Translations under genes and position numbers: made by a program
The notes under the pieces: generated by a model
Told to the model about the DNA's origin: nothing
What the model saw: only the letters and a program-made list of their open reading frames with translations
Databases searched by the model: none
Shown: positions 1 to 64,000 of the stretch, one piece after another
Numbering within the stretch: the first letter of the stretch is position 1
How the letters are laid out: each line of letters starts with the position of its first letter
Origin: Lepidodermella squamata
Taxonomy: Eukaryota > Animalia > Gastrotricha
Reading direction: 5' to 3'
Length of the DNA: 64,000 nt
NCBI GenBank assembly: GCA_047495785.1
Contig: JBLDXI010000043.1
Coordinates: 1-64,000 of the forward strand

Positions 1-17
1 ACACATCTCGTGAGAGT
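1..17 (+). other. Untrimmed sequencing barcode (PacBio bc1003-like ACACATCTCGTGAGAG + T overhang)
   Basis: 17-mer has no counterpart in the opposite palindrome arm, recurs at 7658-7674, and matches my recollection of bc1003. Confidence 0.85.
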
Positions 18-1339
18 TATCGATCATGTTTATCTCGGCTACAAAAGAGCCGTTGCTCGTCTCTTCCCATCAACCCACGATGGCACGAATTTTCAACATT
101 TTGCCGAATATAATTTAGCTACCTGTGCTTCCATCGTTGGGCATGATTTATGGAAGAGCATCCTAAATGATACTACCACGCTCCTTGTTCGCCAGGATGA
201 TTTATGGTCGTCCATTTGTCACTCAATTATTTTTACTGAAAGTGATTACCTTTTGGATGATTGCCTCGACGATAGCCCTAACACCCTATTATTGTGTCTG
301 GCCTGGAAGAAAGTTTCTGGTATGGCCTAACGGCACACCCTACCTACACCGAAGGCCGATATATCTACATCCAACATTTATTTTACGATTTGTTAAAAAA
401 CTTTAATGGTGTCAGCGTAAACCTGCGGCACATATTCTACCTTTTACTTCGGGCAGGTCGTAGGGTCTCAGTAGAAATGCAGAACGTCGTACCTCCACCC
501 TATCAACACGCTCAGAAAATTCCATGGGCATCAGTCATCGATGTTCTTAATGGTCAGCAGGAAGGTGCGAATAGTAAATGGCCGGGCATCATGCAACGCT
601 CCATCGCACTACAACCTGTCGCTACCGTCTTACCTTTCAACAACAGCTCTTCGACCTAATTTGGTCAGTTTATTTTATTTATATAATGCCTTTGTTATTT
701 ATTCATTCCTAATCAGAAGGTTCTGGGGCTCAGCAACTCCAACCAATCACCGCGGCCGGCTTCCGTCATTCGATCATTTTTCATTTCAAACGCAAGAACT
801 TTGAATATTATTCTTCTTACTGAATTTATGGAAGCTTTCTTCAATTCATCTCCGGCTTCTCCATTGTTTTTTTCTAACAATGATTTCGTACCAATAAACC
901 TGAATGAACCGAATACGAGTACGTTTACCAAGGAACCTGTTGAACAAACATCAGCCTCTAGATTAGCAAAAACTGCGGTTCGTAATCAACCGAAACGCAA
1001 TGCTAAACATAAAATTCAGAAAAAAGTCATAGGTACTGAGAAGAAATCAGTTGCTAAATCGGCGAAAACGCCATGCAAGGCGAAAAATAAACCAGCTGTT
1101 CCAATTACCAATCATGAGTCACGAAAGCAAGATTCTGTCGCCTCTTTTTTGGTCATGATTTGCCCTCAACCTATCGCAAAGTTCAAACAGAAACAGCTGA
1201 AATCAAGTATGTTACAAGCCTTCAATCAGCCGCATCACAGTCGACCACGATCATAAATTTGACTATATCCTATCCTGTTGATTTAAAGCTACAATCTAGC
1301 ACTGAACCTTTTTTTCTATTGAAATCCCCACCATTAAAT

Positions 1340-1938
1340 ATGGAAGTAAATAATATACAATATGATATTGATTACTCTATTTCAAATATTATGGCTAAAT
1401 CAAGGTCAAATTTTCTATTTAATTTAGATAGTCTAGCCCTAATTTTACCTTGTGCAAAATATAACCCAAAAAAATGTCGAGTGCTTTGTTCTATAAAGTA
1501 CCTGCTTTTAACGCGACGTTTTTATTATTTTCATCCGGAGCTATAATTTGTAGTGGTACCAAAACAGCCTCGAATTGTGTTACTGCTTTTGGAGTTCTTC
1601 AAGCTACACTCAGAAAAATTGTTAATCGACGGTTGATAATCCGTGACCCAATAATTACTAATATAGTATTGTTCTACGATTTACATAAAACTGTCAATCT
1701 TAGCCTGCTAGCTTTTCAATTTCCTAAAATATGCGTTTACCAACCAGAATTTTTTCCTGGGTTGCGTATACGTGTTTTCTCCAAAGTCAGCACTAATGAA
1801 AATGAACCAAAGTTAAATGTATCTGCCACACTGTTTCACACTGGAAAAATGATTATGAGCGGCTGTTTTTCGTTATCTCTTATAAAAATAGCATTTGTTA
1901 AATTGGCGCCTTTTTTTCTGTATATCAAACAACAATAA
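1340..1938 (+). pseudogene. TBP-like gene, left-arm copy (1-bp frameshift in A-run near 1470)
   Basis: Split ORFs 1160-1546 and 1474-1938 join to match intact copy 21721-22320. Confidence 0.85.
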
Positions 1939-2373
1939 AATGATTTAATGAATGAGGGAAGATTAATCGCGTGCCGTCTTTTTTAAGCTAAAATCATTAT
2001 TTCTACTTTCATCATTATCTATCAATTTTCAAAATTCGCAGCAGAAATAAAATATGGCTATCGGTAAATTTCCCCGTTTTTAAAGTCTTCGTAATTTATT
2101 ATGCATCAAACAACAGATATTCCGCGTGCTGTTTTACCGATCCTATTGCTGCTATCCCTGGTTACCATTTTAATCAGCTTTTTCGCTGTTATGGAAGTTC
2201 GCAATACTCAAGCCGAACTCCTTCACCTGCGGCAACTTGTCGAGTCTACTGAGCGGATGTTATATAATATAAATGATTTATTATTCCACTTAAACGGTGA
2301 TTTATTTAGCCACATGGCTAATTGTTCGGTTGTCCCTACTTGCCGTAAATTAGCTATAAAGAAGAATTAGGTC

Positions 2374-3585
2374 ATGCCACGTAATAAACACAATGCGAGA
2401 CGTCTAGCTGAAGGAGATGCTAAAATAAACCACAGGTCAGACTTGAAATCGTTTGTTTTGAGCTTCTATAATGATCCGAAACATGTTGGATCATTTCAAG
2501 GCCTGCGCAGATTATACTCAACACTTAAAGCTACATTACCCCTTAGAGCTGAGAAATTCCCTTACTCATAAAAAACTAGCTGAGATTATGAGCCATGATC
2601 GAACATATTCATTATATAAACCACTAAGTGTAAGAAACCGGAAGCAATTCATGCAATATGAAGTTTATGCTAGAAGTGACCTCTTTCTAGGTGATCTTCT
2701 TGAAGTTCAAGATTCAAGCCAAGATAATGATGGAACCCGCTATTTACTTACAATCAAAGACTGTTTTACGCGTTATGCTTTCTGTATTCCCTTACTTAAC
2801 AAAGAAGGAAATTACACTGCTGAGAAGATCAGTAATTTTTTGAGCAGCCTAACACCTGATTTGCGTTGCCGCTCTTTCACTACAGATTCTGGCGGAGAAT
2901 TTATCAACAAAGAAGCTAAAAAAATATTTAAAAAATTCAATGTTTATTATTACACTACAACCTCCATGTTCAAGTGTTCACCCATAGAAATTTTCAACCG
3001 TTGGCTTCGTAGAACTATTTCGAGGCATCAAATTGCAAATCATACGCTGCGTTACATCGATTACTTACCTTTTTTCTTAGCGTCTTACAATCAAATGAAA
3101 AATCGCAGCACTAGGGTTGCCCCGTTAGAATTATGGCTAGCTTCCCCAGAAGATCCTATAAATTTGGTTGCTTACAATAATGTTTTTGGAAAAAGAGATC
3201 AATTGATGCTTGAAAAGCGCAAGAATTTACTATACAAACCGACTTTTTCTGTCGGTGATTGTGTTAGAATTAGTCGTGTAAAGGATTTATTTCACAAAGA
3301 AGGAGATTTCATTTTTACTGAAGAATATTTTTTTATCGACCGCATAGATACTTGTACCATCCCCGACAAGTATTATCTCCGTGATACTCTGAATAAGCGT
3401 ATTCAAGGTAGTTTTTACGATTGGCAGCTTCAGATAGCACATCCGCAAGAAACATATTTAATAGAAAAAGTTCTGAAGCATCGCACTATAAATGGCAAGA
3501 AACAGGCTCTTGTGAAATGGCAAAACTGGCCGATTGAAGCCGCTAGTTGGATTGATGCAACGAGATCAAAACCTTGGCCTCATGA
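2374..3585 (+). pseudogene. Maverick integrase, left-arm copy (frameshifts near 2542 and 3560)
   Basis: Mirror of 20072-21283. Confidence 0.85.
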
Positions 3586-3777
3586 ATAGAGTTCCTACGA
3601 CTCCACTCTTAGCTTTCCTACAAAAGCCATCTGTGCGTGTAGGGGCCTACATTTTTTTCCTTCTAATAACCGTTTGGCTTATAGAAATTTCAAACTATTT
3701 ATTCAAAACTAAGCTCCCCCCTTTTGGCAACAGCGCAATCCTTACTTTAGAAAAGATAGATAAGGATAACATAACAA

Positions 3778-4999
3778 ATGCTTAGCATCCAGGAGGACTT
3801 CTTTATTTATTTACCCTCGAATGCCTCATATTCTCAACATCCGGCGAATACTCCGTCGGATTATCAAGTTGCTCTCCCTGTCCCAATTTGCGTACCCGAT
3901 TGCCGTGCTTATGAAGTAGCCCTACTTGAGGCTACAATTCCTGTTAGGTGGAGTAGCATTGATCGTCATACAGTCTATGTGCTTGATTGTAACTGGCTGA
4001 AATCTTTTAAAAACGACATTATTGCTAATTATTTAACAAATCCTGGCTCTTTGCCACATCGGATGAAAAGTTTCAACAATCCATGGGAAACTGGCTTTAT
4101 TAACAAAGTAAATTTCGGAGGTGAATATTTTGCGAATATAACCAAACTAATCGATCACTTTAATGAAAAAATATCCATCTCAAGTAGTAATGGCTCTATT
4201 TTTGCTCATTATGATTCAGTCAACAAAAAAAACTAAAATTACCTGTAAATGGCCATATTCTATGTTTATACCTTCAGATTCTGCTGGCCTCTTAGGTTTT
4301 GTGTCTCCAATAGAACAGAATACACCGTCTGGAGTTTTCATTTTTCCCAAGGCCCCAAAAAATGACGAGCCAGAATTTAATGAAGTTTCCACTTTTGATA
4401 TAAAGTCAACGTATGCCTTGGCATATGCGTGGAATATGAGCCACCAAATTCGTGAAAATCCACACATTTTATTCAACTCAGTTGGGATTGTTAGGCTTTC
4501 TAGCAGACCAAAACTTAAGGAGGATGCAAATAATGAGACAGCGGCGGTAGAAAATCAAGAAGGCGTAAATTCAGCACAGCACTTTGATTTTTCTGAGCAA
4601 ACAGTAATCACCAAAGATAATGATTTACCGCCTGCCTTTATTTATGCATGCTATGAAGAAAGTGCTACAGCTCAATACAACATTCAGTTGAATTATGGCA
4701 ATAACTCACTGTTCATTTACTGCTCAGTTGCAGCGGATGTTTTTGTTGGAGATTGCCAAGCTAGCCTCCTTCGAATGATAACCTATTCTACGATGGCTTC
4801 TGCTACGGCAAATTCAGACTTGTCATCACATTTTACAGTGATTTATAACTCGGGCCTATATTTACCTTTAAAAGCCAATTTTATAGATTCAATTCAAGTT
4901 CAAATCCGCCGCGATAACGGGGCATTGATCGATTTTGTGGATGGTAGCAAAGTTGTATTGCTACTTCATATTCGCCGAAAAACCGGAGCCTTATATTAA
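3778..4999 (+). pseudogene. Minor capsid (penton), left-arm copy (frameshift in A-run near 4228)
   Basis: Mirror of 18659-19879. Confidence 0.8.
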
Positions 5000-5037
5000 T
5001 ATAAGTGGCTGAGTTCTAATTATTAATATTACCGAAG

Positions 5038-5580
5038 ATGCCCCTAGCTTATTCTAACCAAAACGTTGACAAGTACCAGCAGTTTTTTCTCCGCCAACAC
5101 TCCTCCCCGCTGATAGCAGGCTATGGAGCTGGAGCGGGTGCTAACCTGGACCATTTCCGTGGGGCAACAATTCAATTTCCATATCATTATAGGGGTCAGG
5201 GAATAGGAAATATATTAGGTGCCTTTTTCAGAAATTTCTTCCCAGTAATTGCTCCGTCTATTTTTCAACAAGCATTATCTACTGGCCAAAAAATATTAGG
5301 TGATATGCAACAACCTGAGGGCGCTAGACCTAGTTTTACCGAATCCCTTAAGCGTCATGGCACTTCAGGCGCCTTAAACATGGCTAAGGATATTGCTGAA
5401 ACGGCTTTGAAGCAACATCAAGGCGGTGGAGGTGGCCGTAAAAGGCGCCGTCGTCGTGGCCCTAGTAAAACTAGTAGTGTGACTGCAAAACGTAGGCGCC
5501 GTGCTTCTACTACAAAAAGAAAGGCTTATAAAAGGAAAAGACGCGCAACAACTAAATCAGTGCTATTTGAAGCGTCTTGA
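5038..5580 (+). CDS. PM/core-like basic protein, left-arm copy
   Basis: Identical to 18078-18620. Confidence 0.7.
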   Translation: MPLAYSNQNVDKYQQFFLRQHSSPLIAGYGAGAGANLDHFRGATIQFPYHYRGQGIGNILGAFFRNFFPVIAPSIFQQALSTGQKILGDMQQPEGARPSFTESLKRHGTSGALNMAKDIAETALKQHQGGGGGRKRRRRRGPSKTSSVTAKRRRRASTTKRKAYKRKRRATTKSVLFEAS

Positions 5581-5613
5581 GCCCATTGCTGCGTTTGATT
5601 CTTCAAATTTGTA

Positions 5614-7104
5614 ATGGAAGGCTTTGGAGATAATTTTGTTCACCCAGCCTCAGCCTCTTCAATAGTATTATCTTCAGATTTAGATTTATTTACTGTACCG
5701 CCTTCACAGCTTGCTGAAGAAAACCAAATAAGTATAGATGTTTACCCAATTGCCCCTCTTAATAGTTCACCGAACCTGATTGAGTTTCAAATCGGCCCGT
5801 ACAATGATTATTTGTGTCTGTCACGCATGCAACTGATGCTCAAGTGGAAAGTAGTTAGAACCCCTTCTGAAGCTCGGAAGAAAAATGCTGGCGAAGCTGA
5901 CGATGCATACAACGAGTATAAGGCTAGTCTTTCGGCTACAAATTTACAAAAAGCCCCGCTTTGTTTAGCCCACCACACAATGTTCAAAACATGCGAGATT
6001 TCACTAAATGGGCAACTTTTAAGTGAACAAAATTCATTATACGCTTATCGGGCCTATATTTCAACGCTTTTGTCTCATAATACTGATGCAAAAAACACGA
6101 TATTACAGACACAATTTTGGTATCCTGATACAGCTAAAAAACTGGATAATTTTGACAATTCAAACGAGGGATTTAAAAAACGGTTGGAAATTGTTCAGGG
6201 CGGGAAATCTGTGTGCACCCTGGGACGCCTGTTTGCAGATCCTATGCTGTGTAATAGGCTACTTCTACCTAATGTTGAAGTCCGCATCAAGCTCTATAGG
6301 GCATCTAACAATTTTGCTTTGGTTGGGCCGAGCACAGCTGATCCTCACTCAATCGTCATTGAATCTGCAAAAATTATTGCCCGGGCTGTTGTTGTGTCGC
6401 CGGACATAGTGATTGCTCATACGCGTGCGCTGGAAAAAACTAACGCCAAATATCCTATAATGAGAGTTCGAACAAGGCTTTTTCACATACCAAGTAGTGT
6501 TTTGAGTTACAGTGTAAGTTTGCTCATCGCGCGTTTCTAAGTCAATTTTTAAAACTCTAATGGTTTAACAGATACCACAATGTATTAATGGTAAGCTTCC
6601 AAGGCGTATGTTTTTCTGTTTTTTTGAAGATTCCGCCCTGAATGGAACGGCGGGTAAAAATCCATTGAATGCATTACACAGCCAGCTATCCCGAATATCG
6701 ATTTATTTGGGCAATGAACTACATCACTCAACAGCTCCCTTGGAAATGGATTTTGCAAATGGAGATGTCACCAGAGTCTATTTGGAGCTTCTCAATGCTA
6801 TCAACCCAGATAACCCTTTCAAGGCATCTACGTTAACTATGGATCAGTTTATTAATGGCTTCACAATTTTTGGTTTCGATTTATCGCGCAACTCCTCGTT
6901 GCAAAATTACTCAGTTATACGCACAGGTACCTGCAGAGTAGAGTTGAGTTTTGCTGTTCAAACAACAATTGTTACTCAGCTGTTAGTATTAACTGAAACT
7001 GATTCAGTTTTTGAGGTATCATCTTTTTTCATAAAATTAAAATTGCCTTAAAATTCAAATTTTTTAAGATCACACGAACGCGTGACGTAATTGTTGATTC
7101 TTAA
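5614..7104 (+). CDS. Major capsid protein, left-arm copy; exons 5614-6513, 6572-7015, 7069-7104
   Basis: GT-AG introns of 58 and 53 nt restore a 459-aa frame. Confidence 0.88.
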
Positions 7105-7114
7105 GCAGTTTTTC

Positions 7115-7678
7115 ATGTACAACAATGAATTGGAAGATTTCATCCGGATTGATCCAGTACTAAAAAAGTTTGACATTTTTGTTGTAGCCGCTGATCAGCT
7201 ACCACAGCAGCTTCCTATTGTGAAAAATAATCCACAATTGATTATCTGTAACACAGGAAATGTATACAATTCTACAGGAAAGCACTGGGTCACACTGTTT
7301 GTTCACAGCGCACAGCATCCTGATGAGCCCTGTGAGTTTTTCGATAGCCTTAACCTTTCCCCTTCCTATCATAACCTCTATATCGACAACTTTTTGAAAG
7401 CGAATAGCCAAACAGAAGTGCCGTACATTCATTGCAATAGGTCTTACCAGCATGTTTTTTCACAAATCTGCGGCTTATGGGCTCTATATTACAGCATGCT
7501 TCGAGCGCGAGGTAAAGACATGCACCAAATTTTGAGGCATTTTGATCAGCTTGGATCAAAGAACAATTTGCTTATAAAAGACTGTGTACTTTATCATAAA
7601 TTTAATACATTATATTCCCACTATGGTCTATCTATGAGACCACTTGAAAGAATAAAAACACATCTCGTGAGAGTATAA
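7115..7678 (+). CDS. Adenain-like protease, left-arm copy (last codons overwritten by barcode)
   Basis: HW, FFDS, Q, CG motifs. Confidence 0.85.
   Translation: MYNNELEDFIRIDPVLKKFDIFVVAADQLPQQLPIVKNNPQLIICNTGNVYNSTGKHWVTLFVHSAQHPDEPCEFFDSLNLSPSYHNLYIDNFLKANSQTEVPYIHCNRSYQHVFSQICGLWALYYSMLRARGKDMHQILRHFDQLGSKNNLLIKDCVLYHKFNTLYSHYGLSMRPLERIKTHLVRV
7658..7674 (+). other. Second barcode copy embedded in consensus
   Basis: ACACATCTCGTGAGAGT replaces CCCTGTAACGTTAGATT seen in the right arm (same length). Confidence 0.85.
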
Positions 7679-7681
7679 AGG

Positions 7682-8525
7682 ATGAGTGATTTGCGCTGCT
7701 GCCCTGGCAACATAAATGAAGCTTTGCCTTTTGTTCACCCTAGCACAATTCTCATTGTTGGGCCGTAAGTGACGATGGAAATAAAAGTCAATATATTTTA
7801 GTGTAATTTACTCATCTTCAGGTCGGGGAGCGGTAAAACAAGTCTGGTGCTTCAAATCCTACAGGATGCATTCAGTTTTGAACTTCCTTTTGAGAGAATT
7901 GTCTATTTTTATTCTACTTTCCAACCCATTTACAATGACATAGCCGATGCTGCATTGCAAGTTCACAAAATTAAAGTTGAATTCGTAAATTTAGCAGACA
8001 CAAAAAACAGCAGTAGCGATAGCTTCAGCTTAAAAAATTATATCAACGACAATAACGAGACGCAGCCCCGCTGTTGCCTAGTATTTGATGACGTGTATCG
8101 CCTATTAACTGAAGACGAAACACTGGTACAGCTTTTTTTAGGAGGGCGGCACTTGAATACGACAACCATTCTCCTTCAACAAGTTTTGTTTACTCGAGCA
8201 AAAAATAGCAGGGAAATTCTGGTTTGCCTCAGAAAATTATTGTTTTTTCTTCTATGTATTTTCTATTCTATAGCAAAATGCAAACTATTTATTCTATTTT
8301 CGCTGCATTTCCGACTCTGCAAGCTTTAGATCATATGCACAACGGCGTTCCCCAATGGGCTGGCGAGGCCTTCTTGAAGCGTTGAACCAAGCAACTGCTG
8401 AATCATCTCACACGCCACTGCTACTGGATAATTGTGCAACTACTCCGGATAATCTCCGCATTCGTTCGAGCAATGGCTTCGGTAGTAAACCTGGTTACGC
8501 TTACATTTTAGTCTCAAAGAAATGA
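7682..8525 (+). CDS. Packaging ATPase, left-arm copy; exons 7682-7764, 7822-8221, 8274-8525
   Basis: Splicing yields GPSGSGKT Walker A, LVFDD Walker B. Confidence 0.88.
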
Positions 8526-8576
8526 TGATATGTACTATTATAAAAGGATTCATTGCCGCCCAATTTTCGTCGTTAA

Positions 8577-8990
8577 ATGAATAAAGTTATTACCTCAGCA
8601 ACGTCACCATCGTTCAGTCTTGATAAAAAACGGCGGCTTTTTCTTGCATTGAAATGGTTATTGCATGCTCACCCCGGTCAGCGTGCTGATATTTTAGCAA
8701 CTAGCTCTGTTAGCCTTATACGATTTCTTAGCCGTTGCGCCTTGTATTGGCTTCGCAGCACTAGTACTGTTCTGGCCCCTGATTTGGCTAAATTGAAACA
8801 AAAAGGTGTCAATTTGGTCGAGCACAACCGGCAAGTTTTTATTCGACACTGCCTTAATAGCAACAAGAACAATAGGCGAAATAAGGCTTCGAAAGCTTCC
8901 TTTTTTGCAGTTTTACCCACTGTATTGAAATCCTTTGCACCCAGGCTAAAGTTTGATTATTCAGAACTCAAGAGGCTTCTTCGAATCTAA
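8577..8990 (+). CDS. PW-like protein, left-arm copy
   Basis: Identical to 14668-15081. Confidence 0.6.
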   Translation: MNKVITSATSPSFSLDKKRRLFLALKWLLHAHPGQRADILATSSVSLIRFLSRCALYWLRSTSTVLAPDLAKLKQKGVNLVEHNRQVFIRHCLNSNKNNRRNKASKASFFAVLPTVLKSFAPRLKFDYSELKRLLRI

Positions 8991-8993
8991 ACT

Positions 8994-10145
8994 ATGCAGC
9001 GAAACTATGCACAGCGCATGACTATTGTTCCACTTGCGACACCTGGGCCAACTCCAGCACAACAACAACAACAACAACCAAACGCGAGCGACTTGATTGC
9101 TGCTAAAACATTGCTGAGCAATCCTCTGCTTTTCAAACTAGTGCAGCTATTACAGTCTTTAGACCGGGATGTGATAAACAACGCTAGTAGTAGTGATAAT
9201 TCAGCCGATTTAGTGCGAAAACGTAACGAACTCATGCATGAGATTATGAATTTGAAGAAGCTGGTAGTTTTACAAGGCAGTAGCCAGCCGCCAGCCGCTA
9301 TTCCAATGTCGCCTGCACCAGCAGATCGAGCAGAATCGAGGCCGCGCTCTCCTCCTCCTCCTCCTCCTCCTCCTCCTCCTCCTCCTCCGCTGCCGCCGCC
9401 GCCGCTTCCTTCTGCTTCTTCTCCTCCTCCTCCTCCTCCTCCAAAAAAACAGCAGCAACAACAACTTGCGCGCCAACAACCTACTAAATTAACATCTAGT
9501 AATTTTGGTCAAGCGGCCGGGCCTAGCTATAACAACTATAACAGAGATTCGGGTATTGGCGGCTTTCAGCAGCAGTTTTCACCTAATACAACGCCACGAC
9601 CTTCAACTGATAATAGCAGCAATTATGAATTTGATGATCTTCAAATGGATTTTCTATTCGCTGCCCCGCAAACATCATCGACTTCTAGCGCTGCAGCCAC
9701 GACCGTCCTCAGCCACGATGATGTTGTTGTTGATCGGCCTAATGATGAGCAGCTGCCTACGAGAGGAGGGACCCCCCGCGCGCGCACCCCCCAGGCCCCT
9801 CGAGACAGCAACACAACAGCAGGGTCGTCTTCGTTTAGCGGCGATGAGGACAGCAGCGGCAGCAATAGTGAAGAGCTGCAAGATGGTGCTGATAATGATG
9901 ATAATCAAGCAGAAAGGCAAGAAGAAGCCGCTGCCGCTGAACCGATGGAAATTGAGCTAGCTGGAGCAGCAACTGCAGCGGCAACGCCACGGAAGGGTCA
10001 AAAGCGCGGTAGAAAGCCACGTTCTATGACTGATCAAACACAAATATCACCACCTGGAAAACTTTTCCGAAGAACGTCACAGCGTAAGATAAATAAAATC
10101 AACAAGTTTCAAGCTGGCACAGGGTTTTGGAGTTTATTCATGTAA
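8994..10145 (+). CDS. PZ-like low-complexity protein, left-arm copy
   Basis: Identical to 13513-14664. Confidence 0.55.
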   Translation: MQRNYAQRMTIVPLATPGPTPAQQQQQQPNASDLIAAKTLLSNPLLFKLVQLLQSLDRDVINNASSSDNSADLVRKRNELMHEIMNLKKLVVLQGSSQPPAAIPMSPAPADRAESRPRSPPPPPPPPPPPPPLPPPPLPSASSPPPPPPPKKQQQQQLARQQPTKLTSSNFGQAAGPSYNNYNRDSGIGGFQQQFSPNTTPRPSTDNSSNYEFDDLQMDFLFAAPQTSSTSSAAATTVLSHDDVVVDRPNDEQLPTRGGTPRARTPQAPRDSNTTAGSSSFSGDEDSSGSNSEELQDGADNDDNQAERQEEAAAAEPMEIELAGAATAAATPRKGQKRGRKPRSMTDQTQISPPGKLFRRTSQRKINKINKFQAGTGFWSLFM

Positions 10146-10152
10146 TAATCGA

Positions 10153-11966
10153 TCATTGATCAGCGCTATATCCATGTGGATAAGTTAGAAAGGAAGCATC
10201 GCCGGGGCGTAGCCAACGTTTATCATAGGTTAAACGAATCTTTTTTGTTATATGAACACAATGAATTTCCGATAACGGAGTATGCACTTTTTTAAACTGA
10301 GTCTGATCCAATTCAGCGATGACGCTGTTTTTGTTGTTATCACCCCGGCCCCCGCTTCCGCTGGTTTCGTTATCGTGGAGACTTTGTATTACATGCTTGA
10401 TGAACAAGAAAAAATCGAGAAGACTGCGTGAATGAAAACTTTGACGTATTCCCTGCGCGTGACGTAAATAATAAAAAACAGAGGGCGTAACAACAAGTAG
10501 CAATTACCTTTAACATTAGCTTGGCTTTGCCGTCAGCAAAAAGTAGGGCATATGCCTTACAGCCCAGTACAACCATTGCAATGATGCGTTGCCCTGTATC
10601 AAGCTGATCCGCCAAGCCGCCAAGAACAACGGGTGTGAACTCAATTTTAGTAATTCCAGGCCCTTGAAGGCAAAAAATTGAATCCGTGTCTAAAACAAAA
10701 GACAAAAAACGTAGAGATGTTGGTAGCATAAGCGGCGCTATTCTCTAACCGCTGTAGATAGCACTTTTTGGGCCGACTCGGTACAGCTCACGAGCCAGTT
10801 TCACACGAGCATTAGCTGTTACGAAGGCCGCTGTTATAACTGAGGTGGATCCATTTGGAACGTCGGCATCTTTGGTTGGCCGTGTTACAATTCGCAAGCG
10901 AGAGACATCATCAGAGTTGATGAGTAAGCCTAGTGGTTGAATATCCACAATTTCCAAAGCTGGATTATTTAGCATTTGCTGAAGCAGAAACGGGGATTTG
11001 ATATAATCTGTTCTCTCTAGATTAGAATTCATAGCAAATCGACCAAAAAAGCTGTTCAAAACTAATTTGGCGATCGCGCGTAACCCAGGGTTCTTTTTAT
11101 CCAACTTGGTGCTATCAATCGTTATACCAATGCGTTCCCATTGCTCCAAATACTGTGCTTTTTGTTCACTAGTAGCACAGTTTGGCGGCCAGCCGGAGGA
11201 TTCGGCCTTCAAAATGGTGAATCTTTTAATGAAATCTCTGAAAATTGTATTGCTCTTCTTGAACTCCCATATCTAAAAAAAATAACTTGATAGAAGCCAT
11301 GCATGAGTTGGCTAAACAAAATTATTAACCTCGTAGACTTCCAGCAATCTGTAGCCATGAACATCTGTAGCGTACTTCAGTTCCACAGAGCAATACGAAC
11401 CAATCCAGGACCTTTCATAATCAGAATGGGTGCATTCACGGCTTGAAACGCACAAGTTTGGATTTGCAGTCGACGAACAAGCATAGCAACATGAGAACAC
11501 GAGCTTGTTTTGTTTACTACGAAAGCAGAGTACAGGTAGCCAGATGTTTTTCGGCGCTAATACCTAGCAAAATAATGTGGTGATGATGAAAGCAGGGAGA
11601 CGATATGTAGATGCGAAGAGCTTACGCGTGCTTGTACGACACCAAAAAAAGATTCCTTTGAATAAATCTCCTGCAGTTTCTCGTTGTTTAATCTGAGATC
11701 CAAGGTGGATACTTTAGGTGGTCCTATTGCATAGTAGCCATCCATCATACAGCTTGGATATAACGAGTTGAAGTCGGCGGAAATTATAGAATAATCGGGC
11801 GATGGAAATAAGAAGTCCTTGGTTTGCATCCCGCTTTCCTTACAAATTTGAGCAATCTTTTCCAAATTTTGGTCGCCTGAAGTTGAGTGTGATTCGGCAA
11901 TCATAGCCATTAAACGAAAAGCTTCGACCCGCCCTAAAAAGTAGGCATGATGTTTTAATCCCGCGA
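10153..11966 (-). CDS. Protein-primed B-family DNA polymerase, 5'-truncated, multi-exon (includes motif A in the palindrome spacer)
   Basis: GRVEAF, DFNSLYPS (motif A), KLVLNSFFGRF (motif B), YSDTDS (motif C, intron-split), KAY, YDKR, YPHGY; exonuclease half absent. Confidence 0.93.
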
Positions 11967-13505
11967 AGATTAAACAACGAGAAACTGCAGGAGATTTATT
12001 CAAAGGAATCTTTTTTTGGTGTCGTACAAGCACGCGTAAGCTCTTCGCATCTACATATCGTCTCCCTGCTTTCATCATCACCACATTATTTTGCTAGGTA
12101 TTAGCGCCGAAAAACATCTGGCTACCTGTACTCTGCTTTCGTAGTAAACAAAACAAGCTCGTGTTCTCATGTTGCTATGCTTGTTCGTCGACTGCAAATC
12201 CAAACTTGTGCGTTTCAAGCCGTGAATGCACCCATTCTGATTATGAAAGGTCCTGGATTGGTTCGTATTGCTCTGTGGAACTGAAGTACGCTACAGATGT
12301 TCATGGCTACAGATTGCTGGAAGTCTACGAGGTTAATAATTTTGTTTAGCCAACTCATGCATGGCTTCTATCAAGTTATTTTTTTTAGATATGGGAGTTC
12401 AAGAAGAGCAATACAATTTTCAGAGATTTCATTAAAAGATTCACCATTTTGAAGGCCGAATCCTCCGGCTGGCCGCCAAACTGTGCTACTAGTGAACAAA
12501 AAGCACAGTATTTGGAGCAATGGGAACGCATTGGTATAACGATTGATAGCACCAAGTTGGATAAAAAGAACCCTGGGTTACGCGCGATCGCCAAATTAGT
12601 TTTGAACAGCTTTTTTGGTCGATTTGCTATGAATTCTAATCTAGAGAGAACAGATTATATCAAATCCCCGTTTCTGCTTCAGCAAATGCTAAATAATCCA
12701 GCTTTGGAAATTGTGGATATTCAACCACTAGGCTTACTCATCAACTCTGATGATGTCTCTCGCTTGCGAATTGTAACACGGCCAACCAAAGATGCCGACG
12801 TTCCAAATGGATCCACCTCAGTTATAACAGCGGCCTTCGTAACAGCTAATGCTCGTGTGAAACTGGCTCGTGAGCTGTACCGAGTCGGCCCAAAAAGTGC
12901 TATCTACAGCGGTTAGAGAATAGCGCCGCTTATGCTACCAACATCTCTACGTTTTTTGTCTTTTGTTTTAGACACGGATTCAATTTTTTGCCTTCAAGGG
13001 CCTGGAATTACTAAAATTGAGTTCACACCCGTTCTTGGCGGCTTGGCGGATCAGCTTGATACAGGGCAACGCATCATTGCAATGGTTGTACTGGGCTGTA
13101 AGGCATATGCCCTACTTTTTGCTGACGGCAAAGCCAAGCTAATGTTAAAGGTAATTGCTACTTGTTGTTACGCCCTCTGTTTTTTATTATTTACGTCACG
13201 CGCAGGGAATACGTCAAAGTTTTCATTCACGCAGTCTTCTCGATTTTTTCTTGTTCATCAAGCATGTAATACAAAGTCTCCACGATAACGAAACCAGCGG
13301 AAGCGGGGGCCGGGGTGATAACAACAAAAACAGCGTCATCGCTGAATTGGATCAGACTCAGTTTAAAAAAGTGCATACTCCGTTATCGGAAATTCATTGT
13401 GTTCATATAACAAAAAAGATTCGTTTAACCTATGATAAACGTTGGCTACGCCCCGGCGATGCTTCCTTTCTAACTTATCCACATGGATATAGCGCTGATC
13501 AATGA
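11967..13505 (+). CDS. pPolB C-terminal part; introns 12036-12097, 12332-12388, 12912-12971, 13151-13205
   Basis: Four GT-AG introns (62, 57, 60, 55 nt) join ORF fragments into one frame with motifs B and C. Confidence 0.92.
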
Positions 13506-13512
13506 TCGATTA

Positions 13513-14664
13513 TTACATGAATAAACTCCAAAACCCTGTGCCAGCTTGAAACTTGTTGATTTTATTTATCTTACGCTGTGACGTTCTTCGGAAAAGTTTT
13601 CCAGGTGGTGATATTTGTGTTTGATCAGTCATAGAACGTGGCTTTCTACCGCGCTTTTGACCCTTCCGTGGCGTTGCCGCTGCAGTTGCTGCTCCAGCTA
13701 GCTCAATTTCCATCGGTTCAGCGGCAGCGGCTTCTTCTTGCCTTTCTGCTTGATTATCATCATTATCAGCACCATCTTGCAGCTCTTCACTATTGCTGCC
13801 GCTGCTGTCCTCATCGCCGCTAAACGAAGACGACCCTGCTGTTGTGTTGCTGTCTCGAGGGGCCTGGGGGGTGCGCGCGCGGGGGGTCCCTCCTCTCGTA
13901 GGCAGCTGCTCATCATTAGGCCGATCAACAACAACATCATCGTGGCTGAGGACGGTCGTGGCTGCAGCGCTAGAAGTCGATGATGTTTGCGGGGCAGCGA
14001 ATAGAAAATCCATTTGAAGATCATCAAATTCATAATTGCTGCTATTATCAGTTGAAGGTCGTGGCGTTGTATTAGGTGAAAACTGCTGCTGAAAGCCGCC
14101 AATACCCGAATCTCTGTTATAGTTGTTATAGCTAGGCCCGGCCGCTTGACCAAAATTACTAGATGTTAATTTAGTAGGTTGTTGGCGCGCAAGTTGTTGT
14201 TGCTGCTGTTTTTTTGGAGGAGGAGGAGGAGGAGGAGAAGAAGCAGAAGGAAGCGGCGGCGGCGGCAGCGGAGGAGGAGGAGGAGGAGGAGGAGGAGGAG
14301 GAGGAGGAGAGCGCGGCCTCGATTCTGCTCGATCTGCTGGTGCAGGCGACATTGGAATAGCGGCTGGCGGCTGGCTACTGCCTTGTAAAACTACCAGCTT
14401 CTTCAAATTCATAATCTCATGCATGAGTTCGTTACGTTTTCGCACTAAATCGGCTGAATTATCACTACTACTAGCGTTGTTTATCACATCCCGGTCTAAA
14501 GACTGTAATAGCTGCACTAGTTTGAAAAGCAGAGGATTGCTCAGCAATGTTTTAGCAGCAATCAAGTCGCTCGCGTTTGGTTGTTGTTGTTGTTGTTGTG
14601 CTGGAGTTGGCCCAGGTGTCGCAAGTGGAACAATAGTCATGCGCTGTGCATAGTTTCGCTGCAT
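13513..14664 (-). CDS. PZ-like Maverick protein with poly-Pro/poly-Gln/acidic low-complexity region and basic C-terminus
   Basis: 383-aa ORF; AQRMTIVP...LDRDV N-terminus and terminal QAGTGFW resemble Maverick structural accessory proteins; position next to PW. Confidence 0.55.
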   Translation of the reverse strand: MQRNYAQRMTIVPLATPGPTPAQQQQQQPNASDLIAAKTLLSNPLLFKLVQLLQSLDRDVINNASSSDNSADLVRKRNELMHEIMNLKKLVVLQGSSQPPAAIPMSPAPADRAESRPRSPPPPPPPPPPPPPLPPPPLPSASSPPPPPPPKKQQQQQLARQQPTKLTSSNFGQAAGPSYNNYNRDSGIGGFQQQFSPNTTPRPSTDNSSNYEFDDLQMDFLFAAPQTSSTSSAAATTVLSHDDVVVDRPNDEQLPTRGGTPRARTPQAPRDSNTTAGSSSFSGDEDSSGSNSEELQDGADNDDNQAERQEEAAAAEPMEIELAGAATAAATPRKGQKRGRKPRSMTDQTQISPPGKLFRRTSQRKINKINKFQAGTGFWSLFM

Positions 14665-14667
14665 AGT

Positions 14668-15081
14668 TTAGATTCGAAGAAGCCTCTTGAGTTCTGAATA
14701 ATCAAACTTTAGCCTGGGTGCAAAGGATTTCAATACAGTGGGTAAAACTGCAAAAAAGGAAGCTTTCGAAGCCTTATTTCGCCTATTGTTCTTGTTGCTA
14801 TTAAGGCAGTGTCGAATAAAAACTTGCCGGTTGTGCTCGACCAAATTGACACCTTTTTGTTTCAATTTAGCCAAATCAGGGGCCAGAACAGTACTAGTGC
14901 TGCGAAGCCAATACAAGGCGCAACGGCTAAGAAATCGTATAAGGCTAACAGAGCTAGTTGCTAAAATATCAGCACGCTGACCGGGGTGAGCATGCAATAA
15001 CCATTTCAATGCAAGAAAAAGCCGCCGTTTTTTATCAAGACTGAACGATGGTGACGTTGCTGAGGTAATAACTTTATTCAT
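14668..15081 (-). CDS. PW-like small basic Maverick protein
   Basis: LKWLLHAHPGQRADIL...LIRFLSRCAL pattern; follows ATPase. Confidence 0.6.
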   Translation of the reverse strand: MNKVITSATSPSFSLDKKRRLFLALKWLLHAHPGQRADILATSSVSLIRFLSRCALYWLRSTSTVLAPDLAKLKQKGVNLVEHNRQVFIRHCLNSNKNNRRNKASKASFFAVLPTVLKSFAPRLKFDYSELKRLLRI

Positions 15082-15111
15082 TTAACGACGAAAATTGGGC
15101 GGCAATGAATC

Positions 15112-15119
15112 CTTTTATA
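15112..15119 (-). promoter_or_regulatory. Putative TATA box (TATAAAAG) upstream of PW-like gene
   Basis: Consensus TATA ~30 nt before ATG at 15081. Confidence 0.4.
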
Positions 15120-15132
15120 ATAGTACATATCA

Positions 15133-15976
15133 TCATTTCTTTGAGACTAAAATGTAAGCGTAACCAGGTTTACTACCGAAGCCATTGCTCGAACGAATGC
15201 GGAGATTATCCGGAGTAGTTGCACAATTATCCAGTAGCAGTGGCGTGTGAGATGATTCAGCAGTTGCTTGGTTCAACGCTTCAAGAAGGCCTCGCCAGCC
15301 CATTGGGGAACGCCGTTGTGCATATGATCTAAAGCTTGCAGAGTCGGAAATGCAGCGAAAATAGAATAAATAGTTTGCATTTTGCTATAGAATAGAAAAT
15401 ACATAGAAGAAAAAACAATAATTTTCTGAGGCAAACCAGAATTTCCCTGCTATTTTTTGCTCGAGTAAACAAAACTTGTTGAAGGAGAATGGTTGTCGTA
15501 TTCAAGTGCCGCCCTCCTAAAAAAAGCTGTACCAGTGTTTCGTCTTCAGTTAATAGGCGATACACGTCATCAAATACTAGGCAACAGCGGGGCTGCGTCT
15601 CGTTATTGTCGTTGATATAATTTTTTAAGCTGAAGCTATCGCTACTGCTGTTTTTTGTGTCTGCTAAATTTACGAATTCAACTTTAATTTTGTGAACTTG
15701 CAATGCAGCATCGGCTATGTCATTGTAAATGGGTTGGAAAGTAGAATAAAAATAGACAATTCTCTCAAAAGGAAGTTCAAAACTGAATGCATCCTGTAGG
15801 ATTTGAAGCACCAGACTTGTTTTACCGCTCCCCGACCTGAAGATGAGTAAATTACACTAAAATATATTGACTTTTATTTCCATCGTCACTTACGGCCCAA
15901 CAATGAGAATTGTGCTAGGGTGAACAAAAGGCAAAGCTTCATTTATGTTGCCAGGGCAGCAGCGCAAATCACTCAT
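15133..15976 (-). CDS. A32-like genome packaging ATPase (3 exons; introns 15837-15893, 15385-15436)
   Basis: ILIVGP^SGSGKT Walker A split by 57-nt intron; CLVFDD Walker B; GRHLN; QNANY. Confidence 0.9.
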
Positions 15977-15979
15977 CCT

Positions 15980-16543
15980 TTATAATCTAACGTTACAGGG
16001 TTTTATTCTTTCAAGTGGTCTCATAGATAGACCATAGTGGGAATATAATGTATTAAATTTATGATAAAGTACACAGTCTTTTATAAGCAAATTGTTCTTT
16101 GATCCAAGCTGATCAAAATGCCTCAAAATTTGGTGCATGTCTTTACCTCGCGCTCGAAGCATGCTGTAATATAGAGCCCATAAGCCGCAGATTTGTGAAA
16201 AAACATGCTGGTAAGACCTATTGCAATGAATGTACGGCACTTCTGTTTGGCTATTCGCTTTCAAAAAGTTGTCGATATAGAGGTTATGATAGGAAGGGGA
16301 AAGGTTAAGGCTATCGAAAAACTCACAGGGCTCATCAGGATGCTGTGCGCTGTGAACAAACAGTGTGACCCAGTGCTTTCCTGTAGAATTGTATACATTT
16401 CCTGTGTTACAGATAATCAATTGTGGATTATTTTTCACAATAGGAAGCTGCTGTGGTAGCTGATCAGCGGCTACAACAAAAATGTCAAACTTTTTTAGTA
16501 CTGGATCAATCCGGATGAAATCTTCCAATTCATTGTTGTACAT
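15980..16543 (-). CDS. Adenain-like (C5) maturation cysteine protease
   Basis: ICNT..GKHWV (His), EFFDSL (Asp), YQ..SQICGLW (Gln/Cys). Confidence 0.92.
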   Translation of the reverse strand: MYNNELEDFIRIDPVLKKFDIFVVAADQLPQQLPIVKNNPQLIICNTGNVYNSTGKHWVTLFVHSAQHPDEPCEFFDSLNLSPSYHNLYIDNFLKANSQTEVPYIHCNRSYQHVFSQICGLWALYYSMLRARGKDMHQILRHFDQLGSKNNLLIKDCVLYHKFNTLYSHYGLSMRPLERIKPCNVRL

Positions 16544-16553
16544 GAAAAACTGC

Positions 16554-18044
16554 TTAAGAATCAACAATTACGTCACGCGTTCGTGTGATCTTAAAAAATT
16601 TGAATTTTAAGGCAATTTTAATTTTATGAAAAAAGATGATACCTCAAAAACTGAATCAGTTTCAGTTAATACTAACAGCTGAGTAACAATTGTTGTTTGA
16701 ACAGCAAAACTCAACTCTACTCTGCAGGTACCTGTGCGTATAACTGAGTAATTTTGCAACGAGGAGTTGCGCGATAAATCGAAACCAAAAATTGTGAAGC
16801 CATTAATAAACTGATCCATAGTTAACGTAGATGCCTTGAAAGGGTTATCTGGGTTGATAGCATTGAGAAGCTCCAAATAGACTCTGGTGACATCTCCATT
16901 TGCAAAATCCATTTCCAAGGGAGCTGTTGAGTGATGTAGTTCATTGCCCAAATAAATCGATATTCGGGATAGCTGGCTGTGTAATGCATTCAATGGATTT
17001 TTACCCGCCGTTCCATTCAGGGCGGAATCTTCAAAAAAACAGAAAAACATACGCCTTGGAAGCTTACCATTAATACATTGTGGTATCTGTTAAACCATTA
17101 GAGTTTTAAAAATTGACTTAGAAACGCGCGATGAGCAAACTTACACTGTAACTCAAAACACTACTTGGTATGTGAAAAAGCCTTGTTCGAACTCTCATTA
17201 TAGGATATTTGGCGTTAGTTTTTTCCAGCGCACGCGTATGAGCAATCACTATGTCCGGCGACACAACAACAGCCCGGGCAATAATTTTTGCAGATTCAAT
17301 GACGATTGAGTGAGGATCAGCTGTGCTCGGCCCAACCAAAGCAAAATTGTTAGATGCCCTATAGAGCTTGATGCGGACTTCAACATTAGGTAGAAGTAGC
17401 CTATTACACAGCATAGGATCTGCAAACAGGCGTCCCAGGGTGCACACAGATTTCCCGCCCTGAACAATTTCCAACCGTTTTTTAAATCCCTCGTTTGAAT
17501 TGTCAAAATTATCCAGTTTTTTAGCTGTATCAGGATACCAAAATTGTGTCTGTAATATCGTGTTTTTTGCATCAGTATTATGAGACAAAAGCGTTGAAAT
17601 ATAGGCCCGATAAGCGTATAATGAATTTTGTTCACTTAAAAGTTGCCCATTTAGTGAAATCTCGCATGTTTTGAACATTGTGTGGTGGGCTAAACAAAGC
17701 GGGGCTTTTTGTAAATTTGTAGCCGAAAGACTAGCCTTATACTCGTTGTATGCATCGTCAGCTTCGCCAGCATTTTTCTTCCGAGCTTCAGAAGGGGTTC
17801 TAACTACTTTCCACTTGAGCATCAGTTGCATGCGTGACAGACACAAATAATCATTGTACGGGCCGATTTGAAACTCAATCAGGTTCGGTGAACTATTAAG
17901 AGGGGCAATTGGGTAAACATCTATACTTATTTGGTTTTCTTCAGCAAGCTGTGAAGGCGGTACAGTAAATAAATCTAAATCTGAAGATAATACTATTGAA
18001 GAGGCTGAGGCTGGGTGAACAAAATTATCTCCAAAGCCTTCCAT
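16554..18044 (-). CDS. Double jelly-roll major capsid protein (3 exons; introns 17087-17144, 16590-16642)
   Basis: SDLDLFTVPP, YAYRAYISTLL, GKLPRR, NGFTIFGFDL, terminal ITRTRDVIVD typical of Maverick MCP. Confidence 0.92.
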
Positions 18045-18077
18045 TACAAATTTGAAGAATCAAACGCAGCAATGGGC

Positions 18078-18620
18078 TCAAGACGCTTCAAATAGCACTG
18101 ATTTAGTTGTTGCGCGTCTTTTCCTTTTATAAGCCTTTCTTTTTGTAGTAGAAGCACGGCGCCTACGTTTTGCAGTCACACTACTAGTTTTACTAGGGCC
18201 ACGACGACGGCGCCTTTTACGGCCACCTCCACCGCCTTGATGTTGCTTCAAAGCCGTTTCAGCAATATCCTTAGCCATGTTTAAGGCGCCTGAAGTGCCA
18301 TGACGCTTAAGGGATTCGGTAAAACTAGGTCTAGCGCCCTCAGGTTGTTGCATATCACCTAATATTTTTTGGCCAGTAGATAATGCTTGTTGAAAAATAG
18401 ACGGAGCAATTACTGGGAAGAAATTTCTGAAAAAGGCACCTAATATATTTCCTATTCCCTGACCCCTATAATGATATGGAAATTGAATTGTTGCCCCACG
18501 GAAATGGTCCAGGTTAGCACCCGCTCCAGCTCCATAGCCTGCTATCAGCGGGGAGGAGTGTTGGCGGAGAAAAAACTGCTGGTACTTGTCAACGTTTTGG
18601 TTAGAATAAGCTAGGGGCAT
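18078..18620 (-). CDS. PM/pVII-like DNA-condensing core protein
   Basis: YRGQGIGNILGAFFR and QGGG putative protease sites, Arg/Lys-rich tail; upstream of MCP. Confidence 0.72.
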   Translation of the reverse strand: MPLAYSNQNVDKYQQFFLRQHSSPLIAGYGAGAGANLDHFRGATIQFPYHYRGQGIGNILGAFFRNFFPVIAPSIFQQALSTGQKILGDMQQPEGARPSFTESLKRHGTSGALNMAKDIAETALKQHQGGGGGRKRRRRRGPSKTSSVTAKRRRRASTTKRKAYKRKRRATTKSVLFEAS

Positions 18621-18658
18621 CTTCGGTAATATTAATAATTAGAACTCAGCCACTTATA

Positions 18659-19879
18659 TTAATATAAGGCTCCGGTTTTTCGGCGAATATGAAGTAGCAA
18701 TACAACTTTGCTACCATCCACAAAATCGATCAATGCCCCGTTATCGCGGCGGATTTGAACTTGAATTGAATCTATAAAATTGGCTTTTAAAGGTAAATAT
18801 AGGCCCGAGTTATAAATCACTGTAAAATGTGATGACAAGTCTGAATTTGCCGTAGCAGAAGCCATCGTAGAATAGGTTATCATTCGAAGGAGGCTAGCTT
18901 GGCAATCTCCAACAAAAACATCCGCTGCAACTGAGCAGTAAATGAACAGTGAGTTATTGCCATAATTCAACTGAATGTTGTATTGAGCTGTAGCACTTTC
19001 TTCATAGCATGCATAAATAAAGGCAGGCGGTAAATCATTATCTTTGGTGATTACTGTTTGCTCAGAAAAATCAAAGTGCTGTGCTGAATTTACGCCTTCT
19101 TGATTTTCTACCGCCGCTGTCTCATTATTTGCATCCTCCTTAAGTTTTGGTCTGCTAGAAAGCCTAACAATCCCAACTGAGTTGAATAAAATGTGTGGAT
19201 TTTCACGAATTTGGTGGCTCATATTCCACGCATATGCCAAGGCATACGTTGACTTTATATCAAAAGTGGAAACTTCATTAAATTCTGGCTCGTCATTTTT
19301 TGGGGCCTTGGGAAAAATGAAAACTCCAGACGGTGTATTCTGTTCTATTGGAGACACAAAACCTAAGAGGCCAGCAGAATCTGAAGGTATAAACATAGAA
19401 TATGGCCATTTACAGGTAATTTTAGTTTTTTTGTTGACTGAATCATAATGAGCAAAAATAGAGCCATTACTACTTGAGATGGATATTTTTTCATTAAAGT
19501 GATCGATTAGTTTGGTTATATTCGCAAAATATTCACCTCCGAAATTTACTTTGTTAATAAAGCCAGTTTCCCATGGATTGTTGAAACTTTTCATCCGATG
19601 TGGCAAAGAGCCAGGATTTGTTAAATAATTAGCAATAATGTCGTTTTTAAAAGATTTCAGCCAGTTACAATCAAGCACATAGACTGTATGACGATCAATG
19701 CTACTCCACCTAACAGGAATTGTAGCCTCAAGTAGGGCTACTTCATAAGCACGGCAATCGGGTACGCAAATTGGGACAGGGAGAGCAACTTGATAATCCG
19801 ACGGAGTATTCGCCGGATGTTGAGAATATGAGGCATTCGAGGGTAAATAAATAAAGAAGTCCTCCTGGATGCTAAGCAT
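18659..19879 (-). CDS. Minor capsid protein (penton, PX)
   Basis: FFIYLPSN..PANT..YEVAL N-terminus, LFIYC..VGD..LLR..YLPL..LHIR C-terminus. Confidence 0.88.
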   Translation of the reverse strand: MLSIQEDFFIYLPSNASYSQHPANTPSDYQVALPVPICVPDCRAYEVALLEATIPVRWSSIDRHTVYVLDCNWLKSFKNDIIANYLTNPGSLPHRMKSFNNPWETGFINKVNFGGEYFANITKLIDHFNEKISISSSNGSIFAHYDSVNKKTKITCKWPYSMFIPSDSAGLLGFVSPIEQNTPSGVFIFPKAPKNDEPEFNEVSTFDIKSTYALAYAWNMSHQIRENPHILFNSVGIVRLSSRPKLKEDANNETAAVENQEGVNSAQHFDFSEQTVITKDNDLPPAFIYACYEESATAQYNIQLNYGNNSLFIYCSVAADVFVGDCQASLLRMITYSTMASATANSDLSSHFTVIYNSGLYLPLKANFIDSIQVQIRRDNGALIDFVDGSKVVLLLHIRRKTGALY

Positions 19880-20075
19880 TTGTTATGTTATCCTTATCTA
19901 TCTTTTCTAAAGTAAGGATTGCGCTGTTGCCAAAAGGGGGGAGCTTAGTTTTGAATAAATAGTTTGAAATTTCTATAAGCCAAACGGTTATTAGAAGGAA
20001 AAAAATGTAGGCCCCTACACGCACAGATGGCTTTTGTAGGAAAGCTAAGAGTGGAGTCGTAGGAACTCTATTCAT
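19872..20075 (-). CDS. Small single-TM protein (67 aa)
   Basis: ATGA overlap with integrase stop; hydrophobic segment. Confidence 0.5.
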   Translation of the reverse strand: MNRVPTTPLLAFLQKPSVRVGAYIFFLLITVWLIEISNYLFKTKLPPFGNSAILTLEKIDKDNITNA

Positions 20076-21283
20076 GAGGCCAAGGTTTTGATCTCGTTTG
20101 CATCAATCCAACTAGCGGCTTCAATCGGCCAGTTTTGCCATTTCACAAGAGCCTGTTTCTTGCCATTTATAGTGCGATGCTTCAGAACTTTTTCTATTAA
20201 ATATGTTTCTTGCGGATGTGCTATCTGAAGCTGCCAATCGTAAAAACTACCTTGAATACGCTTATTCAGAGTATCACGGAGATAATACTTGTCGGGGATG
20301 GTACAAGTATCTATGCGGTCGATAAAAAAATATTCTTCAGTAAAAATGAAATCTCCTTCTTTGTGAAATAAATCCTTTACACGACTAATTCTAACACAAT
20401 CACCGACAGAAAAAGTCGGTTTGTATAGTAAATTCTTGCGCTTTTCAAGCATCAATTGATCTCTTTTTCCAAAAACATTATTGTAAGCAACCAAATTTAT
20501 AGGATCTTCTGGGGAAGCTAGCCATAATTCTAACGGGGCAACCCTAGTGCTGCGATTTTTCATTTGATTGTAAGACGCTAAGAAAAAAGGTAAGTAATCG
20601 ATGTAACGCAGCGTATGATTTGCAATTTGATGCCTCGAAATAGTTCTACGAAGCCAACGGTTGAAAATTTCTATGGGTGAACACTTGAACATGGAGGTTG
20701 TAGTGTAATAATAAACATTGAATTTTTTAAATATTTTTTTAGCTTCTTTGTTGATAAATTCTCCGCCAGAATCTGTAGTGAAAGAGCGGCAACGCAAATC
20801 AGGTGTTAGGCTGCTCAAAAAATTACTGATCTTCTCAGCAGTGTAATTTCCTTCTTTGTTAAGTAAGGGAATACAGAAAGCATAACGCGTAAAACAGTCT
20901 TTGATTGTAAGTAAATAGCGGGTTCCATCATTATCTTGGCTTGAATCTTGAACTTCAAGAAGATCACCTAGAAAGAGGTCACTTCTAGCATAAACTTCAT
21001 ATTGCATGAATTGCTTCCGGTTTCTTACACTTAGTGGTTTATATAATGAATATGTTCGATCATGGCTCATAATCTCAGCTAGTTTTTTATGAGTAAGGGA
21101 ATTTCTCAGCTCTAAGGGTAATGTAGCTTTAAGTGTTGAGTATAATCTGCGCAGGCCTTGAAATGATCCAACATGTTTCGGATCATTATAGAAGCTCAAA
21201 ACAAACGATTTCAAGTCTGACCTGTGGTTTATTTTAGCATCTCCTTCAGCTAGACGTCTCGCATTGTGTTTATTACGTGGCAT
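20072..21283 (-). CDS. Retroviral-like (RVE) integrase with C-terminal chromodomain
   Basis: D (LGDLL), D (TDSGGEF), E (PIEIFNR); FSVGDCVRIS; YLIEKVLK..LVKW..W..SWI chromodomain. Confidence 0.95.
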   Translation of the reverse strand: MPRNKHNARRLAEGDAKINHRSDLKSFVLSFYNDPKHVGSFQGLRRLYSTLKATLPLELRNSLTHKKLAEIMSHDRTYSLYKPLSVRNRKQFMQYEVYARSDLFLGDLLEVQDSSQDNDGTRYLLTIKDCFTRYAFCIPLLNKEGNYTAEKISNFLSSLTPDLRCRSFTTDSGGEFINKEAKKIFKKFNVYYYTTTSMFKCSPIEIFNRWLRRTISRHQIANHTLRYIDYLPFFLASYNQMKNRSTRVAPLELWLASPEDPINLVAYNNVFGKRDQLMLEKRKNLLYKPTFSVGDCVRISRVKDLFHKEGDFIFTEEYFFIDRIDTCTIPDKYYLRDTLNKRIQGSFYDWQLQIAHPQETYLIEKVLKHRTINGKKQALVKWQNWPIEAASWIDANEIKTLAS

Positions 21284-21286
21284 GAC

Positions 21287-21556
21287 CTAATTCTTCTTTA
21301 TAGCTAATTTACGGCAAGTAGGGACAACCGAACAATTAGCCATGTGGCTAAATAAATCACCGTTTAAGTGGAATAATAAATCATTTATATTATATAACAT
21401 CCGCTCAGTAGACTCGACAAGTTGCCGCAGGTGAAGGAGTTCGGCTTGAGTATTGCGAACTTCCATAACAGCGAAAAAGCTGATTAAAATGGTAACCAGG
21501 GATAGCAGCAATAGGATCGGTAAAACAGCACGCGGAATATCTGTTGTTTGATGCAT
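21287..21556 (-). CDS. Small TM + coiled-coil protein (89 aa)
   Basis: Hydrophobic N-terminal helix then heptad-like segment; 3 nt before integrase ATG. Confidence 0.6.
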   Translation of the reverse strand: MHQTTDIPRAVLPILLLLSLVTILISFFAVMEVRNTQAELLHLRQLVESTERMLYNINDLLFHLNGDLFSHMANCSVVPTCRKLAIKKN

Positions 21557-21720
21557 AATAAATTACGAAGACTTTAAAAACGGGGAAATTTACCGATAGC
21601 CATATTTTTATTTCTGCTGCGAATTTTGAAAATTGATAGATAATGATGAAAGTAGAAATAATGATTTTAGCTTAAAAAAAGACGGCACGCGATTAATCTT
21701 CCCTCATTCATTAAATCATT

Positions 21721-22320
21721 TTATTGTTGTTTGATATACAGAAAAAAAGGCGCCAATTTAACAAATGCTATTTTTATAAGAGATAACGAAAAACAGCCGC
21801 TCATAATCATTTTTCCAGTGTGAAACAGTGTGGCAGATACATTTAACTTTGGTTCATTTTCATTAGTGCTGACTTTGGAGAAAACACGTATACGCAACCC
21901 AGGAAAAAATTCTGGTTGGTAAACGCATATTTTAGGAAATTGAAAAGCTAGCAGGCTAAGATTGACAGTTTTATGTAAATCGTAGAACAATACTATATTA
22001 GTAATTATTGGGTCACGGATTATCAACCGTCGATTAACAATTTTTCTGAGTGTAGCTTGAAGAACTCCAAAAGCAGTAACACAATTCGAGGCTGTTTTGG
22101 TACCACTACAAATTATAGCTCCGGATGAAAATAATAAAAACGTCGCGTTAAAAGCAGGTACTTTATAGAACAAAGCACTCGACATTTTTTTTGGGTTATA
22201 TTTTGCACAAGGTAAAATTAGGGCTAGACTATCTAAATTAAATAGAAAATTTGACCTTGATTTAGCCATAATATTTGAAATAGAGTAATCAATATCATAT
22301 TGTATATTATTTACTTCCAT
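21721..22320 (-). CDS. TATA-box-binding protein (TBP)-like protein, 199 aa, intronless
   Basis: Two TBP repeats: ISNIM..AKYNPKK..LLFSSGAIICSG and ITNIV..YQPEFFPGL..TLFHTGKMIMSG. Confidence 0.92.
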   Translation of the reverse strand: MEVNNIQYDIDYSISNIMAKSRSNFLFNLDSLALILPCAKYNPKKMSSALFYKVPAFNATFLLFSSGAIICSGTKTASNCVTAFGVLQATLRKIVNRRLIIRDPIITNIVLFYDLHKTVNLSLLAFQFPKICVYQPEFFPGLRIRVFSKVSTNENEPKLNVSATLFHTGKMIMSGCFSLSLIKIAFVKLAPFFLYIKQQ

Positions 22321-22403
22321 ATTTAATGGTGGGGATTTCAATAGAAAAAAAGGTTCAGTGCTAGATTGTAGCTTTAAATCAACAGGATAGGATATAGTCA
22401 AAT

Positions 22404-22859
22404 TTATGATCGTGGTCGACTGTGATGCGGCTGATTGAAGGCTTGTAACATACTTGATTTCAGCTGTTTCTGTTTGAACTTTGCGATAGGTTGAGGGCAA
22501 ATCATGACCAAAAAAGAGGCGACAGAATCTTGCTTTCGTGACTCATGATTGGTAATTGGAACAGCTGGTTTATTTTTCGCCTTGCATGGCGTTTTCGCCG
22601 ATTTAGCAACTGATTTCTTCTCAGTACCTATGACTTTTTTCTGAATTTTATGTTTAGCATTGCGTTTCGGTTGATTACGAACCGCAGTTTTTGCTAATCT
22701 AGAGGCTGATGTTTGTTCAACAGGTTCCTTGGTAAACGTACTCGTATTCGGTTCATTCAGGTTTATTGGTACGAAATCATTGTTAGAAAAAAACAATGGA
22801 GAAGCCGGAGATGAATTGAAGAAAGCTTCCATAAATTCAGTAAGAAGAATAATATTCAA
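22404..22859 (-). CDS. Hypothetical Lys-rich protein
   Basis: ORF only (first ATG MEAFF); basic low-complexity. Confidence 0.4.
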   Translation of the reverse strand: MNIILLTEFMEAFFNSSPASPLFFSNNDFVPINLNEPNTSTFTKEPVEQTSASRLAKTAVRNQPKRNAKHKIQKKVIGTEKKSVAKSAKTPCKAKNKPAVPITNHESRKQDSVASFLVMICPQPIAKFKQKQLKSSMLQAFNQPHHSRPRS

Positions 22860-23000
22860 AGTTCTTGCGTTTGAAATGAAAAATGATCGAATGACGGAAG
22901 CCGGCCGCGGTGATTGGTTGGAGTTGCTGAGCCCCAGAACCTTCTGATTAGGAATGAATAAATAACAAAGGCATTATATAAATAAAATAAACTGACCAAA

Positions 23001-23807
23001 TTAGGTCGAAGAGCTGTTGTTGAAAGGTAAGACGGTAGCGACAGGTTGTAGTGCGATGGAGCGTTGCATGATGCCCGGCCATTTACTATTCGCACCTTCC
23101 TGCTGACCATTAAGAACATCGATGACTGATGCCCATGGAATTTTCTGAGCGTGTTGATAGGGTGGAGGTACGACGTTCTGCATTTCTACTGAGACCCTAC
23201 GACCTGCCCGAAGTAAAAGGTAGAATATGTGCCGCAGGTTTACGCTGACACCATTAAAGTTTTTTAACAAATCGTAAAATAAATGTTGGATGTAGATATA
23301 TCGGCCTTCGGTGTAGGTAGGGTGTGCCGTTAGGCCATACCAGAAACTTTCTTCCAGGCCAGACACAATAATAGGGTTAGGGCTATCGTCGAGGCAATCA
23401 TCCAAAAGGTAATCACTTTCAGTAAAAATAATTGAGTGACAAATGGACGACCATAAATCATCCTGGCGAACAAGGAGCGTGGTAGTATCATTTAGGATGC
23501 TCTTCCATAAATCATGCCCAACGATGGAAGCACAGGTAGCTAAATTATATTCGGCAAAATGTTGAAAATTCGTGCCATCGTGGGTTGATGGGAAGAGACG
23601 AGCAACGGCTCTTTTGTAGCCGAGATAAACATGATCGATAGTAATATGTTGGCCTTTCGAGTTGGCAATCAAATCGAATATGGCGACTTCAGCGAATGTA
23701 ATGCGTCCAGAGAGGGTATTTAGTGATATATTTAATGATTTCGGAGGAAAAAGTAAATCTTCTCGGTAGAAAATCGCTTCATAAGATTCATCATAGCCAA
23801 TAATCAT
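23001..23807 (-). CDS. Hypothetical Maverick cargo protein (268 aa)
   Basis: Long ATG-initiated ORF, co-oriented with neighbours; no recognised motif. Confidence 0.6.
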   Translation of the reverse strand: MIIGYDESYEAIFYREDLLFPPKSLNISLNTLSGRITFAEVAIFDLIANSKGQHITIDHVYLGYKRAVARLFPSTHDGTNFQHFAEYNLATCASIVGHDLWKSILNDTTTLLVRQDDLWSSICHSIIFTESDYLLDDCLDDSPNPIIVSGLEESFWYGLTAHPTYTEGRYIYIQHLFYDLLKNFNGVSVNLRHIFYLLLRAGRRVSVEMQNVVPPPYQHAQKIPWASVIDVLNGQQEGANSKWPGIMQRSIALQPVATVLPFNNSSST

Positions 23808-23891
23808 AGCAACTTATTTGACCTTGCTATCCCTACCTTAATCTTTGCTTTTATTCGATTTTCCTTGAGTAAAAAAATGTTTCTTATATTT

Positions 23892-24123
23892 TTTAGATTA
23901 CAGTTAAGTTGGATTGATAGGAGAAAGTAAAGTTTATTTACAAAACAAGTTAATGGACATATCAGGAAAGAAAGGAGTATTTATAAATGCTAATGGCCAA
24001 AGTAAAAAATATTTATTATATTTTAGATTAAAGTTAAGGGGGATTGATAGGAGAAAGTAATGTTTATTTACAAAAAAGGTTAATGGAAAGTAAGGTGTAT
24101 TTATATAAGCTAATGGACAAAGC
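23892..24123. repeat. Two imperfect ~130-bp direct repeats
   Basis: GGATTGATAGGAGAAAGTAA at 23911 and 24041 with similar flanks. Confidence 0.8.
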
Positions 24124-24200
24124 AGGAAAAAAGATGAGCTAGCTTGAGTTCTTAGATTACTGTATCTAATCAAGTATCTTTTTGGAAACTAAGAAAATTG

Positions 24201-24476
24201 ATGGAAGCAGAAGACATGTAAGTTTGGTTCTTTTTTAAAAAATCTTGAATAAATTCTGTTATGTTTAGTCGTGAACGCTTATATCAAGCACTGCTAAGCA
24301 TTGACCATCTGCAACGAGCAATGACAGCAGCTATAAACGAAATGTTGAACACACAATTGGAGGTTGAACAATTGATCAATGATGCATCACGATTTATGAT
24401 AGCAACTCGAGCAAGAGATCAGGCATGCAGCCTAGATTGTGGTGATTGGAATTGTAATTACTGTTACAAAGATTGA
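24201..24476 (+). CDS. Small 2-exon protein (74 aa) with C-terminal 4-Cys cluster; intron 24218-24268
   Basis: ATG..AT^GTAAGT...TTTAG; CSLDCGDWNCNYC; AATAAA just downstream. Confidence 0.55.
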
Positions 24477-24655
24477 AAAATTAAAAATAAATTATCATGT
24501 GTGCATTTTTTATATTACAAATTAATTCCCAGAAAGAATGCAAAAGCATGACTCATAATAGTTTTAGAAAAAAAGTATGCCCGCTGTATATTTTATCATA
24601 AACATTGCGTACATTTATGGGGCAATGGATAAAACGCACTTATATATTTATGTGA

Positions 24656-24842
24656 AACGGTTATAGTAAAAATGACCGTAGTGCTATTACTGATACAACG
24701 CTCGTATATTTATGCCAAATGGCTATAGTAAAAATCGCCGTACTGCCATTACTGATCCCAAATTGCGTATATTTATACCAAACGGCTATAGTAAAAATCG
24801 CCGTACTGCCATTACTGATCCAAAGTTCCCATCCTTACTACT
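24656..24842. repeat. Maverick terminal region: three ~62-bp subterminal repeats and ACTACT end
   Basis: GGCTATAGTAAAAATCGCCGTACTGCCATTACTGATCC repeated; terminal ACTACT. Confidence 0.85.
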
Positions 24843-25332
24843 TCTGCTGCCACGGCGGTTTGTCGCCCGATCTTCAATCTATGGACCAGATCCGGCGAAT
24901 CAAACGACCATTTGAGATCCCATCGAAAGGCTTGGCCTGCGATCTACTCTGGTCTGACCCTAGCTCTGAAACTCCAGGCTGGCAGCAGAATGATCGTGGG
25001 GTGTCACTAACCTTTGGAGCTGATGTTGTGGCTGAGTTTTTGAATCGTCACGATTTAGATCTGATTTGCCGGGCGCATCAAGTTGTCGAGGATGGTTATG
25101 AATTTTTCGCGCAGCAGAAGTTGGTTACGATTTTTTCGGCACCGAACTACTGCGGCGAGTTTGAAAACTCAGCTGCTGTTTTGTCGGTTGACGAAACGCT
25201 GCTATGTTCATTTCAGGTACTCATTACTTCGTTGTTACAGCTGGAAATTGAATATGAAAATGCTTTGTTTCATTTTAGATTATACGACCTGCTAGGAACC
25301 CTATGTATCAAAGTCAGCGGCCGAACTTGTGA
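24843..25332 (+). pseudogene. Ser/Thr protein phosphatase 1 catalytic subunit, 3' half, interrupted by the Maverick (intron 25217-25278)
   Basis: [47 protein letters not shown]. Confidence 0.93.
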
Positions 25333-26264
25333 CAGATTCGATAATGAATAAAAAGCCAAAGACCTAGCTTTACCACTTCCTGAAATCTGAAACCTGAGTT
25401 ACCCTAGTTTTTTTTAATTTTATCCACTTCTATGCCTGATTAATGACGCCGAAGTTTAGCTCTGGCAGCAGCGAGTTATGTTTTCAAATTCTAACTTTGC
25501 CAAAAGGGGCGTAGCCAGCTGGTTGATTTGGTTGATCAAACAACAATCAAAATGAATACTGAAAAATACCTCATCGGCCAGTTTTCACTAGAATATGGCT
25601 AGAATTGCCTATGACTCGAATAACATGTTTGCAAAATTGCCAAAAATGTTCTCGCTTCACTCTAAATGCTGATATTTCAATATTTCTCATTTCTTATTGA
25701 AAATCGGCACTTGTCGACCTAGGATTTTTCTAGGTGAAATGAAAATGTCACTCTCAGATCCATAACAACAACCAAGATTCGTCCAGAAAAGGCGTTACGG
25801 TCCTAGAACATGAGCGAATTTCAGCACTCTTGTAGGACATGGTGTAATTTACACGGAGATAGGTTTAAACACGCGCCTGAATTCCGCCATGTGTCGGTAT
25901 TTCATCACGTGCATTTTATGCATGAGTGTACAAGGGCGCGATTGCACGATGGAATATAGCCCTCATCCTTTCATGACGAAGACAATAACACGAATCTAAC
26001 TTAATAATTTACCGCCCGTATGGTAAGCCAATCGTCACCTGGCATCACATGGTTATCCCAGATGTTCATTTGCATTACTAGTTGGTGATACCATTTCAGT
26101 GCGCGATATACGTCTTCGCATCAACATCGTTTATTGAATCAGTCGCCTTAAATTCTCCTTGCCGCCCTTCATCAATACGACCAGTGCTGGAGTATCCTGC
26201 TCCAGCTTACTTCATTATCTTCTTTTTCTTCCTCAATACCACTACATCAGACAACCGAATCATA

Positions 26265-26531
26265 ATGGCACAACTCGTTTTGGTTATCTTTCTTATGGTA
26301 AGATGAGATGATTGATCAGGCTAATTTCTGATAAATGTTGTTGATATATTTTTACAACAGGCCGCTTTGTCTGCGATAACGCTCGCGATTTACTCAGCAC
26401 CGCACGCCGGCGGCATGTGCATAAGCGTCGGCGAGGCTGGTGAATGGCAGTACACGACGAACGGTTGGCGATGCGTCAGCAAAGGTGCAGGTCGGGAAGA
26501 TCGTATGGACTGGAACTCATGGAGTTGGTAG
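26265..26531 (+). CDS. Small secreted peptide (67 aa, 2 Cys, Trp-rich end), copy 1; intron 26298-26360
   Basis: Signal peptide split by GT-AG intron; conserved in tandem copy. Confidence 0.7.
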
Positions 26532-27604
26532 CATAGCCATTTGACCCGTCAATCGTGACAGATTTGAGGCAGAACGCCAAGTTGCGAAGCGCGAAATTCT
26601 TCTGGGAGTCGCTGAAAATGTGCTGCTTTGCGAATTTATAATATATCTCATGTCTTATAAATTATCATATTAAAATACTTGAAATTTGAAATTGGAGAAT
26701 ACTGATACTGATAGTATGATTTATTTCCTGAATCCGCGTTTGCACCACACTGATATAAATGTGTGCAGGAGAGCCGGGAATCACTAAAAGACGGATAATG
26801 CGGACCCGTAACCGTTAAAATAAGCCCAGCATCCTAGACCATGAGCGAATTTCAGCAATCCTGTATGACATCATTGTTTTTGAGCTAAATAGTTGAACTT
26901 CTGGGCGTGCGCTGATTGGTCAATCGATCGAATCGCGTCAATCAATCGATCGATCGGTCAATCCATCGATCGATCGTACAATAAATTGATCATCGCACGG
27001 GTCAAAGATTAACTTATTACTTGAAACAAAATGATAGTGTAATTGACACGGAAATCGGTGTAAACATGCGCCTGAATTCCGCCATGGATCGGTATTTCAT
27101 CACGTGCATTTTATGCATGAGTGTAAGAGGGCGCGATAGCACGATGGAATAGCCTCATTCATTAATGTCGAAAACAATAACACGAATCTAACGCCATTAT
27201 TGATCAAAATTTACCGTCCGTATGGTAGTTTTTCTGTGAATCATCACCTGGCATCACATGGTTATTTCAGATGTTCGTTTTTTTATTAGTTGGTGACGCC
27301 ATTCGAGTGCGCGATACGTCTTAGCATCAACAGCATGCCTCTTCGTTTATTGAATCAGTCGCCTTAAATGTTCCTGGCCGCTCTTCACGCCGCATCATCA
27401 ATACGAGTATCCTGCTCAAGCTTATTTAATTCTCTTCTTTTTACCCATTAAAGCCCAGAATGTTTTCGGAAAATATTTTCATTTTTCTTTCCCTATTGAC
27501 ACGTGCTTTTCCGAAAGAGAAAAATTCGGGGATTAAGAATCTGAAAACCGCATATTTCTTTTAATAACCCTATTCTATTAATTTCATCAGTCAACCGAAT
27601 TATC

Positions 27605-27861
27605 ATGGCAAAACTCGTTTTGGTTATATTTCTTTTCGTAAGATGAGATTATTAATCATGCTAATTTCTGATATAATATAAGTATAACAGGCCGCTTTGT
27701 CTGCGATAACGCTCGCGATTTACTCAGCACCGCACGCCGGCGGCATGTGCATAAGCGTCGGCGAGGCTGGTGAATGGCAGTACACAACGAACGGCTGGCG
27801 ATGCGTCAGCAAAGGTGCAGGTCGGGAAGATCAAATGGACTGGAACTCATGGAGTTGGTAG
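27605..27861 (+). CDS. Small secreted peptide, copy 2; intron 27638-27690
   Basis: Near-identical exons to copy 1 within ~1.2-kb tandem duplication. Confidence 0.7.
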
Positions 27862-28114
27862 TATTGCCATTTGAGCCGTCAAACCAAAGAAGAACCATGA
27901 CAGATTTGAGAGAGAACGCCCAGCAGAGAAGCTCGAAAAACTTGCGGGATTTGCTGAAAATATGCTGCTGATGAGCGAATGGTGGTTTGCGAGTGTATAT
28001 ATTTTATGTCTTATAAATTATCATATAAAATACATTGGAGAATACTGATACTGAAATGAACATGAGTTCTGAGCAGGGGCGTAACAAAGGGGGGCCAGAG
28101 CCTAGCTGGGAAAA

Positions 28115-28445
28115 CTCACTCGAAATACCACAGGTATGCTTCTCAGGTGTGAGTGCTATGACCATGGGACTTGGATTTTTAGATTCCTCAACTAACGACG
28201 AATCGTTTTATATAAAAATTAACTGCTTAAATTTAAGATCTGAATCGCAAAGATTCATTGATCGAAAAATGCCTTATAAAAATGGCAGCAGTGCTATGAT
28301 TCATCGCAATTTTGCATATTCATGAAACTTATGAAGCCGAATTTTTATATAACACGATTCGTCGTTAGTTGAAGAATCTAAAAATCCAAGTCCCATGGTC
28401 ATATCACTCACACCTGAGAAGCATACCTGTGGTATTTCGAGTGAG
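28115..28445. mobile_element. MITE/foldback element with ~105-bp TIRs
   Basis: CTCACTCGAAATACCACAGG... / ...CCTGTGGTATTTCGAGTGAG. Confidence 0.85.
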
Positions 28446-29064
28446 CCGCTAATTGCCGGGTCCACCTGGAAAAATGAATTTAATGTGAGAATGCAGCAAA
28501 AGGCCTTGTTATTATTGCTGAAACTCCATTTTTTGCCTCACGCGCATAAATCGTATTTGTTGCCTCCTGAACTATCCCGCGCGAAAACATCAATAACAAT
28601 TAAAAAAACGTGAGCGGCGCTCGTGCCGCCAAACCAACTACACCACCGACTCCGATGTATCGGCAGTGCCGATTTTGGAATATAAGCCGATTGCAAAGTC
28701 ACGGGCGCGGACAATAGTTAAAATCAGCTAGAGTCAACATTTCTTCCCGCACACTTTCACGCACTTCCTGAGGGTCGGCCCGCACTCCTCACGCACCGTC
28801 CCGCACTAGTGCGGGAAGATGGTGTATTTTGGTCCGAAGAAACCTGATAATTATGTGCAGGCCCAAGGCCCCCCAGGCCCCCCCCCTGCCGACATGTTTC
28901 CGACAAGGTCGTTTTATACATCCCAATGGAGTGTTTTGTCTTCCCTGAAGCCTGAAGTGGGCCAAGCGGTCCGGTAGCGCTTTAATTATATACTTCTTCC
29001 AACTTCAAAACATTGAACACACGCCAGACCGTCTGCCAGACCATAGCATTTACCACCACATTTA

Positions 29065-29987
29065 TGCTGGATTTATAAACTACTTCGGACGGCCATCCGA
29101 AGTTCGGACGTTCGAAGTTACGTAATACGCGCCAAAGTTGGGCGCGCGCACGTCCGAAGAACGAGATCGTCATTTATATACGCGCACACCTTCGGACGGC
29201 GCGCGCGACGCGAGAACAATAGGGCGCACCGAAGTATCCGAAGCGCGAGAACAATAGACTTCGGACCGCCGCGCTTCGGATGGGCCGTCCGAAGCGTCCG
29301 AATCCGAAGAGCCGAAGCTACACGCATTAAAACAATAAAAGCGGGCAGAAAAGCGCAGTAAATTAGAAAACACCGGAAGCGACAGCTATTAAGATTTGTA
29401 TCAAAGCGCTAGTAATCCACCTTATTGCTGTGCGCTCGTGACATGCGCTCCTTGACTTGACCCTTGACACTTGACAATTACGCTTGTCGCCTTGCCGCGT
29501 GCTTAAACCCGCGCTCGCCGGCATACTCATGACTGAGCTAATTACGAGGCCGCTACACCTTGCGCCCGTGCAAGTTACCGCCCGCTGTGCGTGCAAACAA
29601 CTGGTGCCATAGACCGCGGATGTAATAGCTAAAACATCAAAAATGTTGAATTTTTTTATTTTTCGATGAAATTGATATGCTTATGCTCTTCTCGATATGA
29701 AGAACTCGTTTACATTAAATTAAGCAGCATTTGAGCATTTTTCCGCATTTTTGTAACCCGACCCTGTCGATTAGGCGCACTCGCCGAGGATGCGTCATGC
29801 CGCGCCACGCACTTTTGTTCGGAGCCGCGCGCGCCTTACAACTTCGGAGAGCGAACAATAGAATCGTCGGACGAAATTCGCCGCACTTCGGAACTGATAA
29901 GGCGTCCGAAGTTACGCGCATCTGCTCCGAAGTTCGGATACACCCGTCCGAACCGAAGCGCCGTCCGAAGTGTTTATAAATCCAGCA
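29065..29987. mobile_element. PIF/Harbinger-like non-autonomous element, TTA target duplication
   Basis: TIR TGCTGGATTTATAAAC / GTTTATAAATCCAGCA, TTA on both flanks, many internal TTCGGA/TCCGAA motifs. Confidence 0.75.
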
Positions 29988-30313
29988 TTACTCGGTTTCC
30001 TTGTATAGAGCCGTAGCACGCTCGATGAATCAATCGGCTAATATGAGCGAAATGTGATAAAATGAGGTATGAAATTCGATATGAAAGATGTTCCAAACAT
30101 TTCCAAAGTGCGAAGGAATAGATGTTAGATAGGATCTTCATAAACGGTCGTTATGACCATCGCTACCATCTTTGAGAACGCAACATTTGTTCGCAGAGAT
30201 TAACTCTTCTTACAGAAGATTTAATAACCAGACGCATAATATCGCCATAATATTACATACATATGGTAGGCGCAGCGATCCACATTTCGCTTCTTTACGC
30301 GAAAATAACGAAC

Positions 30314-31531
30314 ATGAAGCTTTATTTGGTATCTTTATGCTTCATTTTAGTCCTAATTCTGCTGATCAGCGCCGATGCGAAGAAAAAGCACGGGAAGAAA
30401 CATGGTCGAAAAGCGTCGGCGACGGACGAACAAGAAGCCGGAAGCACGAAGATTAGCAAGAAAGGGAAGGGTGGCAAGAGAGGCAAGACGACAACTTTTG
30501 AGGTAATCGACAGTTCCGAAGAGCTGAAGCAAAATAATGACGATGTCAAGCCTGTCGAAGTCACAACGCCCCTTTCGGAGGCGAAAGAAGACAGCACCGA
30601 TAAGCTGAAGCAAAAGCACGATGCGAAGAAAAAGCACGGGAGGAAACATGGTCGAAAAGCGTCGGCGGCGGACGAACAAGACGGCAGAAGCACGAATATT
30701 GGCAAGAAAGGGAAAGGTGGGAAGGGAGGCAAGGGGGCAACTTTTGAGGTAATCGACAGTTCCGAAGAGCTGAAGCAAAATAATGACGATGTCAAGCCTG
30801 TCGAAGTCACAACGCTCCCTTCGGCGACTAAAGAAGACACTTCCGATAAGCCGAAGCAAAACGATGGCGGCAGAGTGGCTGTCAAGGCTGTCGAAGTTAC
30901 AACGCCCCCACCGGAGGCGGACGAAGACCATCCCTGGTACGTGGTAGACGAAGATGTGGTACATTCTACAATCCATCTTCCTAAAAACACGAAAATTCGG
31001 CCAAATACTTACATATTAAATGCGCCCCGATTGTACGAGGCGTATTTAAAAAGTTACGCTTTGGACGAATTGGCAAAGCAGGCTGGTGTGCATGACAACG
31101 TCAAGTTTGCATTGAGAGCGGTCGCATTCAAAAAGGCAAATGCTGACAGCAAGTCGAATGAAATGCATGTGAACATTTTGGTAGAATCGACTATTGCTGC
31201 TGAACGATGCAGGATCTTTCGGGCGCATATGATCAAACTTTACGATCTTCAGCCTTATCTTGTTGACATAACGAGACATCCTTCGTGTGAGCCTCAGGAA
31301 AACATGCCTGATTTTACAACAGATCCATCCGTGCAACTGCGACAATCTGTTATTGACGATTTGAAGCCAACTTTCTTATTAAAACCCGCTCGCTATCGCT
31401 GTCCAATACGTCGTCCAATACTTCGTCCAATACGTCGTCCAATACTTCGTCCAATACGTCGCCCAATACGTCGTCCAATACTTCGTCCAATACGTCGCCC
31501 AATACGTCGTCCAATACGTCGTTATCATTAG
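30314..31531 (+). CDS. Secreted protein with 2x82-aa Lys/His-rich repeat and C-terminal (R/L)RPI repeat
   Basis: MKLYLVSLCFILVLILLISADA signal peptide; single exon; AATAAA downstream. Confidence 0.8.
   Translation: MKLYLVSLCFILVLILLISADAKKKHGKKHGRKASATDEQEAGSTKISKKGKGGKRGKTTTFEVIDSSEELKQNNDDVKPVEVTTPLSEAKEDSTDKLKQKHDAKKKHGRKHGRKASAADEQDGRSTNIGKKGKGGKGGKGATFEVIDSSEELKQNNDDVKPVEVTTLPSATKEDTSDKPKQNDGGRVAVKAVEVTTPPPEADEDHPWYVVDEDVVHSTIHLPKNTKIRPNTYILNAPRLYEAYLKSYALDELAKQAGVHDNVKFALRAVAFKKANADSKSNEMHVNILVESTIAAERCRIFRAHMIKLYDLQPYLVDITRHPSCEPQENMPDFTTDPSVQLRQSVIDDLKPTFLLKPARYRCPIRRPILRPIRRPILRPIRRPIRRPILRPIRRPIRRPIRRYH
31400..31522 (+). repeat. 12-bp coding tandem repeat (CGTCCAATACKT)
   Basis: About 10 units seen directly. 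Confidence 0.95.
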
Positions 31532-31721
31532 TTTCGTAACACCCAAAACTATGTAAAATTGGACAATATTGGTCAATAAATGAGGGTTGTCAATGTAAAA
31601 ACCTTGCTATAAAAACAACGTGTAAAAGCAGTTTAGCTACAGTAGGTATTTATCGAACGGGCTTTTCCACGTGTAGAAACCCCTATTTGAGAAAATTCGT
31701 AAACTTGTGCTTTGAAAATTG

Positions 31722-32165
31722 CATGTGACGTAGATAGGACGCCGCACTCAGAGCACGCCGGCAGACAAGAAGACGTGTTCACTTTTTTCCTCATTAATAT
31801 TCAGAATATTTTGCAGCTTAAAAAAATAAAATGGTCGGGCTCAATTCGAAGAAGTTGTTTAATAATTAAAATTAAACAATTCAAAATTAATAGTTCAAGT
31901 TTCAAAGATCGTGAAAAGTAGTGATTTGGCGCGGTTTCCGAGACTCTACAAAAAGGAGATGCATCTTTAAAGATGAATTCAGCTGATGAAATGGCAGCAT
32001 CTGCCCAAAATTACACAGAAATAGCAAACAAAATATTTTGGCGGAAAAAACGACATGATTCATCTCATTAAATTTTAAACGATAAACTTTGCCCCTTATA
32101 TCAGTCTGACTTCAGTTTTTCGTGTCCGAAAACCGCTTAGTGCGGCGTCCTATCTACGTCACATG
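31722..32165. mobile_element. MITE with ~26-bp TIRs
   Basis: CATGTGACGTAGATAGGACGCCGCACT / AGTGCGGCGTCCTATCTACGTCACATG. Confidence 0.75.
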
Positions 32166-32940
32166 GTTGATTGGACCCGCCTGAGCGTTGGAGGTTTGGT
32201 TTCACACCCGATTACCCGAAGTCGAGTTTCGCAAGCGAGGCTAAATGCAAAATGGATATAAGAATCGATATATCAGACATCGAAAGTGGGCAAAGGACCT
32301 TAGTTTCGTACTTCGAACGTGTTTTTGCTACAACTTACCTTAACATCAAACATCGTCGGTCATGATCCCGTGATCGCGAGAACCCGTCACCGTTACACTG
32401 GTGCATCGGCCGGGAAGTAGTGATCGTGGCAGTCGCTACAACCCGTTGGCCTGGAATCAGGGACTGTGGCAACCCTGCAACCTGTGAACACCGTGCACTG
32501 GTTAAACGTGAATGAAGAGGCAAAAACAAAAGACCAGTTTGCGACTTTCAGGGGGGGATGGGGGGATCATCCACCCCCCAGCTCGGCCGGGCCAGACGAC
32601 AAAATGAGAATTTATCAGTGCGCGAAGTACGGGGGGGAATGAGGGGTATCGTACCCCCCAGTTGACAAGGCCAAAGTGAAAAATCCCCCAAAAAACCACA
32701 GGGGGGACCCTTTGGTCATAAAATTTGGGCCCGAAAATACCCCCTAGCTCGAGGATCCTACTTCGCGCACTGGAATTTATCCCCCTATTTCGTCCATTTT
32801 GAGAGGTTCTGGGGCGTGAAAATCTGCAAAATTTTCTCGCTTCGTTCGGTTATCCGCCAAAATAACTACTAATTTTGGCAAATGCAGCAAAAAAGTTTTT
32901 CGATCCCTGCTGGCAGCTCGAGGATCCAAGATCGCACCCT

Positions 32941-33449
32941 GCTTATGTAATCTTTCCAGGGCTGCAAAACATGAACGACTTCCCGCGCACCGATTTAAAT
33001 TTCCCGCTAAACCCGCTCGCTCGCTTCGCTCGCTCGTCAAAAAGCTTGTCAAAGAGCTTGTCAAAAACTTCATTTTTGTCTTTTTAAGCCAAGTTTGTGC
33101 GATCAGTGAATAATTTTTTCCAAGCGCGCGCGTCGGGTTGCCCACGAAAACTGAGTCCTAACGCGTGCAGTTATTAATTTCTGATTCACAGTAACGCGAG
33201 CACACGCAAATTTTAGTAAAATATCGCTAATAGTCTCCTGTAAAATCGCTCGAAACAAAAAATTCGTGGTGAATTAGTAGGTCGCACGCTCTGCCACAGA
33301 AGACGAATATAATAAGCCCTAAAAGCCAATATGAGGTTGGTATGAAATATAGAACGGAATACACCGCGAGCGAGCGGGTTTAGAGGGAAATTTAAATCGG
33401 TGCGCGGGAAGTCGTGCATGTTTTGCAGCCCTGGAAAGATTACATAAGC
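32941..33449. mobile_element. MITE with ~84-bp TIRs
   Basis: GCTTATGTAATCTTTCCAGGGCTGC... / ...GCAGCCCTGGAAAGATTACATAAGC. Confidence 0.8.
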
Positions 33450-34138
33450 TAGCACCTGTTGGAAGCTGGATTACGTTCCAAGCTTCCAGCCCGACGCCTT
33501 CGGCCTCCGAATGCTGGAGAAGCACTATCCAGCATGGCACTTGCAAGACTGCATCAGTGCCTCGGCTAAGCCCTACCGCCTCATCACCGACATTTTCTCT
33601 AAAAACTGTGTGAGCCTGTGCTTTCCTGTACTCCTTTAGGTGCCCTTGCGATCCTCGCCCATCTGAGCCCCTCTCGACTCTCGAGTCAGCCCGAAATAAT
33701 ATCAGGGTATAATACCGACCGGTTTTATTTGTTGTTGAAAAGCCACCCACCGGTTTAAACCGGTATTAACCGGTATTTAAACCATTTATAATACACTCGC
33801 ACTTTGTGAGGTTGAGGTCAAGTCGCAATCTAGCACACCAGCTTTCTGTCGAGCGTTAGCGAGATTGAAGCCGCAAGACACATTGTTCGTAATGGGGCCC
33901 CCCATGCCCAGGTTGCAGCGTCATCGGCATAGGTACCCGGGCCTACGATTTTTCGGCCATCGTCAGGGTTGATTCTCAGGGGTTGCATATCAGCACATAA
34001 TATGTTATATATTGACATATTTTGATGATTATTTTTGCGTATGAAATGAAAATATTAAATTATTACCACCAATTGTCTGGCGGTTTGCTGAAGTCACTGC
34101 TTTATTCGCTCCTGAAAAGTCGATATACCTTGCGAAAG

Positions 34139-35506
34139 CTATAATACATAACTTATTTTATAAACAGCAATGAGTGCGAGCAAAGTCAGTTGCGCTGCGT
34201 GAAATTTAGTGTTTTCCGCTGAATTAGCAACAACGCATCCGCCATGAGCGCAACTTATCAGCGTAACGCCGTTGCACTTGCGCATTTTATCCTTGATAGC
34301 AGAATGGTGCTTTTCAGTGTCAGCCGGCGCGATTTGCAGATTCGTTGCTTCGCGCGCAATCGTTTCTTGCATCCACGATATCACATCACGATCGATCCGG
34401 GTTAGATGGATTCGGCTATTCTGGCATCTTCCAGAGGAAGGCGCAAGGCTAACAAGGCTCCATCGGCCTGGTTGGTTGCTGAACTGTTGATCCTTAGTCG
34501 CCCAAATTGTTCCATCGTTCACCTCACAAGGAGCGTTCAAACAAGGTGGCTGAAAAAAACAATAAATTGCAAATAAAGGGACATCTCGAGAAAAAACCTT
34601 TCGATCTCCACCACACTTCTGAAAAAAATAATGAATAAATAAATTTAAATTGGTAAGCATTGAATCCTATTAATACCTGATCTAAAGTAACCTTATGAGC
34701 TTTAACCAGCTTTAACTCCCCTTCAATTTCCTTGTAGGTAAATGGAGTTGCTTTCATTCCCTTGTTGTTGTTGTTAGAAACAGCAGCTTCCTTGATACAT
34801 ATTGGCGAAAGTTGGCTGCTAAATCTGTCCAATGGTGGCTCTGGGAATATGTGATTATATGGAAGCTTCTTTGGGAGAAATGAAATAGTACCTATCTTGA
34901 TCATAGCGTAATCGAAAAATCTCCCTTCGCTAGTTTGATCAATGCGGCGAAATGCCACTTTTGACATATTGATTTTTCGTTCCATGTCTCCTATTTCGAA
35001 TTTAGTATCGATTCTCGCGATGCAACTGGCTTCAGCTAGAACCAAATTTCGGTCGATAAGAACAGCTACGCAAGGGTATGAATCGCGTTGCCTAGAAGGC
35101 AAATCTTTAATTCATAGTGGGATCCGGTTGATTGTGAACAAAATAACCTAATCATAACTTGAAAAGAGAGCCTTTCTTCGCTGCCTAATCCACAATGGTG
35201 CGGAGAGAAAGCATCCAACCATTCATTCTGCAGTTTCGGTTTCAGAAGTTCTCCATCTGGATAGCGCTCCCATAGATCTAGATCCCATGGATCTAGTTCC
35301 CATGGATATCTATTCTCTGGATATTGCTCATCTGCATCTTGCTTGCTTTGATCTCGCGTGATTTGACCTTGCGAGCTTTGACCTTGCTTCACTGTATCTG
35401 GCGTGCTTTGACCTTGCTTCTCCTCAGCTATCTCTGCACGCCCCGCAAGTTGACAAAACGATGTTGCCGACCAAAAAAGTAGAAGCACCCAAATAACTTT
35501 GCTCAT
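34139..35506 (-). CDS. Secreted trypsin-fold serine protease homolog, likely non-catalytic, multi-exon
   Basis: Signal peptide; CVAVLIDRNLVLAEASC (TAAHC equivalent lacks His), DYAMIKI, SPICI, WSLVSL, LTRI..ISWM; intron 35092-35147. Confidence 0.7.
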
Positions 35507-35806
35507 CTTGTTTTCGTAAAGCTTAGAAATCATAGAACCTTAACTGTTGCCTATATAACTCAATGGAATTTTTGTTTCCCGAACAGGTGCTCGGTTAGGC
35601 TTTAGGCTAGACATCAATAAATGATTTCACGCCTGAGTGATCCACTCTATTCAGCGATTTTTATGATCCTTTTATTCACTTAGCAGCTAGCAGCTAAAAT
35701 TAATAATTCTAAGCCTTTTTCGATTCTTGAATTTTTATTTTTTTATTTATTCTATTTCAATATGACTTATAACTATTGTTCCATTGAAATGTACACGAAC
35801 ATAAGA

Positions 35807-35960
35807 CTAGTCCATAGAGCTAGTTTCGGGAATCGAAAAATCACCTGATTTGTTTACTTTTCCAACCACTCGATGCTGATGATGCTCGATCACAACATCT
35901 GGCGTTTACAGGCCTAGTCAGGATTAGGACCTCTATCTTAAAACTAGCTCTATGGACTAG
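35807..35960. repeat. Short inverted-repeat element (20-bp TIRs)
   Basis: CTAGTCCATAGAGCTAGTTT / AAACTAGCTCTATGGACTAG. Confidence 0.7.
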
Positions 35961-36272
35961 CCTTAATTACGAGCAAATACGGCATGTTTCCAGCTAAGCA
36001 AACAACGTAAAGTAGAGAATGGCGATTCAAAATGAGTAATGAGTAAGCGTAATAAAATCTTACCCACGGATTCAACAACATTTACTAGCAACCTAAGTGA
36101 TCCGATTTTCAAAGCTGTACAATTAATTTTTTTTTAAGAGTTGAATATTTTCATCTTAAGCTCTTGCCACTTTCATTGTAACGATTCGGCCAAATAGTTC
36201 AAAGACTTAATTTTTTAATTTTTTAACTAAATATATTGTAAAATAAACTGTACCTCAATAGGAATTTATTAG

Positions 36273-37181
36273 ATGCACCGTCGGGTTCTCCTTCGCAATT
36301 CTGCTGACAATCCTATGGAAAATTTATTCACATGCACAACCTACAGCGATTATTGCTCATCCAACCACCCCGACGCCCAATGTGTCGACGCAACTTGCTC
36401 GGGTTTCACTAATGACAACCACTCTTGTCTGATTGATCAAGGGCTGGCGATTTATAAGAACCACTCAAACGTCGCTGTACAAACCTTTGATCCGAGCGTT
36501 ATTGCTCAACTTCTCAGCCAAGATGAAGAGATGAGGTCGAGTCTATACGTTGGAAATATGGGTTATGCACGTAGCATTTGTTACAAAAACGAAGAATCAA
36601 AGCGAATTCCTAATAACTTCTCAATTTGTTGGACAGAAGACGCTGACTTCGGATTCATTCGACCTGAAACGCGAGTTCGACTCGAAAATTGCCGAATTCT
36701 GTCTTGCGACGATGATTGGCGGGTTAAACGAACTAGGCAAGGTGTTCTGCCGAATTTTGACCTCGATTCCTGGACACCATGCTGCGTTTGTGTCTACGGC
36801 ATAACCCAAGCTGAATACGACCAATTGAGGCTTCGGAAAAACTTCGATTGGATCAAAGGTTGTGACGAGCCTTGGCGCAATCCCTGGTACGAAGAACGTC
36901 TCTCTGGCGATTTTGATGTCATCTGCCTAGCTTTGGACGAAACGTTCGCTCTATCCTACTCAATTGATGAAATCGAACGGGCGAATTCAGTCTATCAGCG
37001 TGTTCAGCCTGCCAAAGATCTATCGCTCGAAGAAATGGTTAACAAAGGAGTTTTACGCACGACTGAGCTTAAATTGTTGGAACACGCCATTGCCGACTAC
37101 AACGCTAGTCAAAATTGGTCCGAAAATTTGGACTCAGCGCTTTTGAAATCAATGGCTGGTCGAATTGCTGCATTATTGTGA
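36273..37181 (+). CDS. Hypothetical protein (302 aa, intronless, Cys/Trp/acidic-rich)
   Basis: Long ORF only. Confidence 0.65.
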   Translation: MHRRVLLRNSADNPMENLFTCTTYSDYCSSNHPDAQCVDATCSGFTNDNHSCLIDQGLAIYKNHSNVAVQTFDPSVIAQLLSQDEEMRSSLYVGNMGYARSICYKNEESKRIPNNFSICWTEDADFGFIRPETRVRLENCRILSCDDDWRVKRTRQGVLPNFDLDSWTPCCVCVYGITQAEYDQLRLRKNFDWIKGCDEPWRNPWYEERLSGDFDVICLALDETFALSYSIDEIERANSVYQRVQPAKDLSLEEMVNKGVLRTTELKLLEHAIADYNASQNWSENLDSALLKSMAGRIAALL

Positions 37182-38024
37182 ATAATTTGATGGATTGCTT
37201 CAATTATGGATCGTCTGTTTTGTTTGATAATAAAATGCATATAATTAGCCTGGTCTGTTGTATCCAAGACAGAAGCTCCGTGGACCATAAAAACGCGTGA
37301 TGCATGTCAGGACAATTCAGAAGGATTGTCCGCACAAGAAACACCCGCGGACATCGTAAACTCGGATTACACGTTCGGGGACACCTAATTTGGTAAATCA
37401 GGCATTAAAAGTGCGTGAAAAATCAGGTCGACGCAAGACGGTTTAGTCTTGGATTCCGGGATCAAAATGTCGGCTGTGTCTTGTGTTAATGAGTCTACAA
37501 TTCAAAGGGTGAAACTGCTACTTGAGTTCAAGATTTGGAACTGGTCATTTGATAATCAATCACCGTGACCATGTTCAGGACTGTTTTTGTTAAGTAAGTA
37601 GGATAAGTTTTAGCGGGGGCCTTTTAAAATTTCAAAAGGTTTTTTGAGACACTGCCATTTCGAAGAACATGCACCTGGAAATTCCGAATATTTATACATT
37701 TACATTTGATGCTGATAACTTGAGAAGCATTGTTCAACCACGTGCTTTTAGTCTGGGCAATGAATTAGTTGCCAGCAAAATGACAGAGTGACACGCGAAG
37801 CTTCAAGTCAGAGTGTCCGAAGTTAACCACTGGAACTGAGTTGTAAATAGGTTACTAACTTGAGCTTTTTATCATCGCCCACATTGCCACGACAAATTAG
37901 CGGAAAATCGCGGTTAAACGCTATGACGTGTTTTATTGCGCATTTAAAAGCGAAAACATTGCTTCTGATATTCCGGTAAACTAAACAGATTTCGAGCCAT
38001 AAAATCAACTTCAATAAACCTGCT

Positions 38025-38414
38025 ATGCTACTTATCAACGTGATTATTCTGCTCTTGTTAACATCCAATGTAATCCTAGCGGCTCAAGACGAAGGTCCCA
38101 GAGAGCTGCAGGCCCTGAAAGGTTTGTGTGAATACGTTCACTTAAAGCTAATACATTAAAATGTTCCATCAATAGGAAGTCTTAAAAGGCAGCTCTTGGT
38201 TCTGTTGGGTCGGTCACCGGACCTCTGGCGAAAACTGCCGCGTAAACTTCGAATTCGGGTATTGAAAAAGCTGCGAATGGAACATTGCATCGCTGTTCTA
38301 AAGTCTCGAGAATTCTGCCGAGATGAAGGTTCTTTTTACGTCTGGGCGAGAACCATTGCGAAGGAAATCATGGCCGGCAAACACGACAAGGACGTCCTGT
38401 CCCACAAACGCTAA
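38025..38414 (+). CDS. Secreted cationic helical protein family, copy 1 (intron 38122-38175)
   Basis: Signal-peptide exon + conserved LRMEHC..C.DEG.FY.WAR..AKEIMAGKHDK exon. Confidence 0.85.
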
Positions 38415-40952
38415 TTCGATGCGAAAAAACTACAGGCCATACTGGTCACAAAACACTGACAATATTTGTGAATGAATCACCTTCTTTCAATCATCTGTAT
38501 GAATAAAATTTGTCAATTTTTCACAATGGAACAATTAAGACACCAACGATTTGTTATTGATGGTATTGAATTTATTTTGAATCTTTCCAATCGCGAGGAA
38601 ATTTTAACATGGCTACAGAAGTGCCAGAGAGGCTGCGTACGTCTGAGCTATCGCCGTTTGTCAATAAATTAACTTGTTCATTCTTTCAGTTTCCAGGTAT
38701 GTCAGAAGTCACATGTCTTCGACATATTAAGTTAGTTTTAAGCAAGTAAGCTGATTAAATTAAAAAACGGCTGTAATCACCCAAAAAACAAACTTGAATA
38801 AGCCTTAATCCGACGTATTCAAGCGGTCTGGGGAAGTTTACGACAAGTAAAAATGCCTGCACACAAAATATGAGACTGTTCAAATGCCCCTTTCCAGCAA
38901 TTAGTCGGCGACTCTTTTTATAATATCCATACATTTGATAATTTAGGCAATTTCAACCTTCAAGTTGTTCTTGTGATGAGAAGGAAATCAGTTGTCATGT
39001 AAGCTGGCACAAGCGCCCAATTTTCTCCGCCTGTAGCTTCGGAATGATCTGGAATGTACATAAGATCAAACGAGTCATTGCCCTTGTGGCTGAGAAAAGA
39101 GGTACATACCAGAAGGAAATCACTAGATCTAGATGATAGTTCGCGCGGAGATATAAATGGAAAAATATCCCCGTCCAAAATGGCTCATTTCATGACCTAA
39201 TGTCGATCGAATAAGCTGAATGGCTGGCATCGATCATCGGTCCCAATATTTCATACATACGAAGGGTCAAAGTCCTAGAATCTAACCCAGTTGCTATTTT
39301 AGATCTACCCAAGATCTCATTTTCAAGGGATGGGATGCTGAAACTCGTTCGATCTTGTATCATCTATTACATTACTTTATTACAAAGTGATATGCAAGCT
39401 ATTAGTACGTAAAATAATCTTTGCATAAGGCGTTAACCAATTCCAAGCACCAAATCAGACGGCTGAAATCAGACTTGTTTCTTGTACTTATGAAAGAATG
39501 CGCACATTTTCAGGCCGGAATATGTGCACAGAATACAGACAGGGTGCGTAGTACAAAGGTTGCTGGGGTGTCGCAACACTACAGCCCCAGGACTCTAACC
39601 AAAAAACCACAACGGGAACCCTTTGGTTTCTTCGGCTGGGAGCTAGAAAGCAATACAGTTCCCGGGTCCTACTTCGCACTCTGAATACAGATGAAAAAAG
39701 TGAAACAATGATTTTGAGGATTTTGAGTCCGAAATGATTGTTCTTTTCTGTTAAACAAGAGTTTTCTTGTTATAATGAAGCAATAATATCTTTTTCGCAA
39801 CTGTTCCATCCTCGATCTTCTCGTCTCATTCGGGGAGAAAAATTGATGGAAGAGGATTTAGCTCTCATTCATTTTTAAATAAAGCCTTCTAAATATACAG
39901 AGTAATAATGATGAAATAAATGGTATAGTAGTTTTTGATCTAGCGAGCAAAGTAAGCAAATTTTCAGCAAAAGCAACAAAAAATATGCTGATCCGATTAG
40001 AATAGTTATTTTCTATTTTCCGTTTCTCTACTGGGTCGATATGGTTGACTGCCATCTACCAAACCTACATGCATACATAACGAACTACGAACAGCAGCAA
40101 TCTAACAGCTTTTTGCTCCACTCAGTCAGTTTCTTGTGACGTTCGCCACCCATTATAAATTGTCTAAATTGTACCTTAGAATTCAAAAAGGTGTTTATGC
40201 ATTCTTTAACCTTACAGGAAAACTTTCCATGTCGTTTTTGGCCTCAATCATAAAGGGGAATTTTGCGTGTACGTAAGATGTTCAAAATTTTTACCGGATT
40301 ACGGTATTGCTATTTTTAAGCCAATGAATATCCGAATGGCTGCTCTCTTGTCGAAAACGGAAAATTAATTAGTCCATGTTCTAAATATAAAATAGACTTT
40401 CTGAAATAGATATACTCAATTCACACCGGCTAGTGATCGTACCCTATAAAAAGATTATTATTCCCGAATACAAGGAAGAAAATTCGATGTACATTTGACA
40501 AGGTGTCAGTCGTTTCAGTACATGGAGGAAGGTTTGTCTACCTAAGTTAAAACTCAGTTGCACCTCCTTGAACACGCACAACAGACATGACCCGAATTTT
40601 CATGATAAAGGGCGTGGAAAATAATTGAGTGATGTTATCTTAGACTTAACAGTTCATAAGCAATTGTCCGTTGCAAATTGAGCCTAAGTAAAGCTTTTCG
40701 CCGATTGTATGTTGATTCGCAATGATTTAGAAGGAAGGGTTATTTCCCAGGCAGTTGCTGAGACATTCTGTCCACGGTCTAGTAGGCTGTTTATCCTGCA
40801 TAGGTTGAGCGGAAAAACATTGCCTTAGCAAATTAGCGGGATTGCACACCATGACACTTTTTTTAAGCCCATTCGTTTCCTTTTGGAATTCGAATTAAGT
40901 GATATTCAGCTATAATAATACAAGTTTCATCTCAGCTTAGAATAAAGCCGTT

Positions 40953-41472
40953 ATGCTACTTCGTGAAGTAGTAATTTTGGTATTGTTATCATCCACAATT
41001 ATTCTAGCGACTCAGACGGAAAGCTCGAGAAAATGGATAAAATTCCTGAAAGGTTAGTTTTTCGTTTATGCTTTTGTTCATAATGCCATTCTGATGGTTT
41101 TGAAAGTTCAAAATTGTAGAGGTTTCTTCCATATTTCAACAGCCAAGTTCAACGGCCTAAAAATTTCTCCGCAGACACGAATTTTATTACTAGGCAAACG
41201 TTGAATCGTCAACGACCTAATATATTATTCATCTAACAGGAAGCCTCAAAAAGCAGCTCAAAGCTTTGCTGGGTAGGGTTCCAGACTTCTGGCGAAACCT
41301 GCCGCGGACTGTTCGCGACCGGTTACTTCAGAAGCTTCGTATGGACCACTGCATCGCTGTACTGCACTCTCGAGACGTCTGCCGCGATGAAGGTACTTTC
41401 TACATCTGGGCGAGATCATTTGCCAAGGAGATCATGGCCGGGAAGCACGACAAAGACGTTCTGTCTCGTTAA
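40953..41472 (+). CDS. Secreted cationic helical protein family, copy 2 (intron 41053-41239)
   Basis: Same exon structure and motif. Confidence 0.85.
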
Positions 41473-42567
41473 TTCTGCTCTAGAAAAAACCAAGTTACCT
41501 AAGGTCCGAGTGCATAACAAAAATACTGAAAATCATCGATAAAAGAATGAAAGGTGGTATTCCTGTGTGTAGATTAGCCCCTTCATTGGTCTATCGACGA
41601 AGCGTTTGTACAGAGTTATTCTTTTATGTTTTGTACCGGCGGTGTCTTCCTGAGGTTTCCGCAAAGCGATTAAAATGTCACCTCGATGTATAGTTTATTT
41701 TGTTCAGTTTCATTTTCTATTGTCGCTTCAGCCTTTATTACATTGTTTGCATGCAATTCTGCATCTATACATTCGCGCACCGATAAATCAACACAATAAA
41801 ACGTTTATGCACTAGGATGACCGCTACATGGGCCGGAAGATGATTTCCTCAAAAAATCTGGAGCAATATTATAAGGGCGAAGTCTGATCTCCTCTCTTAA
41901 AACGTTCCTACAAATAAAACGTAGTCACATTCCGAGCCGCGGCAAGCTCAAATGTTTATCAAAAGATTCATGTCTGCAGATTAGCCCCTTCATTGGTCTT
42001 TCTTCCACAGTATCGTAAATTTCGATTATGATGTCGTCGGCGAACATCGGGTTCGCGCTATTCCGCTCTATCGTTTCCTGATCACGATGTCGATATTTTT
42101 CTATCAATATATAACTCACTCGACACCATTTTGATAAATCGGCAAGGTTTTGATAACTCAGCGAACTCAGCGAAATTTGCAAGGCATTCTGATTATTCTA
42201 TCCGAGGCTCTAGCTTAGCACAATATTCGTGAAATTCCGTCAGCTAGGTGACGCTGTCTTTGTTACAGCCGGAACATTTCTCCCCGACAAAATCACCGGA
42301 TACATGAAAAAGACTTATTTAAAACCACGTCGTCTTTATTCTGATATTGCACGAATGATTAAGAACCAATAAATTATAAAAAAAAATGAATTAAGTAATA
42401 AATATTGCGGATCCGTGCGGATGTTTCCATGACGTCAACAATAAGTTCGAATGAGTAATAGAAATTTACAAACAATTTACAAGAACTGGCAATAGGCAAT
42501 CATTTACATGCAAAAAGCATTGAATAAGAGCTTTCACGAGGAATTCGAAAATATTAACGAAGCTAAT

Positions 42568-44412
42568 TCAAGGTTTCTTTGATCTAGGCATTTTTCTTGG
42601 CGATTGTTTGGGTTTTTTCTGAGAACTGAGAAATTCCTTAAATTTCAAGAAAATTTCAGCATGTTCCTGAGGTGAAATAAATTGCTCGTAGATTTGCTCG
42701 GCAACGCCATCGGTGTGGTGGAGGTAGCGGTTGACCTGTTTCTGTTGGGCGGGAGTCAAGCCAGGAATTTGATTGTGGCGAGAACTTGTCTGCATCATGC
42801 GCCTTTGCATTGAAAAGTGATATGATGCGAGACTCGGTCGGGCAGTAGATGGAAGAGTTAGGACGAATTTGTCCCACAAAATACTTGCGTAGTAGGACAA
42901 GCAATCAAACCTCTTGCCATCACTTCGTAGCAGTAAATACTTGGCGCTTTTAGGGTCAGCCGGCTTCGGCCGGAACTTGCGGCGGTATTCGTCGTAGAGT
43001 TCCACAAGTTCCTGGTCCATCGTAACGTAGGGGAAGCACCGCTTACCGTTCTTCGTCTCCAGGACATGAACTGTCCAAGTGCCCGGGATCTCGGAAAATC
43101 GCTTATCGAATTCAGCCTCCTTCATGCCTGCGAGACTCGAAGGGCGGCAGCCATTGAAGGCGTTCATTTTAACAACAATTCTCGCAATTCGAAAGGCATA
43201 CGGCACAATTTGGCCTGCTTTCTCCATCTCGGCGATCGTCTGCGAAATGAATTCAGCGTATTGTGGCGCTAGATGAATAGTGACCTTTTCATCAATTCTT
43301 TCGTGTTTCAGCGCAGCCTGTGCCTTGCCACGTTTAGCATTGCACTGCTTGATCCTCGGGTCAAGGAATCTGGTAATGATGAAATCGATTTTTTCACGCT
43401 CCGATTCGCTAACAAGACGTCTCGGTAAAAGGAAGTTGTCTCGAAACATTTGCAAGAAGTCTTTTAAAGCCATGAATCTCATGTAGAGACTGTGGCACGA
43501 GACTGGCTCTTCCCCACCGCGTAAATTTGTCGTAATCAATCGATCCTCACGAGCCGCGAAATCGAACCATTTGTCAACATTGAGCATATCCTCAACAGTG
43601 AATATGCCTGCCAAATTGAGGATGCCGGTTAGTCCGGAATAACGCGATCGAACAGTTTTAGCATTGCGATCATCTTGCGTTGCTTCCATTTTAAAATCTG
43701 GATCTTTATAATGCTCGAGGGCCGGCTTCAAGCGAGGATCATTGGTGACATATTTTTTACTCAATTTTCTCGTCTTCTTAATTGGGCTTGGAGACAGCGC
43801 GATACGGGTTAATTTCTTTGACAACGTCGCCTCGCCTGATGTCTCTTCGTCAGACGATTCATCGAAATAAGTGTCGTCCAATACGACGCCTTCATTCGAA
43901 GTCTGAACATGTGAAATATTAGATTCGCTCTGCTGCCGAGAGGAGACAGCGCCATCGTCACCGAAATACTCGTTCTCACCCGAACAATTGGACTGATCAA
44001 ATGAGCTGTTGAATGTGAAATCGACTGGATGAGAGACATCAGCATCCATATTCTGAAGAGCAGGTGTAGAGCACGCAACTGGAGCACGGCGTTGGAATTT
44101 CGTGCTCTTCGGGCTTCCGCAAAAAACGCAGTAGCGTTGCAGATGACGATCCTTGCGGTTCCGCTCATTGAAAGGCAAATATGGAGCAAATTTTCCGTTA
44201 CCAGCGCGGGGTCGGCACTTCTTTTTAGCGAAGTGACTTGAAATATTTCCCGAGCAAGTATTCGTTCGGTCAGCAAGGGCATCGTGATATCGAGTCGTTT
44301 CGCTCGTAGTTGCCTGCATCGTTGAGAAATTATCGCTGCTTTCTTCAAATCGATCTTCGGGATCCATCAAGAATAGCGGAAAAGGCAAGTCTCCGAAAAC
44401 AAACTGGGACAT
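42568..44412 (-). CDS. Tyrosine recombinase (614 aa) with disordered N-terminus
   Basis: NGCRPS (Arg), ETKNG (Lys), FSMQRR (HxxR equivalent), LHHT (His), QIY (Tyr) in canonical order. Confidence 0.88.
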   Translation of the reverse strand: MSQFVFGDLPFPLFLMDPEDRFEESSDNFSTMQATTSETTRYHDALADRTNTCSGNISSHFAKKKCRPRAGNGKFAPYLPFNERNRKDRHLQRYCVFCGSPKSTKFQRRAPVACSTPALQNMDADVSHPVDFTFNSSFDQSNCSGENEYFGDDGAVSSRQQSESNISHVQTSNEGVVLDDTYFDESSDEETSGEATLSKKLTRIALSPSPIKKTRKLSKKYVTNDPRLKPALEHYKDPDFKMEATQDDRNAKTVRSRYSGLTGILNLAGIFTVEDMLNVDKWFDFAAREDRLITTNLRGGEEPVSCHSLYMRFMALKDFLQMFRDNFLLPRRLVSESEREKIDFIITRFLDPRIKQCNAKRGKAQAALKHERIDEKVTIHLAPQYAEFISQTIAEMEKAGQIVPYAFRIARIVVKMNAFNGCRPSSLAGMKEAEFDKRFSEIPGTWTVHVLETKNGKRCFPYVTMDQELVELYDEYRRKFRPKPADPKSAKYLLLRSDGKRFDCLSYYASILWDKFVLTLPSTARPSLASYHFSMQRRMMQTSSRHNQIPGLTPAQQKQVNRYLHHTDGVAEQIYEQFISPQEHAEIFLKFKEFLSSQKKPKQSPRKMPRSKKP

Positions 44413-44616
44413 TAATTCTCTAAAATCGACAAAAAAAATCAGACCACATGAATCATTTTGATTAAATTGAGGAAATTTAATGAGCTTACATGTCAGAGCA
44501 TGGAAAAAGAGAAAAGAGCATTGAGTATAACATAGTATAAAATGGGTATAAAAAGCCGCGACACAAAAGCGAATCGAATGTCAAAACACGCAGAGTCACA
44601 ATGCATCAATTTAAAA

Positions 44617-45759
44617 TCAATTCCGTTTCCTGGTTGAAATTCGTCGTCCACAATTTGAGCAACCTGAACAATTACTCGCCTTCAAAATGCCTTGCTTCAT
44701 TATTTCATTGCTAGACTCCATGAGAGGCACAGTCTCTTGAGGAGGCTGATTGGTTGGGGTGAATTGGACTTTTTTGTTTTTTTTGAAGATGTTATGTATA
44801 TGATTGAAAAGAGAAGACGACAAAGTCCATGCAATTCGCGCCAAATAGTAGAAAAATATAAACGATCTCACGCCGAAAGAAATGAATAGAATCAAATAAC
44901 GGATGACGATGGAAACTGTGTAATAATCCAAATAAAAAATGCCTAAAAGTCGACCAAACCAGTAGTACACAACGCTTGTGTAAAAGATTTCAATACCCAA
45001 GTCAAATACTACAGCCAGAAACCCTGACTGAGACTCAAAATAGACGGCTGCGATAAAGCATATTATTTGAGGAACGTAATGAGTCGCAGAAAATACTGAT
45101 TCAAATTCGTAGATTGGGAAAAAATGACAGACTATAAACTGGAAAAATTTATATTTGCTCGCGACGTTAAATACAGTAGAAGCAAGTTCAGCAGCTTTCA
45201 TGCCAAAACTTTTGTAGGCTTCCAAATCAAAAAGCGAATCGGCCAATGAAAGATGTGTACCGTTAGTAGCGAGGTAAGCGCACAAAGGGCTGACCAAACT
45301 GAAAGAAGTTGCCCACGTTCGAATATCTTCTTCGGGTAGAGTCATCACACAAGATATAGTGCTACAGGAATGTCTCACGAAACAAGACATGAGCTTCATC
45401 GTCAACTCATCCCATTTTTCAGTAGGAAGCGGCCACTCGCACATCTTCTCCGCTGAAAGACCAATCTTATAAAAACAAGCAAGTGATAACAATAGAGCCA
45501 TACCAATTTTTGTGAAATTTGCCAAACACTTGTTAGACCCGGTTTGATACGCACGGTAGTATTGAAGACCGCTAGCAACTTCCAATATCTCCGGCTTTCT
45601 CGCAATCGTGGTATCACGCTTCCGCACGATATGACCTTGGTCGTCTCTATTGAGCTTGAAAATGTCAAGCAGAAACTCTCCGCTGGCAGGATAGCCCATC
45701 GAATCCGTAAGGAGCATCAAGTAGACGCAAAGCTGAAAAGCCTTCGGAAGTGAAAACAT
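44617..45759 (-). CDS. GEX1/KAR5/Brambleberry-like membrane protein (probable in-frame 51-nt intron 45453-45503)
   Basis: Signal peptide, six-Cys domain C-x11-C-x18-CF...C..C-x22-C after splicing, ~3 C-terminal TM helices. Confidence 0.62.
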   Translation of the reverse strand: MFSLPKAFQLCVYLMLLTDSMGYPASGEFLLDIFKLNRDDQGHIVRKRDTTIARKPEILEVASGLQYYRAYQTGSNKCLANFTKIGMALLLSLACFYKIGLSAEKMCEWPLPTEKWDELTMKLMSCFVRHSCSTISCVMTLPEEDIRTWATSFSLVSPLCAYLATNGTHLSLADSLFDLEAYKSFGMKAAELASTVFNVASKYKFFQFIVCHFFPIYEFESVFSATHYVPQIICFIAAVYFESQSGFLAVVFDLGIEIFYTSVVYYWFGRLLGIFYLDYYTVSIVIRYLILFISFGVRSFIFFYYLARIAWTLSSSLFNHIHNIFKKNKKVQFTPTNQPPQETVPLMESSNEIMKQGILKASNCSGCSNCGRRISTRKRN

Positions 45760-45985
45760 AAAGTAATAAGAATAAACCTAAAACACAATGAAATTGTAAG
45801 AAACGTTTATTGAGTTCAAGAATATTGAGCATATTAAATATTAAATATCTGTTAACTCTTGATTCACAACGACAAGATTAGCGATTCACCGTCGTAGGAT
45901 GATGATAAGTAATTTGATACAGGCATTTCAAATGTTAATTTGATATAAACGATCCAAGGATAATATTATTCAATTGGAAACAATG

Positions 45986-46183
45986 TCAGTCCATATTGAG
46001 AGCACGGGCAATTACGAATCCGACCAGCACTGCCATGATTAGCGAAAGGGCGTATTGCAAGATAGTCAGTTCGAGTTCGGATCGGCTCAGCTCTGTCGAT
46101 CTAAAGATGGATTGATCTTTGTTAGAGTATGCAAGAATTTCGTGCTTGTTCATCGTAACAGCTAAATATAAAAAAACAAACAT
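45986..46183 (-). CDS. Small membrane protein (65 aa)
   Basis: TAATG stop/start overlap with upstream ORF; C-terminal TM helix. Confidence 0.5.
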   Translation of the reverse strand: MFVFLYLAVTMNKHEILAYSNKDQSIFRSTELSRSELELTILQYALSLIMAVLVGFVIARALNMD

Positions 46184-46524
46184 TAAACTTGAGAGTCAAG
46201 GCGATTGTAGTGCAGTTGCTCGGCATCGTTAGACCGCTTCTTAGATTTGCACCGGAAGCGACGAGAGGCGAAAACAATTGAGGTGACAACAGCCACGAGC
46301 AAGAACAAGGATAGACAAAATATGACTATCTCATATGCCTCCACTGGGCATGGTGCAGTAGAGTTGTTTTGAAGGCTGAAAACTGACGTCGTGGTGTTTT
46401 GAAAAAAAGACTCGGAGTCAGTGGTCTGAGCTGTTGATTGAGTAACTGATTCCGAATCAATGGTATCTACTGAGTCACTGTTAACCCAGCTAAATGGATC
46501 GAAAGGGTTAAACTTGCGGCCCAT
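46183..46524 (-). CDS. Single-pass membrane protein (113 aa), Ser/Thr-rich ectodomain
   Basis: S/T-rich N-term with NxT/S sequons, TM helix, basic stop-transfer. Confidence 0.65.
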   Translation of the reverse strand: MGRKFNPFDPFSWVNSDSVDTIDSESVTQSTAQTTDSESFFQNTTTSVFSLQNNSTAPCPVEAYEIVIFCLSLFLLVAVVTSIVFASRRFRCKSKKRSNDAEQLHYNRLDSQV

Positions 46525-46810
46525 AATGAAGGACTGAAAACTGTAAACTGAAAGAACAGTGTAAAATACAGTAGTGCAGAGCTAAACCAGGTTTAAATTC
46601 AAATGAAACGGGAGCCAACGGTTCCGCAACGGTGCCGCATTGTCTTTATTGTCTTTTGTCTGCTAATGAGTTTTTAATGTTGCTAACGACTCATTTTAAA
46701 TTTTATTCTTGAACAATATCAAAAATTAATATAAAAAATAGTGAGATAAATTTATTTATATTATTTTATTTTAACAATTAATGTAAAATAATATGGCCGC
46801 CGCAGGCGAA

Positions 46811-46892
46811 TGTGTCGAGTGGTGTCGAGTGGTGTCGAATGGTGTCGAGTGGTGTCGAATGGTGTCGAGTGGGTGTCGAATGGGTGTCGAGT
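46811..46892. repeat. Eight ~10-bp subterminal repeats GGTGTCGART
   Basis: Seen directly; unit equals inner part of the element's TIR. Confidence 0.95.
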
Positions 46893-47588
46893 GAGTTACC
46901 ATGTAGTATTCTAAACTAACTTACCGGTGGAGCTATCCACCTTATCAGAAATATGTTGATCGTATGAAATTTCATGGTTATTGAGACACAAAACACAAAG
47001 CGTAAACCGATATTTGAACCGCAGGCCTACACATTGCCGAAGAAAAATCTCACGTTGCATCGATCAATCTCAAAAGATTAGAAAAATCAGAAGAAATTGC
47101 TCATAATCAAGTTCAGGACTCATTTTTTGCATGATTGCAGCATTGCATGATCGAAAGTATAAGTTGAATATAGCGTATAGCGGGGTGGGCGGTGGGCGGC
47201 AGAACGAGAATCGCCAAGAATATAATCTAATGGCGAAAACATTCAAGAAACTTCTTGAATCTTTGCCAAGTCAGTCGCGTAACTAGAGCATCCGTTTTTT
47301 ATGCTCATCCTTCCGCTATCTGATCACTACGTATCGCCTTACAGACGAGACTTAGGAATTTGTGGGCTTCCGTTTTCAAGCCAAATCGTGCTCCTCAAAT
47401 TCTAATTGAGCGCGGATAGACGTCGTTATGCCAAATTAGTTTCCAGCAAAGTGACGGAAAACAGACGTTTGCAATTTAATCTGAAAGAAAGTTACGAGCT
47501 TAGTAATCGTCAACATTTTTTCATTTTAGAAATTCTGAATAATTGATCAACGTATCGGCGCTACACAATCAACTCAAACAAGGCTGAT

Positions 47589-47971
47589 ATGCGGTTTCAC
47601 AGAGTAATTATTGTAGTCCTATTACTTTCCTGTATAATCCAAACTGCTCGGAATGAAGGGTCGAAAAAACTGAAACAAGCCACGAAAGGTTTGTTTTTCA
47701 AGAAGTAGTAAATATCAACTTATTTTCTCTATTTGAAGGAAGCCTCAAACATCAGCTTTTGGCTCTGTTGGGTAAGTCACCAGACTTCTGGCAAAAGCTG
47801 CCGCGAAACCTTCGAATTCGGGCACTGAAGAGGCTTCGCATGGAACATTGCATAGCTGTTCTACAGTCTCGAGATATCTGCCGTAATGAAGGTTCTTTCT
47901 ACGTGTGGGCACGATCTAAGGCAAAGGAAATTATGGCCGGCAAGCACGATAAAGACATCATGTCTCACTAA
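47589..47971 (+). CDS. Secreted cationic helical protein family, copy 3 (intron 47689-47738)
   Basis: Same exon structure and motif. Confidence 0.85.
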
Positions 47972-48858
47972 AGCTAGTTTAGATAATATTCAACTTCTAT
48001 TTTAACAGTTTTCACTTACGCTGTCAGTTATAATTTGGTCAGTTATAAGCGCGCCCATCAACGCTATGCCCACGCCTTTGTCTTGATATATCATTAATAT
48101 AGATATATATTATTTGATGTACTATAGTTGAATTGTTGAATTATTAAATTTTTATATGGAAGGCAAAGGAAAATGCAAGGAAAAAGTTTCGTTTCGTTCG
48201 CCATTTTTGTCTTTTAATAATCATACTGTTTAATTGCAGATTTCTCAGGATTTTTAAGAATGTGCTTCAATGTCTATCAGTCAAGCTTGCTTTCGCAGTT
48301 CTCTAATTATCAGTGCCCTGTGGGGCCAACGAAACTTGGGCACTCTATTTTTCACGAGTTGATAACTTTCCGATTCAATTATTTCAATTTCAGCCCAATT
48401 CAATTCTTAACAGCACAGTCAAACTTCTTGCTAGGAGTGTTTCAAATCAGACTCCAGACTGCAGTTTACAGTCCAAAATCAATCGATCGAAAAGCAATAG
48501 TCCTCATCAAATATTCATTTACATACTTATAATAGAAGCGGATGTTTCCAGGATACAAGAGATTTCGTGCAATAAGTTTGCGCATCAATCGATCGACAAA
48601 AATTAGGCCTTATCAACCATTCATTTACACGAAAGTGGATGTGAATTTTCGTCGCAAATAGTGATGCTATCGATGACTTTTTCGGTTCCTGTTTCGGTTG
48701 CATCGGTTTTTGCCTGATCAAGCTTTATATGAATATGTGTTGCCTCTGTTAGTCTGAGATTCGAAAGACCTCAATCTAACACAATTTTGCGAATGCTTTA
48801 TTTGTATTTATCAAAGCTTTTTAAATATAGAATGCTAGACAATATCAAAAGCTGAATA

Positions 48859-49260
48859 CCGTACTGCCCGAAAATAATGTCAGCCTTCAGTCGAATAAAT
48901 GGCAGCCTCAAATAAATGTCAGCGGTTAGAGGTCGTTCGAAATAATAAATTTCAGGCCCGAAATAAATGGCAGGTCAACGGCGGGGACAGTACTGAAGAT
49001 CACTAATGTGATCATTATAGCCATTCTGAATGGAAATAATTTCTACTCTTGGCACATAGAAAGGTCAGGTACCAATTTTTTGGGTCAAAACACGTAGAAT
49101 CTCAGGAAAATGTATGCCATTTTGGTACCTAGGCAAGTTACTAGTTGGTTCGAATAAATAAATGTCAGGCCCGAAATAAATGTCAGTCCCTTTTAAATGT
49201 CAGGGGTTCATCAACGTTTGAAAAAAACAAATGTCATGGTTTTTGTTCCGGGCAGTACAG
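48859..49260. mobile_element. Tc1/mariner-like MITE (TA flanks)
   Basis: TA-CCGTACTGCCCG / CGGGCAGTACAG-TA; internal AATAAATGTCAG repeats. Confidence 0.6.
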
Positions 49261-49354
49261 TAGTTCATATTGAGTAAGTGAATGCTTGGTGCATCCTGCA
49301 TCCTAGGTCTACATTTTATGGCGATGACAAATTTTAACACTTCTTCACTACTTA

Positions 49355-49847
49355 CAGTAGAAAATGGATATAGTGGACGCTCTCCGTGCCATCGAGTTTG
49401 TCCATAGCGATTTCGCACTATATAGTGAAATGTTGCTGGACTCAGCGGATTAGCATAACTTTTGTCTACTTGCCAGAATGTCATAGGTAGGAAAGCTGAG
49501 GTTTGAGGACGAAATGCCATTTTTACCCTCAAGTGAAAGACCCTACCACGGTCAAAAAGCTTGTCATGAAAGTGAAAATTCGTGATTTCTTACTAAAAAT
49601 TCATGCAAATTTGTCAGCCCGTTTGAGAAAATGCTCGAATGTCCACTGTATCGCAAATAAAATAAGTGCGCTTAATAGGACATGCGTCCTCATTTTTCGT
49701 CCACTATGTCGATTTTCCACTATATGTGTTGTCAATTATTGTAGAGCAATTATTGTAGAGCAAGGTCTTTTTAAGCCTCGGTCACTCGAATTTGTCCACT
49801 AAAGCGAAAGACTAATAAGCGGTAACCACTCTAACGATTTTCTACTG
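49355..49847. mobile_element. Tc1/mariner/pogo-like MITE (TA flanks)
   Basis: TA-CAGTAGAAAAT / ATTTTCTACTG-TA. Confidence 0.65.
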
Positions 49848-49921
49848 TATATCGAAAAATGGTCACTTGTCTATGGCTATGATGGCTATGATTTGAGATT
49901 ACCGCCTCAAATGACGCTGAT

Positions 49922-51290
49922 ATGTATGACAAAGTCCGATTGTTCCTACTTCATAGAAGGAATTTTCCTAATGCCGATATGCTGCTGTTCGAGTTTGTCA
50001 AGGGCGAAAACGGTCAAAAGCATAAATCAGTTCATCGGCAGCTGCTTCGTGATATCCTTGAGAGTTTGAGTTGCGATGAGCTGTTAGACATTTGCTGCGT
50101 CTATGAGCGAGGCGAAATCTTTCATCCGTGTCCTCTATGGCTTGGAATGGGAAGACGATTTCAGTCGCCCAAAATGCGATGAGCTCGAAGCGTTCGGAAC
50201 GCATTATTCCTATCGCGTGATTGCTTGGATACTTGCACGACTGCACGGAAAACAAGATCACAGCCAAAATTACATCGGTTTTAAAACGAGACTTAGCAGC
50301 AGGAATACGCCATTTCAATCCAACAGAGACAAGCGCAGCTATAGAACTGGCGGCGATACAGGGAGACTTGGATCTATTAGCTTTCATAGTTGAAAAATCA
50401 CTTGGTACCGTTTCTGCTGCAAGCAACTACGGCGAAGCCCTGCTGTTGAATGCGCTGCGAATTGGCAAATCGATGTTGTTCGATTCCTGGCTGAGAAAGC
50501 ACCAGCCATAGTTTCTAGTGATGATAACAACGGAACAACTTGCAATTTGCATAGCCACTGCAAATGGCCACATGGAAATTGTTCAGTTTTTGGCCGCGGA
50601 AGCACCAGCAACCGTATCTACGTCAGATAATGACGAAATAACACCGCTTTGGAACGCCGCTGCCAACGGCCACATCGGCGTTGTTCGGTTCCTGGTTGAG
50701 AAAGTACCAGCAACGGCCTCTACGGCTGATTTCAACGGAGCAACCCCGCTTAGCATAGCCGCTGGAAACGGTCACATTGACATTGTTAGGTTCTTAGCAA
50801 AGGAAGCACCCGCTGATGTTTCTACGGCTGATGACTACGGCATAACCCCTTTTATCCTTAGCCGCTGTTAATGGACACATTGACGTTGTTCGATTCCTGG
50901 CTGAGAAAGCACCAGCCACGGTTTACACGGCTGATAACTATGGCAAAACTCCGTTATGGAATGCCGCTAGGTCCGGACACTTCCAAATTGTCAGGTTCTT
51001 GGCAAAGGAAGCACCAGCAACTGTCTTAACGCCTGATGACGACGAAACAACACCGCTTTGGAATGCCGCTGCGAATGGCCACATTGACGTTGTTCAATTC
51101 CTAGCTGAGAAAGCACCAGCTGATGTTTCTGTTGCAGGGCGGTACAACTACGCTTAGCGCGGCCGCTGCAAATGGCCACATCGACGTTGTTCGGTTCTTG
51201 TTCTTATTCAGTTCTTATTCGGTTCCTAACTTCCAAAGCTCCAGCAACCGTTACTACTTACTACGGTTGATAATTACGGCGCAACTGATG
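49922..51290 (+). pseudogene. Ankyrin-repeat gene, multiply frameshifted
   Basis: Several ~34-aa repeats TPLWNAAANGHIxVVRFLAEKAPA spread over different frames. Confidence 0.8.
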
Positions 51291-52508
51291 TGTAGAACAT
51301 CGAGGTGCACAAGAGAAATGTTCCCGCAATTTTCGGACTATCGACTATATGTAATTCCACTGATTCCATACTTAAAGTATGGAATCAGTGTATCTCAATT
51401 TATTATTCTTGCTATTCTATTATAATTACATAGAGAATTCGAAGCTTCCAAGAATTTTGCATATTGAGTTTTACAAGTATCTAAACCACTAAACGGCGAA
51501 GGTCCTCAATATGGCTAATTGTCTATTTTCCTTCATATGCTTAGTGTCATTATATTGAGAATAAAAACTACGCGCTTCAATTTTCTGAACGTTCTGAATG
51601 CGTGAAAATTTCCGATATTAGAAGAAAATGAAATAATAAAAATCAATTCTGAGCGCCGAATTTTCCGACTACCTTGGACGGTATTTTTCAAGGCAAGTTT
51701 TGATTTTTCTAAGGCCATATTATATTTCTTTCCCATGTTTGTATAGAGCAAATTTTGCTCTAGATCGTTTCCCCCGTTTCTAGTATCGCCTTATAGATGC
51801 GATGGTGGTAGCAGCAACGGTAGCAGCAACGGGCACGCCATTTTGCTATTCGACATTGTGCTATTTTTAAACCAATAATTAATAATTAATGATTAGCTGC
51901 TCTCTTGTCGAAAATTGTTACAATTAGGTAAATTGTCCAAGCTCTCAATTCGTTAAAAAGGCATTTAAAAATAGAAATGCTCATATTACTCTGGCTACTA
52001 GTTTTAACAATACGCTCTATAAAAAGATTATTTTTAATGGAAAAGGCTAAACATGTCGGCGTGAATCGACAAGGTGTCAGTTGTGTCTGTACATGGAAGA
52101 AGGTTTGTCCACCCAAGTTAGAACTCATTTGCACGTTGAACACAGCCATTAGATATGACCCGAAACTTCACGAAAAAACACATGGGAAGTCATCTTCGAC
52201 TTTATAGTTCATAAGCAATTGTCCGTTGCAAATTGAGCCAAATTAACGCTTTTCGCCGATAGTATGTATGTATGTGGATTCCTTAGATTGGGAACGGAGG
52301 GTTTTTCCAGACATCCTGTCCATTGTCTAGAAGGCAGTTTACTCTGCATAGTAACTAGCTTGAGCGGAACAAATATTGCCATCGCAAATTAGCGGGGCTC
52401 CACACCATGACACTTTTTAACGCCCATTCAAAACGTTTGCTTTTGGAATTCCGATAAACTATTCTGATAAACTGTGAAGCTTAAATAAAACCTTTAAATC
52501 AAGCTGTT

Positions 52509-53050
52509 ATGCAACTTCGTGAAGTGGTAATTTTGGTCTTGTTATCATCTACAATCATTCTAGCGACTCAGACAGAAAACTCGAGAAAATGGACGAAGTT
52601 CCTGAAAGGTTTGTCCTTCTTTTTTTTGTTCATAATTCCATTCTGAAGATTTTGAAAGTTCAAAATTGTAGAAGCTATTTCCATGTTTCAAAAATCACAA
52701 GTTATATGACTTCAACTTCAACGGACTAAAAATTTCTCCGCAGACATGAATTTTATGACCAGGCAAACGTTGAATCATCAACGAGCTAAAATCTTTAAAA
52801 TCTTATTCTGCTAACAGGAGGCCTCAAAAAGCAGCTCAAAGCTTTGCTGGGTAGGGTTCCAGACTTCTGGCGAAACCTGCCGCCGACAGTTCGCGACCGG
52901 CTGCTTCAGAAGCTTCGGATGGACCACTGCATTGCTGTACTGCACTCTCGAGACGTCTGTCGCGATGAAGGAACTTTCTACATCTGGGCGAGAGCATTTG
53001 CCAAGGAAATCATGGCCGGGAAGCACGATAAAGATGTTCTGTCTCGCTAA
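52509..53050 (+). CDS. Secreted cationic helical protein family, copy 4
   Basis: Close paralog of copy 2 including flanks. Confidence 0.85.
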
Positions 53051-54706
53051 TTCTGCTCTAGAAAAAACCAAGTTACCCCAGGGTCCGACGTCATACCAAA
53101 AATACTGAAAATCTTCGATAGTATGATGAGAGGTGGTATTCCACCTGGAGATTAGTCACTTCATTGTTTTATCGACGAAATTATTGTATTATTGGCGTAC
53201 CGGCAGTGTCATTCTGTCGTTTTCGCAAAGCGAGTAAAATTTCACCTCGACGTTTGGATTATTTAGTTCTTTTCGTTTATTGCCTTAAGATACATTAACT
53301 TAATTTACAGCTTTAATTACATTGTCTGCATGCAGTTCCGGCGTCTACTTACGTGCACCGATAAATTAGCACAATAAAACGTTTATGCACAAAGATGATC
53401 CCAACAAGGGCCGAAAGATGTTTCCCTCAAGATAATCTGAAGTGATACGTGGGGCCAGTCTTATATTTCTTTAAAAGTACAAATAAAAATGGAGCCGCGA
53501 GTCGCAGTTCGAGTCACGACAAGTTCTTATTCTCGAAAAATGGAGGCCTACATTAGAGCGCCATGAGTAGTTAAGGGATGGATGCAAACGGTTTTTCACA
53601 CGGTGGTCATAGTCAGTATGTTGACAAATGAATTATAAAAAGACAATGAAATGTCGTCCATCTGGCTAGATCGAGCAAAACCTGATCGCGAGGAGACCCT
53701 GAATGATAGCTTGATAGAAGTTGATAGCACGAACGATGGCACACCCAGTCTCCTCTCACCTTTCACCAGTCGTAACGATTGAGCTATTTAGTAGCCACGA
53801 CGAGGAAGGTTATAGGTATGGCGACAGTAAATAAACTGAATGGCGTTTTTAGCAACATAATGATTATCGAGCAATCAAATCCGCAACAATGTGCGCCCTC
53901 AAAATGGCATTTATTGGAACTTCGATTTCAATTGATTTGTAAAATTAGAATAAAATGCATTAAAGCTTAAGGATTCACTTTCAGCATAGCATTATCAAAT
54001 AAGTCTCGGGCTGGGCGGCAGAACAACTTACAATAGAAACACATGCCGTCACTCTCAACTTATTGAATCTTCGCCAAGTCAGTCGCGTAACTACAACGCC
54101 AGTTTTTCCTGTGTATCTATTGCATTGGCCATCTGTTTCTCCTAGCTACATAATATTCATTACAGCTAAGCAAAAGCTAAGTTTAGGGAGAATGATGTAA
54201 AGAAGATTCGATATCTCCTCGAAAATCACCCAAAATAATTTTTGGCCGAGATAAGTGGTCATTATCAAGAGAAAGGGATCACCAGTTGACAGAAAATTCT
54301 AGCAGGGCGATCGCCATTGTTGAAAAGCACAAAATTACCATGTAAAATAGGACATGGTTTCGAAAGAAATGCGCACGCACAAGGAAAACGTGTCAGAAAA
54401 ACGTGGATGCGTACTCGGATAACTGCTTTCTCTATGGCTTCCCTTTCTAGATGAGACTTGAGAACTCGTTGAATTGCAACAAAAGAAATCGTACTCCTAC
54501 TTCCTTATAAGCGCGGATAGACGTAGTTAGTAGTTACCTAATTATTTGTCAGTGCAAATAGTGACGGAAAACAGACAATTGCAATTCAATTTTAAAGTAG
54601 GTTACGTGCATGAGCTGCTGCTCTAAATTGTCTAGATTTCATTTTAGAAATTCCGAATAATTGATCAACTTTTCAGAGCTTCAAAATCAGCTCAAAGAAG
54701 GCTAAT

Positions 54707-55101
54707 ATGCTGTTTCACAAAGTGGTTTTAGTAGTCCTGTTGATTTTCTGTATAATCGTAACGGCTCGCAATGAAGGGTCGAAGAAACTCAAGCATGTCA
54801 TGAAAGGTTTCCCTTTGATTAATAAAAGTAGTAAATATATCCATATTTAACTGTTTTTCTATTCAAAGGAAGCCTTAAACGGCAGCTGTTAGTCCTTTTG
54901 GGAAGATCGCCAGACGTCTGGCAAAAGCTGCTGCGAAAACTTCGAATTCGGATCCTGAAAAAGCTGCGAATGGAACATTGCATCACTGTTCTACAGTCTC
55001 GTGAATTCTGTCGAGATGAAGGTTCTTTCTACGTCTGGGCGAGAGCCATTGCGAAGGAAATTATGGCCGGCAAGCACGATAAAGACATTCTCTCTCGCTG
55101 A
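54707..55101 (+). CDS. Secreted cationic helical protein family, copy 5
   Basis: Close paralog of copy 3. Confidence 0.85.
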
Positions 55102-55477
55102 ATTGGAAAGCAAAACTTTGAGGGCTGACTATTTCTCTTTAATGACGACTTTGATCTCTCATCTTCAAATTTCTGAGTTTTGTAGATCCACAAACCTCAA
55201 AGGTCGGAAAACTCTTAAGTAACATTCTTTTACTTCTGAATGTTCGAACCCCTTAGTCTTATGAAGCAACCATTGCACTCTAATCTCTAATCAGGATTTG
55301 TAGAATTAAACACGAGATCATAGGTAATCGATTTGAGGAGGCGGTTGTTCCTTCATTTGCTTTCCGATCATCATTTCTGCAATTAGCACTTTAAATGCCA
55401 AAAATAGACTGCGAGGTCCGATATTTGGGTCTAATTCCTGGGTCTGTCAAAAAGTCTTTTATTTCGGGTCAACGATG

Positions 55478-55800
55478 CGTCGAGGGGCAAAATGCCTGAC
55501 GGCAAAGTGTAGGCCATGACCTGGCGGTTCTTTTGACACCGAATTCGGGGCCAAAGACTTCAAGGAACGCACAGAAATCAAACTTGAAAAACAGTGAAAT
55601 TTCGATTGTTGCGCCATAATCTGGGTCTAATAATTAGGTCCAATTCTTGGGTCTGATTTTTGGCTCTAATCCAAAATTTTCGACGTTATTTCACTGTCAT
55701 TTTCAATGACCTGCTCAGACCTTGTGGCCCCGAATTCGGTGTCAAAAGAACCGCCAGGTCATGGCCTACACTTTGCCGTCAGGCATTTTGCCCCTCGACG
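55478..55800. mobile_element. MITE with perfect ~76-bp TIRs
   Basis: CGTCGAGGGGCAAAATGCC... / ...GGCATTTTGCCCCTCGACG. Confidence 0.85.
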
Positions 55801-56644
55801 GAACAGTTCTTGCTTTGACGGAACAGTCACTCGTCGCTCTGCTTAACTGAAAAATATTGAAAGCGATATATTCGGTCACTCGACCGGTTCATCCTGCCTG
55901 GGAGCACATTGCCAATCAAGTAGCAGGGAGACCCGAGCTAAAAAAAATCTCAGTCGAAATTAGCAGGAAAAATCCGGAGTAGGGCCCCTGCTGTTTGGTC
56001 AAAATTAAGTTCATTCAAATTGTCCAGGCCAACAACTTTGTAAACTTTGTGGGGTAAAAATAGATTGCTGCTAATCTCAATTCATTAACGCCATAAGCAG
56101 ACACTACCAATTATCAATCTGGACAAATCTAAGATAAAAAAGTCATAAAACCGCATCATTCGTGTAACCTAGAACACGGACTGTGAACGTGGTTTGTGGT
56201 TTGTCCATGATGTCCCGTACACATTTTTCAGGTCAAGCAGACAAATATCACCTGGCCTCGTAAGGAAGAAGCCGAATGGCTAACTCGAATATTAAAAGAG
56301 CGTAATAAAGCCCACGCGGGTTGGCTAGTTTTGTGATTCATGATGTAATAGGTTGTCAGTGGTAAGATAGTTCTATTTAGAGATGTTCCGAGTCTGTGTT
56401 TAAGCTTATCAAATAAAAAAGAATGATTATTGGAGAGGTTATTTTGACATGTTATCAAAATATCAGGCAGCTGATTTAGGGCTATGAGCGTGAACATTTA
56501 CAAACCGCCAACAGAGACATTGCTAATTAAAGGGGCGGTTAAATACCGTGACGTCTTTAATAGCGTATTTAAAGCGAAACCGGAAACCGCTGTTCCGGAA
56601 ATTTCAAAGTTTTATCAAGTTTTTCAGCTCAAAATAGAGCTGCT

Positions 56645-57086
56645 ATGCCATCTCTCAGATCAGTTATTTTGGTAATGTTGACATCCACTGCAATTCTAGC
56701 GACCCAAACCGAAAGCTCGAGTAAACTACTGAAATTCCTGAAAGGTTGGCTTTTTTAAATTAGAGATTTTCGAATTTGAGCTTGTTTATCATGTCACGTT
56801 CAAAAGGGGCTTTTTAAACGTTTTCCGCTTAACAGGAAGCCTCAAAAAGCAGCTTATTGTTGAGTTGGCACGGGTACCAGGCTATTGGCGAAAGGCATTG
56901 GGACAACTTCGCTTTCGGGTACTTCAAAAGCTGCGAATGGACCACTGCATGGCCTTGCTACAGTCTCGAGAAGTCTGTCGCGATGAAGGCATTTTCTTCG
57001 TTTGGGCGAGGGTCGTTGCGAAGGACATTATGGCCGGCAAACACGATAAATACGTTCTCGCTGATGCTGCCTCAAAGCAAAACTGA
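56645..57086 (+). CDS. Secreted cationic helical protein family, copy 6
   Basis: Same exon structure and motif. Confidence 0.82.
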
Positions 57087-58199
57087 AAACTGAAAATTTG
57101 TGTAGTTGTAGTTATAGATTTCAATCCGTTTTTAGGATCAAAATTATAGCGAACTCTCTATGAAAGGTCAACAACAGTAATTATCCTGTGAAGGCTATCA
57201 ATTGAAATTTCAGGCCACTATTTAGCGGAACCAATCTGTTACATAAGGTTGCAATTTTGAGCAAAAATCAAGTTTACCTAAAAATCGAGGTACGCAGTTA
57301 GCCATTCGGTTTAATCCTGTGACATACTAATATACATTTCGATTACTGCTTGTTTTGAATCACTGCGTGATTCTAGAGCATTGTGAATTCGACTTCTGGA
57401 GCTGTTAAAATATTCTAAATCAGACTTGGGCGAATTAGGCTCTGCACATTTTTGAGCACCTGTACAATTTTCAATGTATCGTATCTCACTGCCGTTTTCG
57501 CTAAGAGATTACCTATTTGCACATTTGAAGTTCCATTTAGTCATTTGAATTGATTTAAAACTTCATAACGTTTCTGTTGCACACCGATACATCAATAAAA
57601 TAAAGTTTTATTGTACCAACATTTTCTGCTTCGCTTTGTCTTTTGCCCAATATCGATCAACAATATTTCTCTAAGAGTAATATATGAGACTGGAAAAGAC
57701 CGATGTTGGATTGATCCTGAGCCTTGAATCTGATTCATTTCGGAGAATCGGCTGAACTCATTGAAGAAAAGCTACTCAGGGCTTTGATGGGATATATTAT
57801 GCCTACAATTAGAAACAGAGATGGCTTAAGTTAGCGAAAATTCTCCGCATGTCATAACTTTCAGTTCAGCTGAATAAGGGCAAAGCAGAGAAGTGCCCGG
57901 CTAATCGCATCAAGACAATATATGAGCTAGCGCTAACGAGAAAAAAGTTATCATAATACGATAATGCAAATATGACAGGCATTGGACGTGATCTAAATCT
58001 GTAATCTGAATCTGATTCAGAATCATCCTTAATTGCATGTCTTATGTCTTATGTGTCTTATGCTTCCACGTAAAATCAACATCATGGCTTGCTGAAGTGC
58101 GTGGCTATATGACATGTGATGTAAGTTACAAAATCATCGTAGCTAAGAAAGGCACGCCGCAAATCCGGAACCATTTCACGGAGCTACCGATCAAAACAA

Positions 58200-58420
58200 C
58201 CAGCTCACGCGACTCAGCAAATCGTCATCAGTAGCAACTGGCATTATGGTGTCAAAATTTCCTTGGGATAGCAAGCGAAAGCCTATTGAGCCCTACCACC
58301 GGCTAGTGAAATCGGTAGACACCTGGAATGAGCTCCCACAAACTTGCTTCCCGAAACATGTTGATATCGAACGCTTCAAAAAGAGTGTGGATGCCCTAGG
58401 CAGCACCTCATCACCGTGAT
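58200..58420 (+). mobile_element. Non-LTR retrotransposon 3' remnant
   Basis: WNELPQTCFP..IERFKKSV resembles CR1/L2-type ORF2 C-terminus. Confidence 0.5.
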
Positions 58421-58535
58421 AAACTCAGCCGAATTTTTTGCGTAAATAAAAAAAGTACTTGAATGTAACTACAGGTAACAAATTCTGAAATTACATAAAA
58501 TTAATCTGCCGATCGTGAGCTAATTTTATCATCAA

Positions 58536-61280
58536 TCAAAAAAGCCAGTACAAATTGGTAAGAATTGCAGATATCGCAAGAACGAGAAGACCCGATTGAA
58601 TGCCGGTCGCCGTGGCATGGTAGTACGGATTATGGTCTTCCAGCGGACAGTTAAAATCAGTCTCCGATGACATGACGCTGAACAAGGCCGCTGAGCTCAC
58701 GGTGTCTAGCGAGGACGAAATCTGCTGAGCGGGTATCGTGAACTCTCCCGTCCCGTTGAAGGCCTGGCTGCGGAGGGTCGTCCGATCGTGCCATAGCATC
58801 TTAGTTTCAAACTGAGAACCCCCGACTGGGGCAAATCGAACCTGATCAGCCGTAACGGTATAGTCGAACTCGCCAGCGAAGAAGTGCAGCGCGGTTACTT
58901 CAGCCGGGAAGCTCGGTCTTTGAATGTCTAAGCGGTGGGCGCGGATTCGACCTCAACGCGTTGTAGTGATAACCTTCAAATTGTTCATTAATCTGATTCG
59001 TTGGATTGAATCGAAAGTCAGCCGGCGAGCGCGTTCCAACGTTGCGTCCGAGGCAGCGTCGCGAGGCATACCCGCTAAGCACCGCATGTAGTTCCAGTAA
59101 TTTATAGAGAGCTGGCGATGGCGGGGAAGACAAACAGCTCCTGCTCATGCGTAACATGGCCACCGAAGTCAATGCGCGCGTTTTTGCTAGAATTTCCCCC
59201 ACGACCTAGACCACACGCTGAGACGCCGTAAAAAGACTTATCTTCGGCGGTCCAATCAGCCGCATACATGGTCATGCCGTAGCGGTCGGGAAACGGGAAT
59301 TGGCTGTAGAGCTGGTACAGAGTCGACTTGATCATGCGGCGCAGTTCAGCGACTTTGGTGCCGGTTCCTAATAAAATAACAATTTAAAACCTCACTTTTC
59401 GATCTCATAGGATCTCTATAGCTCGATACAATGTGGGTCCTGGTTGAGAATTCAAGTAATTACCTTCAACTTCGATCGATCCAGCCTTGAAACGCTTTTC
59501 CCAGGCTGTAGTGTGTGTATTCAAAATCGAAGTTAAATCGTACGACTGGGCGTGGAACTCCTTGAACTCGTCGAGCGCGGACTATTCAAAGCATGAGAAA
59601 TTTGTTTTGAATTTGTTAATTGATTCCAATTATACCATCTTGTCCTTCGCGACGGTTTGAAGGATGACCATATCTGACTGAGACGCGCCCTTTTCGAAGT
59701 CGATGTGCAAGCTGGTAACGGCAGATGAGGTTTGGCTGTTGGAGTATATGGCTATCTCTGAATCGCTGCTGTCCGCGGCGCTATTTACGCTGACTATTCG
59801 TTGGCTAGACATGAACGTTGAAACAATTTTCGGCATTAATCTTTAAAAAATGTTTACAAGGCATCGACGCCCTCGATTACAGGGATCTGCTCTCCCGATT
59901 CAGATTGAGATCTTCACTGAAATACTTGTCGTCCAACAGTCGAACGTGATGCGTCGATAGCGAAAACGTTTTCGTTGTGCGGAACGGCGTCGCTTGTTTA
60001 CGAATCACGCGGATTGCGTGGAAAAATGTGCGCGAATAATAAGCGTGGATACCCATTATTCAACGGATGTGGAAGAGCGGGGTGTCGATCGTCTCTTCCC
60101 AGAGTGCTTGCGCGTAATTGAAGTAAAACGTTCGCTTCGAGTCATCGCTCCAAGTCCCGGTCGAGTCATCAGGTTGTTCTGAATCTGTCCGAATCTCACA
60201 TGTTCGATTGACTTTCATACGAAAACCCTTATGCCGAACATCGAATGCCCGAATGAATTTAGTCTGTTTTTGTCAGGGTATAAATGAGGTCCAAAGACGC
60301 CTCTATAAGCTATAAGCAGGGACCTTGCGGCACTTCCGGGTCAACGCAGAACAGCAGAAACACGAAACACGAGCGTCATGGCTGGCTACGTCGCCACGAG
60401 GACAGCCCATACCCCCCTCCGCCTTAACAGATGGACCAGGTTCAAGCTCTAAGTTGGAACAACAGACTTCGAAGGATATTAATCTTATTTTAATTTCGGT
60501 CAGATGACATCCGAACATATTATAGCTTTTCGTTGACCGATTTTTGTGGGGTTGAAAATACCGTTCTGACAAATGAGATTCGGACATTTGGGTGAACGCG
60601 GGTCAGTTGCGCGGCTGATGCGGAACATGGCGTAGTTTGGGATCCGAAACCTAGTCAAAAATGACCGGTCATTTATGCTGGCAGTGCGGTAATGACCGGC
60701 TAAGTATAAGAATTCCTATTAAAAAATATGTGAATTAATTTTAGCTTATCGTTAATAATAATAAAAAATCCAGACTATCGTTAAGCAAAACCTAATTTAC
60801 GGTGAGCAGAACCAAATTTGCATTTTGCGGAACCAGCGTCGAATGTTGCGCTGAATTTACTGGTGATTTTCAGAATTATTGTGGTAAATCTTGACGCGCA
60901 AGAAATATCCAAGTTATTTCAGGCCACTAGAATTGATTCCGCTCACCGTAAATTTGGCTCCAGTAAAAGGAGGGCCCAAAAATCATTTACATTGTAAACT
61001 GTGGTAGCGAGGATACGAGACGACAGCTCGGGAAGTTCTCGAGAATTGTAAATCGTCATTTGTAAATCGTTATTGCTCGAATTAGCCCATACGCCCCCAG
61101 GTAGCCTATATCGTGGAGTTTTCATTGGAGTTGGTAAATGCGACAGCTATTGATTTTCAACTTACATTGACGCCATAATCAGGTCCTCGTTAGGGTTTGC
61201 CGATAGAGACTCGTCCTCACTCTGCTGCGCTAACGATGACGCTGCAAAAGCGCGAAGACGAGAAAGGAACGCCTGAAAAG
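58536..61280 (-). CDS. GH65 / PGGHG-like multi-exon gene, degenerate, hydrophobic (GPI-like) C-terminus
   Basis: HTTAWEKRF..IEVE, IKSTLYQL, FYGVSACGL..GGHVTHEQE correspond to GH65 GLSPGGL..GHVFWD region; exon structure not fully resolved. Confidence 0.5.
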
Positions 61281-61974
61281 CAATCGATAAATTATGAATC
61301 AATTTTTGAATTCCACGATTTACATGTAAATCGGCTACGGTATGACAACAGTTACTTGGAAAAGTTGAAAAAATAAAAACAAGAGCACTACCCTCAACTG
61401 CCTACAGAACGAGTGGCTGCAATAATAATTGGAAGAAAGATTGCTGATAAGTTGCTGCTCTCAAACATGGTCATGCATAGTAAGGATTATCGCCAAGCCA
61501 TATCAACGGGCTTTTTTATATTCCATAGCACTTTTACTATTATTGGTTTGTTTTGGATACCCAATTTTCTCAGTTAATGATTAGCTATAGCATGCATCGT
61601 TTTGAACTGTCTGTGATTCATAGCGAGGTCCGGTGTTTTATTATCAGGGGGAATAGGTTGTTTTCGGCTTCGGCCCACAGTTTTCGCCAACTAAGCTACT
61701 TTAATGTAAAAGGGATGAAAAATGTGCAATGGCAAAGGTTATTTCAAATCCGGATCAGTGAAAATCATCCTAAACATAATAATAATAGGCAATAAGGCAA
61801 TTAAGTTACCAGAAACCAAAATATCACATCAAAACAAGTGAAAATTTGATGGAAAACTTCTGAATTTCCGAACACAGACTATTTAATATTCGTTTCAAAG
61901 ATTCTGATGCTACACAATTTATTTTCAATGGTGAAAGTATACAAAATGAGGATGTTAGCAATCAAGCTAAGCTT

Positions 61975-63372
61975 TTAATCAAGCAAAGGCTTCAGCCCAC
62001 CAACAAGCGATTCATAGCATGGCGGCATTGGCCCATAGTCATACATAACACTGTTGTAGTTCGGTGACATCTCCACAGGCACCGCAACAGGCATAGGCCG
62101 CTCTCCAAGGCCCCAAGCTCCCTCGCCAGTCCATCTTACAGCTTGGACTATTCCTTCCGTCTTCACCTGGTCGAAAACCACATCACCCTGGGGTCGCCTT
62201 GGTATAGTCCCGATAACAACTGGGAGGTACACTTTCAGGTCGAATGATCTAGGAACAATTAGGCCGATTTCTACGTGGTAGTTCACGCAGACTAGTGGTG
62301 AGGAGATTGAAGGAGCTACTGGGGGCAGTTTGAACGGAATCTTCTCCCATTCGGCGACGTTGTCGATTAGGGGCTTAAGTAGCTGAGCTGGTTTGAACGG
62401 CTCCATGGGCGTCATTGGGTAATCCTTAGAAGCAACGTGCTCGGATCCTGTATGAAAGTGGAAAGGTTCTGAATTTTTGCGAATCTAGGGCCTAAATTAG
62501 TCCAACCTCCTTTTTCTCGCATCACTTGGCGCTGGACTAATTTGACGTAGGGCTGAACTCCATGCCGCGAGCGGTTGATCAAAGTACCGCTTACTAGTAC
62601 AATGTCCTCTGCAATACATAAACCGAGTTATTGAGAAAGTATTTCTTCGGAACCAACCTGGGCAATAAGCGGCTCTATCGGTTTGGCCTTCGATTCTCAG
62701 CGGACCTTCGGTGCACAGCCCCCAGCATATCCTCTTCGCATCTTCGGCCAAAACTGGAAACTGGAATTATAGGACTTTGATTAGGGTAAAGCAGAGATCG
62801 CAAATATGATTACGTCGTACTGCATCAAATTGATGTCTATGAGTTGCAGAACTTTGATGGAACTATCCGCTATTTTTATGTCTTCCTCTTCGAAGGGAGA
62901 TGTTGCTTCGAGCCAATATCGAACGTAGCCATGCGGCCCCTCAAATGATGTACTGAGACTTAGGAAAGCAAAATCAACCAAGAAATCAGTAAAAGAAGGT
63001 CTTACTTCGAGGGGAGATGAAATGTGAACGGAATCAGTGAAATTCCATGCGTGATAGCTCCTTTGATCTCGGTTATTGCGAAATAAAAACTCTGAGATGC
63101 AAGTACTTACCATGAGGAATAATGACTTCTTGAGGTAGGCGCAGGAGTTCTTTGGTTTCATGATACGTTATGGTGATGGTTTCGTTAACGCCCCCGCTTT
63201 GGTTTGAGTAGGTCTCAGTCCAATAGACCCGGGACTTTCCGATTAAAGTCACGGTTATGCTCTTTAAAGGTAACTTGCCCTTGGCTATGATTTCACAGTA
63301 GCCATGAAGCAGCTCCCCGGCGTAGTAAAGCGTCTTTTCTTTGATGACAACAGATATCGAGTCCAACGACAT
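61975..63372 (-). CDS. Alpha-arrestin (ARRDC-like), multi-exon
   Basis: YYAGELLHG, GKSRVYWTE, TSFEGPHGYVRY, AYCPG, LPVVIGTIP, PPCY motif. Confidence 0.9.
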
Positions 63373-64000
63373 GTTTGTGATAGAAAAATGTGGGATTTTT
63401 TATATATTTTGCTGATGTCAAACTGTTGTTGTTTTTGAACGTGATTTTTGCTGACTGAAAGACATTAATCGCGATAAATCTGGCGCATCTTTCCCTTAAA
63501 TCGCGTCACGAAATAACGCACATGTCAATATTGGTCAAAAATCACGAGGGTTTCATTTTTCCTGTAATTTCGGTTTCAAAATAAATAGGTCGAAAGGCTG
63601 CTTCACTTACACAGCTCAATAACTGCCTTGAAACCGGTACAATTCCTAATGGACAAAAGATGAATTGTCCACCTGCCCATCACGTGATTCTACTTACATA
63701 CCACGCTGATGCACGCATGTAGCAAAATAAATTAACCCTGGACCCCGGATCAAATCGTGCGAAAATATCAAATGCACCATTATTCCGATTTATTTGTCAT
63801 AGATTGCCTTAATACATCGTTTATATCACCAATCACCAAATCACTGGGAACATGGAAGACTTGCAATCATTACAAGAGGTGGAATAGATTGGACTAGGTC
63901 TCTGATCACGAAAGCTCTTGAATGTAAGTTCGGTCAATTTCGAATTGCATCAGCAGAATTTACTGGCGCTTGTACTTGCGGACGCTCTTAACGCCGTTAG

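Follow-up and report, generated by a model that had tools for sequence, protein, structure and literature searches.

The DNA analysed here, a 64-kb stretch of the Lepidodermella squamata assembly (hereafter the window), contains an element whose limits are set by a pair of inverted repeats and whose genes all read on the minus strand (Table 1). Four co-oriented open reading frames (ORFs), which encode three membrane proteins and a tyrosine recombinase, account for 74% of the 4787-nt element length. They were read directly from the sequence as the initial annotation had described them, with gene products of 113, 65 and 380 aa preceding the recombinase and with the first two ORFs coupled by a TAATG in which the ORF1 stop overlaps the ORF2 start. 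Upstream of the genes lies a short tandem array, separated from the first ORF by a non-coding leader.

Table 1 Features of the element, with positions in the window
Feature	Position	Strand	Basis or remark
Whole element, 4787 nt	42112-46898	(-), genes read on minus strand	Inverted-repeat bounds and ORFs
Left terminal inverted repeat	42112-42127	(+)	3' end in gene orientation
3' non-coding tail, recombinase stop to left repeat	42128-42567	(-)	Sequence
ORF4, tyrosine recombinase, 614 aa, intact	42568-44412	(-)	Fold and catalytic residues
ORF3, 380 aa	44617-45759	(-)	Hydropathy; homologues beside recombinase
ORF2, 65 aa	45986-46183	(-)	One strong transmembrane (TM) segment, residues 41-59
ORF1, 113 aa	46183-46524	(-)	Ser/Thr-rich N-terminal part, one strong TM segment 66-84, basic tail
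Non-coding leader, array to first ORF	46525-46810	(-)	Sequence
Array, eight direct copies of the 11-nt motif GGTGTCGAGTG	46811-46893	(+)	At most 1 mismatch, spacing 10-11 nt
Right terminal inverted repeat	46883-46898	(-)	5' end in gene orientation; also the outermost array unit

The terminal repeat TAACTCACTCGACACC forms a perfect 16-nt inverted pair that bounds the 4787-bp segment first proposed, and no third exact copy occurs within the 64 kb. Chance formation of the inverted repeat was excluded both by shuffling, in which the observed number of near-matches to the terminal repeat was reached in 0 of 100 shuffles, and by motif counts: the 11-nt motif GGTGTCGAGTG has nine matches in the 64-kb window, where 0.5 are expected, and all of them lie at the two ends of the element. 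At the right end, TRF describes the array as 8 copies with a period of 10 and 89% matches. At the left end, a single inverted copy of the motif (42117-42127) lies inside the terminal repeat. The array copies are presumed to be binding sites of the recombinase. Within the leader, a block at 46700-46799 has 14% GC and contains small palindromes (I13 and I18); the leader is presumed to serve as a promoter or accessory region, and the 3' tail carries a candidate AATAAA on the minus strand (42335-42340). The array motif had no match in the JGI metagenomes. No Rfam families and no tRNA genes were found in the 64-kb window, and the element therefore has no tRNA target there.

Because TA is palindromic, the outer TA of each terminal repeat puts two readings of the ends on an equal footing, namely a 16-nt repeat, or a 14-nt repeat with TA on either side; TA is the only direct repeat readable at the element ends. 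The second reading resembles Tc1/mariner/pogo-type ends, in which a 14-nt inverted repeat with a TA duplication would be mobilized by a DDE transposase acting in trans, and the recombinase and membrane genes would be either passengers or part of a fused Crypton. There is a precedent in MarCry-1_FO, in which a Crypton is fused to a Mariner and the unit has 16-bp repeats together with TA duplications (PMC3212892), and a pogo-type DDE_1 fragment lies ~0.5 kb from the genes of one relative (locus L004). However, neither the element nor the 64-kb window encodes a DDE transposase, and the terminal motif is absent elsewhere in the 64 kb. Eight phased copies at one end against one at the other constitute an asymmetry expected of a site-specific recombinase, and tandem arrays recur beside the recombinase genes of relatives. 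We consider it unlikely that a DDE transposase accounts for these ends.

ORF4 is uninterrupted over its whole length, and its modelled fold and five catalytic columns agree, which bears out the original call of an intact tyrosine recombinase. The N-terminal third is disordered and zinc-finger-like, and a two-domain recombinase begins at about residue 230 (AF2 model with pLDDT 79 and pTM 0.67). Foldseek comparison of this model with the PDB returned XerH, Tn1549 Int, XerA, Cre, lambda Int and TelA, and 49 of the best 50 PDB fold matches were tyrosine recombinases, protelomerase or topoisomerase IB. The matches in BFVD were integrases or VLF-1 throughout, with no special viral affinity; the top alignments to PDB and BFVD structures extended over 350-390 columns. 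When a profile of the recombinase family was compared with the PDB, Tn1549 Int scored best, with Arg II and the His...Tyr pair in register. ORF4 itself has no Pfam match and no usable hit by sequence in PHROG or the PDB, and one of its relatives matches PF00589 weakly across the whole model. Among the non-gap rows of the family alignment, the catalytic columns are invariant: R423 in 11/11, K454 in 10/10, R537 in 11/11, H566 in 8/8 and Y575 in 8/8. As judged from the model and these columns, ORF4 is a tyrosine recombinase with predicted core-binding and catalytic domains and the Arg-Lys-Arg-His-Tyr set. The histidine of the H-x-x-R motif (His II) is present in 0 of 11 rows, the column three residues before Arg II never being His, and recombinase activity is therefore not guaranteed. 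This histidine varies in some active recombinases too, so its absence does not disqualify ORF4. In the N-terminal zinc-finger-like motif, the His column is not His in the window copy.

The product of ORF3 combines an N-terminal hydrophobic leader and a Cys-rich helical N-terminal half with a multi-pass C-terminal half that has several hydrophobic segments, as seen from hydropathy and its 13 Cys residues, in keeping with the secreted multi-TM protein of 380 aa that had been proposed. Its single-sequence structure model has a pLDDT of 46, too low for a fold comparison. No Pfam, PHROG or PDB sequence match was obtained for ORF3, and a word-indexed protein search was also empty. A homologue was found by BLASTP (E 5e-35) in the gene upstream of the recombinase in locus L001. 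Members of the ORF3 family adjoin the recombinase in three other lineages (L001/L002, L008/L009 and L016), and five Cys columns are invariant across the 6 rows of the family alignment. ORF3 is thus a conserved partner of the recombinase, linked to it in four lineages.

Ten relatives of the recombinase were detected among 1.84 billion representative proteins, none carrying any annotation and all on short metagenome or read-assembly contigs. In the L001/L002 type, whose recombinase is ~35-43% identical, the whole order of the element recurs: an array, an S/T-rich single-pass ORF, a small single-pass ORF, a 380-like gene and the recombinase. Gene order is different in two lineages: L008/L009 have the 380-like gene downstream of the recombinase, and in L004 the order is recombinase, array, TM ORF. 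Three other lineages have short tandem arrays close to the genes, and two of these arrays are 88% alike over 43 nt. The short contigs of the relatives yielded no terminal inverted repeat, circular signature or overlap. Searches for further copies were likewise negative: no relative of the recombinase protein was present in IMG/VR or the JGI metagenomes, exact-protein look-ups with the recombinase and the 380-aa protein gave no second copy, and in the word-indexed protein search the alignment of the recombinase family had no hits, while P0010 retrieved only itself. One sample set of relatives contains intact and truncated recombinase genes with satellites and a pogo-type DDE fragment nearby, a mixture of intact and decayed copies in surroundings as expected of a transposable-element family.

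The status of the two small ORFs was considered in light of these gene orders. ORF1 has 3 N-x-S/T sites in its N-terminal part and a weak TMEM154-like Pfam match (E 2e-5) that falls below the cut-off; none of the three membrane proteins has a usable Pfam, PHROG or PDB sequence match. Conceivably, the recombinase and the 380-aa protein are the only real genes, and the 113-aa and 65-aa frames are chance ORFs of the leader, given that the small ORFs share no sequence similarity between lineages and that AT-rich DNA easily yields hydrophobic ORFs. An ORF with ORF1-like architecture nevertheless occupies the matching position in L001 and follows the array in L004, and a positional analogue of ORF2 with one TM segment is present in L001/L002. 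Moreover, the other 59 kb of the window contain just 2 TM-rich ORFs of at least 100 aa, and the exact overlap of the ORF1 stop with the ORF2 start also speaks against chance. Although we find it doubtful that both small frames are spurious, ORF2 is the least certain gene call among the four.

The initial annotation had also proposed that the element is an insertion, comparing intervals of ~5.2 kb here and ~0.5 kb in a paralogous part of the host sequence. Host homology at ~76% identity pairs 40308-41863 with 51859-53442 and 47383-47972 with 54486-55102, leaving an unmatched interval of 5.5 kb at the element locus versus 1.04 kb in the paralogue, and the paralogous host spacer does not contain the element. 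The comparison is looser than first proposed, the breaks in homology falling 250-480 nt outside the terminal repeats, and it provides no clean empty site. From the alignment, an insertion is plausible.

A single copy of the element was seen in the one 64-kb window, as might be the case for an immobile remnant or a domesticated host gene cluster in which the inverted repeat is a relic. The missing H-x-x-R histidine and the altered His column of the zinc-finger-like motif would suit such a history. Decay of this kind is difficult to reconcile with 16-nt repeats that are perfect, an eight-unit array and four ORFs that are all intact, and conservation of the other five catalytic columns; the relatives, moreover, fall into several divergent lineages, and a single sample set contains copies both intact and decayed. 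Immobility or domestication appears improbable to us. On balance, we favour the interpretation that the element belongs to an unannotated family of small eukaryotic DNA elements, each moved by a tyrosine recombinase that it encodes itself, and that the copy seen here is intact.

Since the ORF3 family is found beside the recombinase in three further lineages and the whole gene order recurs in one, the membrane genes look like core genes of the element rather than cargo. The initial annotation had described the cargo as consisting entirely of membrane proteins; that these are membrane-protein genes holds, whereas their status as free cargo does not, the 380-aa family having been kept beside the recombinase in three more lineages. 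This linkage strengthens the idea that the membrane genes may serve the element itself. The same annotation had suggested a transmission function for the membrane proteins, and this proposal was not sustained, as no family match was obtained for any of them.

For an element moved by its own recombinase, the following mechanism may be proposed. The recombinase would bind the 11-nt motif, and the two terminal copies would represent half-sites of its core site. Joining of the ends would yield an excised circle that bears a palindromic site, as in lambda and Tn916/Tn1549 and as proposed for Cryptons, and this circle could then recombine with a short sequence at its target. The additional phased copies would act as accessory sites that make the two ends unequal, comparable to arm sites or to the third FRT repeat. 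The membrane and secretory proteins would most likely help the element itself to persist or to spread at the membranes of cells.

A different role for the membrane module would follow if the element were an integrated virus- or plasmid-like agent without a capsid, whose membrane proteins form or target membrane carriers or mediate cell fusion, so that it passes between cells or hosts, and whose recombinase serves only for integration. Such an agent could explain why the membrane module has been kept with the recombinase across deep divergence, why the gene order is circularly permuted among lineages (L004 having recombinase, array and first TM ORF), and why the genes are closely packed, lack introns and include a TAATG overlap of stop and start; the phased motif array beside a block of 14% GC would fit as well. 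Yet the element has no capsid, replication or packaging gene, its membrane proteins match no viral family or PHROG, no relative was found in IMG/VR, no contig is circular, and the fold of the recombinase has no special viral affinity. This origin strikes us as rather unlikely. A more specific form, which we hold to be quite unlikely, envisages a type of ~5-kb eukaryotic integrative agent without a capsid or replication gene, whose DNA would leave the cell via membrane carriers or cell fusion. Its fixed set would comprise a multi-pass glycoprotein rich in Cys, accompanied by one or two small proteins that cross the membrane once and have basic juxtamembrane tails, and the recombinase would carry out integration. 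If this were true, these membrane-carrier agents would be for eukaryotes what membrane-vesicle plasmids or pleolipovirus-like agents are elsewhere.

To our knowledge, no class of DNA transposons is less well understood than the Cryptons, the tyrosine-recombinase DNA elements of eukaryotes; it is difficult to establish where they end, and the recombinase is believed to be nearly all that they encode. The family considered here, mobile by its own recombinase in the interpretation that we favour, would stand out by its sharp ends built of the presumed binding motif, its asymmetric motif array and its conserved membrane-gene set, and its recombinase has diverged to the point of having no annotated relative among the 1.84 billion representative proteins. 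If mobile, the element would offer a clean natural model of the way in which a tyrosine recombinase of eukaryotes identifies the ends of an element, and it would raise the question of why a transposon needs secretory-pathway proteins. A family of this kind would escape current transposon annotation pipelines.

In our survey of the literature, no described element of matching build was found, nor any paper that matched the sample accessions. As the initial annotation maintained, the element agrees with the definition of neither Crypton nor DIRS nor Starship, having inverted repeats, no reverse transcriptase (RT), no DUF3435 and a length of 4.8 kb. That annotation also spoke of an animal element; what the surroundings show is a eukaryotic context. 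The DIRS, Ngaro and VIPER elements likewise encode a tyrosine recombinase, whereas our element lacks RT and RNase H as well as split or long terminal repeats; a Pfam scan of all four ORFs gave no RT, RNase H or DDE domain, and DIRS/Ngaro were rejected for want of an RT. Starships, which also use a tyrosine recombinase, are fungal, carry the 'Captain' DUF3435 gene at the 5' end and measure tens to hundreds of kb; they were rejected on the size of the element and on the absence of a DUF3435 match in ORF4 or its relatives. A Polinton-like virus or virophage-type element was rejected as well, no capsid or packaging ATPase being detected in the element with Pfam or PHROG.

The best fold and profile matches of ORF4 are of the lambda Int, Tn916/Tn1549 Int and XerH/Cre type. 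Elements of this type resemble the arrangement proposed for ours in that, after integration, an inverted core half-site stands at either end and further accessory binding sites are present. The bacterial and phage integrases differ in that sequence identity is only 10-14%, and our element lies in a eukaryotic context, lacks the H-x-x-R histidine and has no excisionase or conjugation genes. The FLP/FRT system of the yeast 2-micron plasmid is likewise eukaryotic and, as proposed here, pairs a tyrosine recombinase with short inverted binding repeats and an extra direct repeat of the same motif; unlike the movement proposed here, the action of FLP is to invert part of a plasmid so that copies are amplified, outside any chromosomal insertion, and no sequence or specific fold affinity to it was found. 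In MarCry-1_FO, as here, a recombinase gene is enclosed by inverted repeats, of 16 bp, and a TA duplication may be common to both, but MarCry-1_FO has its own DDE transposase, which the element lacks.

Cryptons are defined by the absence of terminal inverted repeats and by terminal direct repeats of 4-6 bp (PMC3212892, PMC13465315), and comprise the groups CryptonF, CryptonS, CryptonA and CryptonI, some with an extra C48 peptidase gene (Goodwin 2003; Kojima & Jurka 2011, PMC3212892). In contrast, our element has a 16-nt inverted repeat, an eight-unit array and three membrane-protein genes, at least one of them conserved. Neither DUF3504 nor GCR1_C, the signatures of CryptonA and CryptonF, was detected at E values up to 0.1 in ORF4 and its 10 relatives. 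By the Pfam search and the lack of named relatives among the 1.84 billion representatives, the recombinase would appear to lie outside CryptonF/S/A/I. What the element shares with Cryptons is that it is a eukaryotic DNA element of a few kb with a tyrosine recombinase as its sole recombinase and without RT, for which a lifestyle of circle excision and reintegration is proposed, and we group it with the recombinase-only (Crypton-type) kind of DNA elements.

The initial annotation had delimited a 4787-nt segment by perfect 16-nt inverted repeats, and these were recovered as described: the 16-mer TAACTCACTCGACACC has two exact copies in the 64-kb window, one on each strand, spanning 4787 nt with the repeats included, and the observed number of near-matches to it was reached in none of 100 dinucleotide-preserving shuffles. 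The ends are unequal, which adds to that annotation. Eight copies of an 11-nt motif are arrayed in tandem, and the right end, 5′ with respect to the genes, is the outermost of them; the left end carries a single inverted copy. With at most one mismatch allowed, nine copies of the motif are present in the window, where 0.5 would be expected, and every one of them is located at one or other end of the element. The array has a GC content of 57% and adjoins an AT-rich block; phased repeats in such a position are reminiscent of plasmid origins, and the element has no replication gene. Inside the repeats, four non-overlapping ORFs on the minus strand fill 74% of the segment, with one base common to the ORF1 stop and the ORF2 start (TAATG). 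A hydropathy scan gave one strong TM segment in each of the 113-aa and 65-aa proteins, and a leader, 13 Cys and several C-terminal hydrophobic segments in the 380-aa protein, bearing out the earlier description of four co-oriented genes that include membrane proteins. On the minus strand, the recombinase and 380-aa genes each have, a few bases before the start codon, a ttttag motif (44418-44423 and 45776-45781, respectively) that resembles a splice or trans-splice acceptor.

Features of the element and its surroundings, in window coordinates
Feature	Position	Strand	Details
Left 16-nt repeat	42112-42127	plus	
Right 16-nt repeat	46883-46898	minus	
ORF1	46183-46524	minus	113 aa
ORF2	45986-46183	minus	65 aa
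ORF3	44617-45759	minus	380 aa
ORF4	42568-44412	minus	614 aa, tyrosine recombinase
Motif array	46811-46893		11-nt motif, spacing 10-11 nt (about one helical turn)
14% GC block	46700-46799		100 nt, small palindromes; between array and ORF1, directly inside array
Six-copy tandem host family	38154-57100		287-nt unit at 38154, 41218, 47717, 52796, 54847, 56814
Maverick/Polinton-like unit	~800-23800		two copies, inverted relative to each other
Maverick-like rve+chromodomain integrase ORF pair	2471-3589 / 20072-21283	+ / -	
Maverick-like Pox_A32-like ATPase ORF pair	7847-8329 / 15329-15811	+ / -	
Maverick-like TBP-domain ORF pair	1474-1938 / 21721-22500	+ / -	
Protein-primed polymerase B in Maverick-like unit	10745-12916		short fragments only, around centre
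Metallophos-domain ORF	24719-25351		E 5e-15
422-aa ORF	30263-31531		without family; holds 243-nt tandem duplication
Tandem repeat	50475-51120		102-nt unit x6.3, 67% identity; ankyrin-like periodicity (34 codons)

The 614-aa protein had no match in Pfam, PHROG or the PDB sequences. An exhaustive HMMER search of 1.84 billion representative proteins returned ten relatives (E 2e-28 to 5e-4), all of them unnamed and on contigs of 1.4-6.3 kb. Contig origin covered eight of these, that is, all except the ENA proteins P0007 and P0009. Seven came from assemblies and one run of BioSample SAMN13674978 (ERZ23486764/787/839, ERZ27332993, ERZ27333047, SRR10912803), and the eighth and most distant, P0010, from ERR12037361, a very large run unrelated to SAMN13674978; the recombinase family therefore extends beyond that sample set. 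PF00589 matched one relative weakly, spanning the whole model, and the best PDB match of the family profile was the Tn1549 integrase, with Arg II (the second catalytic Arg) and His...Tyr in register. An AlphaFold model of residues 230-614 was built with the relatives (pLDDT 79, pTM 0.67). Its 50 best PDB fold matches were XerH, Tn1549 Int, XerA, Cre, lambda Int, TelA and vaccinia topoisomerase IB, with YopR as the single exception, and a viral fold library yielded integrases and VLF-1 only, at 9-14% identity. Among non-gap rows of the family alignment, in window numbering, Arg423 (11/11), Lys454 (10/10), Arg537 (Arg II; 11/11), His566 (8/8) and Tyr575 (8/8) are conserved; the His of H-x-x-R, three positions before Arg II, is His in 0 of 11 rows. 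Because of the PF00589 and Tn1549 matches, the model fold and the conserved catalytic columns, we assign the 614-aa protein as an intact tyrosine recombinase, from a lineage that has been sampled very sparsely, in agreement with the initial call. The N-terminal third is of low complexity and has a C2HC-type zinc-finger-like motif common to most relatives; PF13913 matched one relative weakly.

The membrane genes were compared with the loci of these relatives. On L001/L002, contigs of one lineage, a homologue of the 380-aa protein is encoded immediately upstream of the recombinase, with 29% identity over 298 residues (E 5e-35). Iterative searching of six-frame ORFs from the recombinase-relative loci placed the 380-aa family beside the recombinase in two further lineages: upstream in L016 (L016:300-1215, with one break, a frame change or short intron, and compared as separate pieces) and downstream in L008/L009. 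Five Cys columns are invariant in the 6 rows of the family alignment. The L001/L002 layout is that of the window, namely a 10-nt tandem array, a 120-aa ORF (leader, Thr-rich stretch, one TM segment, basic tail), a small one-TM ORF, a 327-aa family member and the recombinase, and the length of this relative does not exceed about 5.6 kb, as bounded by the overlap coordinates of the two contigs, kept separate, and by satellites at their outer ends. What the small TM proteins of different lineages have in common is position and architecture alone, as their sequences showed no similarity. For comparison, there are only two TM-rich ORFs of at least 100 aa in the remaining 59 kb of the window. The membrane genes had been read as cargo; they are indeed present in the element, but the recurrence of the 380-aa family beside the recombinase in three other lineages suggests that they are conserved partners of the recombinase and core genes. 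Most likely, the membrane proteins help the element itself to persist or spread at membranes; the strong form of the spread reading, a capsid-less transmissible agent, we consider unlikely.

In three lineages of relatives, the genes have short tandem arrays in their vicinity. Those at L001 395-437 and L006 79-121 are 88% alike over 43 nt and opposite in orientation relative to the recombinase, and the two recombinase proteins are only about 25% identical. In L004, where the array has about five 17-nt units (L004:4727-4826), the recombinase is followed by the array and then by a 103-aa S/T-rich one-TM ORF, an order that circularly permutes that of the window and has similar spacings. Head-to-tail copies, a circular form or integration at a different point would each be consistent with this arrangement; the L004 contig has no terminal redundancy. 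About 0.5 kb past its array and TM ORF lies a pogo-type DDE_1 fragment on the opposite strand (L004:5765-6277). Satellite-like repeats with 53-nt, 40-nt and 171-175-nt units flank the relatives (L002:4425-5136, L001:1-123, L006:803-1383, L006:5425-5751), suggesting repeat-rich neighbourhoods. The L001/L002 recombinase gene is interrupted once, by a frame break or short intron, and 4 of the relatives' 11 called recombinase products end before the His/Tyr segment; with complete and shortened products both present, the family thus has intact copies alongside decayed ones, with satellites nearby.

Since TA is palindromic, two readings fit the element's ends, a 16-nt repeat or a 14-nt one with TA/TA flanks. 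A DDE transposase acting on the ends in trans would have a precedent in MarCry-1_FO, a Crypton within Mariner ends with a TA duplication (PMC3212892), and we hold this explanation to be improbable. In the mechanism that we propose, the element's own recombinase would bind the 11-nt motif copies as putative sites. The two terminal copies would form the half-sites of a core site, palindromic on the excised circle, which would integrate via recombination with a short target sequence, and the extra phased copies may be accessory sites.

The element, present as one copy in the 64-kb window, lies between copies 2 and 3 of the tandem host family, which encodes a conserved peptide exon of roughly 68 aa. 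Host homology (BLASTN, about 76% identity) joins 40308-41863 to 51859-53442 and 47383-47972 to 54486-55102, and the interval without a match measures 5519 nt at the element versus 1043 nt in the paralogue, so that the earlier figures of 5.2 and 0.5 kb were approximately right. The homology breaks about 250 nt and 480 nt beyond the repeats, and between these breaks the two spacers cannot be aligned. For the insertion that had been claimed, the far shorter paralogue spacer holds, but with breaks outside the repeats there is no empty site; the comparison is compatible with an insertion later than the duplication. The surroundings are eukaryotic, with a Maverick-like unit, chromodomain integrases and ankyrin repeats. 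The Maverick-like copies also contain several ORF pairs without family.

Among known kinds of element, DIRS/Ngaro is excluded by the lack of RT, Starship by the lack of DUF3435 and the wrong size, and a Polinton-like virus by the lack of capsid or ATPase. Cryptons are without terminal inverted repeats and have direct repeats of 4-6 bp at their ends (PMC3212892, PMC13465315), whereas the element has 16-nt terminal inverted repeats, and its recombinase is without any Crypton signature domain. Its likeness to Cryptons lies in lifestyle, that of a DNA element with a recombinase only.

Follow-up and report, generated by a model that had tools for sequence, protein, structure and literature searches.

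The 64,000-nucleotide stretch of DNA analysed here, from the gastrotrich Lepidodermella squamata (contig JBLDXI010000043.1, positions 1 to 64,000; hereafter the window), contains an intact 4.8-kb DNA transposon of undescribed type, in which the gene for a Cys-rich multi-pass membrane protein stands beside a gene for a putative tyrosine recombinase. The membrane-protein gene belongs to the conserved core of the element, and its six-Cys domain is probably homologous to the Cys-rich domain of the GEX1/KAR5/Brambleberry family of nuclear-fusion proteins. The whole protein is not a regular member of that family.

The size of the element, 4,787 bp, is set by two independent lines of evidence that agree, the paralogous flanks and the inverted repeats (Table 1). 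A host repeat unit is collinear on either side of the element, with 40308-41997 corresponding to 51859-53571 and 47193-47972 to 54012-55102, and comparison of these paralogous flanks leaves approximately 4.75 kb of extra sequence between 41998 and 47192; the element sits inserted in repeated host sequence. The 16-mer that forms its ends occurs exactly twice in the window, once on each strand, where 0.01 occurrences would be expected by chance, and the terminal repeat extends imperfectly to 23 nt. Tandem copies of the inner part of the terminal repeat are likely to provide putative additional binding sites for the recombinase. The element has four closely spaced genes, encoding two small single-helix membrane proteins (ORF-a and ORF-b), the Cys-rich multi-pass protein and the recombinase, and scans of the 64-kb window for tRNA genes and Rfam families returned no match to either.

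Table 1. Features of the mobile element in the window, ordered by position.
Feature	Position	Strand	Basis
Whole mobile element, 4,787 bp	42112..46898	- (all genes)	Paralogous flanks and perfect 16-bp inverted repeats
Terminal inverted repeat TAACTCACTCGACACC, 3' end of the element as transcribed	42112..42127	+	
Gene for a putative, divergent tyrosine recombinase, 614 aa, no intron	42568..44412	-	Motifs conserved in the homologues of L001/L002/L003
Predicted exon 3 of the Cys-rich gene: C-terminal membrane helix, TGA stop	44493..44629	-	Homologues have the helix
Predicted intron 2, 46 nt, GTAATT..AACCAG	44630..44675	-	Same length as three introns in related elements
Exon 2: Cys2-Cys6, N-glycosylation sequon, membrane domain	44676..45452	-	Comparison with homologues
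Six-Cys domain, Cys78 to Cys143 of the spliced protein	45280..45528, intron 1 included	-	
Intron 1, 51 nt, GTATGG..TTTCAG, phase 1	45453..45503	-	Removal restores C-x11-C as in P0002
Exon 1: putative signal peptide, RKR dibasic site, Cys1	45504..45759	-	Spliced translation
ORF-b, 55 aa from ATG, one membrane helix	45986..46153	-	
ORF-a, 113 aa: Ser/Thr-rich stretch, one membrane helix, basic tail	46183..46524	-	
Eight tandem 10-nt copies (GTGTCGAGTG / GTGTCGAATG) of the inner terminal repeat	46812..46893	.	Tandem Repeats Finder score 125-139
Terminal inverted repeat, other arm, 5' end as transcribed	46883..46898	-	

Run exhaustively on 1.84 billion representative proteins, phmmer returned a single relative of the Cys-rich protein, P0001 (E 1.4e-18), with no GEX1, Kar5 or Bmb protein among its matches, and a profile search yielded a second relative, P0002/P0003. 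P0001 and P0002, which are 29-31% identical to the window protein, were the only relatives to emerge when 1.84 billion representative and 5.8 billion clustered proteins were searched, and the family comprises three sequences in all. Eight proteins of the window were looked up for exact identity, and the collection of 15 billion proteins contains none of them. A word-index protein search with the ORF and the recombinase as queries, searches of PDB sequences with single-sequence and profile queries, and scans of metagenome contigs and viral contigs found nothing, and tblastn of the window revealed no second copy of the Cys-rich gene. The relatives come from environmental assemblies, as loci L001-L008. 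L003-L008 are one locus, with copies 99.4-99.8% identical, and L001/L002 represent a second element with approximately 68% nucleotide identity to it. Terminal inverted repeats were sought in the composite of L003 and L004 and none were found, both of its ends running into tandem arrays.

In these elements (L001, L002 and L003/L004) a distance of 78-107 nt separates the Cys-rich gene from a homologue of the window recombinase downstream of it, and in the window the recombinase ORF starts 80 nt past the predicted stop codon of the Cys-rich gene at 44493. dN between elements ranges from 0.27 to 0.79; synonymous change is saturated in the L001/L003 and window/L003 comparisons, and in that of window with L001 dS is 4.0 and dN/dS approximately 0.2. 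Given that dN is far below dS, the Cys-rich gene is under selection and a chance ORF is ruled out. The linkage to the recombinase is kept in three independent loci, which also rules out a captured host gene or a chance neighbour. The preliminary description had treated the gene as cargo of a tyrosine-recombinase element; on account of this linkage it is instead counted among the core genes that this compact element, 4.8 kb long, conserves, and because it is selected together with the recombinase, it does something for the element. ORF-b has a counterpart in a small ORF of like kind at the same position in L003/L004. ORF-a exhibits a weak, sub-threshold Pfam match to TMEM154 (E 2.2e-5), which is likewise the best match (E 0.074) of an L003 ORF of the same position and build. 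We considered, and rejected, a homology of the small upstream ORFs of one element with those of another, as they possess no sequence similarity and share build and position alone.

The 614-aa ORF is taken, from the order and spacing of its motifs, to encode a very divergent tyrosine recombinase. Its candidate catalytic residues are R423 (NGCRPSS), K454/457 (ETKNGK), R537/538 (MQRR), H565/566 and Y575 (LHHT...IYEQ). Y575 lies nine residues past H565/566, and the set appears in canonical order and spacing, a spacing that we take to match that of XerD, and is conserved in the homologues of L001 and L003. The histidine of the HxxR motif is not conserved, and the N-terminal region carries the motif RHLxxxCxFCG. 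Searches of Pfam, NCBIfam, PHROGs and PDB sequences gave no profile match to the recombinase. An AlphaFold model has a pLDDT of 50, and its best Foldseek match, to XerA, is not significant (E 0.24); the Tn1549 integrase and XerH are also present in the Foldseek list, neither of them significant.

The region 44617-45759 is, on the minus strand, a 380-aa ORF without an internal stop from end to end. The intron that the preliminary description had proposed to remove from it, 51 nt with the borders GTATGG and TTTCAG, was located in phase 1, in frame and stop-free, and splicing yields exactly the pattern claimed, K-C-x11-C-x18-C-F-x4-C-x4-C-x22-C-A-Y-L, with Cys at residues 78, 90, 109, 115, 120 and 143 of the spliced protein. 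Removal of the 51 nt was adopted because P0002 codes the same domain uninterrupted, C-x11-C-x18-C; its Cys-rich domain, C-x11-C-x18-C-x11-C-x6-C-x23-C, has no intron. In the unspliced reading of the window, the Cys1-Cys2 spacing would become x28, compared with x11 in P0002. Comparison with this homologue therefore supports intron 1 as real. The gene probably extends beyond 44617 via a second intron to 44493, to give three exons and 389 aa; this model was adopted because intron 2 joins the ORF to a terminal membrane helix that is present in both homologues. The helix of the predicted exon 3 lies in a different reading frame from the ORF, a frame that ends at 44493. Introns of the window are very short (46-51 nt), and nothing in its content points to human DNA. 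L003 has a 46-nt intron of its own farther upstream, its exon 1 coding for a putative signal peptide and an RSKR site, and the L002 recombinase gene possesses a 46-nt GTCAGT..TTACAG intron, removal of which restores HVQETKNGK (HVLETKNGK in the window).

In members of the GEX1/KAR5/Brambleberry family a signal peptide precedes a domain in which six Cys are invariant; between one and three coiled coils come next, and the C-terminal part holds two or three membrane helices. They act in the fusion of nuclear membranes and karyomeres, and sequence conservation in the family is confined to the Cys-rich domain (PMC4291462, PMC7586128, PMC10609895). The spacing of land-plant GEX1 is C-x11-C-x19-CF-x11-C-x8-C-x22-C (PMC7586128 supplement), and the alignment in that supplement bears out the plant pattern given in the preliminary description, C-x11-C-x19-CF...C...C-x22-C. 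The element family exhibits C-x11-C-x18-C-x(5-11)-C-x(4-6)-C-x(22-23)-C. P0002 is at most two residues away from plant GEX1 at each of the five intervals, and in the window copy the third and fourth intervals are shorter. Cys56 and Cys68 of Kar5 are likewise separated by x11. All six Cys are kept in the window and L003 proteins, and the partial P0001 keeps all four of the Cys that it covers.

The likeness of the domain was evaluated with profiles. A GEX1 profile was built from five land-plant rows (Brassica, Medicago, rice, Marchantia and Physcomitrium) of the PMC7586128 supplement, taken as machine-read text and chosen for self-consistent length; the Arabidopsis row, which had lost one letter in machine reading, was excluded, and the comparison set consists of plant sequences alone. 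The decoys were 510 stop-to-stop ORF segments of the window and the loci. Alignment of the family with GEX1 by hhalign gave P 6.8e-4 with L003 as master and P 1.1e-4, at a probability of 56%, with the window copy as master; shuffles of the family-alignment columns reached the observed score in 0 of 400 cases, and in 1 of 400 when the Cys columns were held fixed. When the GEX1 profile was run against the 510 segments of the decoy set, the top four were members of the element family (E 0.0035-0.05), and the spliced protein of the window itself ranked eighth, which is not significant (E 0.79). In the opposite direction, the family profile, run on 515 sequences, gave the bryophyte GEX1 domains of Marchantia (E 2.7e-6) and Physcomitrium scores of 22.5 and 22.1 bits, respectively, and detected those of Brassica (E 0.0065) and Medicago (E 0.049), compared with E 0.12 for the best of the 510 decoys. 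Shuffles of the Marchantia and Physcomitrium domains never reached the observed score (0 of 5,000 free and 0 of 5,000 with Cys fixed; null maximum 12-14.6 bits). The profile match to the GEX1 Cys-rich domain that the preliminary description had proposed as a check was obtained with the family profile but not with the window copy alone. The alignment begins at the helix that precedes Cys3 and ends shortly past Cys6, with similarity over approximately 62 residues; the Cys2-Cys3 interval adds modest similarity (p 0.03), and Cys1-Cys2 has only its spacing in common with GEX1, not its residues (p 0.54). The profile signal comes mainly from the metagenome members, and it rose when two more GEX1 sequences were added.

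These results bear on whether the domain could be a convergent look-alike, an unrelated disulphide-rich helical domain of a membrane protein unconnected to nuclear fusion. A Pfam search at E<=10 with the ORF, its exons, P0001, P0002 and P0003 matched no family, Tht1 (PF04163) included, and whole-database searches matched no known protein, both of which would be expected of such a domain, as would the insignificance of the window copy alone and the shortness of the similar stretch. The GEX1 hypothesis was, moreover, chosen after the Cys pattern had been seen, and for that reason reliance was placed on the Cys-fixed shuffles and the decoy ranking. It is these that speak against convergence, given how rarely the shuffled scores attained the observed ones with Cys in place (0/5,000 for the profile and 1/400 for hhalign), together with a ranking that is reciprocal between the family and GEX1 profiles, a signal that grew with more GEX1 sequences, and the close agreement of P0002 with GEX1 at all five intervals (0-2 residues). 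Convergence is accordingly considered improbable, and descent of the Cys-rich domain from a common source with the GEX1-type domain is the reading that the profile comparisons make probable.

Outside of the Cys-rich domain, the protein follows the family in general order alone. A hydrophobic leader occupies approximately residues 1-22 of the window protein and residues 1-19 of the L003 protein (KD 1.83), as judged by inspection and hydropathy, and an N-x-S/T sequon just past Cys6 is conserved; on the basis of the leader and the sequon, the six-Cys domain is predicted to be lumenal or extracellular. A dibasic site, RKR in the window and RSKR in L003, lies approximately 25-30 residues past the leader in both full-length members. 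The preliminary description had counted about three membrane helices, whereas hydropathy reveals four to six hydrophobic helices, which are C-terminal, constitute the best-conserved region of the protein (with the motifs FFPxYExE, HYxP, FESQxGF and DYYTxxIVxRYL in exon 2), contain invariant charged or polar residues within the helices (FESQxGF, DYYT, RYL), and are followed by a basic loop. From Cys6 to the first hydrophobic helix the distance is approximately 45-60 residues, as judged from spacing. The coiled coil had been described as shortened; it is rather missing, since the approximately 45 residues between the domain and the first membrane helix leave no room for one. An AlphaFold model of P0002:26-322, from a 3-row alignment, has a pLDDT of 38, too low for matches of its fold to carry meaning. 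The original designation as a GEX1/KAR5/Brambleberry-like protein therefore holds for the Cys-rich domain, where residues and spacing agree and the profile tests are significant, and for the overall layout, in which a putative signal peptide is followed by the predicted lumenal Cys-rich domain and by membrane helices towards the C-terminus, but full membership is not supported, given the absent coiled coil, the lack of a Tht1 match, and the larger membrane domain that is the best-conserved part.

We tentatively propose, at somewhat less than even confidence, that the protein, as the product of a core gene of the recombinase element, resides in the membranes of the ER and nuclear envelope and promotes or hijacks the fusion of nuclear membranes. 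The recombinase would presumably excise the element as a circle, whose joined ends would form a 32-bp perfect palindrome with two inverted arms and a short AT-rich centre, a layout resembling that of lox/FRT-type core sites. The Cys-rich protein would sit in the ER/nuclear-envelope membrane system, where its lumenal GEX1-type domain may promote, or hijack, nuclear-membrane fusion, and the excised, centromere-less circle could thereby regain a nucleus or cross to another, by analogy with the fusion of karyomeres by Brambleberry. The more specific proposition, that this transposon family uses a protein derived from GEX1/KAR5/Brambleberry to fuse nuclear membranes for its own benefit, whether in re-entry of the circle, transfer within a syncytial germ line or a bias in pronuclear fusion, is unlikely on the present evidence. 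Counting against a function at the nuclear envelope, the protein is too short between its Cys-rich domain and its helices to accommodate coiled coils, on which fusion by the family depends. In addition, a partner ORF of mucin-like type and a dibasic site that is conserved (RSKR in L003, RKR in the window) point to traffic through the Golgi, which suggests a poor fit to a resident of the nuclear envelope.

The same features underlie the main rival explanation, an envelope-like transmission module, in which the three membrane proteins would reach the cell surface or vesicles and aid passage from cell to cell or host to host, the GEX1-type domain being a borrowed adhesion or fusion fold used outside of the nucleus. 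Such a module would be made up of a single-pass protein resembling a mucin, a small protein with one helix, and a Cys-rich multi-pass glycoprotein with a furin/kexin-type site. That the dibasic site is conserved in both full-length members, that the glycosylation sequon is conserved, and that the order of small membrane ORFs upstream is maintained are all consistent with this arrangement; the nematode Mavericks provide a precedent for a transposon-borne fusogen (10.1101/2022.07.12.499685), and the extreme rarity and patchiness of the family in 15 billion proteins would fit horizontal spread. However, the 4.8-kb element lacks a capsid, packaging or replication gene, the sequences of the small ORFs are not conserved from one element to another, there is nothing to connect vesicles with the naked circle that a recombinase makes, and the only significant similarity of the Cys-rich protein is to a nuclear-envelope protein family. 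The envelope-like module is consequently regarded as a serious contender that is nonetheless rather unlikely.

The retention of the domain in a protein devoid of coiled coils also raises the possibility of interference with host karyogamy, whereby a coiled-coil-free GEX1-type domain would serve as a decoy for the host GEX1/Bmb, or have a dominant-negative effect on it, and in this way skew the fusion of nuclei or transmission. In line with such interference, PMC12205866 and PMC13763932 report that loss of GEX1 in plants blocks nuclear fusion and causes haploid induction. Alternatively, the protein may be another kind of selfish membrane effector, its polar multi-pass domain being of a channel or toxin type, for example in a toxin-antidote pair with the small membrane ORFs, and the invariant charged and polar residues of the helices do exceed the needs of an anchor. 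Against both variants, linkage to the recombinase has been kept over approximately 70% protein divergence, suggesting a role in the element's own cycle and not that of a dispensable effector, and we consider interference or an effector role of this sort to be quite unlikely. Action on nuclear membranes on behalf of the element is the reading that is carried forward here, with the reservations given above.

A search of the literature found no paper linking Kar5/GEX1-type proteins to mobile elements and no described tyrosine-recombinase element with this structure; among fusion proteins carried by transposons, the fusogen of nematode Mavericks (10.1101/2022.07.12.499685) comes closest. The element would be new in that a DNA transposon with a tyrosine recombinase has perfect inverted ends and, in addition, a constant complement of membrane-protein genes. 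It places a domain of the GEX1/KAR5/Brambleberry type in a minimal, fast-evolving and selfish setting without coiled coils. If the protein does act on the nuclear envelope, this would be the first mobile element that manipulates nuclear fusion or nuclear re-entry, and it would provide a compact natural variant from which to learn what the Cys-rich domain does. If it acts instead at the cell surface, the domain would prove to be reusable as an envelope-type module.

Compared with GEX1, KAR5 (Tht1) and Brambleberry, the element protein likewise possesses a putative signal peptide, a six-Cys domain predicted to be lumenal with the intervals x11, x18-19 and x22-23 and a CF pair (CV in L003), and C-terminal membrane helices accompanied by a basic cytosolic or nucleoplasmic stretch. 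It differs in being encoded by a mobile element, in its length of 367-389 aa in comparison to approximately 500-600, in having four to six helices with conserved polar motifs in place of two or three poorly conserved anchors, in shorter Cys3-Cys4 and Cys4-Cys5 loops, most so in the window copy, and in possessing a dibasic processing site upstream of the domain and no match to Tht1. Kar5 is conserved in its Cys-rich domain alone, whereas the element protein is best conserved in its membrane domain.

The element as a whole fits no described eukaryotic recombinase class (Crypton, DIRS/Ngaro or Starship). Cryptons, which are present in fungi, oomycetes and animals, have neither terminal inverted repeats nor long repeats and possess only direct repeats of 4-6 bp (PMC3212892). 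Like them, the element is a DNA element of a few kilobases with a tyrosine recombinase as its sole enzyme, spliceosomal introns and a presumed excised circle, and some Cryptons carry one extra protein gene. Unlike them, it has perfect 16-bp inverted ends and a subterminal 10-nt array, its recombinase matches neither the Crypton-derived DUF3504 nor Phage_integrase in Pfam, and it carries three membrane-protein genes. With DIRS-type retrotransposons it shares a eukaryotic setting, a tyrosine recombinase and inverted terminal repeats, but at 4.8 kb it is without ORFs for reverse transcriptase, RNase H or methyltransferase and revealed no internal complementary region, and a DIRS-type retroelement is ruled out by the absence of reverse transcriptase. 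Errantiviruses carry env genes for passage between cells or hosts. The element resembles them, and the nematode Mavericks with their fusogen (10.1101/2022.07.12.499685), as a selfish element that keeps a gene for a membrane glycoprotein; those proteins, however, are viral-type cell-entry fusogens of capsid-bearing elements, whereas the element described here has no capsid gene and its membrane protein bears similarity to a family of the nuclear envelope.

The transposon sits inside one copy of a repeated unit, and the bounds of the element could be set because of this placement. At least six partial copies of the unit are present in the window, with identities of 60-93%, and none of these copies contains an ORF of at least 90 aa.

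Elsewhere, the start of the window is occupied by a near-perfect palindrome of ~23.6 kb, centred near 11.8 kb, with long blocks in its arms that are 100% complementary. It carries LTR-retrotransposon-like ORFs, one of which matches an integrase core and a chromodomain, and could be either a true foldback or an artefact of long-read assembly. A 422-codon low-complexity ORF contains a tandem duplication that is 91% identical, and seven tandem repeats encoding the ankyrin-like motif AANGHIDVVRFLAEKAPA apparently belong to a host repeat-protein gene. Among host-like gene fragments, one ORF matches a calcineurin-like phosphoesterase (Pfam Metallophos, E 5.5e-15), and further ORFs seem arrestin-like, as judged by eye only.

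Features of the window and of the metagenome contigs
Feature	Position	Details
Repeated unit copies	window 40308-41997, 47193-47972, 51859-53571, 54012-55102; also 38154, 56814	
T-rich tracts before element ORFs	window 46525-46570, 46154-46200, 45760-45800, 44413-44460	TTTTCAG, TATTTAG, GTTTTAG, GATTTTAG
RHLxxxCxFCG motif	window 44100-44140	recombinase residues ~89-100
Palindrome	window 18-23640	
Integrase/chromodomain ORF	window 2471-3589	
Host-like gene fragments	window 24719-25351, 61975-63372	
Low-complexity ORF	window 30263-31531	
Tandem duplication	window 30373-30861	243-246 nt
Ankyrin-like repeats	window 50453-51154	102-103 nt (34 aa) each
One-base difference	L001 ~2690, L002 ~2570	
Head array	L003:1-123	40-nt units x3
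Tail array	L004:~4520-5136	53-nt units x13

The N-terminal part of the recombinase possesses an RHLxxxCxFCG motif that is conserved in the homologues on L002 and L003, which represent two related metagenome elements, and the metagenome copies possess one more His and Cys after it. Judged from these residues, the region may be a zinc-finger-like DNA-binding module. The recombinase genes of L001 and L002, contigs of one metagenome element, differ by a single base in an A-run just 3' of a 46-nt intron, and the frame is therefore kept after splicing in only one of the two, the other being open unspliced.

In the region of L001:1-380 and L002:1-257, these two contigs show unrelated upstream parts, and they are identical from L001:254 on. 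Their Cys-rich gene starts immediately 3' of an intron acceptor within the domain, and the available L001/L002 sequence shows no recognisable exon that would encode the leader, Cys1 and Cys2. The copy could be truncated at its 5' end, the element could have its boundary here, or the exon could lie far away. The other metagenome element, on L003/L004, passes into tandem arrays at the two contig ends; these arrays have only a 9-nt word in common, CAGTTCTGA, and may represent either element ends or host satellite.

All four ORFs of the Lepidodermella element are preceded, 6-25 nt before their starts, by a T-rich tract with AG at its end, and the intergenic gaps between the element genes are just 30-230 nt. 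This layout looks like that of a polycistronic unit, which trans-splicing would resolve in the manner known from nematodes or rotifers.
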